NCBI GenBank assembly: GCA_038213805.1
Contig: JBBQSO010000002.1
Span: 32,001-96,000 of the forward strand
Source of the DNA: Planctomycetota bacterium
GTDB lineage: Bacteria > Planctomycetota > UBA11346
Length of the DNA: 64,000 bases
Direction of reading: 5' to 3'
This document shows, one piece after another, positions 1-64,000 of this stretch. The translations under genes and the position numbers were made by a program. Below the pieces are notes generated by a model. That model saw only the letters and a list, made by a program, of their open reading frames with translations, made no database searches and was not told the DNA's origin. How positions within the stretch are numbered: the first letter of the stretch is position 1; every line of letters begins with the position of its first letter.

Positions 1-144
1 AGCCATGAACAGCACATAGAACGTCCACGGCAGCGCTTTCCGGATACCGCGCGAGCGCGTCATGCCGACCACCCACAACCAAGTGAGCGGCAGGAGCGCG
101 AGGACAAAGATGAGCGGGACACCGAGCCCGAGTACGTAGTCCAT
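1..144 (-). CDS. Hypothetical membrane protein, N-terminal part (runs off the window edge)
   Basis: Minus-strand frame MDYVLGLGVPLIFVLALLPLTWLWVVGMTRSRGIRKALPWTFYVLFMA is open to position 1 with two hydrophobic segments; alternative ATG at 153. Confidence 0.55.
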   Translation of the reverse strand, partial: MDYVLGLGVPLIFVLALLPLTWLWVVGMTRSRGIRKALPWTFYVLFMA

Positions 145-395
145 GACGCGCATCGCACAGGCCTTCAACAGAGGTTTTCCGTTCCAGCATGACGGGGGTC
201 GTAGTGATCGTCTGCACCTGGAGACGGCGCAAACCGAAAAGCGGGTCGTGTCCTTGGCGCGGTGGCACGAACATGTCCGAGCTCGACTCGAGCGCCGGTC
301 CTGATCCGCCCGCCGACCGGGGGACGTCGATCCGAGAGTCCCGTGATGCGCGGCTCCCGCCTTCCCCTCGGCACAGCCGCTCCCATCATGGGCCC

Positions 396-1199
396 ATGCT
401 CGGCGCGATCCTCGGTGACATCATCGGTTCGGTCTACGAGGTGTCGCCGGTCAAGACCCGCGACTTCGCTCTGTTCACCGCGAATTCCGGATTCACCGAT
501 GACACCGTGCTGACCGTCGCGGTCGCCGACGCACTGATGAACGGCAGTGATCTGGTCGAAACCTTTCACGCCTACTTCGAGCGCTATCCGCGCGTCGGAT
601 GGGGACGGATCTTCGCGGCATGGGCAAAGGTGAAGGACCCTGATCCCTACAACTCCTGGGGCAACGGCGCCGCCATGCGCGTCAGCCCGGTGGCGTGGTT
701 CTGCCAGTCGCTGGACGAGGTCCTGGCGGTCGCGCAGCGCACCGCGGCAGTGACCCACAGCCACCCCGACGGCATCAGGTCGGCGCAGGCCGTGGCCGGT
801 GCCCTGTTCCTCGCCCGGACGGGTCGCAGCAAAGCGGAGATCCGTGCCTTCGCGGCGCGCACCGGCGGCTACGACCTCGACCGCACCCTGGCGGGCATCC
901 GGCCGACCTACAGCTTCCAGGTCGACGCGATCTCCTCCGTCCCCGAAGCGCTCATCGCCTTCCTCGAGGCGGATGGGGTCGAGGACGCGATCCGCAATGC
1001 GGTCAGCCTGGGCGGCGACGCCGACACCCAGGGCTGCATCGCCGGCGCCCTCGCAGAAGGCTTCCATGGCCCGGTGCCACAGGACCTCGCCCGCGAGGCG
1101 CTGTCCCGGCTGGACGACTTCCTGCGCGCACGGGTGATCGCGTTCTGCGCTCAGCATGTGCTACCGCGACAGCGGGGGGCGCCGCATGTCCCGGCCTGA
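396..1199 (+). CDS. ADP-ribosylglycohydrolase family protein (DraG/ARH-like)
   Basis: MLGAILGDIIG start, FTDDT, GNGAAMRVSP, THSHP and GGDADT motifs; start moved from 189 to ATG 396. Confidence 0.92.
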   Translation: MLGAILGDIIGSVYEVSPVKTRDFALFTANSGFTDDTVLTVAVADALMNGSDLVETFHAYFERYPRVGWGRIFAAWAKVKDPDPYNSWGNGAAMRVSPVAWFCQSLDEVLAVAQRTAAVTHSHPDGIRSAQAVAGALFLARTGRSKAEIRAFAARTGGYDLDRTLAGIRPTYSFQVDAISSVPEALIAFLEADGVEDAIRNAVSLGGDADTQGCIAGALAEGFHGPVPQDLAREALSRLDDFLRARVIAFCAQHVLPRQRGAPHVPA

Positions 1200-1686
1200 C
1201 CTCGCGACGCGTCGCCTCGAGGAACCCAGACGGAGGACCGCATCCATGATCGTCATCGTCATCGGCGCCGTGCTGCTGGTCATCGCCATCGCCCTGGGCG
1301 CGAGTTCGGCGCGCACCTTGTCACGCAGCGTCATCACCGTGGGCCACGTCACCAACCTGGTCTCCTCGCGGGGCAGCAAGGGCGGGACCGTCTACAAGAT
1401 CAATGCAACGTTCACCGACCAGCAGCAGCAGTCGCACACCTACCTCTCGTCCTTCTCGTCCTCATCGCCCGGCTACCGCGTCGGCGATCTGATCCGCATC
1501 TATTACGCCCCCGGCAATCCCGGTTCCTGCGGCATCGCCAGCTTTGGCTATTCGTTCGGTTTCGCGACCATTCTGGGCGCGACCGGACTGGCGGTTCTGC
1601 TGATGGGCGGCGCTTATCGGGTCGGTGACGACGTCATGGAGCGGTATTTCCCGGTGACCGCGGCGACGGCGGAACAATCCCGCTGA
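1186..1686 (+). CDS. DUF3592-like membrane protein
   Basis: TM helix, beta-rich soluble domain (GHV...GTVY...FTD...YRVGDLIRIYYAPGNP), second TM helix; start uncertain (1186 or about 1246). Confidence 0.65.
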   Translation: MSRPDLATRRLEEPRRRTASMIVIVIGAVLLVIAIALGASSARTLSRSVITVGHVTNLVSSRGSKGGTVYKINATFTDQQQQSHTYLSSFSSSSPGYRVGDLIRIYYAPGNPGSCGIASFGYSFGFATILGATGLAVLLMGGAYRVGDDVMERYFPVTAATAEQSR

Positions 1687-1704
1687 CACGGGTCGCCGAC
1701 TGGC

Positions 1705-2262
1705 TCAGGCCGCGTGCAGGATGCCCTCGCGGATGATCCGCTCCACCGCCTGCACATCGTCCAGGCCGATGAAGCCGATGCGGCGCATGGCGCCGCGACC
1801 CTGGTAGCGCTCCTCGAAGACCAGGTCGCCGGCGCCGCTTGCGCCGACGGTCTTGCGCATGCGCTGCAGCGTCGCGGCAGGATAGGACGAGATCTCGGCG
1901 CGCAGCACCCGCCACGCGATGCAGATCGCGCGCTGGTCGGTGACGACGTAGGCTGAACGCAACGCCGCGCGGCGGATCCACAACGGCGACGTGAACATGC
2001 CGATGCCGATCAGCACAAAGGGCAGGCCGAAGAGCGGGAAGAGGCTGAAAGGCCAGGGCGCGCCATGCTGGGTGGCGCCGGCGGCGGTGTACATCCAGAA
2101 GATCGCGAAGGCGGTCCACGGGATCGCGAAGAGCACCGGCACCACCCCCAGCATCATGGCGCGCCGCACGCTGGGACGACCGACCCACAGGATGCGCTCG
2201 CCGGGACGGACCTCGCGCTCGACGAGATCACGGGTCGCATGCGGCAGATCGGGGAGGTCCAT
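1705..2262 (-). CDS. Membrane protein with bacterial PH-like C-terminal domain
   Basis: GERILWVGRP, two TM helices, then YVVTDQRAI...GAGDLVF pattern; alternative start 2274. Confidence 0.65.
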   Translation of the reverse strand: MDLPDLPHATRDLVEREVRPGERILWVGRPSVRRAMMLGVVPVLFAIPWTAFAIFWMYTAAGATQHGAPWPFSLFPLFGLPFVLIGIGMFTSPLWIRRAALRSAYVVTDQRAICIAWRVLRAEISSYPAATLQRMRKTVGASGAGDLVFEERYQGRGAMRRIGFIGLDDVQAVERIIREGILHAA

Positions 2263-2557
2263 GCGCCTCGTCATACGGAGGAATGCAGCGGGGTGAAGGA
2301 GGACCGCTGCGGTGGTAGGATTGTTGGTACATGGCTCCGCACAGCGCTGCATCTTCCGATCTTCACAGCCTGAGCGCGCTATGCACGCATGCGGCCCAGT
2401 GGGCCGCGGTCCCAATCCTCACACCTCGTTCCACCACAGTCATCCGCTCGCCACCCGAAGCTCCAGCCGATGGTCGCGTCTCGCGCCTCATATACTCTTC
2501 CCTCCCTACCCCTCAATCCGTCTCACCGCCGCCGGATGGAGCGACCCCGCCAGCCCA

Positions 2558-2594
2558 CCGGCAATGGACGCAGCGCCCATTGCCGGGCTAGAGT
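2558..2594 (+). promoter_or_regulatory. Candidate operator (inverted repeat) plus -10 element upstream of nagB
   Basis: CCGGCAATGG-N9-CCATTGCCGG (2558-2586); TAGAGT (2589-2594) lies 6 nt before the ATG. Confidence 0.45.
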
Positions 2595-2600
2595 GATGCC

Positions 2601-4490
2601 ATGACCGCGACCCCGGGAACCACGCGCCTCATCTCCGCCGGCAGCGGCCCCGTCCGCCTCGCGCTGCGCCTGAGCAGCGATGCGGATGCCGCCGCCCGCC
2701 ACGTCGCCCAGCAGATCGCTGACACCATCCGCGCCTGCGCGCAGCGCCAGCGGCGCTGCGTGCTTGGTCTGCCGACCGGGCGCACGCCGCTGCCGTTCTA
2801 CCGCCATCTGGTCGATTGGCACCGCGCGGGGCAGCTGTCGTTCGCGCACGTGACGGTGTTCAATCTCGACGAATACCATCCGCTGCCGCGCTCCTCGCCG
2901 CAGAGCTACTGGACCTTCATGCATGAGGCGCTGTTCGCGCACGTCGACATCGCCGCCGACCAGGTCAACCTGCCGCGCGGCGACCTGCCCGAGGCGGAGA
3001 TGGCCGAGCACGCCGCGGCCTACGAGCGCGCCATCGCCGCGGCGGGCGGCCTCGACCTGGTGGTGCTGGGCATCGGCGGCAACGGTCACATCGCCTTCAA
3101 CGAACCGGGCGCGCCGGCCAGCGGCCGTACCCGCCTGGTGCGTCTGGCACCGGGCACGCGCCGCGCCGCGGCCGCAGACTTCGGAGGCGAGGAGCTGGTC
3201 CCCGCCAACGGCGTCACCATGGGCATCGCCACCATCCTCGCCGCGCAGCGCGTGCTGCTGCTCGCCACCGGCTCGGCCAAGGCCGTCGCCGTCGCTGCCG
3301 CGGTCGAAGGGCCGGTCGACACCATCTGCCCGGCGAGTTTCCTGCAGACCCATCGCGACGCCGAGGTGGTGTGCGATCCCGCTGCCGCTGCGCGCCTGGT
3401 CGCGCTGCGCAAACCGTGGCTGGCGGGACCGGTGGCCTGGGACGGCCAGCGCGCCCTGGCCGCCGCCATCGACGCGGCCGAGGCGGCGCGCAAACCGCTG
3501 CTTGGTCTGAGCGCGGAAGACTACCAGGCGCGCGCGCTCGGCGAACTGCTGGACGGCCATGGCCCGGCCGACCGCCTCAACCTCGAGGCCTTCCGCACCC
3601 TGCAGGGGCGCGTCACCGGCTGGCCGGGCGGCAAGCCCGCTGAGCGCCGCCGTCCCGGCGACATCCCGCAGCCCGACGATGGCATCCATCCCAAGACCGT
3701 GTTGGTGTTCAGCCCGCACCCGGACGACGACGTCATCGGCATGGGCGGCACCATCGCGCGCCTGGTCGAGCATGGCCATCATGTGCACATCGCCTACCAG
3801 ACCCCCGGCCACCGCGCGGTGCACGATGCCGACCTGCGCCGCCACCTGGCCTTCGTGGCGGGCGCCGCGCGCATCCTCGGCACGGCGCCGGGCGAGCCGA
3901 CGGCCGAGCACACCGCCTGCCTGAAAGCGCTGGTGCGCCGCACCGAGGCGCAGGCCGGCGCGGCGGTGGTTGGCGTGCCGGCCGAGCGCCTGCACTTCCT
4001 CGACAGTCCGCTCTACGCGCGCCGCAGCATCGGCGACGACGACCTCGCGGTGCATCAGCAGCTGCTCGACCGGCTGCGCCCGCACCAGATTTATGCGGCC
4101 GGCGACCTCGCCGACCCCAACGGTACGCACCGCCGCTGCCTGATCGCGCTGCGCGCCGCCTTGCGCGCGTGCGCCGGCGCGCCGTGGTGGGCGACCAGCA
4201 GCTGCTGGCTGTACCGCAGCGTCTGGGACGAATACGAACTCGACCAGGTCGACCGTCTGGTGCCGCTGTCGCCCGGCGACGTGCTGCGCAAGCGCCGCGC
4301 CGTGCTCGCCCACCAGTCGCAGCGCGACGGCGCACTGTTCCCCGGCGAGGACGCGCGCGAGTTCTGGCAGCGCGCCGAGGAGCGCAACGCCGGCCTGGCT
4401 GCCCGCCTCGACCGCCTCGGCCTGGCCCAGTACGCCGCGCTCGAGGCCTTCGTGCGCTGGCAGCCGCTGGAGGACGCGTGGCTGGCGTGA
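2601..4490 (+). CDS. nagB: Long-form glucosamine-6-phosphate deaminase fused to a C-terminal PIG-L/LmbE deacetylase-like domain
   Basis: LGLPTGRTP, FNLDEY and GIGGNGHIAFNEPG (NagB); FSPHPDDDVIGMGGT, AAGDLADPNGTH and HQSQRD (LmbE-like). Confidence 0.92.
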   Translation: MTATPGTTRLISAGSGPVRLALRLSSDADAAARHVAQQIADTIRACAQRQRRCVLGLPTGRTPLPFYRHLVDWHRAGQLSFAHVTVFNLDEYHPLPRSSPQSYWTFMHEALFAHVDIAADQVNLPRGDLPEAEMAEHAAAYERAIAAAGGLDLVVLGIGGNGHIAFNEPGAPASGRTRLVRLAPGTRRAAAADFGGEELVPANGVTMGIATILAAQRVLLLATGSAKAVAVAAAVEGPVDTICPASFLQTHRDAEVVCDPAAAARLVALRKPWLAGPVAWDGQRALAAAIDAAEAARKPLLGLSAEDYQARALGELLDGHGPADRLNLEAFRTLQGRVTGWPGGKPAERRRPGDIPQPDDGIHPKTVLVFSPHPDDDVIGMGGTIARLVEHGHHVHIAYQTPGHRAVHDADLRRHLAFVAGAARILGTAPGEPTAEHTACLKALVRRTEAQAGAAVVGVPAERLHFLDSPLYARRSIGDDDLAVHQQLLDRLRPHQIYAAGDLADPNGTHRRCLIALRAALRACAGAPWWATSSCWLYRSVWDEYELDQVDRLVPLSPGDVLRKRRAVLAHQSQRDGALFPGEDAREFWQRAEERNAGLAARLDRLGLAQYAALEAFVRWQPLEDAWLA

Positions 4491-4497
4491 GCGCGTC

Positions 4498-5298
4498 GTG
4501 AGCAGCACGGTGGCGGTGATCCTGGCGCGCGGCTTGGGCACGCGCATGCGCGCGCCCGGCGCCGCGCTCGATGCGCGCGCGGCCGCAATCGCCGACACCG
4601 GCGTCAAGGCGTTGATCCCGATCGGCCGGCCATTCCTCGACCACGTGCTGCACGACCTCGCCGAGGCCGGCGTGCGCGAGGCCGTGCTGGTGATCGGACC
4701 AGAGCACCACGATCTGCGCGCCTACTACAGTGCGCTGCCAACCACGCGCCTGCGCGTGACCTTCGCCGTCCAGCAGCAGCCGCGCGGGACGGCCGACGCG
4801 GTGCTGGCCGCAGAGGACGCGGTCGCCGGCCGCCCGTTCCTGGTGCTCAACAGCGACAACCTCTATCCGGCCGCGGCGCTGCGCCCACTCGCCGCGCTTG
4901 ACGGCCCCGGCCTGGTCGGCTTCCGGCGCTCCGGCCTGCTCGCCGGCAACATCCCGGCCGAGCGCATCGCGCGCTTCGCCGCGCTCAACACCGCCGCGGA
5001 CGGCACGCTCGCGCGCCTCGTCGAGAAGCCCGACCCCGCCGAACTCGCCGCCCTTGGCGCCGATCCGCTGCTGAGCATGAACTGCTGGGCCTTCGACGCG
5101 CGCATCTTCACCGCCTGCGCCGCCACCCCGCCCAGTCCGCGCGGTGAGCTCGAACTGCCCGACGCGGTGCTGCGCTCCATGGCTTCCGGCGTCAGCTACC
5201 GCGTCATCGAACGCGGCGAGGCGGTGCTCGACCTGTCGAGCCGCGACGACATCGCCGCGGTGCGCGCGGCCCTTGCGGGGCACGACGTCCGGCTGTGA
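4498..5298 (+). CDS. Sugar-1-phosphate nucleotidyltransferase (NTP_transferase family)
   Basis: ILARGLGTRMR, KALIPIGRPFL, PRGTADAV, NSDN, VEKP and SPRGELEL motifs (RmlA/GalU-like); GTG start. Confidence 0.85.
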   Translation: MSSTVAVILARGLGTRMRAPGAALDARAAAIADTGVKALIPIGRPFLDHVLHDLAEAGVREAVLVIGPEHHDLRAYYSALPTTRLRVTFAVQQQPRGTADAVLAAEDAVAGRPFLVLNSDNLYPAAALRPLAALDGPGLVGFRRSGLLAGNIPAERIARFAALNTAADGTLARLVEKPDPAELAALGADPLLSMNCWAFDARIFTACAATPPSPRGELELPDAVLRSMASGVSYRVIERGEAVLDLSSRDDIAAVRAALAGHDVRL

Positions 5299-5299
5299 A

Positions 5300-5772
5300 G
5301 CGCCAACGGCGCGCCTGATCCCAACCCAGGGCAATTCCCTACTCGTTACCCACAAGTCGTAGCACTCGGGCACTGCCTCTCTTGTCAGCCCAGTCCTGTC
5401 CGCAGCCCGCGGAGTGGGCGACACATCGTAGCCCAGGGCGTGAGCCCTGGGAACCTCGGTTAGAGAGGAGGATCGGAGCCCGCGGAGCGGGCAGCACAGG
5501 TCCTGCCACATCGAAATGCGGTGAATGCCGGGCGAGTCGTGATGATCCACGGACATCCCCAGATCGGATCCCAATGGTCGTGCATTACCGCTGAGTCTGC
5601 TGTGTCGCCCACTCCGTGGGCTGGCCCGCAGATACTCCGCGCGACCCAGAGCTGGGGCCCTGGGCTACGATGTGTCGCCCGCTCCGCGGGCTCTGAATGC
5701 CTGCGATCCGACTGATTTGCGAGCAATGAGTAGGGCGTTGCCCTGGGCTAGGATGGGTCGCGCCGTTGGTGC
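5300..5772. repeat. Triple-nested inverted-repeat (REP/REPIN- or MITE-like) element
   Basis: Outer arms about 5300-5347/5725-5772, middle arms 5404-5439/5657-5692 (1 mismatch in 36), inner arms 5477-5498/5601-5622. Confidence 0.85.
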
Positions 5773-5788
5773 CCGTGATCGTGGAAGC

Positions 5789-6577
5789 TCACTCCCCGGT
5801 CGCGCTGCGCGCCTTGCTCGGCGGCGCCCCGTGAGCGCGCTTCCACGCCCGCGCGAAGGTGTCGGCGCTGGGGAAACCGCAGCGCTCCGCGACGGTGGCG
5901 ACGCTCAGCCCGTTCTTGAGCAGGCCCTCGGCCAGCCACAGGCGCGCGGTGGCGATGGCGCCCTTGGGCGGCACGCCGTAGCCCTCAGCGAAGATGCGGT
6001 AGGCCTGCGCACGCGACAGGCCGCTGGCGCGCACCAGGTCCTCGACCGCGACGCCGCGGTGCAGGTTGGACCACAGCCGCGCGATCATGCGCTGCAGCGC
6101 GGGATTGGCGAAGGGCAGGTCGTCGACGGACTCGCCGAGCACCTGGCGCACCAGTTCGATGAAGCCGCTGCGCCGGCTGGCGTCGTCGGGTGCGGCGAGC
6201 GCGGATTCCATCAGGCGGCGGCTGGGTTGGCTGGGCAGGCGGCCGCGCCACTCGCGGTCCTGGTCGCCGATCAGGACGTCGCTGCAGGTCGGCAGGAAGC
6301 CCTGGCCGAACCAGATGCTGCCACGGCGCAGGGACTCGTGGCGATGCCAGATGCCCGGGCCGATGAGCAGCCCCTGACCGGGCTGAAGATCCATGGTGCG
6401 CCCGGGCGAGACGATGCGCACCACCCCTTCGAGGCACACCACCGAGGTCGGCGTGGCGTGCAGGTGCCCGTCGCCGGTCAGCGGCGGCGGCGGGCCGTCC
6501 TGCCACACCTCGACCCGCGACAACTTCCCGGGAAGGTCGTCGATGAGCCTCCACCAGTGCCTGAAGGTCGGGTCCAT
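5789..6577 (-). CDS. AraC family transcriptional regulator with N-terminal cupin domain
   Basis: HLH...E...WHRH cupin residues; C-terminal double HTH ending VATVAERCGFPSADTFARAWKRAHGAPP; divergent from the kinase gene. Confidence 0.9.
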   Translation of the reverse strand: MDPTFRHWWRLIDDLPGKLSRVEVWQDGPPPPLTGDGHLHATPTSVVCLEGVVRIVSPGRTMDLQPGQGLLIGPGIWHRHESLRRGSIWFGQGFLPTCSDVLIGDQDREWRGRLPSQPSRRLMESALAAPDDASRRSGFIELVRQVLGESVDDLPFANPALQRMIARLWSNLHRGVAVEDLVRASGLSRAQAYRIFAEGYGVPPKGAIATARLWLAEGLLKNGLSVATVAERCGFPSADTFARAWKRAHGAPPSKARSATGE

Positions 6578-6715
6578 GGTAACCTGCAATATGTCTCATA
6601 CATGCCGGACTTACAACCGTTGATATCCAGCCTCGGCCGGGAAGACGCTGTGCGAGCGCCGTAGAACCTCCCGCATGCGACTCCCGACCACGCCTCCATC
6701 CCGCTCCCGCCAGCC

Positions 6716-8014
6716 ATGATCGCCACCGCCACCGATCTCGCGCTGGTGCGCCCGCTCGGCCTGAGCGATGAGCGCGCAGGCCAGGCCGCCGCGCTGTTCG
6801 TCCAGGCGCGCCACCAACTCGGTGCCGAACCGGCCTGGGTGTGGTGGGTGCCCGGCCGCATCGAGGTGCTGGGCAAGCACACCGACTACGCCGGCGGCCA
6901 GGTGCTGAACTGCGCCGCGGACGTCGGCCTGCTGGTGGTCGCGCGACCGCGCAGCGACGCCGTGGTGCGCGTGCGCAGTCAGGGCCACGAGGTCGCCATC
7001 CCGTTGGTCGCCGGTGCCCAGGGCGCCCCGGGCATGGCCACCTATGTTGCCGCGGTGGCGCGGCGCTTGGCCCGCCACTTCCCAGGCGTGGAGCGCGGCG
7101 TGGACATCGGCATCGCCGCCAACCTGCCGGCGGCCTCGGGCATGAGCTCATCCTCGGCGCTGGTCATCGCCGTGCACCTCGGGGTGGCCGCGGCCAACCT
7201 CCTTGAGTCGCGCGCGGACTTCTGCGCCGCGCTGGGCCGCGACCACGAACTGGTCCCCTACCTGGGCTGCCACGAGAGCGGCGCTGGCTGCGCCGGCTTC
7301 CCAGGCGAAGCCGGGGTCGGCACCAGCGGTGGCTCGCAGGACCATGCCGCCATCCTGCTGTCGCGCGCCGGCCGGCTGAACCAGTGGTCGTTCGCGCCCT
7401 TCCACCGCCTGGGCACGGTGGCCTGGCCCGCACATCTGGAGCTGGCCGTCGCGGTCAGCGGCGTTCTGGCCGAGAAGAGCGCCGCCGCGCGCACCGCCTT
7501 CAACGAGGTCGCCGGGCGCGCGCGCGCCGCGGCCGCCGCGTGGAATGCCGTCACGGGGCGCAGCGACGCCTCGCTGGGCGCGGCCTTCCTGGCCTGCGGC
7601 GCACCAGCGGTGCTGGCGGCGATCGCCGACCCCGACCTGCGCCAGCGCGCCGAACAGGTCGCCATCGAAACCATCGAGATCGTGCCTGGTGCCATCGCCG
7701 CGCTCGCTGCTGGCGACGCCGCGGCGTTCGGCGCGCTCGCGGCGCGCTCGCAGGCCATGGCGGTCACCCACCTGCGCAACCAGATCGCGGAAACGCGGGC
7801 CCTGGCCGATGGCGCGGCGGCGCACGGGGCGCTGGCGGCCTCCGCCTTCGGCGCCGGCTTCGGCGGTGCAGTGTGGGCCGCGTTCCCGCGCGGCAGCGAC
7901 GGCGCGACCGCGTGGCTGGCCGAGTACCGCCGGCGCTTCCCGCAGCACGCCGCGGTCGCGGCGCTGCAGCGCATCGCACCCGGACCGGGCGTCACCGCCC
8001 TGGAGCCGGCATGA
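6716..8014 (+). CDS. GHMP-family sugar kinase (galactokinase-like, atypical sugar motif)
   Basis: PGRIEVLGKHTDY, PAASGMSSSSA, GGSQDH and GAGFGG motifs. Confidence 0.85.
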   Translation: MIATATDLALVRPLGLSDERAGQAAALFVQARHQLGAEPAWVWWVPGRIEVLGKHTDYAGGQVLNCAADVGLLVVARPRSDAVVRVRSQGHEVAIPLVAGAQGAPGMATYVAAVARRLARHFPGVERGVDIGIAANLPAASGMSSSSALVIAVHLGVAAANLLESRADFCAALGRDHELVPYLGCHESGAGCAGFPGEAGVGTSGGSQDHAAILLSRAGRLNQWSFAPFHRLGTVAWPAHLELAVAVSGVLAEKSAAARTAFNEVAGRARAAAAAWNAVTGRSDASLGAAFLACGAPAVLAAIADPDLRQRAEQVAIETIEIVPGAIAALAAGDAAAFGALAARSQAMAVTHLRNQIAETRALADGAAAHGALAASAFGAGFGGAVWAAFPRGSDGATAWLAEYRRRFPQHAAVAALQRIAPGPGVTALEPA

Positions 8015-8655
8015 GTGGCCGTGGCGCGCCCACACTCGACCTGCCGCTGCGGCGCCGGCCCGGCCCGCGCGGCGCCACGCGGGTGCGCCTGCGTGCGCTG
8101 CCCGGCGCGCGCGCCGCCCCGGAGACCAGCGTGGCGCTGCAGGCCGATGCTGCAGGGCTGACGCTGCGCTTCGCCTGCCGCGCGCGGGTGCTCACCGCGC
8201 GCATGGTCAATGACGGCGATCCGCTCTATCTTGAGGACGTCGTCGAGGTCTTCCTGTGGCCGGGCGGCGATCCCGCAGTGTATTTGGAATATGAGGTCTC
8301 ACCGCTCGGTCGCGACCTGTGCCTGTTGTGCTGCCAGCAGGGCGGACGGCGCAGCGCCTGGCGGCCGTGGGGCGTGGCGGCGGCGGCCAAGCCGAGCTGC
8401 CAGGTCACCGTCCGCGGCGGCGCGCAGCACCACGGCGCGGCGGTGCGCGGCTGGGACGCCGAATTGCGCATCCCCTTCGCCGCGCTCGCCGGCATCGCGC
8501 CAACGCCGGTGCCCGGCACGCGCTGGCGCGCCAACTTCTACCGCATCGACCATGCCAGCGGTGGCCCGCGCCACCTCGCGTGGTCGCCGCCGCCACATCC
8601 CGACTTCCATCATCTCGACTCCTTCGCTACCATCGTCTTTACGGAGCAGCCATGA
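8011..8655 (+). CDS. Carbohydrate-binding family 9-like protein
   Basis: LYLEDVVEVFL, YLEYEVSPLG, WDAELRIPF, WRANFYRID and WSP...DFH motifs; ATGA overlap with the upstream gene. Confidence 0.8.
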   Translation: MSGRGAPTLDLPLRRRPGPRGATRVRLRALPGARAAPETSVALQADAAGLTLRFACRARVLTARMVNDGDPLYLEDVVEVFLWPGGDPAVYLEYEVSPLGRDLCLLCCQQGGRRSAWRPWGVAAAAKPSCQVTVRGGAQHHGAAVRGWDAELRIPFAALAGIAPTPVPGTRWRANFYRIDHASGGPRHLAWSPPPHPDFHHLDSFATIVFTEQP

Positions 8656-10289
8656 TCCTGCGCCTCCTGCTCTTCACTTGCGCCGCCATGACCAGCTCCG
8701 TTGCCACCAGCGCGGAAGCTCCCGGTCTCATCCCGCGCCCGGTGCACCTGACGCCCGGTGACGGCCCCACCATGCCGCTCACCGCGACCACCGCGCTGCA
8801 CGCGGCTGGCGCGGCAGCCGCGGTCGCGACCTGGCTGCGCGACGAACTGGCGCGCAGCGGTGCCGCCATCGCCGCACCGGACGCCGGCGACGGCCAGGAC
8901 GGCATCACCCTGCGCCTCGATCCCGGCTTGGCCGCGGTGGGACCGGATTGGGCCCAGGCGGAGACCTACCGACTGACCATCGACGCCGGACACGCCACGC
9001 TGACCGCGCGCGCGCCGGAAGGCCTGTTCCGCGGCGCAACCACGCTGGTCCAGCTCGCAGAGCAGACCGGCGCCGGCTGGCGCCTGCCGGCGCTCGCCAT
9101 CGACGACCAGCCGCGCTTCCGCTGGCGCGGGCTGATGCTCGACTGTGGCCGGCACTTCTTCACCGTGGCCGAGGTCGAGCGCTTCATCGACCTGCTCGCG
9201 CTGCACAAGCTCAACCGCTTCCATTGGCACCTCACCGAGGACCAGGGCTGGCGCATCGAGGTGAAGTCCGCGCCGCGCCTGACCAGCGTCGGCGCGTGGC
9301 GCGCATCGTCACCGGTGATGGGCGACGCGGGCAAGGCCGACGGCCAGCCCTACGGCGGCTTCTACACCCAGGACGACATCCGCCACGTGGTCGCGCACGC
9401 CGCCGCGCGCTTCGTCACGGTGGTGCCCGAGCTGGAGATGCCCGGCCACGGCTGCGCCGCCATCGCCGCCTACCCCGAGCTGGGCAACCGCGACGTCCCC
9501 GGCTGGCAGGATCCGCAGGTCGGCACGCACTGGGGCGTGTTCCACCACACCTTGGCTCCGCGCGAGGAGACCTTCGCCTTCATCGCCAAGGTCTTCGATG
9601 AGATCCTGCCGCTGTTCCCCGGCGCCTACGTGCACATCGGCGGCGACGAGGCGCCCAAGGACGAGTGGCAGCACTCGCCCTTCGCCCAACAGGTCATCGC
9701 CGAACACGACCTGAAGGACGCGCACGGCCTGCAGGCGTGGTTCATCAAGCGTGTCGAGGGCCTGCTCACCGCGCGCGGCAAGCGCCTGATCGGCTGGGAT
9801 GAGATCCAGGAGGGCGGCCTGTCCCCGACCGCGACCATGATGGTGTGGCGCGACTGGAAGTGGGCGAAGCTCGCGCTGGCGGCCGGCAACGCGGTGGTGA
9901 TGGCGCCGACCAGCCACACCTACTTCGACTACGCCCAGAGCGGCACGCCGCGCGCGCTGGACACCCAGCGCGTCTTCACCCTCGAACCGGTCCCCGACGG
10001 CACTCCCGCGACTCAGGTCGCGCAGGTGCTCGGCGCGCAGGGCCAGGTGTGGACCGAATCCATCGGATCGGCGGACAAGGTCGAGTACATGACGTGGCCG
10101 CGCGCCTGCGCCCTCGCCGAAGTCTGCTGGTCGCCGGCGGAGGGGCGCGATTGGACGGACTTCCAGGCGCGCCTGACGCGGCATCTGGCGCTCCTCGACC
10201 GTGATCAGGTCAACTACCGCAAGGACGATGGCGCGCCGGCGCGCTCCAGCGAGGCGATGGCGGCCACCCCGCATCCGCCGCTGCCATGA
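8652..10289 (+). CDS. Beta-N-acetylhexosaminidase (GH20), signal peptide
   Basis: PRFRWRGLMLDCGRHF, FHWHLTEDQGWR, EMPGH, HIGGDE catalytic pair, YFDY, WTE and PR motifs. Confidence 0.95.
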   Translation: MILRLLLFTCAAMTSSVATSAEAPGLIPRPVHLTPGDGPTMPLTATTALHAAGAAAAVATWLRDELARSGAAIAAPDAGDGQDGITLRLDPGLAAVGPDWAQAETYRLTIDAGHATLTARAPEGLFRGATTLVQLAEQTGAGWRLPALAIDDQPRFRWRGLMLDCGRHFFTVAEVERFIDLLALHKLNRFHWHLTEDQGWRIEVKSAPRLTSVGAWRASSPVMGDAGKADGQPYGGFYTQDDIRHVVAHAAARFVTVVPELEMPGHGCAAIAAYPELGNRDVPGWQDPQVGTHWGVFHHTLAPREETFAFIAKVFDEILPLFPGAYVHIGGDEAPKDEWQHSPFAQQVIAEHDLKDAHGLQAWFIKRVEGLLTARGKRLIGWDEIQEGGLSPTATMMVWRDWKWAKLALAAGNAVVMAPTSHTYFDYAQSGTPRALDTQRVFTLEPVPDGTPATQVAQVLGAQGQVWTESIGSADKVEYMTWPRACALAEVCWSPAEGRDWTDFQARLTRHLALLDRDQVNYRKDDGAPARSSEAMAATPHPPLP

Positions 10290-11902
10290 CGCCCGCCCGC
10301 TACCGCGTCCTGCTTTTGACCATGGCTGGCCTGGGCGGCGCGCTCTACGGCTACGACCTCGGCATCATCGGTGCCGCGCTGCTCTATCTCGACCGCAGCA
10401 TCGCGCTCAGCGACCAGCAGACCTCGCTGATCGTCGCGGCGGTGCTCGCCGGGGGCACGGTGTCGTCGGTGGCCGCCGGCGTCCTCGCCGACCTGTTCGG
10501 GCGGCGCACCATCGCCGTGCTCAGCGCGCTGCTGTTCCTGGTCAGCGTCGCGCTGATCAGCACCGCCAGCGGCTTCCTGCCGCTGCTCGGTGGCCGCCTG
10601 CTGCAGGGGCTGTCCGCCGGCATGATCGCGGTGGTCATCCCGCTCTACCTCGCCGAGTGCCTGCCGGCCGCGGTGCGCGGGCGCGGCACCGCCGCCTTCC
10701 AGCTCGCCCTGACCGTCGGCATCATGGCGGCGATGGCGGTCGGCCACGGCTTCGCCACGCACGTCGCCGCGGTCGAGCGCCTCGGCGACGCCGCGGCGCT
10801 GGCCGCGACGCGCGATCACGCCTGGCGGCTGATGTTCGCCACCGCGGCGCTGCCCGGTCTGCTGTTCCTGGCCGGCGCGATGCTCATCGCCGAGTCGCCG
10901 CGCTGGCTGCAGCGCCGCGGGCGCGGCGCTGCAGCGCGCGCCGCGCTCGCACGCGCCCTGCCAAGCGACGAAGCCGACGCCGAATTCGCGCGCATGGCCG
11001 CGGATGCGCCCTCGGCAGCCGCGCCGCAGGGCACGCTGTGGCAGCGCCGCTACCTGCTGCCCTTCGCACTGGCCTGCGCCATCCTCGCGCTCAACCAGGC
11101 GACCGGCATCAACTCGCTGCTGCAGTACGTGGTGGTGATCATGACCCAGGCCGGTCTGGGCGAGGCCGACGCCGCCGGCGCCGGCCTGGCGGTGAGCGTG
11201 GTCAATGTGCTGTTCACGGTGGTCGCGCTGGTGCTGGTCGATCGCAAGGGCCGCACCTTCCTGCTCAAGCTCGGCACCGCCGGCATCGTCGTCGCGCTGC
11301 TGCTGTGCGCCTTCGTCTTCAACCGCTTCGAATCCGCGGCCACCGACGTGACTGAACGCGTGCGCGCCCAGGTCGGCGTGACCGGCCTGCGTCTGCCCGT
11401 CGCGGCGGTGGACGGCGTGGCGACGCGCCTGACCGTGGTCTACGACGCCGGCGGCGGCGCCCGGCTGGCCAGCGTCGGTTCGGACGCAGCCGATCCGGTG
11501 CTGGTGCTGGCGGCGCCCAAGGACGCCGCGCTGACCATCATCCGCGCGCGCAGCGGCCCACAGCCCGGGACCGCGACCGGCTGGACGGCGATGGGCTGCC
11601 TGATGCTGTTCGTCGCCGCCTTCGCGGTCGGCCCCGGCGTCTGCGTGTGGCTGGCGCTCTCGGAGCTGATGCCCAACCGCATCCGCGCAACCGGCATGGG
11701 CATCGCGCTGCTGCTCAACCAGGGCGTCGCCACCGGTATCGCCGCAGTGTTCCTGCCGGTCGTCGGCGCCTATGGCTACGCCGCGATGTTCCTGGCCTGG
11801 GCCGCCGCCACGGTGGTCTACTTCCTGCTCGCCGCCTTCGTCCTGCCCGAGACCAAGGGCCGCCCGCTTGAGGACATCGAGCGCGGCTTCGCCAAGCACT
11901 GA
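10286..11902 (+). CDS. Sugar porter family MFS transporter
   Basis: LYGYDLG, DLFGRR, ESPRWL, NQATGIN, VDRKGR and PETKG signatures. Confidence 0.93.
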   Translation: MTPARYRVLLLTMAGLGGALYGYDLGIIGAALLYLDRSIALSDQQTSLIVAAVLAGGTVSSVAAGVLADLFGRRTIAVLSALLFLVSVALISTASGFLPLLGGRLLQGLSAGMIAVVIPLYLAECLPAAVRGRGTAAFQLALTVGIMAAMAVGHGFATHVAAVERLGDAAALAATRDHAWRLMFATAALPGLLFLAGAMLIAESPRWLQRRGRGAAARAALARALPSDEADAEFARMAADAPSAAAPQGTLWQRRYLLPFALACAILALNQATGINSLLQYVVVIMTQAGLGEADAAGAGLAVSVVNVLFTVVALVLVDRKGRTFLLKLGTAGIVVALLLCAFVFNRFESAATDVTERVRAQVGVTGLRLPVAAVDGVATRLTVVYDAGGGARLASVGSDAADPVLVLAAPKDAALTIIRARSGPQPGTATGWTAMGCLMLFVAAFAVGPGVCVWLALSELMPNRIRATGMGIALLLNQGVATGIAAVFLPVVGAYGYAAMFLAWAAATVVYFLLAAFVLPETKGRPLEDIERGFAKH

Positions 11903-11923
11903 CCAGCCCCCGGAGACCGATCC

Positions 11924-13381
11924 ATGCAACCCACCCGCCGCGACCTGCTCAAGACCTCGACCCTCGCCGGGCTCGGCGCGTCCATCATGGCGGCGACCGG
12001 CTGCGGCACGGCCGGGGCCGGAGTGCGCGCCCCCGCCGACACCGCGACCACGACCGCGGGCGGCATCGTGCTGCCGGCGGGGCTGGGTGCGACGCGGCCG
12101 CGGCCCGCAGGGCAGCAGCCGGTGCACGCGCTGACCACCAAGCCGCTCGACAAGGTGCGCATCGCCGCGATCGGCTGCGGCGGCCGCGGCTCAAGCCTGA
12201 TGCAGGACTGCCTGGGCATCGAGTTCGCCGAACTGGTCGCGGTCTGCGATCTGCGCCTGGAGCGCGCCACGGCCATGGCCGAGCGCGTCGCCAAGGCCGG
12301 GCGCCCGAAACCCGCGGTGATCGGCGGCAGCGAGGACGCCTGGGAGGCGCTGTGCGCGCGCGACGACATCGACGTCATCTACATCGCCACGCCATGGCAC
12401 TGGCACGCGCCGATGGCCCTGCGCGCCATGGAGCATGGCAAGCACGCCTTCGTCGAGGTCGCAGCGACGGTCACCGTCGCGGACTGCTGGCGCCTGGTCG
12501 ACGCCAGCGAGCGCAACCAGCGCCACTGCGTGATGCTTGAAAACTGCTGCTATGGCGAGAACGAGTTGTTCGTGCTCAACCTGGTGCGCCAGGGCGTGCT
12601 TGGCGAGCTCAATCACGCCGAGTGCGGCTACATCCACGATCTGCGCGGACTGCTCTTCGACCTCGGCGGCGAAGGCGGCTGGCGACGCGAGTTCCACCGC
12701 GAATACGACGGCAACCTCTACCCGACCCACGGCCTGGGGCCGGTGGCGCAGTACCTGGGCATCAACCGCGGCGACCGCTTCGCGCACCTGGTCTCGATGT
12801 CCTCGCCGCAGCGCGGCCTGGGCGCGTGGCGCGCTGCCCACCACCCCAACGGTGGTCAGCAGGACGGCGAGACCTACGTGTGCGGCGACATGAACACCAC
12901 GATGGTCAAGACCGCGCTCGGCCGCACCATCATGGTGCAGCACGACGTGATCAGCCCGCGGCCCTACAGCCGCATCAACGCCTTGTCGGGCACCGGCGGG
13001 ACCTTCTTCGACTACCCGGCGCGCCTGGCCCTCAATGATCCCAAGGCGCACGGGCTGGCATCCGAAGGCTCGCACGCCTGGCTGTCCGACCAGGACCTGG
13101 CGACGATGCGCGCGAAATACACCCACCCGCTGTGGCGCCGGCTGCAGGACCGTGCGAAAGACAGTGGCCACGGCGGCATGGACTTCGTGATGAACTGGCG
13201 CCACCTCGACTGCATCCGCAGCGGCCAGACCCCCGACAGCGTGGTCTACGATGCAGCAGCGTGGAGCAGCCTGATCGAATTGACATCGTGGTCGGTGGCG
13301 AACGGCAGCATGCCCATCACGGTCCCCGATTTCACACGCGGGCTGTGGCAGGGGCTGCAGCCGTTGGGGATCGTGGTGTGA
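11924..13381 (+). CDS. Gfo/Idh/MocA oxidoreductase, probable GH109 NAD-dependent alpha-N-acetylgalactosaminidase; Tat/lipoprotein signal
   Basis: TRRDLLK Tat motif, ATGC lipobox-like, IGCGGRG, ATPWHWH, MLENCCY, YPTHGLGPVAQ and GHGGMD. Confidence 0.88.
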   Translation: MQPTRRDLLKTSTLAGLGASIMAATGCGTAGAGVRAPADTATTTAGGIVLPAGLGATRPRPAGQQPVHALTTKPLDKVRIAAIGCGGRGSSLMQDCLGIEFAELVAVCDLRLERATAMAERVAKAGRPKPAVIGGSEDAWEALCARDDIDVIYIATPWHWHAPMALRAMEHGKHAFVEVAATVTVADCWRLVDASERNQRHCVMLENCCYGENELFVLNLVRQGVLGELNHAECGYIHDLRGLLFDLGGEGGWRREFHREYDGNLYPTHGLGPVAQYLGINRGDRFAHLVSMSSPQRGLGAWRAAHHPNGGQQDGETYVCGDMNTTMVKTALGRTIMVQHDVISPRPYSRINALSGTGGTFFDYPARLALNDPKAHGLASEGSHAWLSDQDLATMRAKYTHPLWRRLQDRAKDSGHGGMDFVMNWRHLDCIRSGQTPDSVVYDAAAWSSLIELTSWSVANGSMPITVPDFTRGLWQGLQPLGIVV

Positions 13382-13391
13382 GGGAAATGCG

Positions 13392-13461
13392 TGGCTGATG
13401 GCTGATGGCTGATGGCTGATGGCTGATGGCTGATGGCTGATGGCTGATGGCTGATGGCTGA
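13392..13461. repeat. Perfect heptamer tandem repeat (TGGCTGA)x10
   Basis: Counted directly; followed by CAGCCA, complementary to TGGCTG; lies between convergent genes. Confidence 0.97.
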
Positions 13462-13584
13462 CAGCCAACCGAACGCTGCGGTCACCGTTGGCACGGCGGC
13501 AGAAAACAGTGCACGAGCACTGCGTGCGCAGGCTTGATGTGACACCTGGGCGCGTGGTCGACGACGTCGGACGTCGGACCGCTC

Positions 13585-13983
13585 TCAGGCGACGGGATTG
13601 GCTTCGCTGACCGACTGCGCCTTCTTGATCAGCACCGAGATCGCGGTGAGGATCTGGTCCTTCGAGTACGGCTTGGCCAGGTAGTCGCTGCAGCCGACGG
13701 CGCGGCACTTCTCGTCTTCGCCCTTCATGGCGTTGGCGGTCAGCGCGATCACCGGCAGGCCCTTGAGTTTGGGATTGGCGCGGATCGCCTTGGTGGCGTC
13801 GTAGCCGTTCATCACCGGCATCATCATGTCCATGAGCACCAGCTTGAAGTGCGCGCGGTCGAGGCGTTCCAGAGCGATGGCGCCGTTGTCCGCGACCTCA
13901 TAGGTATAGCCGGCCCGTTGCAGCAGAAACGCGATCAGTTTCTGGTTCACCGGATTGTCTTCGACGATGAGGATATCGGGCAT
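13585..13983 (-). CDS. Single-domain response regulator (CheY/DivK-like)
   Basis: ILIVEDN, LMDMMMPVMNG, ALTANA and YLAKP; GGAG SD upstream of ATG 13983. Confidence 0.92.
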   Translation of the reverse strand: MPDILIVEDNPVNQKLIAFLLQRAGYTYEVADNGAIALERLDRAHFKLVLMDMMMPVMNGYDATKAIRANPKLKGLPVIALTANAMKGEDEKCRAVGCSDYLAKPYSKDQILTAISVLIKKAQSVSEANPVA

Positions 13984-14075
13984 GTGGCCCACTCCGGAGG
14001 ATGGTCCTGGAAGCATACCAGGAAACGGCTTGCGAAGCAATGTCACGATCATGGCCCGGTCCGGCCACGCAACGC

Positions 14076-15164
14076 CTAACCACCAAGGGAGGGCCCGGGC
14101 GCGAAGGGCGCAAGCCCATGGCTGCTTTGCCGGCCGGTGATCAGACCAGTCACGATTTCCGCGGTAACCGGCGTCAGCAGCACACCGTTACGGAAATGTC
14201 CGGTGGCCAGGACCAGGCCCGGCCGGACGCGGCCAAGGGCGGGCAGCCCACTGGCCAGGCGCGGGCGCAGACCGGTCCACCGCTCGAGAATCGCGGCCCC
14301 GGCCAACGCAGGCAGCAGGCGTCGGGCCCCCGCCGCCAGGGCCTCAATCGCCGCCGGGTCATCGCGGCGGTCGAAGCCGGCGCTGACCATGGTCGCCCCC
14401 ACCACCACGCCCTGGCCACGGCGCGGCACCAGGTAGGCGTGATGGCTGTGCACGAAGTGGCGCAGCAGGTCATCCGGGGCCTCCAGGCGCAGCATCTGGC
14501 CTTTCACCGGTTCACCCGGCAGGTCGAGTCCGGTCAGGCGCGCCAGTTCCGGAGTCCACGCGCCGCTGGCCAGTACCAGCTCATCCGCCGCCAGCCGGGT
14601 GCCGTCGCCAATCACCACCCGGCCCGGCTCCAGCCCGGCCACCGCGCAGCCGTAGCGCACCGCCACCCCGGCCGCGGCGCAGGCCCGCACCAGGGCGGCA
14701 GTGACCAGCCGCGGATTGACCTGGGCGGCGGGCAGCAGCAGCGCGGCGTCCGCGGCCAAGGCCGGCTCGCAGCTGGCCAGGGCGGCCCGGTCGAGCCACC
14801 CGACCGCGACGCCCTGGTCCGCAAGGAACGCTGCGCGCGCCTCTGCCGCGGCCACGTCGGCCGGCCCGCACAGCGGCAGCAGCCCGCCATCAGCGCGGAA
14901 ATCGAGCGCCGCCGGATCACCCTCCGTCAGTGCGCGCGCGAAGCCATCCCACAGCGCCAAGCTGCCCACGCCCAGGCGCCACAACGGTCCGGCGGCGTCG
15001 GCCTCGTGGTGCGGCGCGAGCATGCCGGCGGCCGCCCAGCTCGCCTCGCGCGCCTCAGGCGCGGCGTCCAGCACCTGTACCGCGCAGCCCGCCTGCGCCA
15101 GCCGCCACGCGCAGGCCAGTCCGATGACGCCGCCACCGACGATGATGACGCGCGCGCCGCTCAC
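14076..15164 (-). CDS. thiO: Glycine oxidase ThiO / FAD-dependent oxidoreductase
   Basis: IVGGGVIG, ASWAAAGML, PVKGQM, YLVPR, GLRP and GHFRNGVLLTP; GTG start overlaps the mlaE stop. Confidence 0.85.
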   Translation of the reverse strand: MSGARVIIVGGGVIGLACAWRLAQAGCAVQVLDAAPEAREASWAAAGMLAPHHEADAAGPLWRLGVGSLALWDGFARALTEGDPAALDFRADGGLLPLCGPADVAAAEARAAFLADQGVAVGWLDRAALASCEPALAADAALLLPAAQVNPRLVTAALVRACAAAGVAVRYGCAVAGLEPGRVVIGDGTRLAADELVLASGAWTPELARLTGLDLPGEPVKGQMLRLEAPDDLLRHFVHSHHAYLVPRRGQGVVVGATMVSAGFDRRDDPAAIEALAAGARRLLPALAGAAILERWTGLRPRLASGLPALGRVRPGLVLATGHFRNGVLLTPVTAEIVTGLITGRQSSHGLAPFAPGPSLGG

Positions 15165-16003
15165 TGATCGTTCAGAAGGTGCCAGAGCTTGTTGGTGAGC
15201 AGCGTCATCACGAAGTTCGCGATCATCACCAGCACGCTCGCCTGGACCACGCCGCGCGTGCACGCCTCGCCCACGCCGGTGGCGCCGCCGTGGGTCATCA
15301 GCCCGCGCCGGGAGGCGACGATCGCGATGATCGCGCCGAACACGAAGGTCTTGGCCAGACCGGTGGTGACGTCCCAGGTCTTCATGTACTTGGCGGTGTT
15401 GAACCAGTACGCGCCGCCATCGGTCTGCCACACGTCGACGACCAGGAAGGCGGCGGCATAGACGCCGACCGCGCCGGCGATCGCCGACAGCACCGGCATC
15501 AGGCACACGCAGGCCAGAAAACGCGGCGCCACCAGATACGCGACCGGATCGGTGCCCATCACGCGCAGCGCGTCGAGCTGCTCGGTGACCTTCATGGTGC
15601 CGATCTCGGCCGCCATGTTCGAGCCCACCCGGCCGGCGACCATCAGCGCGGTGAACACCGGGGCGAGCTGGCTGGTCAGCGAATAGTTGACCATCGGCCC
15701 CGACATCACCTCGGCGTTGAACTTGACCAGCGTGGCGTAGCTCTGCACGCCCATCACCAGGCCGATCGACGCACCGCTGATCACCACCACCGGCAGGCTG
15801 AGGAAGCCGATGTGATAGAGCTGGGTGACGATCACTTCGCGGCGCTGGCGATCCTTGAACAGCGCGCGCAGCGCAGCCCAGGTGAGGCTGCCAAGCTGGC
15901 CGGTGGCGGTCAGGCCCTCGACGGTCAGGCGTCCGACCAGTGCGGTCGCACCCTTGGCGGTGCGCGCCGGGCGGATGTAGGTGAACGGGTTCAGCAGCGG
16001 CAC
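15161..16003 (-). CDS. mlaE: MlaE-family ABC transporter permease
   Basis: IGFLSLPVV, AGRVGSNMAAEIGTMKVTEQLDALRVMG, LVAPR and GGATGVG. Confidence 0.9.
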   Translation of the reverse strand: MPLLNPFTYIRPARTAKGATALVGRLTVEGLTATGQLGSLTWAALRALFKDRQRREVIVTQLYHIGFLSLPVVVISGASIGLVMGVQSYATLVKFNAEVMSGPMVNYSLTSQLAPVFTALMVAGRVGSNMAAEIGTMKVTEQLDALRVMGTDPVAYLVAPRFLACVCLMPVLSAIAGAVGVYAAAFLVVDVWQTDGGAYWFNTAKYMKTWDVTTGLAKTFVFGAIIAIVASRRGLMTHGGATGVGEACTRGVVQASVLVMIANFVMTLLTNKLWHLLNDQ

Positions 16004-16106
16004 GCCCGGGTTGTAGACCCGGCCGGGCGCGAGTCCATGAACCCCGGCCAGGCCATGAGCGGGATTGCACGCTTGTGGAGGACCCCGCGCCGCGCTAAGC
16101 CCCGCC

Positions 16107-16550
16107 ATGGCGCGTCGCGCACTCCGCCTTTGGCTGATCGACGACAGTTCCGAACCGCACGCGGTCGCCGCCGAGACCGCGGCGCGCCTGGGCGGCATCG
16201 AGCTCAGCCACTTCCACTCCGGCAGCGAGGCGGTCGAGGCCTTCGCCGGGCTGGCCGCGCAGACCCCCGGCGACCTGCCCGAGGTCGTGCTGATGGATTT
16301 CTACCTCGGGGTCAGCGAGCGCGGCGACCGCATCACCGCCGAGCTGCGCCGGCTGGAGCCGCCGGGCGCCGCGGTCACCATCGTCGGCTACAGCAGCGTG
16401 CTGTCCGGCAGCCAAAGCATCCTCGCCGCCGGTGGCGATGCGATCGTGCCCAAGCAGCGCACGCCGGACGGCGTCAATCCGAGTCTGAGCCGCTTCCTGC
16501 GCGACTGGCGGCAGGTGCGGCGCGGCGAGAGCACGGGCGCCGGCCACTAG
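16107..16550 (+). CDS. Divergent single-domain response regulator
   Basis: LIDD, VLMDFYLG, YSS and VPK receiver landmarks. Confidence 0.75.
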   Translation: MARRALRLWLIDDSSEPHAVAAETAARLGGIELSHFHSGSEAVEAFAGLAAQTPGDLPEVVLMDFYLGVSERGDRITAELRRLEPPGAAVTIVGYSSVLSGSQSILAAGGDAIVPKQRTPDGVNPSLSRFLRDWRQVRRGESTGAGH

Positions 16551-16916
16551 TCGCGATACGTCGCGCCCTCACCATGCATCGACTCTAGGAACTCCTCATC
16601 CACGAGCCGTCGCTGATAGCACCTTTTATGCTTCACTTTTCAGCGCCAAGATAGCGCTATGAACGTAAGAATTTCGAAACACTAGACCCCATCGACCACG
16701 CTTCTTCCGGTTTGCGTGGAAGACGGCGTAATTGGGTGTCGCCTCACACCCACCACGTGGCAGGATAGTAGCGCCAGTATTCTATTTGACTGTATTTCGT
16801 CGTGTGGATACAGCCTACAGACTCTCCCGCCCTGCCAATCAGGGTGCTTTTGCGCGTTCCGGATGCCGACCCTCCCACGGGTTAGCCGAAAATCCCGTGG
16901 TTGCCGAGGTAAGCCG

Positions 16917-17360
16917 ATGCATCGCAAGACCATACTGCTGGTCGAGGACAACCCTGACGACGAGCTCCTGACCAAGCGGGCGCTGACCAAGAACCAGATC
17001 GTGAACCGCCTGGTGGTCGCCCACGACGGCGTCGAGGCGCTCGATTACCTGTTTGGCACCGGCATCCACGCCGGGCGCGACCTCACCGACCAGCCCACGG
17101 TGGTGCTGCTGGACTTGAAGCTGCCACGCATCGACGGCCTCGAGGTGCTGCGCCGCGTGCGCGCCGACGAACGTACGCGCATGGTGCCGGTGGTGGTGCT
17201 GACCTCCTCCAAGGAGGACCAGGACCTGAAGCGCTGTTACGAGGAGGGCGCGAGCAGCTACGTACGCAAGCCCGTGGACTTCGACGAGTTCATCGAGGCC
17301 GTGCGCCAGCTCGGGATGTACTGGCTGGTGCTGAACGAATCCCCGGTCCAGGGCCTGTAA
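16917..17360 (+). CDS. Rcp1-type single-domain response regulator
   Basis: LLVEDNPDD, LLDLKLPRIDG, VLTSS and KPVDFDEF...LGMYWL C-terminus. Confidence 0.93.
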   Translation: MHRKTILLVEDNPDDELLTKRALTKNQIVNRLVVAHDGVEALDYLFGTGIHAGRDLTDQPTVVLLDLKLPRIDGLEVLRRVRADERTRMVPVVVLTSSKEDQDLKRCYEEGASSYVRKPVDFDEFIEAVRQLGMYWLVLNESPVQGL

Positions 17361-17364
17361 GGCG

Positions 17365-19278
<1,914 letters not shown>

Positions 19279-19292
19279 TGGCTTAGGCGGCT

Positions 19293-19488
19293 GACAGCCG
19301 ACAGCAGATAAAACAGGAGGGATGGAGACGCGGAGATCGGAGGAGGGAGCCTGGGGGCGGGGCCCAGCCATAGCTGGGATGTGGGGCGTGATCGACGCGG
19401 CTCGCGAACCTCGATCGTCCTAGCCTCCAGTGGTCCTCATCCGATCTCCGTGTCTCCATCCCTCCTGTTCTATCCGTTGTCGGCTGTC
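19293..19488. repeat. 54-bp inverted repeat between convergent genes
   Basis: Arms 19293-19346 and 19435-19488 with 5 mismatches; core GGAGACGCGGAGATCGGA shared with the element at 48671. Confidence 0.9.
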
Positions 19489-19513
19489 GCTGTCCGATGT
19501 CGTCCGGCCGCCC

Positions 19514-20104
19514 CTACCCCAACCACACCATCACCCCCGCCTGCGCCAGTCCGATCACAGCGCCCAGCAGCAAACCCCACCATTCGATGGCGCGGAATTC
19601 CCGGCTGGCGATGCGGTTGACCATGGTCTCGAGGCGGTCGAGGTCGAAGGCGGCGAGGTTGTCGCGCGCGATGCGGCCGACGTCGATGCGCTCGCGCGCC
19701 ACGGCCTTGAGCTTGGCGATGATCCCGGGCTGGGCGGCGACCAGCTCGGTGAGCACGCTCTCGCGGATGCCGGCGATGCGCTCGGGCGTGACCAGGCCGC
19801 CGATGAACGGCAGCTTGCGCAGGTCCTCGAGCTTCGCCGCGATGGCGCGGTCGAGCGGCTCGGCGAGGTGCGGCACCAGATCGATGCCGTCGAGCCCTTT
19901 GAGCAGATCGTCGGGCCGCACCAGTTCGTCACCAACCACCTGGCCGATGCTCTCCGCGAGCTGCTGCTGGCGGCGCGGCAGCAGGCCCTGCAGGCCGAGG
20001 CGCGGCGTGCGTGGGTGGAACAGCATCTTGATCGCGACCCAGTTGGTCACCCAGCCGATGCCCCCGCCCAGCACCGGCATCATCACCCATGGTACCCAGT
20101 TCAT
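19514..20104 (-). CDS. DUF445 family membrane protein
   Basis: IGWVTNWVAIKMLFHP...QGLLPRRQ at the N-terminus; REFRAIEWWGLLLGAVIGLAQ at the C-terminus. Confidence 0.88.
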   Translation of the reverse strand: MNWVPWVMMPVLGGGIGWVTNWVAIKMLFHPRTPRLGLQGLLPRRQQQLAESIGQVVGDELVRPDDLLKGLDGIDLVPHLAEPLDRAIAAKLEDLRKLPFIGGLVTPERIAGIRESVLTELVAAQPGIIAKLKAVARERIDVGRIARDNLAAFDLDRLETMVNRIASREFRAIEWWGLLLGAVIGLAQAGVMVWLG

Positions 20105-20233
20105 GCGCTGCTCCTGTTCCCGCCCAGAGATCTCGCGGGGCCGCCTTCATGGCCGGATCCGACGCCCGGTCAACGCCCGGCGCGCCAACGGGTTCCCCCT
20201 GGCGACCCCGTCTGACCCCCTAGGCTGTGGCCC

Positions 20234-21052
20234 ATGAGCACCCATTCTTCCCAGCGCATGCCCGCCTCCGCCTCCGGCCCGGTGCCGATCGTCGTGCATG
20301 GCGCCGCCGGCCGCATGGGCCAGCGCATCCTCACGCTGGCGGCCAACGATCCCGCCTTCCGCGTCGTCGCCGGCGTCGATCGCGTGGTCGGCCGGCTGCG
20401 TGACCTGGGCATCCCCAGTGACGCGCCGCTGCTCACTGAGATGCCCATCGAGAAGGGCGCGGTGGTCATCGACTTCAGCCATCCCGGCAGCTTCAAGGCG
20501 CTCGCCGCGCACTGCGGCACGCATGGCATGCACCTGGTCAGTGGCACCACCGGCATCGCCCCGCTCGAGATCGAGGAAGGCATCGCCGCGGTCGCCAAGC
20601 AGGCCGCCGTGCTCTACGCGCCGAACATGAGCGTCGGCGTCAACGTGGTGTTCCGCATCGCCGCGCAGATCGCACGCACCCTTGGCCTGGACTACGACAT
20701 CGAGGTGGTCGAGGCGCACCACAACCAGAAGGTCGACGCGCCCTCGGGCACCGCCTTCGGCATCACCGACGCGATCTGCGCCGCCACCCACCGCACGCGC
20801 ACCGATCTGGTGCACGGCCGCCAGGGCCAGACCGGCGCGCGCCGCAAGGGCGAGATCGGCGTGCACGCGCTGCGCATGGGCGACGTGGTCGGCGACCACA
20901 CCGCCTACTTCGTCGGCAATGGCGAGCGCATCATGATCAGCCACGTCGCGCACAGCCGCGACATCTTCGTGAAGGGCGCGCTGCGCGCCGCCACCTTCAT
21001 CAGCCGCCAGAAGCCCGGCCGCTATTCGATGGAGCACGTGCTGGGGCTGTGA
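20234..21052 (+). CDS. dapB: 4-hydroxy-tetrahydrodipicolinate reductase
   Basis: GAAGRMG, IDFS, GTTG, NMSVGV and EAHHNQKVDAPSGTA. Confidence 0.97.
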   Translation: MSTHSSQRMPASASGPVPIVVHGAAGRMGQRILTLAANDPAFRVVAGVDRVVGRLRDLGIPSDAPLLTEMPIEKGAVVIDFSHPGSFKALAAHCGTHGMHLVSGTTGIAPLEIEEGIAAVAKQAAVLYAPNMSVGVNVVFRIAAQIARTLGLDYDIEVVEAHHNQKVDAPSGTAFGITDAICAATHRTRTDLVHGRQGQTGARRKGEIGVHALRMGDVVGDHTAYFVGNGERIMISHVAHSRDIFVKGALRAATFISRQKPGRYSMEHVLGL

Positions 21053-21726
21053 GCGGCGCCGCGCGTCCCGCGATCCGCGCGCTGACCGTCGACGCCGCCG
21101 GCACGCTCATCGTCCCCGACCCTGGGGTGGGCGCGGTCTACGCCGAGGTCGCCGCCGCCTGCGGCCTGGTGCGCGATCCAGACGAGCTCGAACGCGCCTT
21201 CCCCGCCGCCTTCGCCGCGACGCGTGCGCGCTGGGGCGTGCCCTACGGCGCCGACGACCGCGATGCGCTGCGCTTCTGGGCCGCGGTCATCGAGGCGACC
21301 TTCGCCGAACCGCTGCCTTACGAACTGGTGTGCGAGCTCTACGACACCTTCGCCACGGCGCGCCGCTGGCGCGTGCTGCCCGGGGCACGCGCATTGTTCG
21401 CGCTGGCCGCCCGGCGCGAGCTGCCGCTGGCGGTGGTCTCAAACTTCGATTGCCGGCTTGAGCCACTGCTGCATGCGCTGGAGCTCGGTCCGTGGGACGC
21501 GCTGGTGGTCAGCACCGAGATCGGCGCGGCCAAGCCCGATCCGGCGCCGCTGCACGCCGCCTGCGCCGCCTTGCGCGTGACCCCGGCCGAGGTCCTGCAT
21601 CTGGGCGACAGCGCCCGCGAGGACGGCGGCATGTGCGCCGCGGCCGGCGCGCGCTGGTTGGAGATAGACCCCGCCGTGGGCATTCCCATCGCCCGGCTCA
21701 CGGCCATGCTCGACGCCCCACCGTGA
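21049..21726 (+). CDS. HAD-superfamily hydrolase (REG-2/HDHD3-like)
   Basis: DAAGTL, VVSNFD, KPDP and HLGD...D motifs. Confidence 0.88.
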   Translation: MSGAARPAIRALTVDAAGTLIVPDPGVGAVYAEVAAACGLVRDPDELERAFPAAFAATRARWGVPYGADDRDALRFWAAVIEATFAEPLPYELVCELYDTFATARRWRVLPGARALFALAARRELPLAVVSNFDCRLEPLLHALELGPWDALVVSTEIGAAKPDPAPLHAACAALRVTPAEVLHLGDSAREDGGMCAAAGARWLEIDPAVGIPIARLTAMLDAPP

Positions 21727-22742
21727 CCGCTCCCGCGCCCGCTCCCTCCACCGGCCACCCCACCGGTACCGCCCCCTCGCTTGCCGTGGCCGTGCGCCTG
21801 CCCAACTGGGTGGGCGACGTGGCGATGGCGCTGCCCGCGCTCGCGCTGCTGCGCGCGCACGGCCACCGCCTGCACCTGTTCGGCCGCGGCTGGGCGCGCG
21901 ACCTGCTGGCCGGCACGCCCGACACCGTCAGCGCGTTGCCCACGGGCGGCGCGGCGGTGCGCGCGGCGGTGCGCGCCGCGCTGCGCGCCAGCGGCGCGCG
22001 CGATGGCCTGCTGCTCACCAATTCGTTCTCCAGCGCCTGGCAGATGCGCCGGGCGGGGGTGCGCGCCACCGGCTACCGCGGCGATCTGCGCGGCCTGCTC
22101 CTTGCCCAGGCCCTGCCGCGCCCACGCGGTGGGCACGAGGTCGAGGCCTTCTGGGCGCTGGCGCGCGCGCTGTGCGCACGGCTCGCGCCGGATGCGCCCG
22201 CCGCTGCCGCCGCTCCGCCCGCGACCCTCGCGCTGCCGCTCGCTGCTGCCCATCGGAGCGCCGCAGAGACCGCCCTCGCCAACGCAGGTCTGCGTGCCGG
22301 CGAACCCTACAGCGTGCTCTGTCCGCTCGCCGTCGGCACGGTGCGCGGCCAGAGCAAGCAATGGCCGTCGTTCCCGCTGCTCGCACGGCTGTGCGCCGAG
22401 CACGGCGCGGTGGTCGCGTGCCCCGGCCCCGGCGAAGAGGCGGCCTGCGCCGCGGCGCTGCCCGGCGCGACCCTGCTGCCCGGCCTGGGCCTGGGCGCCT
22501 ACGCCGCGGTGCTGGCCGGGGCGCGCCGGGTGGTCGCCAATGACTCCGGCCCCATGCACCTCGCCGCCGCCGTCGGCGTGCCGGTGCTCGGCATCTTCGG
22601 CGTCACCGCCCCCGCCCGCACCCGCCCCTGGTCCGCGCTCGGCGCCAGCGTCGGCGACGGCCGCGGCTGGCCGGCGGTGCGCGCGGTGTGGGAGGCGGTC
22701 CAGCGCCTGCCAGCCGCCGCGCGCGAGGATGGCCTGCCATGA
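21723..22742 (+). CDS. Glycosyltransferase family 9 (LPS heptosyltransferase II-like)
   Basis: RLPNWVGDVAMALP, SKQW and NDSGPMHLAAAVGVP..IFG; GTG start overlaps the HAD stop. Confidence 0.9.
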   Translation: MTAPAPAPSTGHPTGTAPSLAVAVRLPNWVGDVAMALPALALLRAHGHRLHLFGRGWARDLLAGTPDTVSALPTGGAAVRAAVRAALRASGARDGLLLTNSFSSAWQMRRAGVRATGYRGDLRGLLLAQALPRPRGGHEVEAFWALARALCARLAPDAPAAAAAPPATLALPLAAAHRSAAETALANAGLRAGEPYSVLCPLAVGTVRGQSKQWPSFPLLARLCAEHGAVVACPGPGEEAACAAALPGATLLPGLGLGAYAAVLAGARRVVANDSGPMHLAAAVGVPVLGIFGVTAPARTRPWSALGASVGDGRGWPAVRAVWEAVQRLPAAAREDGLP

Positions 22743-23377
22743 GACCCATCCTGATCGTCGGCGGCGCGCCGCGCATCGCGGTCGACGCGGTGCGCCACCT
22801 GACCATGGCGGCGAGCGGCGCCACGGCCGTGGCCCTGCGCGCGCGCCTGGTGGCCGCCGGCGCCGGCGCGGCGCTGCTGCTGAGCGGCGACGCCGCACCC
22901 GGCATCGCGGAGGCGCAGCGCTTCGCCGACCGCCCCGCCCTGGAAGCCGCGCTGCAGGCCTGGATCGCCGACCACCCGGACGGCGTGGTGGTGATGTCGG
23001 CCGCGGTCAACGACTACGCGGTGGCCGCGGTCGAGCTGCACCAGGGTGGCGCGGTCCGCACCTTCCCACCGGGCGCCAAGATCCCGTCGCAGGGCGACGA
23101 ACTGGTCATCCGCCTGCGCCCGGCGACCAAGCTCATCGACCGCTTCCGCGCCTGGGGCCTGCGCGGCCACATCGTCGGGTTCAAGTACGAGGACCGCGCC
23201 ACCGTCGTAGCCGGCGCCACGGCGCTGCTCCAGCGCACCGGCGTGGCGCTGGTGGTGGCCAACAGCCTGTGCGGCACCCTCCAGGCCCTGGTCGATGCCG
23301 GCGGCGAGCGCGCCTTCCCCGACCGCGAGGCCCTGCTCGACGCGCTCTGTGCGCGTATCCTCGCGCTCGCGGCGTGA
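22739..23377 (+). CDS. coaB: Stand-alone phosphopantothenate-cysteine ligase-like protein (CoaB/DFP domain)
   Basis: VDAVR, SG, SAAVNDY, KIPS, VGFKYE and VVAN; no CoaC flavoprotein domain. Confidence 0.75.
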   Translation: MRPILIVGGAPRIAVDAVRHLTMAASGATAVALRARLVAAGAGAALLLSGDAAPGIAEAQRFADRPALEAALQAWIADHPDGVVVMSAAVNDYAVAAVELHQGGAVRTFPPGAKIPSQGDELVIRLRPATKLIDRFRAWGLRGHIVGFKYEDRATVVAGATALLQRTGVALVVANSLCGTLQALVDAGGERAFPDREALLDALCARILALAA

Positions 23378-23520
23378 CGCGCCTGCGGGTCCATGCGGAC
23401 CGTCCCCAAGGGCTGGTGGAGGGTCACTCGGACGGCTCCCAGTGACCGGCTGTCGCCTCAAGTAGGCCCCATCGTGGCCGATACTGCCATGCGGCCCAGG
23501 TGCGGGTCCGGGGAGGCCTC

Positions 23521-25326
23521 ATGGACGCAGCGGAACAGGGCCCAGCGCAGGAGCGCCTCGACCAGGCAGAGAAGCGGCTCGCCGCGCTCGCCGACCTGGG
23601 CGTCGACATCGCTGCGCTGCGCAGCCAGCTCGCCTTCGCCCGCACCCGCCTCGCCGAAGACCATCCCGAAGAGGTCGCCGGCATCTGCGACGAGGTGCTG
23701 GCCACCGCGCGCCGCCTTACCGCCGGCGCGCCCGCCGGCGACGGGCGCGTCCGCAGCGCGCGCTTCACCCGCGACCAGTTCGCCGAAGAGCTGCGCAATG
23801 TGCTCAGCCACGGCATGCTCGCGCAGCTGCTCGCCGAACAGCGCCAGGGCCCCGACCCGCGCGTCGAAGGACGCCTGCAGGCACACGAACAGGCGCTGCG
23901 CGCCGCGCTCGCGGAAGGCCTCGCCGAGGAGGGCCGCGCGCGCAGCCAGCTGGCCAGCGACCTGAACGAGCTGCGCGAGGCGCAGCGCACTGCGCGCGAG
24001 GAACTGCTCGCCCTCGACCAGGCGCGCCGCCAAGGGCAGGGTGAGTTGCGCCAGCTGCTCAGCGACCTGCGCCGCGAGCGCGGCAACGTCACCCCGGTCG
24101 CAGCGCCGGCCAGCGCCGCCCCCGTCGCCGCCGCGGCGCTCGACGTCGCTGCGCTCACCCAGGCCATGCGCGCCGCGCTCGAGGCCGGCGCCACCCGCCA
24201 GGAACAGCTGGTCGGCGGCCTTGAGCGCGGCCTCGCCCAACTCGGCGAGCGCCTCGCCACGGCGGTCGACGCCATGCGCCAGCCGCCAGCTGCCGCCCCT
24301 GAGGCGCTCAGCGCGATGGTGCGCCAGCAGCCGTCGAGCATGCGCACGCAGCGCGTCGATCCCCCCAGCATGCGCACCACGGCGCTGCCCGCGCCGGCCA
24401 CCGGCAGCCTCCACCTCGAGCTGCCCGACACCGCCGACGTGGTCGCCGAGGACGCGGACATGGTCGTGATGGACGACGAACCGCACGACCTGGCCATGCT
24501 GGCGGGGGATGAGTCCGTCCACGCTGCTGCGCAGTCCGTCCCGACTCCTGCAGCGGTCGCGCCCGCGAGCGCGGCCAACGACTACATGGATCTCGAGTTG
24601 ATGACCCTCGGCGGCGCGCCGCGGGGTGACGCCCCAGCCGTCACGAACCCCACGGCGGCGGCGTCCGCGCCGGCCATGGGCATGGGCGCCGAGTCCGCCT
24701 CCGCGAGTGGCCGAGACGCGGCGCGTGCGCCAACCCCGCCGGTCGCGGACGGCGACCTCGTGCTGAGCGACGAGCCGTCGGCTGCGGCGCACGTCCCGGT
24801 CGCAGCGACCCGGATGGACGCCTTGGACCTAGTCGGTGAGCCGCCCGTGGGTGAACACCAGACCACCAGGTCGTACCATGCCGCTTCGACCCGCACCGAG
24901 AAGCCCGTCGCCGCCGCAACGGGCTCGGCCGCGCTGCGTGCTGCGGTCACCGCCGCGGTCGCGGCCCAGCTCGCGGAGCACCTCGGCGACGCTGCCGGCT
25001 TCGACGAGGCGCGCGTGCGCACGCTGATCGCCGAGGACGCCGAGCGGCGCCAGGCGACGCCCCCCGGTGGCACCCGCACCGGCCCCGGCGCGCGCGGCGA
25101 TGGCGGGTCGCGCATGACCGACAGCGAGATGCGCCAGACCCTGGTGCGCCTGCTGCCCGAGGTGCTGCGCGATGAACGCGTGCGCCAGCCGCTGCTCGCG
25201 CTCATCGCCCTGGAGGCGGTCGGCAATCCCGGCGCGCTCGGCGAACTGACCGGGCTGCGCTCCTTCCTGCGCCGCGAGCTGACCATCGCGGCCGGCGAGC
25301 TGTCCCACGACAGCGCCGGGGTCTGA
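23521..25326 (+). CDS. Hypothetical protein: coiled-coil N-terminus, low-complexity middle, helical C-terminal domain
   Basis: Long ORF with host-like codon usage; GGGAGG SD before ATG 23521. Confidence 0.75.
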   Translation: MDAAEQGPAQERLDQAEKRLAALADLGVDIAALRSQLAFARTRLAEDHPEEVAGICDEVLATARRLTAGAPAGDGRVRSARFTRDQFAEELRNVLSHGMLAQLLAEQRQGPDPRVEGRLQAHEQALRAALAEGLAEEGRARSQLASDLNELREAQRTAREELLALDQARRQGQGELRQLLSDLRRERGNVTPVAAPASAAPVAAAALDVAALTQAMRAALEAGATRQEQLVGGLERGLAQLGERLATAVDAMRQPPAAAPEALSAMVRQQPSSMRTQRVDPPSMRTTALPAPATGSLHLELPDTADVVAEDADMVVMDDEPHDLAMLAGDESVHAAAQSVPTPAAVAPASAANDYMDLELMTLGGAPRGDAPAVTNPTAAASAPAMGMGAESASASGRDAARAPTPPVADGDLVLSDEPSAAAHVPVAATRMDALDLVGEPPVGEHQTTRSYHAASTRTEKPVAAATGSAALRAAVTAAVAAQLAEHLGDAAGFDEARVRTLIAEDAERRQATPPGGTRTGPGARGDGGSRMTDSEMRQTLVRLLPEVLRDERVRQPLLALIALEAVGNPGALGELTGLRSFLRRELTIAAGELSHDSAGV

Positions 25327-25450
25327 GGTGGCGCGTGCGGGCCTCGGCCCGGAGCACGGCCGGACGGGGCCCGAACCGCGTGCCCCGCAGCCGTCGGCAG
25401 GAGCCCCGGCGAGCCCTGGAATTTTTCACGACGGGCGCATAGTGCAGCGC

Positions 25451-26968
25451 ATGGAGCGTTCACCCCAGCGGGTCCCGACCGATCTCGCCGAGCGCATCCC
25501 GCTAGGCATTTGCACGTTCGCGGGCGATGACAAGCTGCTTTTCGCCAACGCCCACGCGCGCCGGCTGCTCGACGCGCCGGTGCCGCGCGGCGAACTGCGC
25601 CGCGACCTCATCGCGCGGCTCGGCGAGGGCTGCTCGGGTCTGTTCAATCTGACGCCAGGCCAGCGCCTGGTGGTGCCGGTCGCCGGCCGCCTGCTTGAGG
25701 TCGACTGCCAGGAGACCGACAACAGCGGCTTGCTCTGGGTGGTCAGCGACCAGAGCATCGAATTGCGTCTGCGCGCCCAGCTCGCCGAAGAGGCGAGCTT
25801 CCTGGCGCACAGCCACGAGGCCTTCCTGGTCGTCGACCTGGGCGGCACCATCCGCTACGCCAACGAGTACTGCGAGCGCGAGCGCGGCTTCCCGCCCGGC
25901 GGCATGGTCGGGCTCAAGCTCGCCGAACTCGAGAAGCCCTGCGGCGCGACCTACGAGAACCCCACCGATCTGCGCGAGGCCGACCTGCAGGTGCGCCTCA
26001 GCGAAGTGGTGCGCGGCGGCGGCGTCTACCGCTACAACGCCTGGCACCACCACCGCGACCGCGCCGCGCGCCACCCGGTCGAGGTCAACATGCGCCCGCA
26101 CCGGCTCAGCACCGAGACCGTGGTGCTGACCACCGCGCACGACGACAGCCGCCGCCTGATGCACCTCCAGGCGCTGTCCCAGGCCAAGGGCGAGGCCGAG
26201 GCCGCGAACCGCGCCAAGTCCGCCTTCCTGGCCATCACCAGCCATGAACTGCGCACGCCGCTGACTGGCATCATCGGTTTCTGCGAACTCCTCCAGCTCG
26301 AGCGCAGCGACGAGAACCCGCAGGCGCAGAAGTACCTCAAGCTGATCGCCGAGTCTTCGCACTCGCTGCTGGCGATCATCAACGACATCCTCGACTTCTC
26401 GAAGATCGAATCGCGCACCCTTGAGATCCGCCCGGTGCGCGTCGACGCCGAGCAGGTTCTGGACATCACCGCCCAATTGTGGAAGGAGCGCGCCGCGGCG
26501 CGCGGCCTCAAGCTGGTGCGCCGGGCGAGCGTGGGCGAGCGCATCGAACTGGTCAGCGACCCGCTGCGCTTGCGCCAGATGCTCGACAACATGGTCGGCA
26601 ACGCGATCAAGTTCACCGAGCGCGGGCGCATCGAGATCGGCATCACCTACCAGCCCGACCTGGTCGAGTTCAGCGTCAGCGACACCGGCTGCGGCATCAG
26701 CCAGGCCGCGCAGGCCAACCTCTTCCAAGCCTTCTGGCAGGCCGCCGACGCCACCACGCGCGCCGCCGGCGGCGCCGGCCTCGGATTGTACATCTGCCGC
26801 AACCTCGCCGATCTGCTGGGCGGCAGCGTGTGGCTGGCGGACAGCTCCACATCCGGCAGCACCTTCAAGCTGGCGCTGCCGCTGATCTGTACCGGGCGGT
26901 TCAATGCGCGGGTGCGTACGTCGGGGATGTGGGTGCGGGGGCCGCGGGTGGGGGAAGGGCTGGGTTAG
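25451..26968 (+). CDS. PAS-domain sensor histidine kinase (soluble, no receiver)
   Basis: Two PAS-like segments, KSAFLAITSHELRTPL, NMVGNAIKFT, DTGCGI, LFQAF and GAGLGL. Confidence 0.93.
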   Translation: MERSPQRVPTDLAERIPLGICTFAGDDKLLFANAHARRLLDAPVPRGELRRDLIARLGEGCSGLFNLTPGQRLVVPVAGRLLEVDCQETDNSGLLWVVSDQSIELRLRAQLAEEASFLAHSHEAFLVVDLGGTIRYANEYCERERGFPPGGMVGLKLAELEKPCGATYENPTDLREADLQVRLSEVVRGGGVYRYNAWHHHRDRAARHPVEVNMRPHRLSTETVVLTTAHDDSRRLMHLQALSQAKGEAEAANRAKSAFLAITSHELRTPLTGIIGFCELLQLERSDENPQAQKYLKLIAESSHSLLAIINDILDFSKIESRTLEIRPVRVDAEQVLDITAQLWKERAAARGLKLVRRASVGERIELVSDPLRLRQMLDNMVGNAIKFTERGRIEIGITYQPDLVEFSVSDTGCGISQAAQANLFQAFWQAADATTRAAGGAGLGLYICRNLADLLGGSVWLADSSTSGSTFKLALPLICTGRFNARVRTSGMWVRGPRVGEGLG

Positions 26969-28329
26969 GGCGCAGCCGTCGGGTGGAAGCGCACGATGGC
27001 GGCGATGGCCGCGGCCCGCACCGCCTCGTCGACGTCGCCGAGTCGGGCGAGCAATGCTGCGTCTACAGCCTGGTCCCCGGCGTCCGCCACGGCGGCGATG
27101 GCCGCGCTCCGCACTGCAGCGACCGGATCGTCGCAGGCGGCGACCAGCGCGCTCACGGCCGCCGGCGCGTGGACACCCGCCAATGACCTGGTCGCGAGCA
27201 CGCGGGCCGACGGACCATCGCCATCGGCGCGGGAGGCCAGCACGGCGGCTAGCGCAGCGACCGCACCCGGCGCCGCCGAGTGGGCGAGGCCGGTGATGGC
27301 CTCCGCGCGCGTCAGCTCGTCCCACGTACGCTCGTGAACCATCTCGGCGAGGGCTTGCTGGATACGCGGCCCGGATAGTGCGGCGAGCACACGGACGACA
27401 TCGCGACGCGATGGCCCCGGTTGCGGCGCGAGCGCGACCAGCAGCCATGGGACGGCCGGCTCCAGGCAGCCGGGTTCGGCGGACGCGAATTCGAGCAGGG
27501 CATCGCCCGCGTTCAGGCGCACGTCCTCATCCGCATCGATGAGCAGCTCCGCGACCTTCCTGGCGCACTCGCCAGTGCCGAGCGTGCGCAGCAGGCCGAT
27601 CCCGAAGATACGCATCCCCGCGTCCGGATGCGCGAGCAGCGTCACCACGACCGCCGCCGCCGGGCGCGCCTGGCCGGCAGCACGAAGGCGCTCGGCCATC
27701 AACCACGCGTCCGGGCCATCGTACTCCCCCACCACGCCCGCCGGGGCCGGTGGCGAGTTCCGCGGATCGCAGCCGGAAAGCACTGGTCCAAGCCCCGTCC
27801 AATCGCTGTTGGACGCCAGCCAGTCCAGCAGCACCTTCCGCTCCTGCCCCTGCGCCCCAACCAGCGCCGCGATCACCAGGGGCGTGGCCGCGGCCGCGTG
27901 AATCTCTGGCAGCGCACTGCGCGCCGCCTCGCGCAGGTTGAGGTCGGGATCCCCGAGCATGCCGAGCAGCGGCGCCATCGCCGCGTCGTAGGGATGGTGG
28001 GCGAGGCAGGTGGCGGCGATCCAGCGCACCCGTGCATCGGGATGGTCCAATGCGCTGGTGAGCCCCGCGCCCGGCGCGCCCGGCCAATCGCGCAGACGCC
28101 GGTCCAGGACATCATCGTACTGGGCCTGCACCGCCGCCGCGCGCAGCAGCGGGTCGAGCCATGGAGAATGCTCCTCGACCCACTCAGGGGCCCAGCGCGG
28201 CAGCTGCCACCACAGCAGGGCTGCGACTCCCATCAGGCCGCTCAGCACGACGCCGCCTGCGATCGCCCAGCCCGCGGGTGCCCACCGACCGGACAGCATC
28301 ACCCCAGGCGTCGTCACCCGAACCACCAT
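26965..28329 (-). CDS. Membrane-anchored HEAT-repeat protein (paralogue 1)
   Basis: N-terminal TM, LPRWAPEWVEEHSPWLDPLLRAA, repeated L.D.D..VR..A units. Confidence 0.85.
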   Translation of the reverse strand: MVVRVTTPGVMLSGRWAPAGWAIAGGVVLSGLMGVAALLWWQLPRWAPEWVEEHSPWLDPLLRAAAVQAQYDDVLDRRLRDWPGAPGAGLTSALDHPDARVRWIAATCLAHHPYDAAMAPLLGMLGDPDLNLREAARSALPEIHAAAATPLVIAALVGAQGQERKVLLDWLASNSDWTGLGPVLSGCDPRNSPPAPAGVVGEYDGPDAWLMAERLRAAGQARPAAAVVVTLLAHPDAGMRIFGIGLLRTLGTGECARKVAELLIDADEDVRLNAGDALLEFASAEPGCLEPAVPWLLVALAPQPGPSRRDVVRVLAALSGPRIQQALAEMVHERTWDELTRAEAITGLAHSAAPGAVAALAAVLASRADGDGPSARVLATRSLAGVHAPAAVSALVAACDDPVAAVRSAAIAAVADAGDQAVDAALLARLGDVDEAVRAAAIAAIVRFHPTAAP

Positions 28330-28544
28330 AGCCCTGGCGTGGATTCCGCACCCGCGGCCACCGCGTCATCACTTCCCGCTGCGTGCCGCATCGTGTCAAT
28401 GATCGCCGCGTTCCCGGATGGTCAATGGACACCGCGAAACGGCAATGCCTGCGCTCTCGGCGGGATCTGGGGCAGAGGGCGCTGCGATGGGACGGCCAGC
28501 ACCACGCGGTGGCGTGTGCGGCCCGCTCTGCAGGTACCGCGAGA

Positions 28545-30191
28545 TCAGGGCGCTGCATGTTCGTCAGCCGGCGCAGGTGCACCAGCTGGCGCGGTCGGTG
28601 CCGGAATGGTTCGGCGGTCCGCGTCGCGGCGGCCGGCCATCGCGGCAAGCACTGCGCGCTGCGCAGTGTCGAGCGGCATATCCACGGCGGTCAGTTCATC
28701 GTAGGCACTCATCCACAACGGGATGACCGCGGCCGGCTCCTCCGCCAGCGCCACATCGCGCTCAGCACCCGCGACCAGCGCGACCAGCGCCGCGATGCCT
28801 GGCGGGTGACGGCGCGCCGCGATGCTTTCGACGGCGGTGTCCCGTACCGCTTCGTCCGAGTCGCGGAGGCGCGCGATCATGGCGGCGTCGACGTTCGGGT
28901 CATCCGCTTCAACCAGGCCCGCGACCGCTTCGAGGCGAACCTCCGCGACCGCGTCGGTGCACGCCTCGAGCAGCGCGCGTTCGGCGGATGCGGTGCGAGC
29001 GCCGCCCAGGCCTCTGGCCGCGAGCTGGCGCGCCGGCAGGCCGTCGCCCGCGCCGTCCGCCAGCACATCGATGAGCAGGGCAAGGACCTCGGGAGCGGTG
29101 GGGCGGGCGAGTCCTTCGAGGGCCTTCAGGCGCGTCGGCGCGTCCCAATCACGCGACCGCACGCAGGCGGCGAGTGCATTCTGGGCACGGATCCCGGCAG
29201 CGGCGGCAAGCACGCGCGCCACCTGCAACCGCTCCGGACCTGGCTGCGGCGCGAGCTGGCGGACCAGCAGCGGCACGGCCGCCGCCAAGCAGCCCGGCGT
29301 CTCGGCGGCGAGCTCGAGCAACGCATCCCCGGCGGCCGTGCGGACCTGGGCATCAGCGTCGACCAGCCGCTCCGCCACGCGCGGCACCTGCCGCGCGGCG
29401 CCCAGCGCGCGCAGCAACTCGATGCCCACGCAACGCCAGTCCGCCTGGGCGTGCGTGAGCAGCGGCACGATGCCCGCCGCCGCCCGCTCGCCCTGGCCGC
29501 TGTCGTGCAGGCGCTCGACCATGGCCCAGACCGCCTGATCGAAATCGGAGGTGGAGTGCCGATAGCGCCGGGGCACCGGCACCGGATCGAGCCGGAGCGC
29601 ACCCACCGGGTCCATGCGCTCCACCACCAGGCGCAATCCCGACCAATCGCCTTTTTCAGCGAGCCAGCCGATCAGCAGCGCGGCCGCCGCGACGTCGGCA
29701 TGCGGCAATGCGGCCATCACCTGCGCGGTGTCTGCCTCCTGCGCGATCTGGCTCACCGCGTAGGCGGCGGCTTCGCGCAGCTCAAGGTCCGGCTCGCCGA
29801 TATTGCGTAGCAGGGGCGCCAGCGCCGCTGCATCCGGGAACGAGGCCAGGCAACGCGCCGCGATCACCCGCACGCGCAGGTCTGGGTGGTCGAGTGCCCG
29901 AATCAGCGTCGGTGTGATCGGGTCCGGCCAATGGCTCAGGCGCGGCCAAATGATGTCGTCTCCAAGCTCGTGCGTAGTCTCGCTGCGCACGGCCGCCGCG
30001 CGCAGCACGGGCTCCAGCCACGGCGACCGCCGCTCGACCCAGACCGGGGCCCAGCGCGGCAGGAAGGTCCACAGCACCGCCGCTACCGCCAGGAGCCCGG
30101 CCAGCATCGCTGTGCCGGCAACCACCCAGCCGGCAACATGCCGGCTGCCACCCGCCGTCGGCGGATTCGCTGTCGCTGGGCGCTGGACCAT
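28545..30191 (-). CDS. Membrane-anchored HEAT-repeat protein (paralogue 2)
   Basis: N-terminal TM, LPRWAPVWVERRSPWLEPVLRAA, HEAT units. Confidence 0.85.
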   Translation of the reverse strand: MVQRPATANPPTAGGSRHVAGWVVAGTAMLAGLLAVAAVLWTFLPRWAPVWVERRSPWLEPVLRAAAVRSETTHELGDDIIWPRLSHWPDPITPTLIRALDHPDLRVRVIAARCLASFPDAAALAPLLRNIGEPDLELREAAAYAVSQIAQEADTAQVMAALPHADVAAAALLIGWLAEKGDWSGLRLVVERMDPVGALRLDPVPVPRRYRHSTSDFDQAVWAMVERLHDSGQGERAAAGIVPLLTHAQADWRCVGIELLRALGAARQVPRVAERLVDADAQVRTAAGDALLELAAETPGCLAAAVPLLVRQLAPQPGPERLQVARVLAAAAGIRAQNALAACVRSRDWDAPTRLKALEGLARPTAPEVLALLIDVLADGAGDGLPARQLAARGLGGARTASAERALLEACTDAVAEVRLEAVAGLVEADDPNVDAAMIARLRDSDEAVRDTAVESIAARRHPPGIAALVALVAGAERDVALAEEPAAVIPLWMSAYDELTAVDMPLDTAQRAVLAAMAGRRDADRRTIPAPTAPAGAPAPADEHAAP

Positions 30192-30381
30192 ACCGTACCT
30201 TCGCCACCGGCCGATGGGGTCAACCGCCGATGAGCGGGTGCAATCCGCGGGCCACGGGCCACGGGCCGCGCGCGGCGCGTCATCCCGCAGGCTCCCGTCC
30301 TTGCAGCGGCGCGGCGTCGCGAAAGCACTGTCCCGGCGGCGAGCCGCCAGCCGACGGGTGGTCGGCGGCCGCCGCCCGAGG

Positions 30382-32028
30382 TCATGGCTGCACCAGGAAG
30401 GGCGTGGCGGTTGGCGAGGTGGCGCGCAGTTCAGCCGTTCTCCTCATCCGGTCGACTTCGGCCATACGGGACCGCGCGGCATCGAGCACCGCCCGCTGCG
30501 CGGCGTCGAAGGTGCAGGTGCTGCAGTACAGCAGACGGTCCGCAGCGGTCCACCAGGGCTGCCGCTCCGCGACCGACAGGAACATGGGCATCGGGCCATG
30601 CTCGGCCGCGGCGATGAGGGCGATCAACGCGGCCACGCCCGCCGGCCGGCCGTGGTTCGCGATCAGGCTGATCGCCTCCCACCGGACCTCCTCGTCCGCA
30701 TCGGTCATGGCGGGAAGCGCGAGGCGATCGGCTTCGAGATCGCACATGGGCCGGAGCGCCCGCAGCGCACTGGCACGCACCCTCGCTGCTGGATCGGAAC
30801 ACGCCGCGACCAGCGCCGGCGGCGCCGCGGTGGAAAGCCCCAGGCCCAGCGTGCAGGCCGCGGCCACTCGTATCTGCACGTCGATCTCGGCCCGGGGGCC
30901 GGCGAGCGCCTCGCACATGGTCGTGACGAATACTGGATCCGTGCAGTCACGGAGATGACGGATGGCGGAGCAGCGGGTTTCCGGGTCCCAGGCGCGCGCG
31001 CGCAGCAGGCGGATCAGACTCTGTTCCACCTGCAGGTCCCGCACGTTCTCCAACACCCGCACGACCTCCTTCCGGCTGGGACCAGATCGGGGCTCCAGAA
31101 GGCGGAGCAGCGCGGGCACCAGCGCCGCGGTGGCACCTGGGGCGGTTTCATCGAGCCCGCACAGCACCGCTCCGGCATATTCCCGCACCTTCCCGTCCTC
31201 ATCGACCAGGCGCGGGACGAGCGCTGGGAGCTCGTCCCGCGCACCCAATCGCGCGATGATCCACACCGCTGCGATCCGCCAGGCCGGCCTGGAGGACGCC
31301 AGCAGCGGCCGGGCCTCGGCGCAGATCACCGCGCGGTCTCCAGTGCCGCGCATGCGGTCGAGCAACGCGCCGAAGTCGAAGCGCGTGTAGTCGCCGTCAT
31401 AGTCCCGCTGAAAGAACACCTTTGCCACTGGCAGGAGGGCGTGGCGGCCGCCGTGTGCGCACAACCAGTCCAGGAGCGGCTCCTCATCCACTCCAGTTGC
31501 TCCAGCGTGCGCGAGACCAGCCACCACCGCGGGCGTGGCCCCGGGGTCATCGACCGCATGGAGCGCCCGCTCGGCCGTCCCGGCCTCGTCCAGGTGGTCA
31601 GCATCCATCAGCTCGATCAGTCGCGGCGCTGCTGGTCCGTAGCTTATGTACTGCAACCCTTCGAGCGCGAGCAAGCGGATGTCGAGCACGCTGTCGTGCA
31701 GTCCAGCCTCCAGCCCAGGACCGGCGCGCTGCCCGAGCGCACGGATCCGCACGGCGAATCCGCTCGAGGGTTCCTGCAACGTGTAACGCAGCTGCCGCTC
31801 GGCGCGCAGCATCGGCCCCACCCACGGAGAGTGCTGGACCACCCACTCCGGCGCCCATTCCGGCAGGCAATACCAGGACACACCCGCCGCCACGGTCATC
31901 AGAATGCCCAACACCGCCGCGGACGCGACCAGCCAAGCGACGACGCGACGACGTTGTGCCGCGTTTCCCGCCGCAGCCGCCCACGTCACCACCGCCTGAT
32001 TGCCATCTCCCGTCGAGCGCTTGCCCAT
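30382..32028 (-). CDS. Membrane-anchored HEAT-repeat protein (paralogue 3)
   Basis: N-terminal TM, LPEWAPEWVVQHSPWVGPMLRA, HEAT units; start 32028 chosen from the upstream motif shared with paralogue 2. Confidence 0.85.
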   Translation of the reverse strand: MGKRSTGDGNQAVVTWAAAAGNAAQRRRVVAWLVASAAVLGILMTVAAGVSWYCLPEWAPEWVVQHSPWVGPMLRAERQLRYTLQEPSSGFAVRIRALGQRAGPGLEAGLHDSVLDIRLLALEGLQYISYGPAAPRLIELMDADHLDEAGTAERALHAVDDPGATPAVVAGLAHAGATGVDEEPLLDWLCAHGGRHALLPVAKVFFQRDYDGDYTRFDFGALLDRMRGTGDRAVICAEARPLLASSRPAWRIAAVWIIARLGARDELPALVPRLVDEDGKVREYAGAVLCGLDETAPGATAALVPALLRLLEPRSGPSRKEVVRVLENVRDLQVEQSLIRLLRARAWDPETRCSAIRHLRDCTDPVFVTTMCEALAGPRAEIDVQIRVAAACTLGLGLSTAAPPALVAACSDPAARVRASALRALRPMCDLEADRLALPAMTDADEEVRWEAISLIANHGRPAGVAALIALIAAAEHGPMPMFLSVAERQPWWTAADRLLYCSTCTFDAAQRAVLDAARSRMAEVDRMRRTAELRATSPTATPFLVQP

Positions 32029-32082
32029 GCCGTACATTCGCCAGCGGCGTCGACGGTCAATCCCTGCTTCGAATGTGCATGA

Positions 32083-32169
32083 ATCGCCTACGGACCGCGA
32101 TTCCTGCCGGTCGGCATCGCTGGTGGATTCGCGGGCTCAGGCCGGCAGGAATCGCGGACCGTAGGCGAT
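32083..32169. repeat. 28-bp inverted repeat (REP-like)
   Basis: ATCGCCTACGGACCGCGATTCCTGCCGG (32083-32110) versus 32142-32169, 1 mismatch. Confidence 0.85.
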
Positions 32170-32190
32170 GAGATTTATAACGCGTCAAGT

Positions 32191-32238
32191 CCCAGGGCTC
32201 ACGCCCTGGGCTAGCTTCTGCCGCCCGCTCCGCGGGCT
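32191..32238 (-). repeat. REP-like unit, same family as 5404-5451
   Basis: Reverse complement reads AGCCCGCGGAGCGGGCG...TAGCCCAGGGCGTGAGCCCTGGG. Confidence 0.88.
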
Positions 32239-32302
32239 CATCCACGGTGACGCAGCGGTGCCCGCGTGACCGCCTGTCTCTCGTTCCCGACCCGGTGTCC
32301 TA

Positions 32303-32351
32303 TGCCTCGTGCCTCGCGCCTCGCGCCTCGCGCCTCGCACTCCGCACACCG
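32303..32351. repeat. Degenerate heptamer tandem repeat (YGCCTCG drifting to CACWCCG), about 7 units
   Basis: Counted directly, just downstream of the trpE stop. Confidence 0.85.
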
Positions 32352-32365
32352 CACCTACCTTCCCC

Positions 32366-33838
32366 TCAGAACTGCCCCGCCCGCGCGATCGCCAGCAGCG
32401 TCGCCCGCGCCTTGCGCAGGGTCTCTTCATACTCGCTCGCCGGCACGCTGTCCGCGACCACGCCGGCGCCGGCCTGCACGTGGACCTCGCCGTTGGCGAT
32501 GATCGCGGTGCGCAGGGCGATGCAGGTGTCGAGGTTGCCGCGGAAGTCGAGGTAGCCGACCGCGCCCGCGTATGGCCCGCGCTTCACCGGTTCGAGCTGG
32601 TCGATGATCTGCATCGCGCGCACCTTCGGCGCGCCGCTGACGGTGCCGGCGGGGTGGCAGGCGCGCAGCGCGTCGAGCGCGTCGAGGTCGTCGCGCAGCT
32701 CGCCCTCGACGTGGCTGACGATGTGCTGGACGTGGCTGTAGCGCTCGATGACCATCTTCTCGGTCAGGTGCACCGTACCCGGCTTGCACACCCGCCCGAC
32801 GTCGTTGCGGCCGAGGTCGATGAGCATGGTGTGCTCGGCGACCTCCTTGGGATCGGCGAGCAGCGCCGCGGCGAGGCGCTCGTCCTCCTCCGCGGTCTGG
32901 CCGCGCAGCGCGGTGCCGGCGATCGGGCGCACTGCGACACGGCCCTGATCGACGCGCACCAGCAGCTCGGGGCTGGCGCCGACCAGCGCGGCCGGACCGT
33001 GCTTGAGGAAGAACAGGTACGGGCTGGGATTCAGGCTGCGCAGGCTGCGGTAGATCTGGAAGGGCGTGACCGCGCACGGCGCGGACAGGCGCTGGCTGAG
33101 CACCACCTGGAAGGCGTCGCCCGCCTTCACGAACTCCTGGATGCGGCCCACGGCCGTCTCGAAGTCGGCCTGGCTGGTGTGCGCGCGGTAGACCGGGTCG
33201 CTGCCCGGCACCGGCTCGACCAAGCGCATCGACGCGGGTTTCTCGAGGCGCATCTGCATAGCGTCAAGCTCGCGCTCCGCCGCGGCGTAGGCGTCCACGA
33301 CCGTGGCGCCGCCGCTGAGATCGAGGTGGGTGATCAGCAGCAGGTGGTTGTAGCTGTGGTCGAAGACCAGCACGGTGTCGTAGCGGCACAGGTGCAGGTC
33401 GGGCAGTCCAAGCAGGTCCGGCGGGCAGTGCGGCAGCGGTTCGCTGCTGCGCACGGTATCGTACGACCAGTAGCCGACCAGCCCGCCCGAGAAGCGCGGC
33501 AGGCCAGGCAGGTGCGGGCTCTTCAGCTTGGCCGCATAGGCGCGCACCGCTGCGTGGGGATCACCGGCCAGCGCCTCGGTCGAGCCGTCCTGGCGGTGCA
33601 GCACGACCTGCCGCAGGTCGCCGACCAGGCGCGCCCGCGGCCGGCAGCCCAGCATGCTGTAGCGCGCGACCCGCTCGCCGCCAACCACGCTCTCGAAGAG
33701 GAAGGCGTAGGGTTCATCCTGGAGGCGTGCCAGCGCGCCCACCGGGGTGAGGTCGTCCGCGACCAGGCGGCGCACCACCGGGATGAGGGTGAAGCCCTGG
33801 TCGGCGAAGGTCTGGCAGGCGGTGCGGTCGGGGGTCAT
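32366..33838 (-). CDS. trpE: Anthranilate synthase component I
   Basis: FLFES, GDAFQVVLSQR, NPSPYL, GASPELL, RPIAGT, EHTMLIDLGRNDVG, PAGTVSGAPK and QAGAGVVADS. Confidence 0.96.
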   Translation of the reverse strand: MTPDRTACQTFADQGFTLIPVVRRLVADDLTPVGALARLQDEPYAFLFESVVGGERVARYSMLGCRPRARLVGDLRQVVLHRQDGSTEALAGDPHAAVRAYAAKLKSPHLPGLPRFSGGLVGYWSYDTVRSSEPLPHCPPDLLGLPDLHLCRYDTVLVFDHSYNHLLLITHLDLSGGATVVDAYAAAERELDAMQMRLEKPASMRLVEPVPGSDPVYRAHTSQADFETAVGRIQEFVKAGDAFQVVLSQRLSAPCAVTPFQIYRSLRSLNPSPYLFFLKHGPAALVGASPELLVRVDQGRVAVRPIAGTALRGQTAEEDERLAAALLADPKEVAEHTMLIDLGRNDVGRVCKPGTVHLTEKMVIERYSHVQHIVSHVEGELRDDLDALDALRACHPAGTVSGAPKVRAMQIIDQLEPVKRGPYAGAVGYLDFRGNLDTCIALRTAIIANGEVHVQAGAGVVADSVPASEYEETLRKARATLLAIARAGQF

Positions 33839-34301
33839 GGCTGTGGAGATGGGCTGGCGGGGGGTGCGGTGGCAGAGGGAGGACGGGCAGCAGATGGCAG
33901 AATTGCGGGTCCGAAAGGCAGGAGACGATAGTCCGGGCCAATGGTATCGACACGCAACAACGGCGTTCGGGCTGGTCGTGCCACCCTACCGGCGGCTGGC
34001 AAAAGTCGAACCCCGTCCGGGCGGCGGAACTCGGGATGTGACAGGCGAATCCCACGATTCTCCAGAGGCTGGCGTCGAGCGACACGCCCCGGTTCGACCC
34101 CCCTGACACACTGTCGGGAAAAAAGACAATTGAATCAGTTTGCCTGCTATCCATCATTCGCGCCTGATCAGCGGAGCAGCTGGCGGACGGCGGGGTCATC
34201 CCCATCCCACACGCCGTACGTTTCGCCTGCCTCGACCGTCAGCCCTGTGTGGGGGTTGATGGTGCCGCTGGAAACGCTTCACCCCCTTAGGAGGGTTTCA
34301 C

Positions 34302-35540
34302 GTGAATCTTCGTCACCTTGTGCCCGTTATGGGCGTCCTCGCCATCACCGCTGGTTCCAGCGTCTTCGCCGAAGACAAGGGCCCGAGCGTCTCGTTCTCC
34401 GGCTGGTCTGATAACTTCATGACCGTCAGCAACGCGAACAACCCGCAGAACAACGCTGCCACCGCCAAGAATGACAAGGCCACCGAGGTCGGCTTCGCCA
34501 CCACGGAGAGCCTGAAGGCCAACGTCAAGATCGGCGATGGCGTCACCGGCAAGATCAACCTCTTCCTGCACCCGACCGGCAACAACGCCAGCACCGTTGA
34601 TATCCGCGAAGGCTACATGGCGTGGGCGTTCAACCCCGACTGGACCTTCACCGCCGGCAAGTACATCAACCACATCGGCTGGCTGTCGCCCGAGCCCACC
34701 GGCCTGTACACCCCGAATGCCTCGCTCATCGGTTACCAGAGCGGCGTTGCGGCTGGCTCGGTTGCCGGCCAGGCCCGCCTCTACGGCTACGCCAACGACG
34801 TCACCGGTATCAACTTCGCCTACGCCTCCAAGGACACCCCGCTGAGCGGTTCAGTCCACCTCGTCAACGGCTACTTCAACGGCGGCGATGCCAACAGCAT
34901 CGGCCCCGTGAGCAGCCTGGGCGCTGGCAATGCCAACAAGCCGACTACCCGCGAGAACGCGGATCTGGGCTACGGCCTCGATCTGACCTTCGCCCTCCCG
35001 AAGGACATGGGTTACATCGACTTCGACTTCGCCTACGACCCCCACGGCGGTTCGAATGCCGGGAATACCGTCGGTCCCGTGACCACCGGTCTCGGCGGCG
35101 ACGTGCTGCTGCTCGGCCTCAACGCCACGCTCAAGCCCGCTGAAGGCTGGCTGCTCGGCGCTGAAGTGATCTACACCCAGACCGGCAAGGGCAAGAACAG
35201 CGCCAAGACGTCGGTCGACAACTCGGATTTCACCACCACGCAGGGCATGCTGCTGGCGAATTACGCCCTGCCCAAGGGTTCCGTGTCGATCCCGGTGTCG
35301 CTCACGGCGCTCGCTCAGATCTGGCAGGACAAGTTCAAGACCGGCGCTCCCGGCCTTGGCGCCAATGGCACCGGACCCGGCGCGCGCGAGATCGCCGTGG
35401 CCGTGCTGACCAACCCGACCAGCTCGGCGAACTTCGGCCTCAACGCCGAACTCGCGTTCACCAGCTTCGACAGCAAGGTGGCCGGCACGGACAAGGTCAA
35501 CGCCACGATCTTCTCGATCGAGGCGCTCATCGCGTTCTGA
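34302..35540 (+). CDS. Outer-membrane beta-barrel porin (BBP2/porin-like)
   Basis: Signal peptide, alternating amphipathic strands, C-terminal Phe (IEALIAF), AGGAGG SD before the GTG. Confidence 0.75.
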   Translation: MNLRHLVPVMGVLAITAGSSVFAEDKGPSVSFSGWSDNFMTVSNANNPQNNAATAKNDKATEVGFATTESLKANVKIGDGVTGKINLFLHPTGNNASTVDIREGYMAWAFNPDWTFTAGKYINHIGWLSPEPTGLYTPNASLIGYQSGVAAGSVAGQARLYGYANDVTGINFAYASKDTPLSGSVHLVNGYFNGGDANSIGPVSSLGAGNANKPTTRENADLGYGLDLTFALPKDMGYIDFDFAYDPHGGSNAGNTVGPVTTGLGGDVLLLGLNATLKPAEGWLLGAEVIYTQTGKGKNSAKTSVDNSDFTTTQGMLLANYALPKGSVSIPVSLTALAQIWQDKFKTGAPGLGANGTGPGAREIAVAVLTNPTSSANFGLNAELAFTSFDSKVAGTDKVNATIFSIEALIAF

Positions 35541-35579
35541 TTCCGAACTCCGACGGTTTCGACCGTTTGATTTCTGCGG

Positions 35580-35612
35580 CCCCCGGTGGAAACACCGGGG
35601 GTTGTTGTTTTT
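35580..35612 (+). terminator. Rho-independent terminator of the porin gene
   Basis: CCCCCGGTG-GAAA-CACCGGGGG followed by TTGTTGTTTTT. Confidence 0.9.
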
Positions 35613-35811
35613 CTGCTTCTCGGCGCGCACCTGGGCCTTGATCACCCCTCGGGCACGCCCGCTACGGTGGACCGATGCCGTTCTCGGAAGTGGCTGCTCG
35701 CCCGCTGCGCCATTCAGCATTAAGCGCATCATTCGCTCTCTATTTGACCATGGAGCCACGACCAACCCTCGGGTAGTGCTGCACGGGTGTGCACATCCGG
35801 CCATTTCCCCT

Positions 35812-35827
35812 CGGCACCATAGTTGCA
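35812..35827 (+). promoter_or_regulatory. Sigma-54 (-24/-12) promoter of the urt/ure operon
   Basis: CGGCAC-CATAG-TTGCA gives GG-N10-GC, about 140 nt upstream of urtA. Confidence 0.75.
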
Positions 35828-35965
35828 CTGCAGCCGCGGATCCTGGGCGCATCTCCTGATGGGGATGGCGGCCTCCAGCCCCCGCGGACGGGGCCGAGCG
35901 CCTGCTCGGGACCAGACACACCCCGTGGTGGCTCCTCGCGCCGCCCGCCTGCCGGAGAATACCTG

Positions 35966-37240
35966 ATGACCAGTCCCACCAACTCACGCCGCAGCGAGCT
36001 GAAGCGCCGCAGCCTGTTGAAAGTCCTCGCCATCGGCGCGGTGGCGAGCCTCGGCTTCGCGCCCGCTTTGAATGCGGCGGACACCGTCAAGATCGGCGTC
36101 CTGCATTCGCTCAGCGGCACCATGGCCATTTCCGAGATCTCCTGCAAGGACGGCACCCTGCTCGCCGTCGACGAGATCAACGCCAAGGGCGGCGTGCTCG
36201 GCAAGATGATCACCCCGGTGGTGGTCGACCCCGCGTCGAACTGGGATCTGTTCGCCGAGAAGGCCAAGCAGCTGGTCACCCAGGACAAGGTCGCCGTGAC
36301 CTTCGGCTGCTGGACCTCGGTGAGCCGCAAGTCGGTGCTGCCGGTCTACGAGTCGAACAACGCCCTGCTCTTCTACCCGGTGCAGTACGAGGGTGAAGAG
36401 CAGTCGCTGAACGTGTTCTACACCGCCGCGTCGCCCAACGAGCAGCTAGTGCCCGCGGCCGAGTACCTGCTCTCGGAAGAGGGCGGCGGCTACAAGAAGT
36501 TCTACCTGCTCGGCACGGACTACGTCTTCCCGCGCACCGCGAACAAGGTGCTCAAGGCCTTCCTCAAGGCCAAGGGCGTGCCCGATGAGAACGTGGTCGA
36601 GGAGTACACTCCGTTCCACCACCAGGACTACCAGACCATTGTCGGCAAGATCAAGGAGCTGGCCAAGGGCGGCAAGGCGTGCGTCCTGTCGACCATCAAT
36701 GGCGACTCGAACGTGCCCTTCTACAAGGAATTCGCCAACCAGGGCCTGACCGCGGCCGACTGCCCGATCATGGCCTTCTCGGTCGCCGAGGACGAACTGC
36801 GCGCCATGGACGTTCCGCCGCTGGTCGGCCACCTGGCCGCGTGGAACTACTTCATGAACATCGACACCCCGGCGAACAAGAAGTTCATCGCCGCGTTCAA
36901 GAAGAAGTACGGCGCCGATCGCGTGGTCGATGACCCCATCGAGGCCGCCTACTACGGCGTCTACGTGTGGGCCGCTGCCTGCGAAAAGGCCAAGAGCTTC
37001 GACGTCGACAAGGTGCGCGCCGCGGTCTACGGCCTCGAATTCGACGCGCCGGGCGGCAAGAAGAAGATGGACGAGAAGAACCAGCACACCTGGAAGCCCG
37101 TCATCATCGGCGAGATCCTCAAGGACGGCCAGTTCAAGACGGTGTGGCAGTCCAAGGGCCTGGTCCATCCGGACAGCTACAGCGCCTACCTGTGGCCCGA
37201 CGCCAGCAAGACCCCCAAGCCCACCGGCGGCCCCAAGTAA
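35966..37240 (+). CDS. urtA: Urea ABC transporter substrate-binding protein
   Basis: KIGVLHSLSGTMAISE, FGCWTSVSRK, YPVQYEGEE, DYVFPRT and NGDSN; RRSLLK Tat-like leader. Confidence 0.96.
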   Translation: MTSPTNSRRSELKRRSLLKVLAIGAVASLGFAPALNAADTVKIGVLHSLSGTMAISEISCKDGTLLAVDEINAKGGVLGKMITPVVVDPASNWDLFAEKAKQLVTQDKVAVTFGCWTSVSRKSVLPVYESNNALLFYPVQYEGEEQSLNVFYTAASPNEQLVPAAEYLLSEEGGGYKKFYLLGTDYVFPRTANKVLKAFLKAKGVPDENVVEEYTPFHHQDYQTIVGKIKELAKGGKACVLSTINGDSNVPFYKEFANQGLTAADCPIMAFSVAEDELRAMDVPPLVGHLAAWNYFMNIDTPANKKFIAAFKKKYGADRVVDDPIEAAYYGVYVWAAACEKAKSFDVDKVRAAVYGLEFDAPGGKKKMDEKNQHTWKPVIIGEILKDGQFKTVWQSKGLVHPDSYSAYLWPDASKTPKPTGGPK

Positions 37241-37254
37241 TCCCTTCGTGGCGG

Positions 37255-37287
37255 GAGCCGGCCCATCGGTGTGGGATGGGCCGGTTT
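37255..37287 (+). terminator. Strong hairpin after urtA (stabiliser or partial terminator)
   Basis: GAGCCGGCCCATC...GATGGGCCGGTTT with a weak U tail. Confidence 0.6.
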
Positions 37288-37671
37288 CCTTCCCGTATGT
37301 TTCCGCATCCAAGCCGCCCGGCGCGCATGCCGGGCGGTGATCCCCCCGACGACGGCTTGGAACCGCGTCGGGTGTGATCGCTTGAATTGAGACTCCCTCG
37401 CTGCTCGCTGATCAGCGCGCGCCATCCGAATGCGGAGTCAAACCCACATGCGCAGCCGTCCCGTGCACAGCCAGCGTCCGATCACGCGTCGCGCGGCCTG
37501 CACGCGCTTCCCGTTGCCGGTGACCACCCGTCAACGCGTCGTGAAACGGATCCTGCGCCGACGCCCCGGACCACGTCGCCCTCGCGAGTGATCGCACCCA
37601 CGATCGTCCCGCCCGCTCACCCATGAGTCGCCCGCTGCGCCCCATGCGCACGGATCGGATGATCCCCCTCT

Positions 37672-37719
37672 TTTTTATTTCCTTATTCCCTTGCTCCTCT
37701 GCTCCCTTGCTCCCCGTTT
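37672..37719. repeat. Pyrimidine-rich degenerate octamer tandem repeat (CCCTTGCT-like)
   Basis: TTTTTATT TCCTTATT CCCTTGCT CCTCTGCT CCCTTGCT, upstream of urtB. Confidence 0.7.
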
Positions 37720-37762
37720 TCTCATTTCCCCCTTCCCCGTCCCCGCTCTCCACCGGACGCCC

Positions 37763-39490
37763 ATGACCCTCCCCAGTCCGCAGTCGCGGGCGCACGGCGC
37801 GCGCTGGCTGCTGCTCCTGCTCTGGATGCTGCCCATCTGGGCGCCGGCGCCCGCCCCCCTGCTCGCCGCCGAGACCGCGCCGCCCGCTGCGAGCGCCCCG
37901 AGCTCGGTGGACGATGCGCTGCTGGCGCTCATGGCGGCCGAAGGCCCGGCGCGCCGGGCCGCGATCGAAAGCCTTGGACGCAGCCGCGACATGCGCCTGG
38001 TGCCGTTCTTCAAGGACTACAACAGCGGCAACATCTACGCTTGGCAGGGCCGCCTGGTCCTAGTTCCCGACCTGGTCGATGACGGCAAGGACGGCAAACA
38101 GGGCGCGGCCCTCGACCCACTGACCCGCCAGCCGCTCGCCGGCGCGCCGGTCATCGCCAAGGGCGACCTCACCGAGCTGACCATCAGCAACCCGCGCGAG
38201 CGGACCTGGGCGCGGGCGGCGATGACCATGCTGAACCTCAGCGATCCCGACGGCGACCGCCGGCTCGCCGCCGTGGTCAAGGCCGGCGACAGCGCAAGCG
38301 CCGCCAACCTCGCCGCGCTGCGCGCGCTCGCCACGACGGAAACCAACCCGCGCGTCAGGACCGCGATCATCGAAAGCGAGCTGCTCAATGTGCTGGCCGA
38401 CGCCAGCGGCGCCAAGCCCGGCACGCCGGCCGGCGACACGCGGCTGGCGGCGGTGGTCAAGCTCGGGCAGCTGGGGTCGTCGCGGGCGCGCTCGGCGATC
38501 CGCGAGATCGCTGCGAAGAAGCCGGACGAGGCGCTGACTGCGGCCTGCGACTCCGCGCTTCGATCGATTGAGCGTTGGCAACAGGTGGCGCGCGGCGTCG
38601 GCTACGTGTTCAGCGGCCTTTCGCAGGGCTCGGTGCTGGTGCTGATGGCGCTGGGCCTGTCGATCATCTTCGGATTGATGGGCGTGATCAACATGGCGCA
38701 CGGTGAACTGATGATGATCGGCGCCTATTCCACCTACCTGACCCAGCAGCTATTCGTGAAATTCCTGCCGGCGTCACTCTTTGACTGGTACTTCCCGGTG
38801 GCCATACCGGTCGCGTTCATCATCGCGGCGGTGTTCGGCTGGCTGATCGAGCTGCTCGTCATCCGCCATCTCTACGGGCGGCCGCTCGAAACCCTGCTCG
38901 CGACCTTCGGCGTGTCGCTGATCCTCACCCAGCTGGTGCGCGTCACCATCGGCGACAACATCGCGGTCAACAGCCCGTCGTGGCTGCAGGGTGGCGTCGA
39001 GGTCATGCAGGACGTGACCCTGCCGTGGAACCGCCTGTTCATCCTGCTGTTCTGCGCGGTCTGCATCGGCCTGATGTACTGGCTGATCGAGCGCACCAAG
39101 CTCGGGCTGCTGCTGCGCGCCACCACCCAGAACCGCAACATGGCCGCCGCGCTGGGCGTACCGACGCGGCGCATCGATGGCTACACCTTCGCGCTGGGCG
39201 CGGGCCTGGCCGGGCTGGCCGGCTGCGCGCTGACCCAGATCGGCGGCGTCAGCCCGGACATGGGCCAGAACTACATCGTCGACTCCTTCCTGGTCGTGGT
39301 CACCGGCGGCGTCGGCAAGCTCGCCGGCGCGATCTGGGCGGGCATGGGGTTGGGCTGCCTCAACAAGGTCTTCGAGCCGTTCACCGAGTCGGTGTGGGCC
39401 AAGGTGCTGATCCTCGCCGCGGTGGTGGTGTTCATGCAGTGGCGTCCGTCTGGATTGTTCCCGGCGAAAGGACGGATGGCCGATGCGTGA
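37763..39490 (+). CDS. urtB: Urea ABC transporter permease UrtB with periplasmic N-terminal extension
   Basis: GLSIIFGLMGVINMAHGELMM, LYGRPLETLLATFG and YIVDSFLVVVTGGVG. Confidence 0.95.
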   Translation: MTLPSPQSRAHGARWLLLLLWMLPIWAPAPAPLLAAETAPPAASAPSSVDDALLALMAAEGPARRAAIESLGRSRDMRLVPFFKDYNSGNIYAWQGRLVLVPDLVDDGKDGKQGAALDPLTRQPLAGAPVIAKGDLTELTISNPRERTWARAAMTMLNLSDPDGDRRLAAVVKAGDSASAANLAALRALATTETNPRVRTAIIESELLNVLADASGAKPGTPAGDTRLAAVVKLGQLGSSRARSAIREIAAKKPDEALTAACDSALRSIERWQQVARGVGYVFSGLSQGSVLVLMALGLSIIFGLMGVINMAHGELMMIGAYSTYLTQQLFVKFLPASLFDWYFPVAIPVAFIIAAVFGWLIELLVIRHLYGRPLETLLATFGVSLILTQLVRVTIGDNIAVNSPSWLQGGVEVMQDVTLPWNRLFILLFCAVCIGLMYWLIERTKLGLLLRATTQNRNMAAALGVPTRRIDGYTFALGAGLAGLAGCALTQIGGVSPDMGQNYIVDSFLVVVTGGVGKLAGAIWAGMGLGCLNKVFEPFTESVWAKVLILAAVVVFMQWRPSGLFPAKGRMADA

Positions 39491-40637
39491 TCCCATGAGA
39501 TCCCCGCCGCGCGCCGGGCGCTTCGTCCCGCTGGTGGCGCTCGGTGTGCTCGCGGTGCTGGTGCCCGGGCTGTACGGCGTCGGCGTGCTCGACATCACCG
39601 CGATCAACCAGCTCGGGCGCTTCCTGGCCCTGGCGATCGTCGCGGTCGGCCTCGACCTGGTGTGGGGCTACACCGGCATCCTCTCGCTGTGCCAGGCGAT
39701 GTTCTTCTGCTTCGGTGGCTACGCGATGGGCATGTACATGGCGATGCACGGTCCGCTCAGCGACAAGGGCGTACCGCGCGTGCTGACCGAGGTCAGCTCG
39801 GACGTCGGCGGCATGACCCTGCCGCTGTTCTGGGAGCCGTTCGGTTCGTTCTGGTTCGCGCTGGCGGCGGTGGTGGTGGTGCCTGGCCTGGCGGCACTGG
39901 TCTTCGGCTGGCTGACCTTCCGCAGCCGCGTGCGCGGGGTGTACTTCTCGATCATCACCCAGGCCACCACCATCGCGGTGTGGCTGATCTTCTGCCGCAA
40001 CGAGACCAAGCTGTGCGGCACCAACGGGCTGAACAAGCTCGAGCAGATGTTCGGCTACAACATGACCACGCCCGGGGCGCGCTTCGCCGCCTACCTGGTG
40101 ACGGTCGGGGTGCTGGCCGGAACCTGGCTGTTCGCGCGCTGGCTGATCGCCAGCCGCACCGGCCGCGTGCTGGTGGCGATCCGCGACAACGAGAGCCGCC
40201 TGCGCTTCGCCGGCTACCAGCCGGTGGCCTACAAGACCTTCATCTTCACCGTCGGCGCGGTGCTCGCCGGCATCGGCGGCGCGCTCTACGTGCCGCAGAA
40301 CGGCATCATCACGCCGGCGAAGATGGCGGCCATCGAGTCGATCACCATGGTGGTGTGGGTCGCGGTCGGCGGCCGCGGCACGCTCAGCGGCGCGATCATC
40401 GGCGCGGTGGTGGTTAACTATCTGCAGAGCGTGCTCACCACGCTCGCCCCCAACGCCTGGCTGTTCGTGCTCGGCTCCATCTTCGTCGCGGTCGTGCTGT
40501 TCCTGCCGACGGGCCTGACCGGCCTGTGGGCGCGGCTCTTCCCGGCGGGTGCCGGCAGGGTCCCGGACGACGATGGGCGGACTGACGGCGGAACGGCGTC
40601 CGCACCCGCGCCGGTCCCGGCCAAGGCGGCACCATGA
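39483..40637 (+). CDS. urtC: Urea ABC transporter permease UrtC
   Basis: LDLVWGYTGILSL, FRSRVRGVYFSIITQA, AIRDNESR and VAVGGRG; alternative start 39495. Confidence 0.95.
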   Translation: MRDPMRSPPRAGRFVPLVALGVLAVLVPGLYGVGVLDITAINQLGRFLALAIVAVGLDLVWGYTGILSLCQAMFFCFGGYAMGMYMAMHGPLSDKGVPRVLTEVSSDVGGMTLPLFWEPFGSFWFALAAVVVVPGLAALVFGWLTFRSRVRGVYFSIITQATTIAVWLIFCRNETKLCGTNGLNKLEQMFGYNMTTPGARFAAYLVTVGVLAGTWLFARWLIASRTGRVLVAIRDNESRLRFAGYQPVAYKTFIFTVGAVLAGIGGALYVPQNGIITPAKMAAIESITMVVWVAVGGRGTLSGAIIGAVVVNYLQSVLTTLAPNAWLFVLGSIFVAVVLFLPTGLTGLWARLFPAGAGRVPDDDGRTDGGTASAPAPVPAKAAP

Positions 40638-41434
40638 CCACCATCCCCGACCACCAGCCGACGACACTCTATTCGCCGTCCAAGATGGACCTGGTGCAGA
40701 TCCAGGACGTGAAGGTGGTCTTCGACGGCTTCAAGGCCCTCGACATCGGCTACTTCGGCGTCGACCGCAATGAACTGCGCGTGGTCATTGGCCCCAACGG
40801 GGCGGGCAAGACCACGTTGTGCGACGTGATCAGCGGCAAGACCAAGGTCACCAGCGGCACGGTGGTGTTCGACGACGTCGACATCACCCGCCTGCGCGAC
40901 ACCGACATCGCCGCGCTGGGCGTCGGGCGCAAGTTCCAGACCCCGACGGTGTTCGACAGCCTGACCGTGTACGAGAACATGGAGCTGGCCCTGCCGCGAC
41001 GCTGGAAGGTGCGGCAGAACATGTTCGGGCGTGAGCGCGCCGAGCAGCGCGACGCGATCATGACCATCCTGCAGCGCGTGCACCTTGAGGACGCGGTGCG
41101 CACCCAGAGCCGCTACTTGAGCCACGGCCAGCGCCAGTGGCTGGAGATCAGCATGCTGATGGTCGCCAAGCCCAAGCTGCTGCTGGTCGACGAACCGGCC
41201 GCCGGGCTGACCGACAAGGAGACCGCGCTGACCGCCGAACTGCTCAACGAGCTTAAAGGCAACCACACCATCATCGTCATCGAGCACGACATGGAGTTCG
41301 TGCGCGTGCTCAATAGCCGCGTCACGGTGTTCTGCGAGGGCAAGGTGCTGGCCGACGGCACGCTGGAGCAGGTGCAGACCGATCCCGAGGTCATGAAAGC
41401 CTACCTAGGGCGCGGGAAGGAGCGGGGGAAATGA
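40634..41434 (+). CDS. urtD: Urea ABC transporter ATP-binding protein UrtD
   Basis: GPNGAGKT, GRKFQTP, LSHGQRQWLEI, DEP and IEHDM. Confidence 0.95.
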   Translation: MTTIPDHQPTTLYSPSKMDLVQIQDVKVVFDGFKALDIGYFGVDRNELRVVIGPNGAGKTTLCDVISGKTKVTSGTVVFDDVDITRLRDTDIAALGVGRKFQTPTVFDSLTVYENMELALPRRWKVRQNMFGRERAEQRDAIMTILQRVHLEDAVRTQSRYLSHGQRQWLEISMLMVAKPKLLLVDEPAAGLTDKETALTAELLNELKGNHTIIVIEHDMEFVRVLNSRVTVFCEGKVLADGTLEQVQTDPEVMKAYLGRGKERGK

Positions 41435-41483
41435 GCCTGGGTCACCGCCTGCCGCACGCCGCACCCTCCGCCGGATCCAGCCG

Positions 41484-42179
41484 ATGCTGACGCTCACCGA
41501 CCTGTGCTTCTCCTACGGCGCCGTCAAGGCCGTGAACAAGGTGTCGATGGTGATGCCGGCCGGCCAGATCACCTGCGTGATGGGCCGCAACGGCGTGGGC
41601 AAGACCACGCTGATGCGCACCATCATGGGGACCTACAAGGCCGCCGCCGGCAGCATCCGCCTCGGCGAGCGCGACATCACGCCGCTGGCCGCGCACCAGC
41701 GCGCCAAGACCGGGCTGGCGCTGGTGCCTCAGGGGCGCGACATCTTCGCCAAGCTGACCGTCGCCGACAACCTGCGCATCGGCCTGGAGGCGCGCACCGA
41801 CGGCCTGCGCAAGGTGCCGGACGACATCTACGACGTCTTCCCGATCCTCAAGCAGTTCGCCAAGCGCATGGGCGGGGACCTCTCGGGCGGCCAGCAGCAG
41901 CAGCTCTCGATCGCGCGCGCCCTGACCGGCGATCCCAAGGTGCTGCTGCTCGACGAACCGACCGAGGGCATCCAGCCGAACATCATCCAGGACATCGGCG
42001 CGGTGCTCAGCCGCCTGGTCACGGAGCGCGGCATGGCGGTGGTGCTGGTCGAGCAGTACCTCGACTTCGTCAAGGAGTTCGGCAAGAGCTTCTACATCAT
42101 GAACCGCGGCCAGGTGGTGGCCTCCGGAGCGACCAGCGAGCTCAGCGATGCGCACGTCGCCGAGCACCTCAGCGTCTGA
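41484..42179 (+). CDS. urtE: Urea ABC transporter ATP-binding protein UrtE
   Basis: GRNGVGKTT, VPQGR, LSGGQQQQL, DEPTEGIQP and VEQYLDF. Confidence 0.95.
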   Translation: MLTLTDLCFSYGAVKAVNKVSMVMPAGQITCVMGRNGVGKTTLMRTIMGTYKAAAGSIRLGERDITPLAAHQRAKTGLALVPQGRDIFAKLTVADNLRIGLEARTDGLRKVPDDIYDVFPILKQFAKRMGGDLSGGQQQQLSIARALTGDPKVLLLDEPTEGIQPNIIQDIGAVLSRLVTERGMAVVLVEQYLDFVKEFGKSFYIMNRGQVVASGATSELSDAHVAEHLSV

Positions 42180-42192
42180 AGCGGGGCTGGAC

Positions 42193-43128
42193 ATGATCCT
42201 CAGCCTGCGACCATCACCGGCCATGGCAGAGCGGGCGGACAGGGCGGTCGCGGAGCGGGTGGCGCCGGCATCTGGCGGCGACATCGGCCCGTGCGCGCCG
42301 ACGGGTCCGGCCCGCGCCCCGGCCGCCGGCAGCGGCGCGCTGCGCTGCGCTCTGGTCGACGGCGCCAGCGCGGCGGTGCACAGCTTCGCGTCCGCGCCAC
42401 TCAAGCTGCTGGTGCCACGCCCACGCGGGCCGGCGGTGTGGGCCTACGCCGCCAGCTTCGGCGGCGGCCTGCTCGCCGGCGACCGTCTCGCGGTGGAGGT
42501 CGCCGTTGGGCCAGGGGCCAGCGCCCTGCTCGGCACCCAGGCCTCAACCAAGATCTACCGCGCGGATGGTCGCGGCCCGGCGCACCAGCGGCTGACCGCG
42601 CAGGTCGCGCAGGGTGGTGTCCTGGCGCTGCTGCCGGATCCGGTGGTGGCCTTCGCTGGCGCATCCTATGAGCAGCATCAGGAGGTCGCGCTCGACCCCG
42701 GCGCCAGCCTGCTGCTGCTCGACTGGTACACCAGCGGTCGCAGCGCGCGCGATGAGCGCTGGGCCTTCACCTCCTTCCATAGCCGCAACCGCGTGCATGT
42801 GGGTGGTGCGCTGCTGGTCGACGATGCGCTGCACCTCGCGGCCGGCGCGACCCTGGCGCGGCGCATGGGCCGCTTCCACTGCTTGGCGACCGTGTTGCTG
42901 CTCGGACCGCGCTGCGCGGCGGCGGCGCAGGCGCTGCTCGCCGTGCTGGCGCTGCAACCCGTGAGCAAAGACGCGGACCTGCTCGAGAGCGCCAGCCCGC
43001 TTGGCGACGGGGCGATCCTGCGCCTGGCCGGAACCACCCACCAGGCGGTCGAGATGCGCGTGCGCGAACGGCTGGCCGCGCTCGCCACCGATCTGCTCGG
43101 CGACGATCCCTGGTCACGCAAGTCCTGA
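42193..43128 (+). CDS. ureD: Urease accessory protein UreD
   Basis: [27 protein letters not shown] and DWYTSGR; start 42193 or 42223. Confidence 0.9.
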
Positions 43129-43153
43129 AGCCCACGCACCGAGCGGAGCACCC

Positions 43154-43954
43154 ATGCACCTGTCCCCCCGTGAACTCGACAAGCTCGTCCTGCACCAGGT
43201 CGGCGCCCTCGCCCAGAAGCGCCTGGCGCGCGGCCTGCGCCTCAACCAGCCCGAGGCCGTCGGCCTGATCGCCACGGTGGTGCTGGAACTGATCCGCGAT
43301 GGCGACCGCAGCGTCGCCGCACTGATGGCGGTCGGGCAAACCCTGCTCGGCCGCCGCCAGGTATTGCCCGGCGTCCCCGAAATGGTCGCTGAGGTCCAGG
43401 TCGAAGGCACCTTCCGCGACGGCACCAAGCTGGTCACCGTCCACCACCCCATCGCCGCCGAGCACGGCGATCTCAGCTTGGCGCTGTACGGCAGCTTCCT
43501 TCCGGTTCCGACGGTCGCCAGCTTTGCTGGCGACCGTCCGGAGGTCCGGAAGTCCGGAAGTCCGGAAGTCGACGGCCTGGAACCGGGCGCGGTGATGGTC
43601 GAGGAGGGCGAGATCGTGTTGAACGCGGGGCGCGCGACGATCGCGCTGAGCGTCACCAACCTCGCCGACCGGCCGATCCAGGTCGGCAGCCACTACCACT
43701 TCATCGAGACCAATCCTTACCTGCGCTTCGACCGCGCCAAGGCCTACGGCAAGCGCCTCGACATCGCCGCCGGCACCGCCGTGCGCTTTGAACCCGGCGA
43801 GAGCAAGACCGTGCAGCTGGTCGACATCGCCGGCGCACGCGTCATCCGCGGCGGCAACGCCCTGGTCGACGGCCCCGCTACGCCGGCGCGTCTGGCGGAG
43901 GTGATGGCGCGGGTGCAGGAGCGGGGCTTCGCGCACCTGGCGGAACCCGGCTGA
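43154..43954 (+). CDS. ureAB: Fused urease gamma-beta subunit
   Basis: [11 protein letters not shown]...[14 protein letters not shown] (gamma) is in frame with [12 protein letters not shown]...[15 protein letters not shown] (beta). Confidence 0.95.
43536..43570. repeat. Octamer tandem repeat GTCCGGA(G/A) x4 inside the gamma-beta linker
   Basis: GTCCGGAG GTCCGGAA GTCCGGAA GTCCGGAA GTC. Confidence 0.92.
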
Positions 43955-43962
43955 TACCGCGC

Positions 43963-44018
43963 TCTCCCGCTTCTCGCTTCTCGCTACTCGTGACTCGTGA
44001 CTCGCTACTCGTGACTCG
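43963..44018. repeat. Degenerate heptamer tandem repeat (CTTCTCG/CTACTCG/TGACTCG)
   Basis: 7-8 units filling most of the ureAB-ureC spacer. Confidence 0.9.
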
Positions 44019-44042
44019 AAATTCCACCCGGACCCGACCCCC

Positions 44043-45758
<1,716 letters not shown>

Positions 45759-45765
45759 ACCTCCG

Positions 45766-46545
45766 ATGTCCGACGTCCGACGTCCAAGGTCTCCCGGAGA
45801 GTCCACCGCAAGCACGGGCGACGTCGCGTCCCAGGACAGCGGACTGCGCGTGCCGGATGTCCGACCCACCACCTCCGACATCGAAGCCGGATTCCTTTAC
45901 CTGCAGCTCGCCGACTCCGCCTTCCCGACCGGCGGCTTCGCGCATTCGGCGGGCCTGGAGGCGGCGTGGCAGCTCGGCGAGGTGCGCGGGCAGGACGCGC
46001 TCGCGGCGTGGCTGGCGGACGCGCTCGCGCAGCATGGCGAGGCGGTACTCCCCTTCGCGGCGGCGGCGCACGACGGCGTGCTGCCCTACGCAGACATCGA
46101 CCGGCGCTGCGACGCCACCATCACCAACCACATCGCCAACCGCGCCAGCCGCGCGCTCGGCCATGGCCTGCTCGCCGCGGCGGTCGCGGCCTTCCCGGTC
46201 CCGGCCGTGGCGGAGCTGCGGACCACGGTGCGCGCCGCCCGCCTGCCCGGGCACCTCGCTCCGCTGGGGGGCGCGGTCGGGGCCGCGCTCGGCCTGAGCC
46301 GCGACGCCACCCTGCGCCTGCTGCTCTTCCAGCATCTGCGCGGACTGGTCTCGAGCGCGGTCCGCCTGGCCATCATCGGCCCGCTCGCCGGCCAGCGGCT
46401 GCAACACCGCATGGCCGGCAACGCCGCCGCGGTGCTGGTGGCCAGCGCTGGGCGCGGGATCGATGACGTCGCCACCAGCGCGCCGCTCCACGATCTCTGC
46501 CACGGCCATCACGACCGCCTCTATTCCCGGTTGTTCTCGAGCTGA
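45766..46545 (+). CDS. ureF: Urease accessory protein UreF
   Basis: LQLADSAFPTGGFAHSAGLE, SSAVRL and HDRLYSRLFSS; first ATG lies in a GTCCGAC repeat, so the true start may be the GTG near 45850. Confidence 0.92.
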   Translation: MSDVRRPRSPGESTASTGDVASQDSGLRVPDVRPTTSDIEAGFLYLQLADSAFPTGGFAHSAGLEAAWQLGEVRGQDALAAWLADALAQHGEAVLPFAAAAHDGVLPYADIDRRCDATITNHIANRASRALGHGLLAAAVAAFPVPAVAELRTTVRAARLPGHLAPLGGAVGAALGLSRDATLRLLLFQHLRGLVSSAVRLAIIGPLAGQRLQHRMAGNAAAVLVASAGRGIDDVATSAPLHDLCHGHHDRLYSRLFSS

Positions 46546-46658
46546 CGTGCGCCGCGCTTCCGCCTGCCATTGCAATGAATGCTCTGCCCGGATGATCCGC
46601 GCCATCCCGCGTCCGCCGCGTCCGCTTCGCCCATCCCTGCCGCCGGAGAGCCCAGCCG

Positions 46659-47849
46659 ATGCTCCTGTACGACCGCGTCAGCCCACGCCTGTCGTCGCTG
46701 CTCGACCTGGCGCGCTGGAGTGCGGCCTGGCTGGTGCTGGTCAGCCACGTGCGCAGCCTGCTGTTCCAGGACTGGTCGGTGCTGCCGCCCGCGGGCCGCG
46801 GCCCGCTCACCGCGGCCTTCTACCTGCTCACCGGCCTTGGCCACCAGGCGGTGATGGTGTTCTTCGTGCTCAGCGGCTTCCTGGTCGGCGGCTCGGTGCT
46901 GAACGACCTGCGCCGCGAGCGCTTCTCGCTGGCGCGCTACGCCATCAACCGCGTGTCGCGGCTGTACGTGGTGCTGCTGCCGGCGCTGGCCCTTGGCTGG
47001 CTGATCGACAGCGCCGGCAGCACGTGGTTCGCGGCCGAGGGCATCTACAGCGGGCATTGGCCGCAGCCGCTCGCGGCGCTGCAGTACTCCGTGGTCGAAC
47101 GTCTCCAGCCGCTGACCGCCTTGGCCAGTGCGGCCAATCTGCAGACCATCGTCGCGCCGCCGCTCGGCAGCAATGGCCCGCTGTGGAGCCTGGCCAACGA
47201 GTTCTGGTACTATGTGCTCTTCCCGCTGCTGACCCTGCCGCTGTTCCTGCGCGGCCACATGCTCGCCAGCGGCGCCTGTCTGGTAGTGGCCGCTGCGGTG
47301 GCGTGGCTGACCCATCCCGAGATTCTCGCCTTCGGTGCCGTGTGGCTGCTGGGCGTACTGGTGCGGCTGTGTCCGTGGCGCTTGCCGGCGCCGTTGTGGC
47401 TGGGCGGTGGCGTGGTGGTGCTGGCCGCGCTGACCAGTTCACGCCTCGCGCACCTCGACCTGGGCCGCTGGGTCGGCTTCGCCAACGACGTGGTGCTGAG
47501 CCTGATCTTCACCGTGTTCCTGCTCAGCGCGATGTCCGACCGCGGCAGCGCACCGTTGCCTGGGCAGCGGCTGTCCGCGGCGCTGGCGAACTGCTCGTAC
47601 AGCCTCTACCTGCTGCACTTCCCCATGCTGCTGCTGCTCTGCACCGCGGTACAGCACGCCTGGGGATGCGGCCTGTCGCAGCCGCCCGGCGTCACCACCT
47701 TCGCGCTCTTCGCCGGCCTGACTGCGCTGCTGAGCGCCTACGCCTTCGGCGTCGCCCAGCTCACCGAGCGGCACACCAACGCCATCCGCGACGCACTGCA
47801 GCGCCTGCTGCTGCGCCAGCCGCGTCCGGCCGCGCCCCCGGCTACCTGA
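46659..47849 (+). CDS. Acyltransferase family 3 (OafA/OatA-type membrane O-acyltransferase)
   Basis: LDLARW...[30 protein letters not shown] and [10 protein letters not shown]. Confidence 0.92.
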
Positions 47850-47877
47850 TCCCGACCGCCCGCCGCCAGGACCCGCC

Positions 47878-48627
47878 ATGATGACCACCCCCAGCTCCGA
47901 CCACGACCACGGCCACGGCCACCACCACGGCCCTGGCGGCCACACCCATGAGCATCTGGACCACGCCGGCCGCTTCCACGAACGTGAACAGCCGCTGGCG
48001 CGCGATTTCAGCGAGCGCGCCTTCACCGTCGGCATCGGCGGCCCGGTCGGCAGCGGCAAGACCGCGCTGATGCTGCAGCTGTGCCGGCGCCTGCGCACGA
48101 CCATGAACATCGCTGCGGTGACCAACGACATCTTCACCAAGGAGGACGGCGAGTTCCTGATCCGCAACGAGGCCCTCGAAGCCGGCCGCATCCGCGCCGT
48201 CGAGACCGGCGGCTGCCCGCACGCCGCGATCCGCGAGGACATCACCGCCAACCTGATGGCGCTCGAGGAGCTGCATGGCCTTTATCAGCCGCAGCTGCTG
48301 CTCATCGAGTCGGGCGGCGACAACCTCGCCGCAAACTACAGCCGCGAGCTGGCCGACTACATCATCTACGTCATCGACGTCGCCGGCGGCGACAAGGTGC
48401 CGCGCAAAGGCGGGCCCGGCATCACCCAGTCCGACCTCTTCATCATCAATAAGACCGACCTCGCCACCGCCGTCGGAGCCGATCTCGCCGTCATGGAGCG
48501 CGATACCGTGAAGATGCGCGGCGGCGGACCCTACGTCTTCGCCCAGGTCAAGCAGGGCGTGGGCGTCGAGGACATCGTGGACCATATCGTGCATGCGTGG
48601 CAGCATGCGACGGGGATCGCGCATTGA
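47878..48627 (+). CDS. ureG: Urease accessory GTPase UreG with His-rich N-terminus
   Basis: [29 protein letters not shown] and NKTD. Confidence 0.97.
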
Positions 48628-48670
48628 GTCGCAGGGGCGCGACCGACAGGAAGCGGGAGAAGACCAGAGA

Positions 48671-48834
48671 CGCGGAGACGCGGAGATCGGATGAGGTCGA
48701 AGGGGCTGGGGCCGCCATGCGACCAGCGCTGCGGCTGCTCCGCCAGGGCGAAGGCTCGCGACGTTGTGCGCGAGGGGTCACGCGCGCCTCCAGCCGCTCC
48801 CCGGCCGTCCTCCTCCGATCTCCGCGCCTCCGCG
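48671..48834. repeat. 26-bp inverted repeat between convergent genes (same family as 19293-19488)
   Basis: CGCGGAGACGCGGAGATCGGATGAGG (48671-48696) versus 48809-48834. Confidence 0.85.
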
Positions 48835-48867
48835 CCGCCTGTTCGCTCAGAGCAACCGCGGCGATCG

Positions 48868-49653
48868 TTATTTCTTCTTCGCCACCGGATGCGTCGTCGG
48901 CAGGTTCTTGACGATCTCGGTCGCCTCGGGCGTGGTCGCGGGGTGGCCCCAGCCGCTCGGGCTCTTGCCGTCGGCGAAGTCGATGACCAGGTTGTCGTCG
49001 CCGGTCGGGCTGACGCCGCCGGGGATGTGGTCGAGGCCGAGCGCGTGGCGCAGCTTCCAGGCGATGATGTGATCGGCGACCGAGCTGTCTCCGGACAGGC
49101 CCAGGCCGCCGAGCAGGACGCCGCCATCGGCGTAGAGCGCGAGGCCGCCGCCGAAGACGTTCACGCCGCCGATGCGCTCGCCGATCATCGGGTCGTCCTT
49201 GGTGCCGAAGTACTTGGCCTTGCCCTTGTAAGCGACCTCGGGGTCGACCGGGTTGGAGGCCTGCAGGCCGAACAGGCTGCCGCCGGGCTGGGTGGCGGCG
49301 TAGAGCTGGCCGGTGCCGAGCGCCAAGCCGGGCAGGCTGAAGGCGTTGGCAGTGTTGGCCTTCTGCGCCGCGATCACCCGGCTGCCCGGCCACTGGTCGC
49401 CGCGGTCGGCGCCGGTAAAGGTCACCACGCGCACCACCGCGTCGCGGTCGACCAGGGTCGCCCACATGTTCAGGCCGAAGCCGCCATTCTTCTCCTTGAT
49501 CACCAGTTGCAGGGCCGAGCGCACCGTCGCGGCATCCGGCAGGTCGGCACTGGCCGCGTTCAGCGCTGGACCGCTGGCCAGGACGCCGGCACAGGCGATC
49601 AGCCAAGTGGCCAGGAACCGGGTGAATGAAGTGAACGGGGATGCGAGGGACAT
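48868..49653 (-). CDS. Secreted GlcG/HbpS-like heme-binding protein
   Basis: Signal peptide, VDRD, IAAQKANTA, FGGGLALY and GGLGLSGD...DH. Confidence 0.82.
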   Translation of the reverse strand: MSLASPFTSFTRFLATWLIACAGVLASGPALNAASADLPDAATVRSALQLVIKEKNGGFGLNMWATLVDRDAVVRVVTFTGADRGDQWPGSRVIAAQKANTANAFSLPGLALGTGQLYAATQPGGSLFGLQASNPVDPEVAYKGKAKYFGTKDDPMIGERIGGVNVFGGGLALYADGGVLLGGLGLSGDSSVADHIIAWKLRHALGLDHIPGGVSPTGDDNLVIDFADGKSPSGWGHPATTPEATEIVKNLPTTHPVAKKK

Positions 49654-49931
49654 GGAAGGCCTCCTTGGCCGGTGGTGTTCTGGATGACTGGCGCAACCTA
49701 TGGGGGTCTAGAACGGCGGAACGCTGGTTGATACCGGCGTCGACGCGTGCCGGGCGACCCACGACAAGCCCGACCCTGGACAAGCCGCCATCGGTTGCAA
49801 GTCCGTGTCCGCTCTGGTGTGGAGCCCTGGCGCACCTCCCGAATACTCCGGCGCGGTGGAACAAACCGGCAGCCGCCGACCTCTGCGCCCATGCCCAGCC
49901 CCGCATTGACGCCGCAAGCCCACGTGCTGGA

Positions 49932-51812
49932 ATGACCTACGCAGACGCACGCGAGGCCGCGCCGGTGCCTCGCAGGAGCCAGGGGATGTTCCGTTCCGCC
50001 ATCGTAGATCCGCCCGGTCCCCACGCCGAGCCGCAATTGGCGACGCGCCTGGCATCCATCACCAAGGGGGGCGCGGACGGCACGCGTCGCAACCCGTTGT
50101 CCGCCTACCTCCACCTGGTCGAGGGCAAGGCTCGCCTGATCCCCGGGGTGTGGCTGCTGCAGAACCTGCGCAACGCGCCGACCTACCTCTTCCCGCTGCT
50201 CATCAAACACATCTACGACATGCTCAAGGACGCGCCGGAGCGCGTCATGGGCGAACTCGGCTGGGTGCTCGCCGCGTCGTTCCTGATGTGCGTGCTGAAC
50301 GTGATGGCCACCGTGGGGCAGACGCGGCTGCGCTCGTGCCAGCGCCGCCGCCTGACCGCGAACCTGCGCACCTCGCTGGTGCGCCGGCTCAACAAGCTGA
50401 CCTTCATCTTCCACGACCGCTCGCAGGCGGGCATGCTGCAGAACAAGTTCGTGCTCGACATCAACCGCCTTGAGGAGATCGAGAGCTACCTCGCCGAGAA
50501 CGTGCTGATGCAGGGCACCTCGATCCTGATCATGCTGGTGATCGTGTGGCACATCAACCCGTGGTTCCTGCTCGTGCTCGGTCTGATCGTGCCGACCAAC
50601 CTGATCATGGCCAAGCTGCTGTGGCCGCCGATGCGCAAGCGCAGCGAGGAGTTCCGCGTTGCCGAGTCGGGCTTCATGGCCTCGCTGACCGAGGCCCTGC
50701 ACGCGGTGCGGCTGACGCGCGCGCACGCGGTCGAGGAGTTCGCCGAGCAGCGGCTGAGCGGCGCCGCGCACACCGTCGCCGAGACCGGCATCCGCGTCGA
50801 TCTCACGCACGCTTTCTTCGGCTCCACCGGCTGGGCGGTGGGCTCGATCCTCAACATGCTGGTGGTGGCGGTCGGCGCGTGGCTGTGCGTGCGCGACCAG
50901 ATCGGCTTCGGCGACCTGTTCGTGTTCTTCACCTACTACCAGATGATCGCCGGCAGCATGAGCGGCATCGTCAACGGCATCCCGGCGATCGCCTCGGCGA
51001 GCGATGCGATCTCCTCCCTGGCCGAGCTCTACGACACCGAGAGCGAGGAGCGCAACAGCGGCAAGCCGGAACTGCCGGCAGTACGCGGCGAGGTCACGCT
51101 GCGCGGCGTCTCCTTCACCTACCCGGGCAGCAACCGGCACAGCGTGCGCGACGTCACCATCGACATCCCCCAGGGCACCTCGCTGGCGCTGGTCGGTCCG
51201 TCCGGCTCGGGCAAGAGCACCATCGCCAGCCTGGTGCTCGGGCTCTATGAACCGCAGCAAGGCGCGGTGCTGATCGACGGGCACGACCTGCGCGCGGTCG
51301 ACCGCCGCAGCATCCGCCGCCACGTCGGCGTGGTCAGCCAGGACGTGGTGCTGTTCCACGACACCATCGCCGGCAACATCAGCTGGGGCGACGCCAATCC
51401 CGACGCCGCGCGCGTGCGCGAGGCCGCGCGACGCGCCAACGCCGAAGCCTTCATCACCGCCATGGCGCAGGGCTACGACACCGTGCTCGGCGACCGCGGC
51501 CTGGGCCTGTCCGGCGGCCAGCGCCAGCGCCTGGCGATCGCGCGCGCCCTCTACCGCGACCCCAAGCTGCTCATCCTCGACGAGGCGACCAGCGCCCTCG
51601 ACCCCGAGAGCGAGCGTTTGGTACAGCTCGCCCTCGACGAGCTGATGAAGGGCCGCACCACCCTGATCATCGCCCACCGCCTGTCAACGGTGCGCGGCGC
51701 CAACCGCATCGTCGTGCTCGAAGAGGGCCAGGTGAGCGAGACCGGTACCTTCGCCGAGCTGATGGAGCAGAGGCGCGCGTTCTTCAAGCTGGCGAACGGG
51801 CAGCTGATCTAG
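49932..51812 (+). CDS. ABC exporter, fused permease/ATP-binding (MsbA-like half transporter)
   Basis: TM domain plus GPSGSGKST, VSQD, LSGGQRQR, ILDEATSALD and IAHRLST; start 49932 or 49986. Confidence 0.92.
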   Translation: MTYADAREAAPVPRRSQGMFRSAIVDPPGPHAEPQLATRLASITKGGADGTRRNPLSAYLHLVEGKARLIPGVWLLQNLRNAPTYLFPLLIKHIYDMLKDAPERVMGELGWVLAASFLMCVLNVMATVGQTRLRSCQRRRLTANLRTSLVRRLNKLTFIFHDRSQAGMLQNKFVLDINRLEEIESYLAENVLMQGTSILIMLVIVWHINPWFLLVLGLIVPTNLIMAKLLWPPMRKRSEEFRVAESGFMASLTEALHAVRLTRAHAVEEFAEQRLSGAAHTVAETGIRVDLTHAFFGSTGWAVGSILNMLVVAVGAWLCVRDQIGFGDLFVFFTYYQMIAGSMSGIVNGIPAIASASDAISSLAELYDTESEERNSGKPELPAVRGEVTLRGVSFTYPGSNRHSVRDVTIDIPQGTSLALVGPSGSGKSTIASLVLGLYEPQQGAVLIDGHDLRAVDRRSIRRHVGVVSQDVVLFHDTIAGNISWGDANPDAARVREAARRANAEAFITAMAQGYDTVLGDRGLGLSGGQRQRLAIARALYRDPKLLILDEATSALDPESERLVQLALDELMKGRTTLIIAHRLSTVRGANRIVVLEEGQVSETGTFAELMEQRRAFFKLANGQLI

Positions 51813-51822
51813 AGAGAGAGAG

Positions 51823-52183
51823 AGTCCGGAAGTCCGGAAGTCGGAGGCGACCGCAGCGAGGTGCAGAGTTCGGTTCGAGGATGGAATGCCCATATCCGAT
51901 TCCGGGTCGGAATTAGGGATAGGGATATGCCAATCCGACTCCGCTGTTCGCCCCAGCGTCGCAATCCCATTCCGCGCCGAACGGGCATTCCCCCTGGAAA
52001 GCGGCGTCGGTGACCTAGCATGCCGGCGGCATCGCCACGGTACGAAAGTGCCCATGCCGACCTCAATCGCCGCTCAGACACGCCATGCATGCGCAGTCAC
52101 AAATGTGTCGAATCCGCTTCAGGGCCCTTCCCCGACCCCGGCCACCGCGACTTCCGGACTGCCGGACCCCGGACTTCCGGACT
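51823..52183. repeat. Intergenic element bounded by inverted octamer arrays
   Basis: AGTCCGGAAGTCCGGAAGTC on the left, GACTTCCGGACT...GGACTTCCGGACT on the right; internal GGAATGCCC/GGGCATTCC pair. Confidence 0.75.
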
Positions 52184-52243
52184 GCTCTTCAACGTTGACT
52201 ACGGCCGTCTGTTCATATTAACACAGCCCACTCCGGAGCCGCC

Positions 52244-53239
52244 ATGCCCATCCGCCTTTGCGCCCTGCTGATGCTTTCATGGTTCGCCGCCGGCCTCCAC
52301 GCCGCTGACGCCAAGCCGCTGACCATCGCGGTCATCCCCAAAGGCACCACCCACGAGTTCTGGAAGACCATCCACGCGGGCGCGGTCAAGGCGCAGCGCG
52401 AGCTGGCCGCCGCCGGCCAGCCGGTGAAGATCATCTGGAAGGGTCCGCTCAAAGAGGACGACCGCACCGCGCAGATCGACGTCGTGCAGAACTTCCTCGC
52501 CCAAGGCGTCAGTGGCATCGTGCTCGCGCCGCTCGACAGCAAGGCCCTGGTCGCGCCGGTGAAGGATGCGATGGAGGCGGGCATCCCGACCGTGATCATC
52601 GATTCCGGCCTGAAGTACGACCAGGTCACCAGCTTCATCGCCACCGACAACTACGCTGGTGGCGCCAAGGCGGCGGAGCGCATGGGCGTGGTGCTCGCTG
52701 GCAAGGGCCGCGTGCTGGTCCTGCGCTACATGGTCGGCTCGGCGAGCACCGAGCAGCGCGAGGCGGGCTTCCTGGACACCATCGCCAAGAAGTTCCCGGA
52801 CATCAAGATCGTCTCGAGCGACCAGTACGCCGGCGCCACCCGTGAGCAGGCCCAGACCGCAGCGCAGAATCTGCTCGCCGCGATGAAGGACAAGATCGAC
52901 GCGGTGTTCACCTCGAACGAGTCGGCCTGCGCGGGCATGATCCAGGCGATCAAGTCCTTCAACCTCGACGGCAAGCTCAAGCACATCGGCTTCGACGCCA
53001 GCGAGCCGCTGATCAAGGCGCTCAAGGCCGGTGCAGTGCAGGGCCTGGTGGTGCAGGATCCGTTCAAGATGGGCTATCTGGGCGTGATGACGGTGGTCGC
53101 CAAGCTCCAGGGCAAGACGGTCGAGGCCAAGGTCGACACCCCGGTGCAGCTCGTCACCCCCGAGAACATCACCACGCCCGAGATCCAGGCGCTGATCTCG
53201 CCGCAGCTGACTGACTACATCGACGATGCCGGCAAGTGA
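52244..53239 (+). CDS. Sugar ABC transporter substrate-binding protein (RbsB-like)
   Basis: Signal peptide, AVIPKGTTHEFW, IDSG, ATDN, GFD and VQDPFKMGY. Confidence 0.92.
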   Translation: MPIRLCALLMLSWFAAGLHAADAKPLTIAVIPKGTTHEFWKTIHAGAVKAQRELAAAGQPVKIIWKGPLKEDDRTAQIDVVQNFLAQGVSGIVLAPLDSKALVAPVKDAMEAGIPTVIIDSGLKYDQVTSFIATDNYAGGAKAAERMGVVLAGKGRVLVLRYMVGSASTEQREAGFLDTIAKKFPDIKIVSSDQYAGATREQAQTAAQNLLAAMKDKIDAVFTSNESACAGMIQAIKSFNLDGKLKHIGFDASEPLIKALKAGAVQGLVVQDPFKMGYLGVMTVVAKLQGKTVEAKVDTPVQLVTPENITTPEIQALISPQLTDYIDDAGK

Positions 53240-53272
53240 AGCGCGCGGACGGCGGACGGAGCGCATGCCACG

Positions 53273-54777
<1,505 letters not shown>

Positions 54778-54781
<4 letters not shown>

Positions 54782-55824
54782 TGTCAGTCCCGCAACCCGC
54801 CATGCTGGGCGGGAACACCAGACCGTCGCTGGCGCGCCTGCTCGCCGTGCTCGGCCCGCTGCTCGCCCTGCTGCTGCTGTGGGTCGGCTTCGGCGTCGCC
54901 GTCGCGCTCAACGCCGATGCCGACACCATCAACCGCTGGTCGTTCTTCGGCATCGCCAACCAGAAGCTGATGCTCGAGCAGTCGGCGATCGTCATCGTCG
55001 CGGCCTGCGGCATGACCATGATCATCGTCTCGGGCGGCATCGACCTCAGCGCCGGCTCGGTGATCGCGCTGTCCAGCGTGGTCGCGGCGCTGGCGCTGCG
55101 CGCTGGCTGGGGCCCATGCGCGGCGGTGGGCGCGGCGATCGCCACCGGCGCGGTCGCCGGCGCGATCAACGGCGCGATCGTCAGCTGGGGGCGCCTGGTG
55201 CCCTTCATCGTCACCCTGGGCATGATGGGCGTGGCGCGGGGCCTGGCGAAAGGCTTCGCCGGCAACCAGTCGGTCAACTTCGAGGATGACCACCTCGCCG
55301 TCCTGATGCACACCCCGCGCAGCGGTCCGAACTCGTCACTGTTCGTGCAGGTGCTGGGCGTTGCGCCGGGCGTGTGGATCGCGCTCGGCCTGGTACTGCT
55401 CACCGCGCTGCTGATGTCGCGTACGGTGTTCGGCCGCTACATCTACGCGCTCGGCTCGAACGAGGCGGCGGCGCGGCTGTGCGGCATCTCGGTGCAGCGC
55501 ACCAAGTTCTTCATCTACGCACTTGCCGGCGCCGCCGTCGGCCTGGGCGGCGCGCTCGAGACGGCACGACTGTCGGTCGGCGATCCGAGCACCGCGGCCG
55601 GGCGCGAGCTCGACGTGATCGCCGCGGTGGTGATCGGCGGCGCCTCGCTGGCGGGTGGCACCGGTACGGTGTTCGGCGCGGCGATCGGCGCACTGATCAC
55701 CGCCGTACTGCGCAGCGGCAGCCAGCAGATGGGCTGGCCCACCTACGTGCAGGAGATCATCATCGGCCTGGTGATCGTGCTGGCGGTGGCGGTCGACCGC
55801 CTGCGGCAGCGCCGCCGCGATTGA
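54778..55824 (+). CDS. Sugar ABC transporter permease (RbsC-like)
   Basis: GGIDLSAGS, PFIVTLG, GSNEAAARLCG and ELDVIAAVVIGG. Confidence 0.94.
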
Positions 55825-55840
55825 TGGGACGGGCCGCCGC

Positions 55841-56365
55841 TCACCAACGCGCCGGCCAGCGCGTCGGCCGCACCAGATTGAGATAGACCAGCCCCACCAG
55901 CACGATCAGCAGCGCCCCGAGCGCGGCCGGCACGGCGACGAAGTCCCAGTGCGCGGCGGCGGTGACGGCGATGACCGGGTTCGAGCCGGCGGGCGGGTGG
56001 ACGATGCGCAGCGCCATCATCGCCATGATCGCGGCGCCGGTGGCCAGGGCCACGCTCCACCACGTTGGGCCGAAGAGTTGCACCGCAGCGACGCCGATAG
56101 CGGCCGCGACCACGTGACCGCCGATGACCGCGCGCGGTTGCGAGAAAGGCACATCCGGAAAGCCGAAGACCAGCACGCAACTGGCGCCGAGCGAACCGAG
56201 GATGCAGGGCAGGCCGGTACCGGCCGCCAGACCAGCGACCACAGCGAGAGCGAGCGCGCCGCCGAGGCCGGCGAGCAGGATCTGACGCGCTGGAAGGGCC
56301 GCAGGGCCCGCTGCTCCCGCGCCGCGCCATTTAGCCAGGTAGGAGCCGAGACGGGAATCTGCCAT
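55841..56365 (-). CDS. HPP family membrane protein
   Basis: SLGASCVLVF, PFSQPR and VHPPAG. Confidence 0.92.
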   Translation of the reverse strand: MADSRLGSYLAKWRGAGAAGPAALPARQILLAGLGGALALAVVAGLAAGTGLPCILGSLGASCVLVFGFPDVPFSQPRAVIGGHVVAAAIGVAAVQLFGPTWWSVALATGAAIMAMMALRIVHPPAGSNPVIAVTAAAHWDFVAVPAALGALLIVLVGLVYLNLVRPTRWPARW

Positions 56366-56474
56366 GGCGACCTCGCAGGAGCCGGGGATGGGAAGGAGGA
56401 ATGCGACTGCGTCCGGCAACGACGCCGCGCCACGCCACCAGCGCGGTGGCGTGACGTGGTGACGTGCCCAGCGT

Positions 56475-57023
56475 TCAGGCCTGGCGCGCCGCCAGGGCCG
56501 GCGCCGCCGGGAAGTCGATGGGGGTCTGGGCGAGATTGTTGACCGAATTGGTCAACACGTTCAGGGCGACGTTCAGCACCACTTCGACGATCGCGCCATC
56601 GTCCAGGCCGGCACTGCGCGCCGCGGCGACTTCGGCATCGCTCACGTGGCCGCGCTGGGCGTTGATCGCTCTGGCCAGGGTCACCGCCGCTGCGGCGTAG
56701 ACATCGCTGGCGGTACCCAGGCGGGCGCGCTGGATCTCGTCCGGGGCCAGACCGGCGCCCTTGCCGAGCAGGGTGTGCGCCGCCAGGCAGTAGTCGCAGC
56801 GGTTGTCCTGGGCGACGACCAGGGCGATGCGCTCGCGCACCGCCGCCGGCAGCGCACCCTTGCCGAGCGCGGCGTTCAGGCCGAGGTAGCCCTCGAGGGC
56901 TGCGGGGCTGTTGCCCACGACCTGCATGAGGTTGGGGACCATGCCGAGGGCGCCCTTCACGGCCGCGTAGAGCGGCGTGACGGCGGGGTTGGTGGTGGTG
57001 GTGGGGATGGTGGTCAGGCGCAT
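56475..57023 (-). CDS. AhpD/carboxymuconolactone decarboxylase family peroxidase-related protein
   Basis: LGMVPNL, RERIAL, NRCDYCLAAH and IDFP; AGGAGG SD. Confidence 0.92.
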   Translation of the reverse strand: MRLTTIPTTTTNPAVTPLYAAVKGALGMVPNLMQVVGNSPAALEGYLGLNAALGKGALPAAVRERIALVVAQDNRCDYCLAAHTLLGKGAGLAPDEIQRARLGTASDVYAAAAVTLARAINAQRGHVSDAEVAAARSAGLDDGAIVEVVLNVALNVLTNSVNNLAQTPIDFPAAPALAARQA

Positions 57024-57061
57024 GGGGTCCTCCTGGGACGCGTGGTTATGCTTATCCCATG

Positions 57062-57076
57062 GCGCACCGCGTGCCG
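57062..57076 (-). promoter_or_regulatory. Candidate sigma-54 promoter of the ahpD-like/HPP operon
   Basis: Minus strand CGGCACGCGGTGCGC gives GG-N10-GC; the -12 element is non-canonical; adjacent to a divergent sigma-54 activator gene. Confidence 0.55.
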
Positions 57077-57145
57077 AATCAGATAAAATCCCATATGTTC
57101 AGTTACTTCAATACATTACATAAACAGTCGCAGGCATGCGCGGTA

Positions 57146-57159
57146 TACGATATATCGTA
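57146..57159. promoter_or_regulatory. Perfect palindrome TACGATATATCGTA, candidate activator site
   Basis: In an AT-rich spacer about 70-85 bp upstream of the -24/-12 site; partial copy TACGATATCTC near 57185. Confidence 0.65.
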
Positions 57160-57195
57160 ATTTGCATTTCTTCGTAGATACTCCTACGATATCTC

Positions 57196-58800
<1,605 letters not shown>

Positions 58801-58807
58801 ACCGGGA

Positions 58808-59176
58808 TCAGGGCCTGCGGGCCTTGGGTTTTAAGATGTCCTTCGACTTGCCCTTCTCCTTGCCTTTCTCCTTGCCACTGGCCTTCGGCTTGTCCCTGCC
58901 TGCACCCTTCTTCTTCTCAACCGTGGCGCTGCCGGGCACCCCGCTAACGCCGACCATCGCGCCGAAGATCAGCAGCGACGGACCGGCGATCATCAGGGTC
59001 AGCGCGAGCAGACGCCAGAACACCACTGCCGCGCGCTGCGTCGGCGAGATGGTCAGCACCAGCGCGGTGACCGCACCGTGCAGACGCGCTTCTAGCTGAC
59101 GGTTGAGGTCGATGCCGAAGACCAGGGCGAAGGCACCGCCGGCGACCAGCAGCAGGACCAGCAGGGCGCGCACCAT
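58808..59176 (-). CDS. Small membrane protein with Lys-rich C-terminal tail
   Basis: Two hydrophobic helices followed by KKKGAGRDKPKASGKEKGKEKGK. Confidence 0.6.
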   Translation of the reverse strand: MVRALLVLLLVAGGAFALVFGIDLNRQLEARLHGAVTALVLTISPTQRAAVVFWRLLALTLMIAGPSLLIFGAMVGVSGVPGSATVEKKKGAGRDKPKASGKEKGKEKGKSKDILKPKARRP

Positions 59177-59192
59177 CTGCGGGGCCAGGGCC

Positions 59193-60131
59193 TCAAACGG
59201 TGGCGAGGCGCTGGGCGGTCAGCACGAGGAACACCGGGAACTCCTTGGCGGCGCGGTCCTCGGCACCGAAGCGCGGGCCCTTGGTGCCGCGGCGGTGGCT
59301 GCATAGCTCTTCGCAGGCGATGACCCCGAGCCCGGCCTGGCCGCAGGCATTGAGGTAGGCCTGCAGCGGGCGGTGGAAGCTGGTCGTGCGACTGGCGTCC
59401 TGGGGCTTCCCGGGATGGGTGCGGATGGGCAGCGCCGTCGGTGACAGGTAGCCGTCGAGGCGGCGGTACTGGATGCCGTTGGCCTCGTCGAAGCCCCACG
59501 AGGTGCGGCGCGGGATGCGGAACGCGGGATGGGTCATGACCATGACCGCGCGTCCGCCCGGCTTGAGCAGCGCCGCGACGCCGCCCAGCACCGGCTGGAT
59601 GGGATCGAGGTCCTGCAGCGCCATGACCAGCGCGGCATGATCAAAGCGCGGGCCCTTGACGGTCGCGGCGAGATCGCGCGCGTCGCCCAGCAGGTAGGTC
59701 TCCTGCGCCTGGGCGCGACTGGTCGCGGCCGCGACCAGCGTCGGACTGGCGTCTACGCCGACGGTCAGGACGCCGCGCCCGGCGAGCACGCGCCCGAGCA
59801 CGCCCTGGCCGCTGCACACATCGAGCACGCGCTGCCCCGGTGTGGCGGCGAGCTGGCGCAGCACCGCGGGCAGGATCAGCTCGGTGTAGAAGTCGTCGCC
59901 ACCGGCGCCAAGCAGCTGGTCGTACCAGCCGGCCTGAGCCTCCCAGGCGGTCTCGGCGGCGGGCGGGGTCGGGGCGCGGGCGGGTGCCTGCGGGATCTGG
60001 TCGCGGCGCGCATCGCGGCCGCGGTCATCTGCGCGCGCGGGCCGGGCGTCGGCGGGCCCCGTCGCGCCGGCCGCATCGCGCCGCCGTGGCCGGGGGGCAT
60101 AGTCGCGCTTGGGGAAACGATCGCCGGTCAT
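59193..60131 (-). CDS. Class I SAM-dependent methyltransferase
   Basis: AGWYD, VLDVCSGQG, GVDAS, GDA, LKPGG, THPAF and FHRPL. Confidence 0.9.
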   Translation of the reverse strand: MTGDRFPKRDYAPRPRRRDAAGATGPADARPARADDRGRDARRDQIPQAPARAPTPPAAETAWEAQAGWYDQLLGAGGDDFYTELILPAVLRQLAATPGQRVLDVCSGQGVLGRVLAGRGVLTVGVDASPTLVAAATSRAQAQETYLLGDARDLAATVKGPRFDHAALVMALQDLDPIQPVLGGVAALLKPGGRAVMVMTHPAFRIPRRTSWGFDEANGIQYRRLDGYLSPTALPIRTHPGKPQDASRTTSFHRPLQAYLNACGQAGLGVIACEELCSHRRGTKGPRFGAEDRAAKEFPVFLVLTAQRLATV

Positions 60132-60220
60132 GCCTGCAGCATGCCCCCCGCCAGGGCTCGCACAATCGCCCGGCACGGCACCGGACGCAGCCGCACCCGC
60201 CGTGCGCTGTGCGCTGTGCG

Positions 60221-61711
60221 TCAGGAAATGCGCTCCGCCCGCGACGACTGCAGCAACGCGTCCGCCGCGTGCGCCTGCAGCCACGCGCGCCGCAGCAGCA
60301 GCGCGCCCCCGGCGATCAACGCACCCATGATCGCGGCTTCACGCAGCCCCAGCGGCACCTGCGGGTAGTAGGCGGTCTCGTCCAGGCCGGCGACGGAGAA
60401 GGTGTAGTTGTCCTGGAAGCGGTAGGCGCCGGGCGCCGCGTACCAGGCGGCGGTGGTCACCTGGCCCGGATAGAGCGGATCTTCCGGATCATTCTGAAGC
60501 GGCCGGCAGAAGTCCTTGGTGGTGATCAGGCAGAGCAGGCCGCTGACGACCACCGCGAGCGTCGCGTAGGTCAGCCCACGCTGCGGCCAGCGGCGCGCGA
60601 TCGTCACCGCCAGCGGCGGCAGGCCGACACCGGCGAGCATGATGAAGGCGACATGGTAGCGCAGCGGCGACCACCAGGTGCACTTGAATGCCAGCCACAG
60701 GCACTCCTGCGCGGCCAGGGCCGCAAGCACCGCCAGGGCGACGCGCCGCCACGCGCAGGTCGGGGTGCGGCCGCAGGCGACCAGGGCGGCGATGGCGCAG
60801 GGCAGCCACGGCACGCCCAGCACGACGATCGCGAGACCGCGCAGATTGTGCGGCAGCGAGGCGAGGGTCAGGGCGTTGCAGCCGTCGTCGTAATAGGTGT
60901 AGCCGGAGACCAGCGGGCCGCCGAAGCGGTGCCAATTCATCGCCAGAACCCCCGCCATGGGCAGCGCGGCCGCGCCAAGCAGCAATCCGGCCGCGCGCCA
61001 GCCGGCGCGGCTCCCGCGCCACAGCACCCAGGCCGCGCCGGCGCTCAACACACCCATCCCCGGGGCATTCGCGTTGTGGCACATCGCTGCCATGCCGAAG
61101 GCGAACCCCGCCAACAAGGCCAGACGCAGCGGCGTGCGCCCGTCGGCCAGGGCCAGTGCAACCGCCCACAGGCCGAGCAGCGCGAGCAGGCCCACCACCG
61201 GCTCGACGTAGAACAGGCGGCTATAATAGAGGCCCGAGCCGCTGAGCACGAGCACTAGGCCGCCCCACGTCCCGGCGCTGCGCGGCAGGCGCAGCGCACG
61301 GGCGATGCCGGCCAGCGCCACCGCCGCGCCCGCGGTCGCCAGGGGCGACATCAGCGCCATCAGCCAGCGATGGTGAAAGGCGCCGCCGCTCAGCCATTCC
61401 AGACCGGCTCCGAGCAGCACGAAAGGACCACTGAGGATGGGCAGGCCGATCGAAAAGCGGCTGTAGACCTCGCCGCGCGGGCCGAGGTGCTCCAGGCGCA
61501 TGTCCCAGCGCCCGTCCAGCCACAGCGACTCCGCGTCCTGCGCGTACTCGTAGAGATCGTAGACGCCGAATGGGCCGACGAACCACGCCAGCAGCACCAG
61601 CAGCGTGCCGGCGAAAAGCAGCACGTCGCTGCGCCACGGCGCTGGCGCCCCCGGCAGCGCCAAGACCACGGGCCCAGGCGCCAGGGACGCGGAAGGTGGC
61701 CCGGCGCTCAT
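60221..61711 (-). CDS. Polytopic membrane protein, probable GT-C fold (lipid-carrier-dependent) glycosyltransferase
   Basis: About 11 hydrophobic segments, acidic first loop (YDLYEY), YSRLFYVEP, NWHRFGGP and LRY; coupled to the GT2 gene. Confidence 0.7.
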   Translation of the reverse strand: MSAGPPSASLAPGPVVLALPGAPAPWRSDVLLFAGTLLVLLAWFVGPFGVYDLYEYAQDAESLWLDGRWDMRLEHLGPRGEVYSRFSIGLPILSGPFVLLGAGLEWLSGGAFHHRWLMALMSPLATAGAAVALAGIARALRLPRSAGTWGGLVLVLSGSGLYYSRLFYVEPVVGLLALLGLWAVALALADGRTPLRLALLAGFAFGMAAMCHNANAPGMGVLSAGAAWVLWRGSRAGWRAAGLLLGAAALPMAGVLAMNWHRFGGPLVSGYTYYDDGCNALTLASLPHNLRGLAIVVLGVPWLPCAIAALVACGRTPTCAWRRVALAVLAALAAQECLWLAFKCTWWSPLRYHVAFIMLAGVGLPPLAVTIARRWPQRGLTYATLAVVVSGLLCLITTKDFCRPLQNDPEDPLYPGQVTTAAWYAAPGAYRFQDNYTFSVAGLDETAYYPQVPLGLREAAIMGALIAGGALLLRRAWLQAHAADALLQSSRAERIS

Positions 61712-63150
61712 CGCATCGCCAACCGGCGCGCCGCGAACCACGCCATGCGCAGCAGGATCAGGCCGTGGCGCCAGCGCTGGATGTTGGTCTCGCCATAGAC
61801 CCGCGCGTGGTAGCGCACCGGCACGTCGACCATGCGCAGGTTGAGCTTGGCGGCGCCCAGGATCAGGTCGAAGTCGCCGAAGGGGTCGAAGTCGCCGAAG
61901 AAGGCGCGGCCGGCCTCCAGGCGCAGGTAGTCGGCGCGCGCCAGGGCCTTGGTGCCGCACAGCGTGTCGCCCAGGCGCTGGCCAAGGATCATCGACAGCA
62001 CCGCCGCGAAGAACTTGTTGCCGAGCAAGTTGAAGAAGCGCATCGCGCTGGGCGCGAGCGGGTAGACCAGGCGCACGCCGTTGACGTACTCGCCGCGGCC
62101 GGAGCGCAGCGCCTCGTGGAAGGAGGCAAGGTCCTCGGGCGCCACCGCCATGTCGGCGTCGAGGATCATCAGCAGGTCGCCGGTCGCGGCGGCGAAGCCG
62201 CAACGCACCGCGTCGGCCTTGCCGCGGCCGCTATGGCGCAGCAGCTTCATGCTGCGCTCCGGGTGCTCGGCGATGCAGCGCGCGATCTCCTCGGCGGTGC
62301 CGTCGCTGCTGCCGCCCTCGACGAAGATCAGTTCGGTGCCGGCGCCCATCTCGGGCACGCGCGCGACGATGTCGCGGATGGTGCCGGCCTCATTGCGCGC
62401 CGGCACGATGACGCTGACGCGCTGCGGCGGACGCGGCGTGGCCTGCGGGCGGGCGACGAAGACCTGGGCGATGCCCAGGCCGCGCAGCGGCCACCAGCGG
62501 CCAAGCACGCGGTTGACCAGCGGGGCGAGCAGCGGGATGCCCAGCGGCAGCGGCATTTCGCGCCAGTCGCGCACCACCTCGAAGCCCGACAGGTAGAGCA
62601 GGTTGCGGACATCGCCCGCGGACAGCCAGTTCTGCGCCAGCATCGGCCGCGCCAGGCCGAGGCGGCGCGCGCAGGCCAGCGGCACCTGCCACAGGCGGTT
62701 GAAGCAGGTGATGATCAGGCGCGTGCCGGGATGGCAGTGCGGCTGCAGCCGGCGCAGCACGGTCTCGACGTTCCACAGGTCATCGACCAGGTCGGAAAGC
62801 ACGATGTAGTCGAAGGTGCCGGTCAGCGGCGGATCGTGGGCATCTGCCTGGATGAATTCGAGCTGCGGGTGACGGATACGAGCCTGATCGAGGGCCACCG
62901 CGCTCACATCCAGGCCGACGCCGCGCCGCGGCTTGAGCGCGGCCAGCAGGTCGCCGGTGCCGCAGCCGACCTCCAGCACGGCCATGTCCGGCGGCACCAG
63001 GAACCCATGCAAGGCCTGGAGCTGCCGGTGATAATAACCGCCGAGCGTCCACCGCGGCTTGGCCGCGACGTGGTCCCAATGTTGGACCCGCGTCCGCCGA
63101 TGGTCGGCGCGCAGGCGCTGCGTACCGGTTTCCGTGTCGGACAGCAGCAT
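61708..63150 (-). CDS. Bifunctional methyltransferase-like / GT2 glycosyltransferase
   Basis: VLEVGCGTG (SAM motif I); SVIVPARNE, VEGGSSDGT, ILDAD, DTLCGTK and DPFGDFDL. Confidence 0.92.
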   Translation of the reverse strand: MLLSDTETGTQRLRADHRRTRVQHWDHVAAKPRWTLGGYYHRQLQALHGFLVPPDMAVLEVGCGTGDLLAALKPRRGVGLDVSAVALDQARIRHPQLEFIQADAHDPPLTGTFDYIVLSDLVDDLWNVETVLRRLQPHCHPGTRLIITCFNRLWQVPLACARRLGLARPMLAQNWLSAGDVRNLLYLSGFEVVRDWREMPLPLGIPLLAPLVNRVLGRWWPLRGLGIAQVFVARPQATPRPPQRVSVIVPARNEAGTIRDIVARVPEMGAGTELIFVEGGSSDGTAEEIARCIAEHPERSMKLLRHSGRGKADAVRCGFAAATGDLLMILDADMAVAPEDLASFHEALRSGRGEYVNGVRLVYPLAPSAMRFFNLLGNKFFAAVLSMILGQRLGDTLCGTKALARADYLRLEAGRAFFGDFDPFGDFDLILGAAKLNLRMVDVPVRYHARVYGETNIQRWRHGLILLRMAWFAARRLAMR

Positions 63151-63305
63151 CCCGTCAGCATACCCCGGCATCCGGCATCCCGCACGACCCGGGCGGGTCG
63201 GTAGTGGCACCTGGCGATCCTTGCGGATTGCGGAACTCCCCGTCTCAGGCCATGGATTGCAAGCCGCCACCCCCTTCCCACCATGACCAGCACTAGGCAG
63301 AGCCC

Positions 63306-64000
63306 ATGGACGGTCCCACATTCCTGCTCTTTTACGCCGCGATCGCCGCGGTCCTCCTTGGCCTGTGCCGCTGGCGCAACCGCGCCGCGCCGCCGCGCCT
63401 GACGCCGCTGCGCGAGTTGCCGGCCGACCCGGAACCCTACGAGGTGGCCTGGCTGCGCGGTGGCGGGGCAGAGATCGTGCGCCTGGCGGTTTTCGACCTG
63501 ATGCGCTGCAGCTACCTGGCGATCGAGAAGGCCGGCTCCGCGAGCGGCGGGACGCGCCGCATCGCGCGCATCGCCGAACCCTCGCCCGAGGCCGCGATCT
63601 CGCCCTTCGCGCGCATGACCTGGGCGGCCTGCGCCGTGCCCATGCCGGCCTGGAAGCTGCTGCAAGGCACTCTGCCCAAGCGCATCGATGAACGCTGCCG
63701 GGCTTTGCGCACGCGCTTCGAGGAGCAGGGCCTGGTGATCCGGCCGGCGCTGCGCTTCCAAGGCATTCTCATGACCCTTGCTGCCGTGGCGGCCCTGCTC
63801 GTCCTCGGCTTCTGGCGCATCGAGCGTTCGCTCGCTTCCGGGCACCACAACCTTGGCTTCCTGGCGGCGCTGATGGCGATCAGCATCGTGGTGGCGCTGC
63901 GGGCCACCCTGCCGCCCGCGCGGCTGACCAGCCATGGGCGCGCCTACCTGGCTGGACTGGTGGCGGGCAGGCCGGATGCGCGGACGGCGTCGCCCGCACG
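63306..64000 (+). CDS. TIGR04222-domain membrane protein (runs off the window edge)
   Basis: MDGPTFLLFYA...PYEVAWLRGG...LAVFDL, later LGFL and RLTSHG; frame open to the window end. Confidence 0.8.
   Translation, partial: MDGPTFLLFYAAIAAVLLGLCRWRNRAAPPRLTPLRELPADPEPYEVAWLRGGGAEIVRLAVFDLMRCSYLAIEKAGSASGGTRRIARIAEPSPEAAISPFARMTWAACAVPMPAWKLLQGTLPKRIDERCRALRTRFEEQGLVIRPALRFQGILMTLAAVAALLVLGFWRIERSLASGHHNLGFLAALMAISIVVALRATLPPARLTSHGRAYLAGLVAGRPDARTASPA

Follow-up and report, generated by a model that had tools for sequence, protein, structure and literature searches.

The gene cluster at positions 2601-13381 of a 64-kb stretch of high-GC planctomycete DNA (the whole stretch is referred to below as the window) combines glycosidase genes with those of a sugar kinase and a nucleotidyltransferase, and raises the question of which sugar is activated here and by what route. 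An earlier note had proposed salvage of N-acetylhexosamines (HexNAc) without NagA or NagK, in which HexNAc is converted to HexNAc-1-phosphate and NDP-HexNAc (a Leloir-like route). The reading preferred here, to which we give an even chance, is that of a locus for amino-sugar foraging and salvage under AraC control, in which an anomeric kinase and a transferase would activate HexNAc.

Methods

Genes were called by third-position GC and subsequently scanned against Pfam and NCBIfam. Absences from the window refer to Pfam scans that covered 17 ORFs at 189-19278 and, from 19514 to 63907, 35 called genes. For comparison, two sequence patterns, GKHTDY[AG]G and AASAFGAGF, were used to fetch loci encoding relatives of the kinase; of 542, the best 80 were analyzed. 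These patterns skew the sample towards this kinase subfamily.

Organization of the locus

All eight genes listed in the earlier note were found at 2601-13381 by Pfam and NCBIfam. The features are:

2601-4490, + strand: long NagB (Glucosamine_iso and PIG-L fusion), 629 aa
4498-5298, + strand: NTP_transferase, 266 aa, beginning 7 nt past the NagB-LmbE stop
5299-5788, no strand: repeat-rich spacer between the transferase and AraC genes, with nested inverted repeats
5789-6589, - strand: AraC-type regulator with cupin and HTH_18 domains
6716-8014, + strand: galactokinase-like GHMP kinase, 432 aa
8011-8655, + strand: small CBM9_2 protein, 214 aa
8652-10289, + strand: GH20 beta-N-acetylhexosaminidase (by Pfam and PDB match)
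10286-11902, + strand: MFS sugar porter (Sugar_tr, TIGR00879), 538 aa
11924-13381, + strand: GH109 enzyme of the NAD-dependent N-acetylgalactosaminidase type (Glyco_hydro_109_C)

The kinase and CBM9 genes (8011-8014) and the GH20 and MFS genes (10286-10289) share 4-nt overlaps, and the CBM9 stop runs into the GH20 start codon at 8652 (ATGA). Because of these overlaps the stretch from the kinase to GH109 looks like one operon. A GTG at 8319, which extends the GH20 ORF upstream, was rejected as its start; the ATG 8652 overlaps the CBM9 stop and is followed by a signal-peptide-like N-terminus.

The AraC gene (HTH_18, 3.3e-16; Cupin_2, 7.8e-05) has a third-position GC of 0.93 on the minus strand, and the plus-strand ORF at 5672-6664, with no Pfam match and the wrong codon-position GC pattern, was discarded as a gene. 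The regulator had been described as divergent; it is so with respect to the kinase operon (126-nt gap), but it lies in mid-cluster on the minus strand and is convergent with the transferase gene. Together with the spacer of ~490 nt it splits the transferase from the kinase. The arms of the inverted repeats in this region, 5300-5358/5714-5772 and 5404-5451/5645-5692, are 78% and 90% complementary, respectively, and each arm of the latter pair corresponds to a copy of the Acido-Lenti-1 RNA motif (Rfam RF01687), that at 5404-5451 lying on the minus strand (44.5 bits; gathering score, 37) and that at 5645-5692 on the plus strand (24 bits). The folding z-score of the region is -10.4 relative to shuffles.

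Glycosidases, porter and missing functions

The GH20 protein (Glyco_hydro_20, 7.8e-109; Glyco_hydro_20b, 1.8e-18) has the beta-N-acetylhexosaminidase 7cbn as its best PDB match (2.7e-141), and its N-terminus, MILRLLLFTCAAMTSSVATSAEA, reads by eye as a hydrophobic Sec-like leader. The GH109 protein (Glyco_hydro_109_C, 1.1e-51; GFO_IDH_MocA, 1.2e-12) matches 6t2b (GH109 protein 2; 3.3e-118) and the alpha-N-acetylgalactosaminidase 2ixa (9.3e-67) and carries an RRDLLK twin-arginine motif, likewise judged by eye; the suggestion that both enzymes are exported agrees with these leaders. The porter belongs to Sugar_tr (1.3e-79; TIGR00879, 255.7 against 237.8). The CBM9_2 protein (4.8e-10) has no obvious signal peptide, and its Atlas features match stand-alone CBM9_2 clusters at 0.97.

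A NagA-type deacetylase, a ROK kinase, a PTS and tagatose-pathway genes had been reported missing from the cluster, and Pfam scans extended this to the whole 64-kb window, in which the only Amidohydro_1 match is urease alpha. The label 'without NagA or NagK' thus stands for this window only. Neither an epimerase nor a 1-P/6-P mutase is encoded in the 64-kb window by Pfam, nor were GH112, GalT or GalE genes found there.

The kinase

The kinase scores above the cutoffs of three Pfam models (GalKase_gal_bdg, 46.7 bits; GHMP_kinases_N, 32.1; GHMP_kinases_C, 23.7), and its family profile lies at about the same distance from galactokinase (6tep, 1.6e-30) as from human GalNAc kinase, GALK2 (2a2c, 7.8e-29). 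R48, the K54-H55-T56-D57-Y58 signature and D209 are kept in at least 97% of 86 sequences. The alignment retains the catalytic Arg and Asp of galactokinase-type enzymes acting on the anomeric carbon, in line with the C1 kinase postulated before, and the enzyme is predicted to phosphorylate C1.

Two positions bear on its substrate. In the main kinase clade one column holds Tyr in 99% of the sequences, where the subclade of the window has Phe (9/10); this residue, Phe 262 in the window kinase, aligns with a Phe of 2a2c and is a weak hint at GalNAc-type specificity. The signature GKHTDY has Lys where galactokinases have Glu, the residue that contacts the C6 hydroxyl, and such a Lys would also suit a sugar-acid substrate. 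The window kinase and that of L001, the locus of its closest relative, are set apart from the other 76 kinases on a long branch of their own (length 1.22, support 100), so inferences from the main clade may not transfer to it.

The nucleotidyltransferase

The transferase (NTP_transferase, 6.8e-17) reaches the cutoff of no NCBIfam model, the highest scores being those for AglF (95.7, cutoff 400) and for the N-terminal domain of archaeal GlmU (88, cutoff 292). Its family profile is closest to the GalU/YngB uridylyltransferases (6.7e-16), RmlA and the Sulfolobus dual sugar-1-phosphate transferase 5z09 (1.1e-13). The motifs of sugar-1-phosphate nucleotidyltransferases are retained, the conserved columns being LARGLG, R16-M17-R18, EKP and N118/D120-N121/Y123-P124.

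It is also weakly similar to MurU models (E ~1e-5) and to the MurU structure 4y7t (8.9e-7), which would fit a cell-wall recycling bypass like AmgK-MurU, with a C1 kinase acting on MurNAc or GlcNAc and UDP-MurNAc or UDP-GlcNAc made for peptidoglycan. The signature Lys could then bind the lactyl carboxylate, and in two loci (L020 and L080) the kinase has LysM and M23 peptidase genes in its vicinity. We consider such a bypass very improbable, as the MurU models, with cutoffs of 250-370 bits, are matched at ~25 bits, AmgK is folded differently (APH family), and the kinase is usually accompanied by uptake systems and by exported enzymes, either GH109 or alpha-galactosidase-like, with no muropeptide-processing genes among these partners.

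Conservation of the kinase-transferase pair

According to their record titles, the 80 loci span at least six phyla (Gemmatimonadota, Acidobacteriota, Planctomycetota, Actinomycetota, Chloroflexota and Latescibacterota), and the pair is widespread in soil bacteria. Of these best 80 of 542 loci, 65 have the transferase gene no more than 3.5 kb from the kinase, and 62 have it directly upstream. The transferase stop and the first aligned kinase residue are then a median of 70 nt apart, and no transferase-kinase fusion occurs among the 62. This arrangement indicates a conserved sugar-1-kinase/NDP-sugar module, bears out the expectation that the two genes co-occur elsewhere, and supports the view that their products form a functional pair. 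The module matches no curated family, and a literature search found no biochemical data on any family member.

The commonest neighbours are transport genes. An SSF (sodium:solute) symporter is encoded within 3.5 kb of the kinase in half of the loci (40/80); in 26 it lies directly upstream, and 7 of these are fused to the transferase in a single ORF of 872-890 aa. Among solved structures the symporter comes closest to the Vibrio sodium/sugar transporter 2xq2 (2.7e-25). Homologs of the MFS porter occur in none of the 80 loci, SSF symporters standing in their place.

The split in the window could mean that two independent units stand side by side with no common pathway: NagB-LmbE with the transferase, and an AraC-regulated kinase-CBM9-GH20-MFS-GH109 operon. 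An opposite-strand AraC gene and a repeat-rich spacer separate them, NagB-LmbE is very common as a stand-alone gene, and in L001, where the kinase and the AraC gene (78% identical, in the same divergent position) are retained, genes for a transferase, NagB, GH20 and GH109 are all missing within 10 kb. We nevertheless regard this as improbable. The transferases of 67 of the 80 kinase loci share 42-58% identity with that of the window (30% in the outlier L050), a range that holds for those adjoining the kinase in 62 loci. Genes for NagB-LmbE, transferase, kinase and CBM9_2 are contiguous and in the window's order in L013, a Phycisphaerales MAG (although the two CBM9_2 proteins are only 20% identical, E=3e-5), and the simplest history would be that of a single operon into which AraC and a repeat element were inserted.

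The long NagB

This protein consists of an N-terminal GlcN-6-P deaminase domain (Glucosamine_iso, 6.5e-28; 2e-54 to E. coli NagB, 1cd5), a conserved linker and a C-terminal LmbE/PIG-L-type deacetylase domain (PIG-L, 5.6e-16) that weakly matches diacetylchitobiose deacetylases (~3e-6). It exceeds the cutoffs of NF002557 (702.9 bits against 384) and TIGR00502 nagB (244.1 against 236.9), and is a full-length member (profile positions 31-652 of 653), with the same architecture, of the NF002557/PRK02122 'glucosamine-6-phosphate deaminase-like protein' family. NLDEY (88-92), G159, G162, H163, FNEPG (166-170), SPHPDDD (371-377), D505, P506, GTHR (508-511), H571 and Q574 are invariant in 12 of 12 aligned homologs. 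Catalytic motifs are conserved in both domains, as they are in the kinase and transferase. The fusion is very common (7764 matches among 8000 candidates scored); a literature text search found no paper on it, and the LmbE domain appears uncharacterised in function. The fusion had been expected to be a conserved neighbour of the pair, but is encoded nearby in just 1 of the 80 loci, and in 2 when all the fetched locus DNA is counted; by gene context it is no fixed part of the module.

Which sugar is activated?

In the window, GH20, GH109 and the NagB domain strongly match characterised HexNAc enzymes, which upholds the HexNAc context proposed for this locus. In the other loci a GH109 gene (homologs 38-55% identical) lies beside the kinase in 19 of 80, GH20 is near it in 3 and CBM9 in 1. 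Four Acidobacteriota loci encode the pair followed by two paralogues of archaeal-type phosphoglucosamine mutase (GlmM-type), confirmed in L024 (TIGR03990, 493 and 457 bits against 439), and GH20 comes next after the mutases in three of the four.

HexNAc as the pathway sugar is challenged by other neighbours. An alpha-galactosidase-like exported protein is encoded near the kinase in 17 loci, never in the same locus as GH109, and a GH35 beta-galactosidase in 4. In L026 the transferase gene begins within a co-oriented PL2 pectate lyase gene (E=7e-132), and a pectate-lyase-like protein follows the kinase; a heparinase-like protein is encoded in L011 and an altronate/galactarate dehydratase in L045. 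The pectate lyase and beta-galactosidase genes point to other galacto-sugars, and the module may activate galactose, galacturonate or N-acetylhexosaminuronate to the NDP form, its place next to HexNAc genes in the window being due only to the mixed make-up of glycans. The galactokinase signature domain of the kinase, a Lys that could pair with a C6 carboxylate and an SSF partner closest to sodium/galactose-glucose transporters would agree with this. We hold it to be unlikely, though less so than the two alternatives above: all flanking catabolic genes of the window are HexNAc-specific (GH20, GH109, NagB-LmbE), GH109 is the commonest glycosidase neighbour, GlmM-type mutases and GH20 accompany the pair in Acidobacteriota, the NCBIfam galactokinase models stay far under cutoff (84 against 385; 79.4 against 226.65), and Phe 262 is GalNAc-kinase-like. 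HexNAc is our best guess for the substrate of this locus.

In the preferred HexNAc reading, exported GH20 and TAT-exported GH109 would free beta- and alpha-linked GlcNAc or GalNAc from glycans outside the cytoplasm, and the MFS porter would import the monosaccharides. The GHMP kinase would phosphorylate them at C1, and the dedicated transferase would convert HexNAc-1-phosphate to NDP-HexNAc, most likely with UTP or dTTP. As for the direction of flux, we infer that NDP-HexNAc may supply envelope biosynthesis directly and, after epimerisation and mutase steps encoded elsewhere, catabolism too. The long NagB, presumably co-transcribed with the transferase, would serve the catabolic branch with its putative LmbE deacetylase and its GlcN-6-P deaminase. 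Of the Leloir-like route proposed earlier, the kinase-transferase core is conserved; the epimerase and mutase needed for entry into central metabolism are absent from the window.

Comparison with known systems

One close parallel is eukaryotic GalNAc salvage by GALK2 and AGX1/UAP1, where an NDP-sugar pyrophosphorylase likewise acts after a galactokinase-family GHMP C1 kinase. The kinase family profile matches 2a2c and the window shares the GALK2-like Phe 262, but the signature Glu is replaced by Lys, the transferase is a short RmlA/GalU-type NTP_transferase (PF00483) whereas AGX1 belongs to the UDPGP family, and the bacterial genes stand in operons with transporters and exported glycosidases. 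The GNB/LNB pathway of Bifidobacterium (NahK/LnpB, GalT-type LnpC, GalE-type LnpD) converts HexNAc-1-phosphate to UDP-HexNAc, which after epimerisation enters the NagA/NagB amino-sugar route. Its Leloir-like logic is similar; however, NahK has an APH and not a GHMP fold, and the pathway relies on a uridylyl-exchange transferase and a GH112 phosphorylase, while the window has a GHMP kinase and lacks GH112, GalT and GalE. AmgK-MurU of Pseudomonas and Tannerella follows the same logic, an anomeric amino-sugar kinase and a small NTP_transferase making a UDP-sugar from a scavenged sugar, and the Tannerella MurNAc transporter is of the SSS family. It differs in kinase fold and in a transferase whose models the window protein does not reach, and serves muropeptide recycling, the context here being glycan foraging. 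Plant GalAK/arabinokinase with UDP-sugar pyrophosphorylase, and Bacteroides Fkp, also perform monosaccharide salvage with a GHMP anomeric kinase and a pyrophosphorylase, on different sugars. Fkp illustrates that bacteria use this kinase-pyrophosphorylase logic, there in a single fused protein; in the 62 loci with the transferase directly upstream the kinase and transferase are separate, and the fusions seen join symporter and transferase.

Gene content of the cluster

Because the high G+C content of the window (~70%) gives many spurious ORFs, genes were called by third-position GC; they were annotated by Pfam and NCBIfam scans. Eight genes were found in the 2601-13381 region:

2601-4490, + strand, glucosamine-6-phosphate deaminase fused to PIG-L/LmbE (NagB-LmbE), 629 aa
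4498-5298, + strand, NTP_transferase, 266 aa, starting 7 nt past the fusion gene
5789-6589, - strand, AraC-type regulator
6716-8014, + strand, galactokinase-like GHMP kinase
8011-8655, + strand, CBM9_2 protein
8652-10289, + strand, GH20
10286-11902, + strand, MFS sugar porter
11924-13381, + strand, GH109

The inventory of the earlier note named all of these genes correctly, but two details had to be amended: AraC lies inside the cluster, and the start codon of GH20 is the ATG at 8652, from where a leader-like peptide is encoded. Three gene junctions are 4-nt ATGA overlaps, so that the genes from kinase through GH109 look like a single operon, from which AraC diverges across 126 nt. The N-terminus of GH109 carries the twin-arginine motif RRDLLK. 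Scanning of 2300-13800 gave no promoters and four terminator-like sites versus 2.3 expected, which is uninformative. An ORF on the + strand (5672-6664) was rejected as a gene for its lack of a Pfam match and its wrong codon-position GC pattern.

Positions 5299-5788, which separate the transferase and AraC genes, form a nested palindrome with arms at 5300-5358/5714-5772 and 5404-5451/5645-5692. This spacer contains two inverted copies of Acido-Lenti-1 (Rfam RF01687; 44.5 bits for one, above the gathering score of 37, and 24 bits for the other), and as a single strand it folds far better than shuffled sequences (z = -10.4). Possibly it is a small mobile or repeat element acquired along with AraC. 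Upstream of the cluster lie an ADP-ribosylglycohydrolase gene (189-1199), a gene for a DUF3592 protein (1156-1686, + strand) and, after it, one for a predicted membrane protein of 236 aa that matches no family (1705-2415, - strand).

Pfam scans covered 17 ORFs at 189-19278 and 35 genes at 19514-63907. No NagA-type deacetylase/amidohydrolase, ROK kinase or other 6-kinase, PTS component or tagatose-pathway gene was found among them, and within the 64-kb window the locus does not qualify as a canonical NagK/NagA/NagB or Aga pathway locus. The proposal of amino-sugar salvage without NagA and NagK thus holds for the 64 kb seen, but as a statement about the whole organism it is unsupported. The same ORFs and genes contained no GalE-type epimerase and no phosphohexomutase; with neither enzyme in the window, the Leloir-like route drawn in the earlier note lacks support within these 64 kb. 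Elsewhere in the window are genes for urease, urea and sugar ABC transporters, two-component systems and housekeeping functions. The urea uptake and urease cluster spans 35789-48627, with the gamma and beta subunits of urease fused in one ORF (43001-43954) and an acyltransferase_3 gene (46659-47849) between ureF and ureG. Three consecutive paralogous HEAT-repeat proteins of 454, 548 and 551 aa are encoded on the - strand at 26965-32037.

Conservation of the kinase-nucleotidyltransferase pair

Starting from 16 aligned kinase homologues (A1), 542 confirmed relatives were retrieved from one-genome-per-species contigs, and the best 80 of these, each with up to 10 kb of flank, were taken as the sample (L001-L080). 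According to record titles and tree labels, about 40 of the best 80 loci belong to Gemmatimonadota, 18 to Acidobacteriota, 13 to Planctomycetota, three to Actinomycetota (Brachybacterium and two Buchananella), three to Chloroflexota and one to Latescibacterota; two could not be placed. Cultured carriers include Fontivita pretiosa and a Brachybacterium with the pair. Neighbouring genes were counted by tblastn with the window proteins and locus-derived representatives.

Neighbours of the kinase gene in the best 80 related loci: number of loci with the gene in the flanking DNA; number with the gene within 3.5 kb of the kinase. Counts are lower bounds, because the kinase is flanked by 3.5 kb or more on each side in only 62/80 loci.
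Transferase: 67; 65
SSF symporter: 42; 40
GH109: 20; 19
~700-aa TAT-exported protein: 19; 17
GH20: 7; 3
GH35 (beta-galactosidase): 6; 4
GlmM-type mutase: 5; 4
Stand-alone PIG-L: 4; 0
NagB-LmbE: 2; 1
Epimerase: 2; 2
CBM9: 1; 1
AraC: 1; 1
MFS porter: 0; 0

The co-occurrence of kinase and transferase genes (65/80 loci) supports the central idea of the earlier note, that a C1 kinase and a nucleotidyltransferase act together on a sugar released by neighbouring glycosidases. The transferase gene lies 5' of the kinase in 62 loci and 3' in three; in the 62, the median distance between its stop codon and the first kinase residue in the alignment is 70 nt, and none has the two proteins fused. A 764-aa ORF in L056 was dismissed as such a fusion, its frame differing from that of the transferase match. 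Transferases of these loci are 42-58% identical to that of the window (30% in the outlier L050) and share its motifs. In L013 (Phycisphaerales) the genes for NagB-LmbE, transferase, kinase and CBM9_2 follow one another in the same order as in the window, which suggests that the window arrangement is an operon of this type interrupted by AraC and the repeat element.

Other neighbours differ between loci. In four acidobacterial loci (L023, L024, L031 and L043) the kinase is followed by two tandem paralogues of an archaeal-type phosphoglucosamine mutase (e.g. L024:4248-7580; TIGR03990, 493 and 457 bits, cutoff 439), and in three of the four GH20 comes next. An NAD-dependent epimerase-family gene, which no NCBIfam model names, follows the kinase in 2/80 loci (L045 and L061). 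L026 (Phycisphaerales) encodes a PL2 pectate lyase (Pectate_lyase_2, E = 7e-132; L026:7300-9042), whose gene overlaps the transferase start, and 3' of the kinase a pectate-lyase-like protein; the PL2 enzyme points to a role of some members of the module in the use of uronic-acid glycans. A heparinase-like gene is present in L011 and an altronate/galactarate dehydratase gene in L045.

Sequence features of the kinase

All three GHMP/galactokinase Pfam domains were recognized above cutoff, but the protein scored far below every curated GalK equivalog cutoff (TIGR00131, 79.4 vs 226.65 bits; NF003705, 84 vs 385). The family profile is about equally close to human GalNAc kinase (2a2c, 7.8e-29) and galactokinase (6tep, 1.6e-30). 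R48 and D209, the presumed counterparts of the catalytic Arg and Asp in galactokinases, are each kept in 97% or more of 86 sequences and line up with the GRVN...GGMDQ motifs of both structures. The signature reads G-K-H-T-D-Y instead of G-E-H-x-D-Y, so the signature Glu of GalK is missing. K54 is invariant in A1 (16/16) and at least 97% conserved in the 86 sequences, a conservation partly built in because GKHTDY[AG]G and AASAFGAGF served as the retrieval motifs for the loci. Judging from galactokinase structures, a Lys where Glu is usual would suit an acidic sugar as well. The window subclade differs from the main kinase clade at just two near-invariant positions, S63V and Y262F, and the column of Y262 aligns to Phe in human GalNAc kinase. 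Phe262 hints weakly that an N-acetylated and/or differently configured sugar may be handled by the window enzyme. Together with the homology to 2a2c (7.8e-29), it would fit GALK2-like phosphorylation of GalNAc at C1.

A caveat comes from phylogeny: in a quick maximum-likelihood tree, from which three rows with internal stops had been dropped, the window kinase and that of L001 form a long branch of their own, apart from the other 76. L001 has kept the divergent AraC (78% identical) and has no transferase nearby. It is the closest genome relative of both the window kinase (65% identity) and its regulator; its third-position GC is ~0.5-0.6 against 0.9 in the window, and close protein relatives are therefore present in genomes of very different base composition. 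At E<=1e-30 the kinase family counts 388 cluster representatives (clustering at 50% identity). Its members are concentrated in Gemmatimonadota, Acidobacteriota and Planctomycetota, where the kinase is annotated as 'galactokinase' and the transferase is unnamed.

The nucleotidyltransferase

The transferase contains the PF00483 domain (62.3 bits vs 21.2) with the G-x-G-[TK]-R and E-K-P motifs. L9-A10-R11-G12-L13-G14, R16-M17-R18 and E176-K177-P178 are invariant in 8/8 aligned sequences; we assume that these motifs have their usual roles in the sugar-1-phosphate nucleotidyltransferase superfamily. No curated model was reached in the NCBIfam scan. Those of MurU scored far below cutoff (NF045697, 25.2 vs 370 bits; NF045761, 25.5 vs 250) and covered only the N-terminal ~120 residues. 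In profile searches the best matches were GalU/YngB uridylyltransferases, thymidylyltransferases of the RmlA type and the Sulfolobus dual sugar-1-phosphate transferase, with MurU much weaker, and this similarity favours UTP or dTTP as the probable nucleotide.

Glycosidases, symporter and a ~700-aa exported protein

GH109 of the window combines its C-terminal domain (Glyco_hydro_109_C, 175.2 bits vs 27) with a Rossmann NAD domain and resembles characterised enzymes: the solved GH109 6t2b (3.3e-118) and the Elizabethkingia alpha-N-acetylgalactosaminidase 2ixa (9.3e-67). GH20 has the catalytic domain (364.6 bits) and domain 2 (67.9 bits) and matches beta-N-acetylhexosaminidases, with 7cbn as the best PDB hit (2.7e-141).

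Among the best 80 loci GH109 is the commonest glycosidase neighbour. The ~700-aa protein, encoded at L022:5104-7200 and in 18 other loci, has TAT leaders and a conserved FLFDDGWD motif. Pfam and NCBIfam gave only TAT-signal matches and no family model, and a single-sequence PDB search gave no match. A profile search gave weak matches to alpha-galactosidases only (0.037 and 0.24), and comparison of Atlas features yielded alpha-galactosidase/Melibiase look-alikes and the automatic name 'enterotoxin family protein'. A putative alpha-galactosidase-like glycosidase is thus a lead only. GH109 (20 loci) and the ~700-aa protein (19 loci) never occur in the same locus, as if they were alternatives for one job.

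A gene for a sodium:solute (SSF) symporter lies directly upstream of the transferase in 26/80 loci, and in seven of these the two share one ORF of 872-890 aa (in L010, at 7284-9863, 859 aa when counted from the first start listed). The seven fusion loci (L010, L014, L018, L049, L052, L068 and L078) all belong to Gemmatimonadota, and all encode the ~700-aa protein as well. Fusion of a transporter to a cytoplasmic nucleotidyltransferase is unusual.

The NagB-LmbE fusion

Both Pfam domains were found in the fusion protein, whose NagB domain passes the TIGR00502 equivalog cutoff (244.1 vs 236.9) and matches E. coli NagB at 2e-54. At full length (residues 22-622) it corresponds to NF002557, 'glucosamine-6-phosphate deaminase-like protein' (702.9 vs 384 bits). 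The architecture is very common, with 7764 matches among 8000 candidates scored, many of them named from Planctomycetota. The NagB motifs NLDEY, G162-H163 and FNEPG are invariant in 12/12 aligned members, as are SPHPDDD (371-377), GTHR (508-511, including H510) and H571/Q574 of the LmbE half, which has the H-x-D-D zinc-binding motif and the downstream His of LmbE/PIG-L proteins. SPHPDDD, H510 and H571 are presumably the metal ligands of these deacetylases. Given the usual roles of these motifs, both halves therefore look catalytically competent, a prediction from sequence. To our knowledge, relatives of the LmbE domain all act on alpha-C1-substituted GlcNAc.

The earlier note had made the long NagB an integral part of the pathway, carrying out deacetylation and deamination. 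This is not borne out by the related loci: the gene adjoins the kinase (<=3.5 kb) in 1/80 and is found in 2/80 overall. The nearest protein relatives are P0001 (91%), P0002 (86%) and P0121 (92%). Three pairs of kinase and NagB-LmbE matches have equal longest-contig figures (8348, 12552 and 14237), an indirect pointer to possibly shared contigs. Full-text literature searches found no paper on the fusion. One report states that the predicted NagB of a Flavobacterium chitin locus could not be expressed (PMC5127042).

Discussion

The recurrent arrangement suggests a unit of uptake, followed by a predicted anomeric kinase and then a sugar-1-phosphate nucleotidyltransferase, often accompanied by an exported enzyme predicted to release an alpha-linked galacto-sugar. 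N-acetylhexosamine (HexNAc) is the most economical candidate substrate for the window locus. Neighbour contexts across the loci are not uniform: links to amino sugars recur, yet pectate lyase, heparinase-like, dehydratase and GH35 genes are found too.

In its widest form, the proposal is that symporter or MFS porter, transferase and kinase constitute a widespread pathway from amino sugars to UDP-sugars, which with the long NagB also provides NagA/NagK-independent catabolism; as a whole we consider this improbable. Scavenged galacto- or gluco-configured amino sugars would be taken up by the symporter or MFS porter and converted directly to UDP-sugars by the GHMP kinase and the transferase. In lineages adding the long NagB, HexNAc would be phosphorylated to HexNAc-1-P by the kinase and deacetylated to HexN-1-P by the LmbE domain; a GlmM-type mutase, of the kind paired beside the module in Acidobacteriota, would then form HexN-6-P, and the NagB domain would convert it to fructose-6-P.

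Gemmatimonadota, Acidobacteriota and Planctomycetota are abundant phyla of soil and water, and what is known of their carbohydrate metabolism comes mostly from annotation. Should the pair convert scavenged amino sugars straight into nucleotide sugars, models of glycan recycling (microbial and host) and envelope building would change, and the frequent GH109-like genes of these phyla would find an explanation. Chemo-enzymatic synthesis of nucleotide sugars would gain new pairs of anomeric kinase and pyrophosphorylase, and for the first time the LmbE half of proteins very commonly annotated as 'NagB' would have a testable role.

The GHMP/RmlA-like pair, the symporter fusions and the alternating glycosidase partners matched no curated model and were not found in full-text literature searches. 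The logic of an anomeric kinase coupled to a pyrophosphorylase has precedents in GALK2-AGX1, NahK, AmgK-MurU, Fkp and the salvage enzymes of plants.
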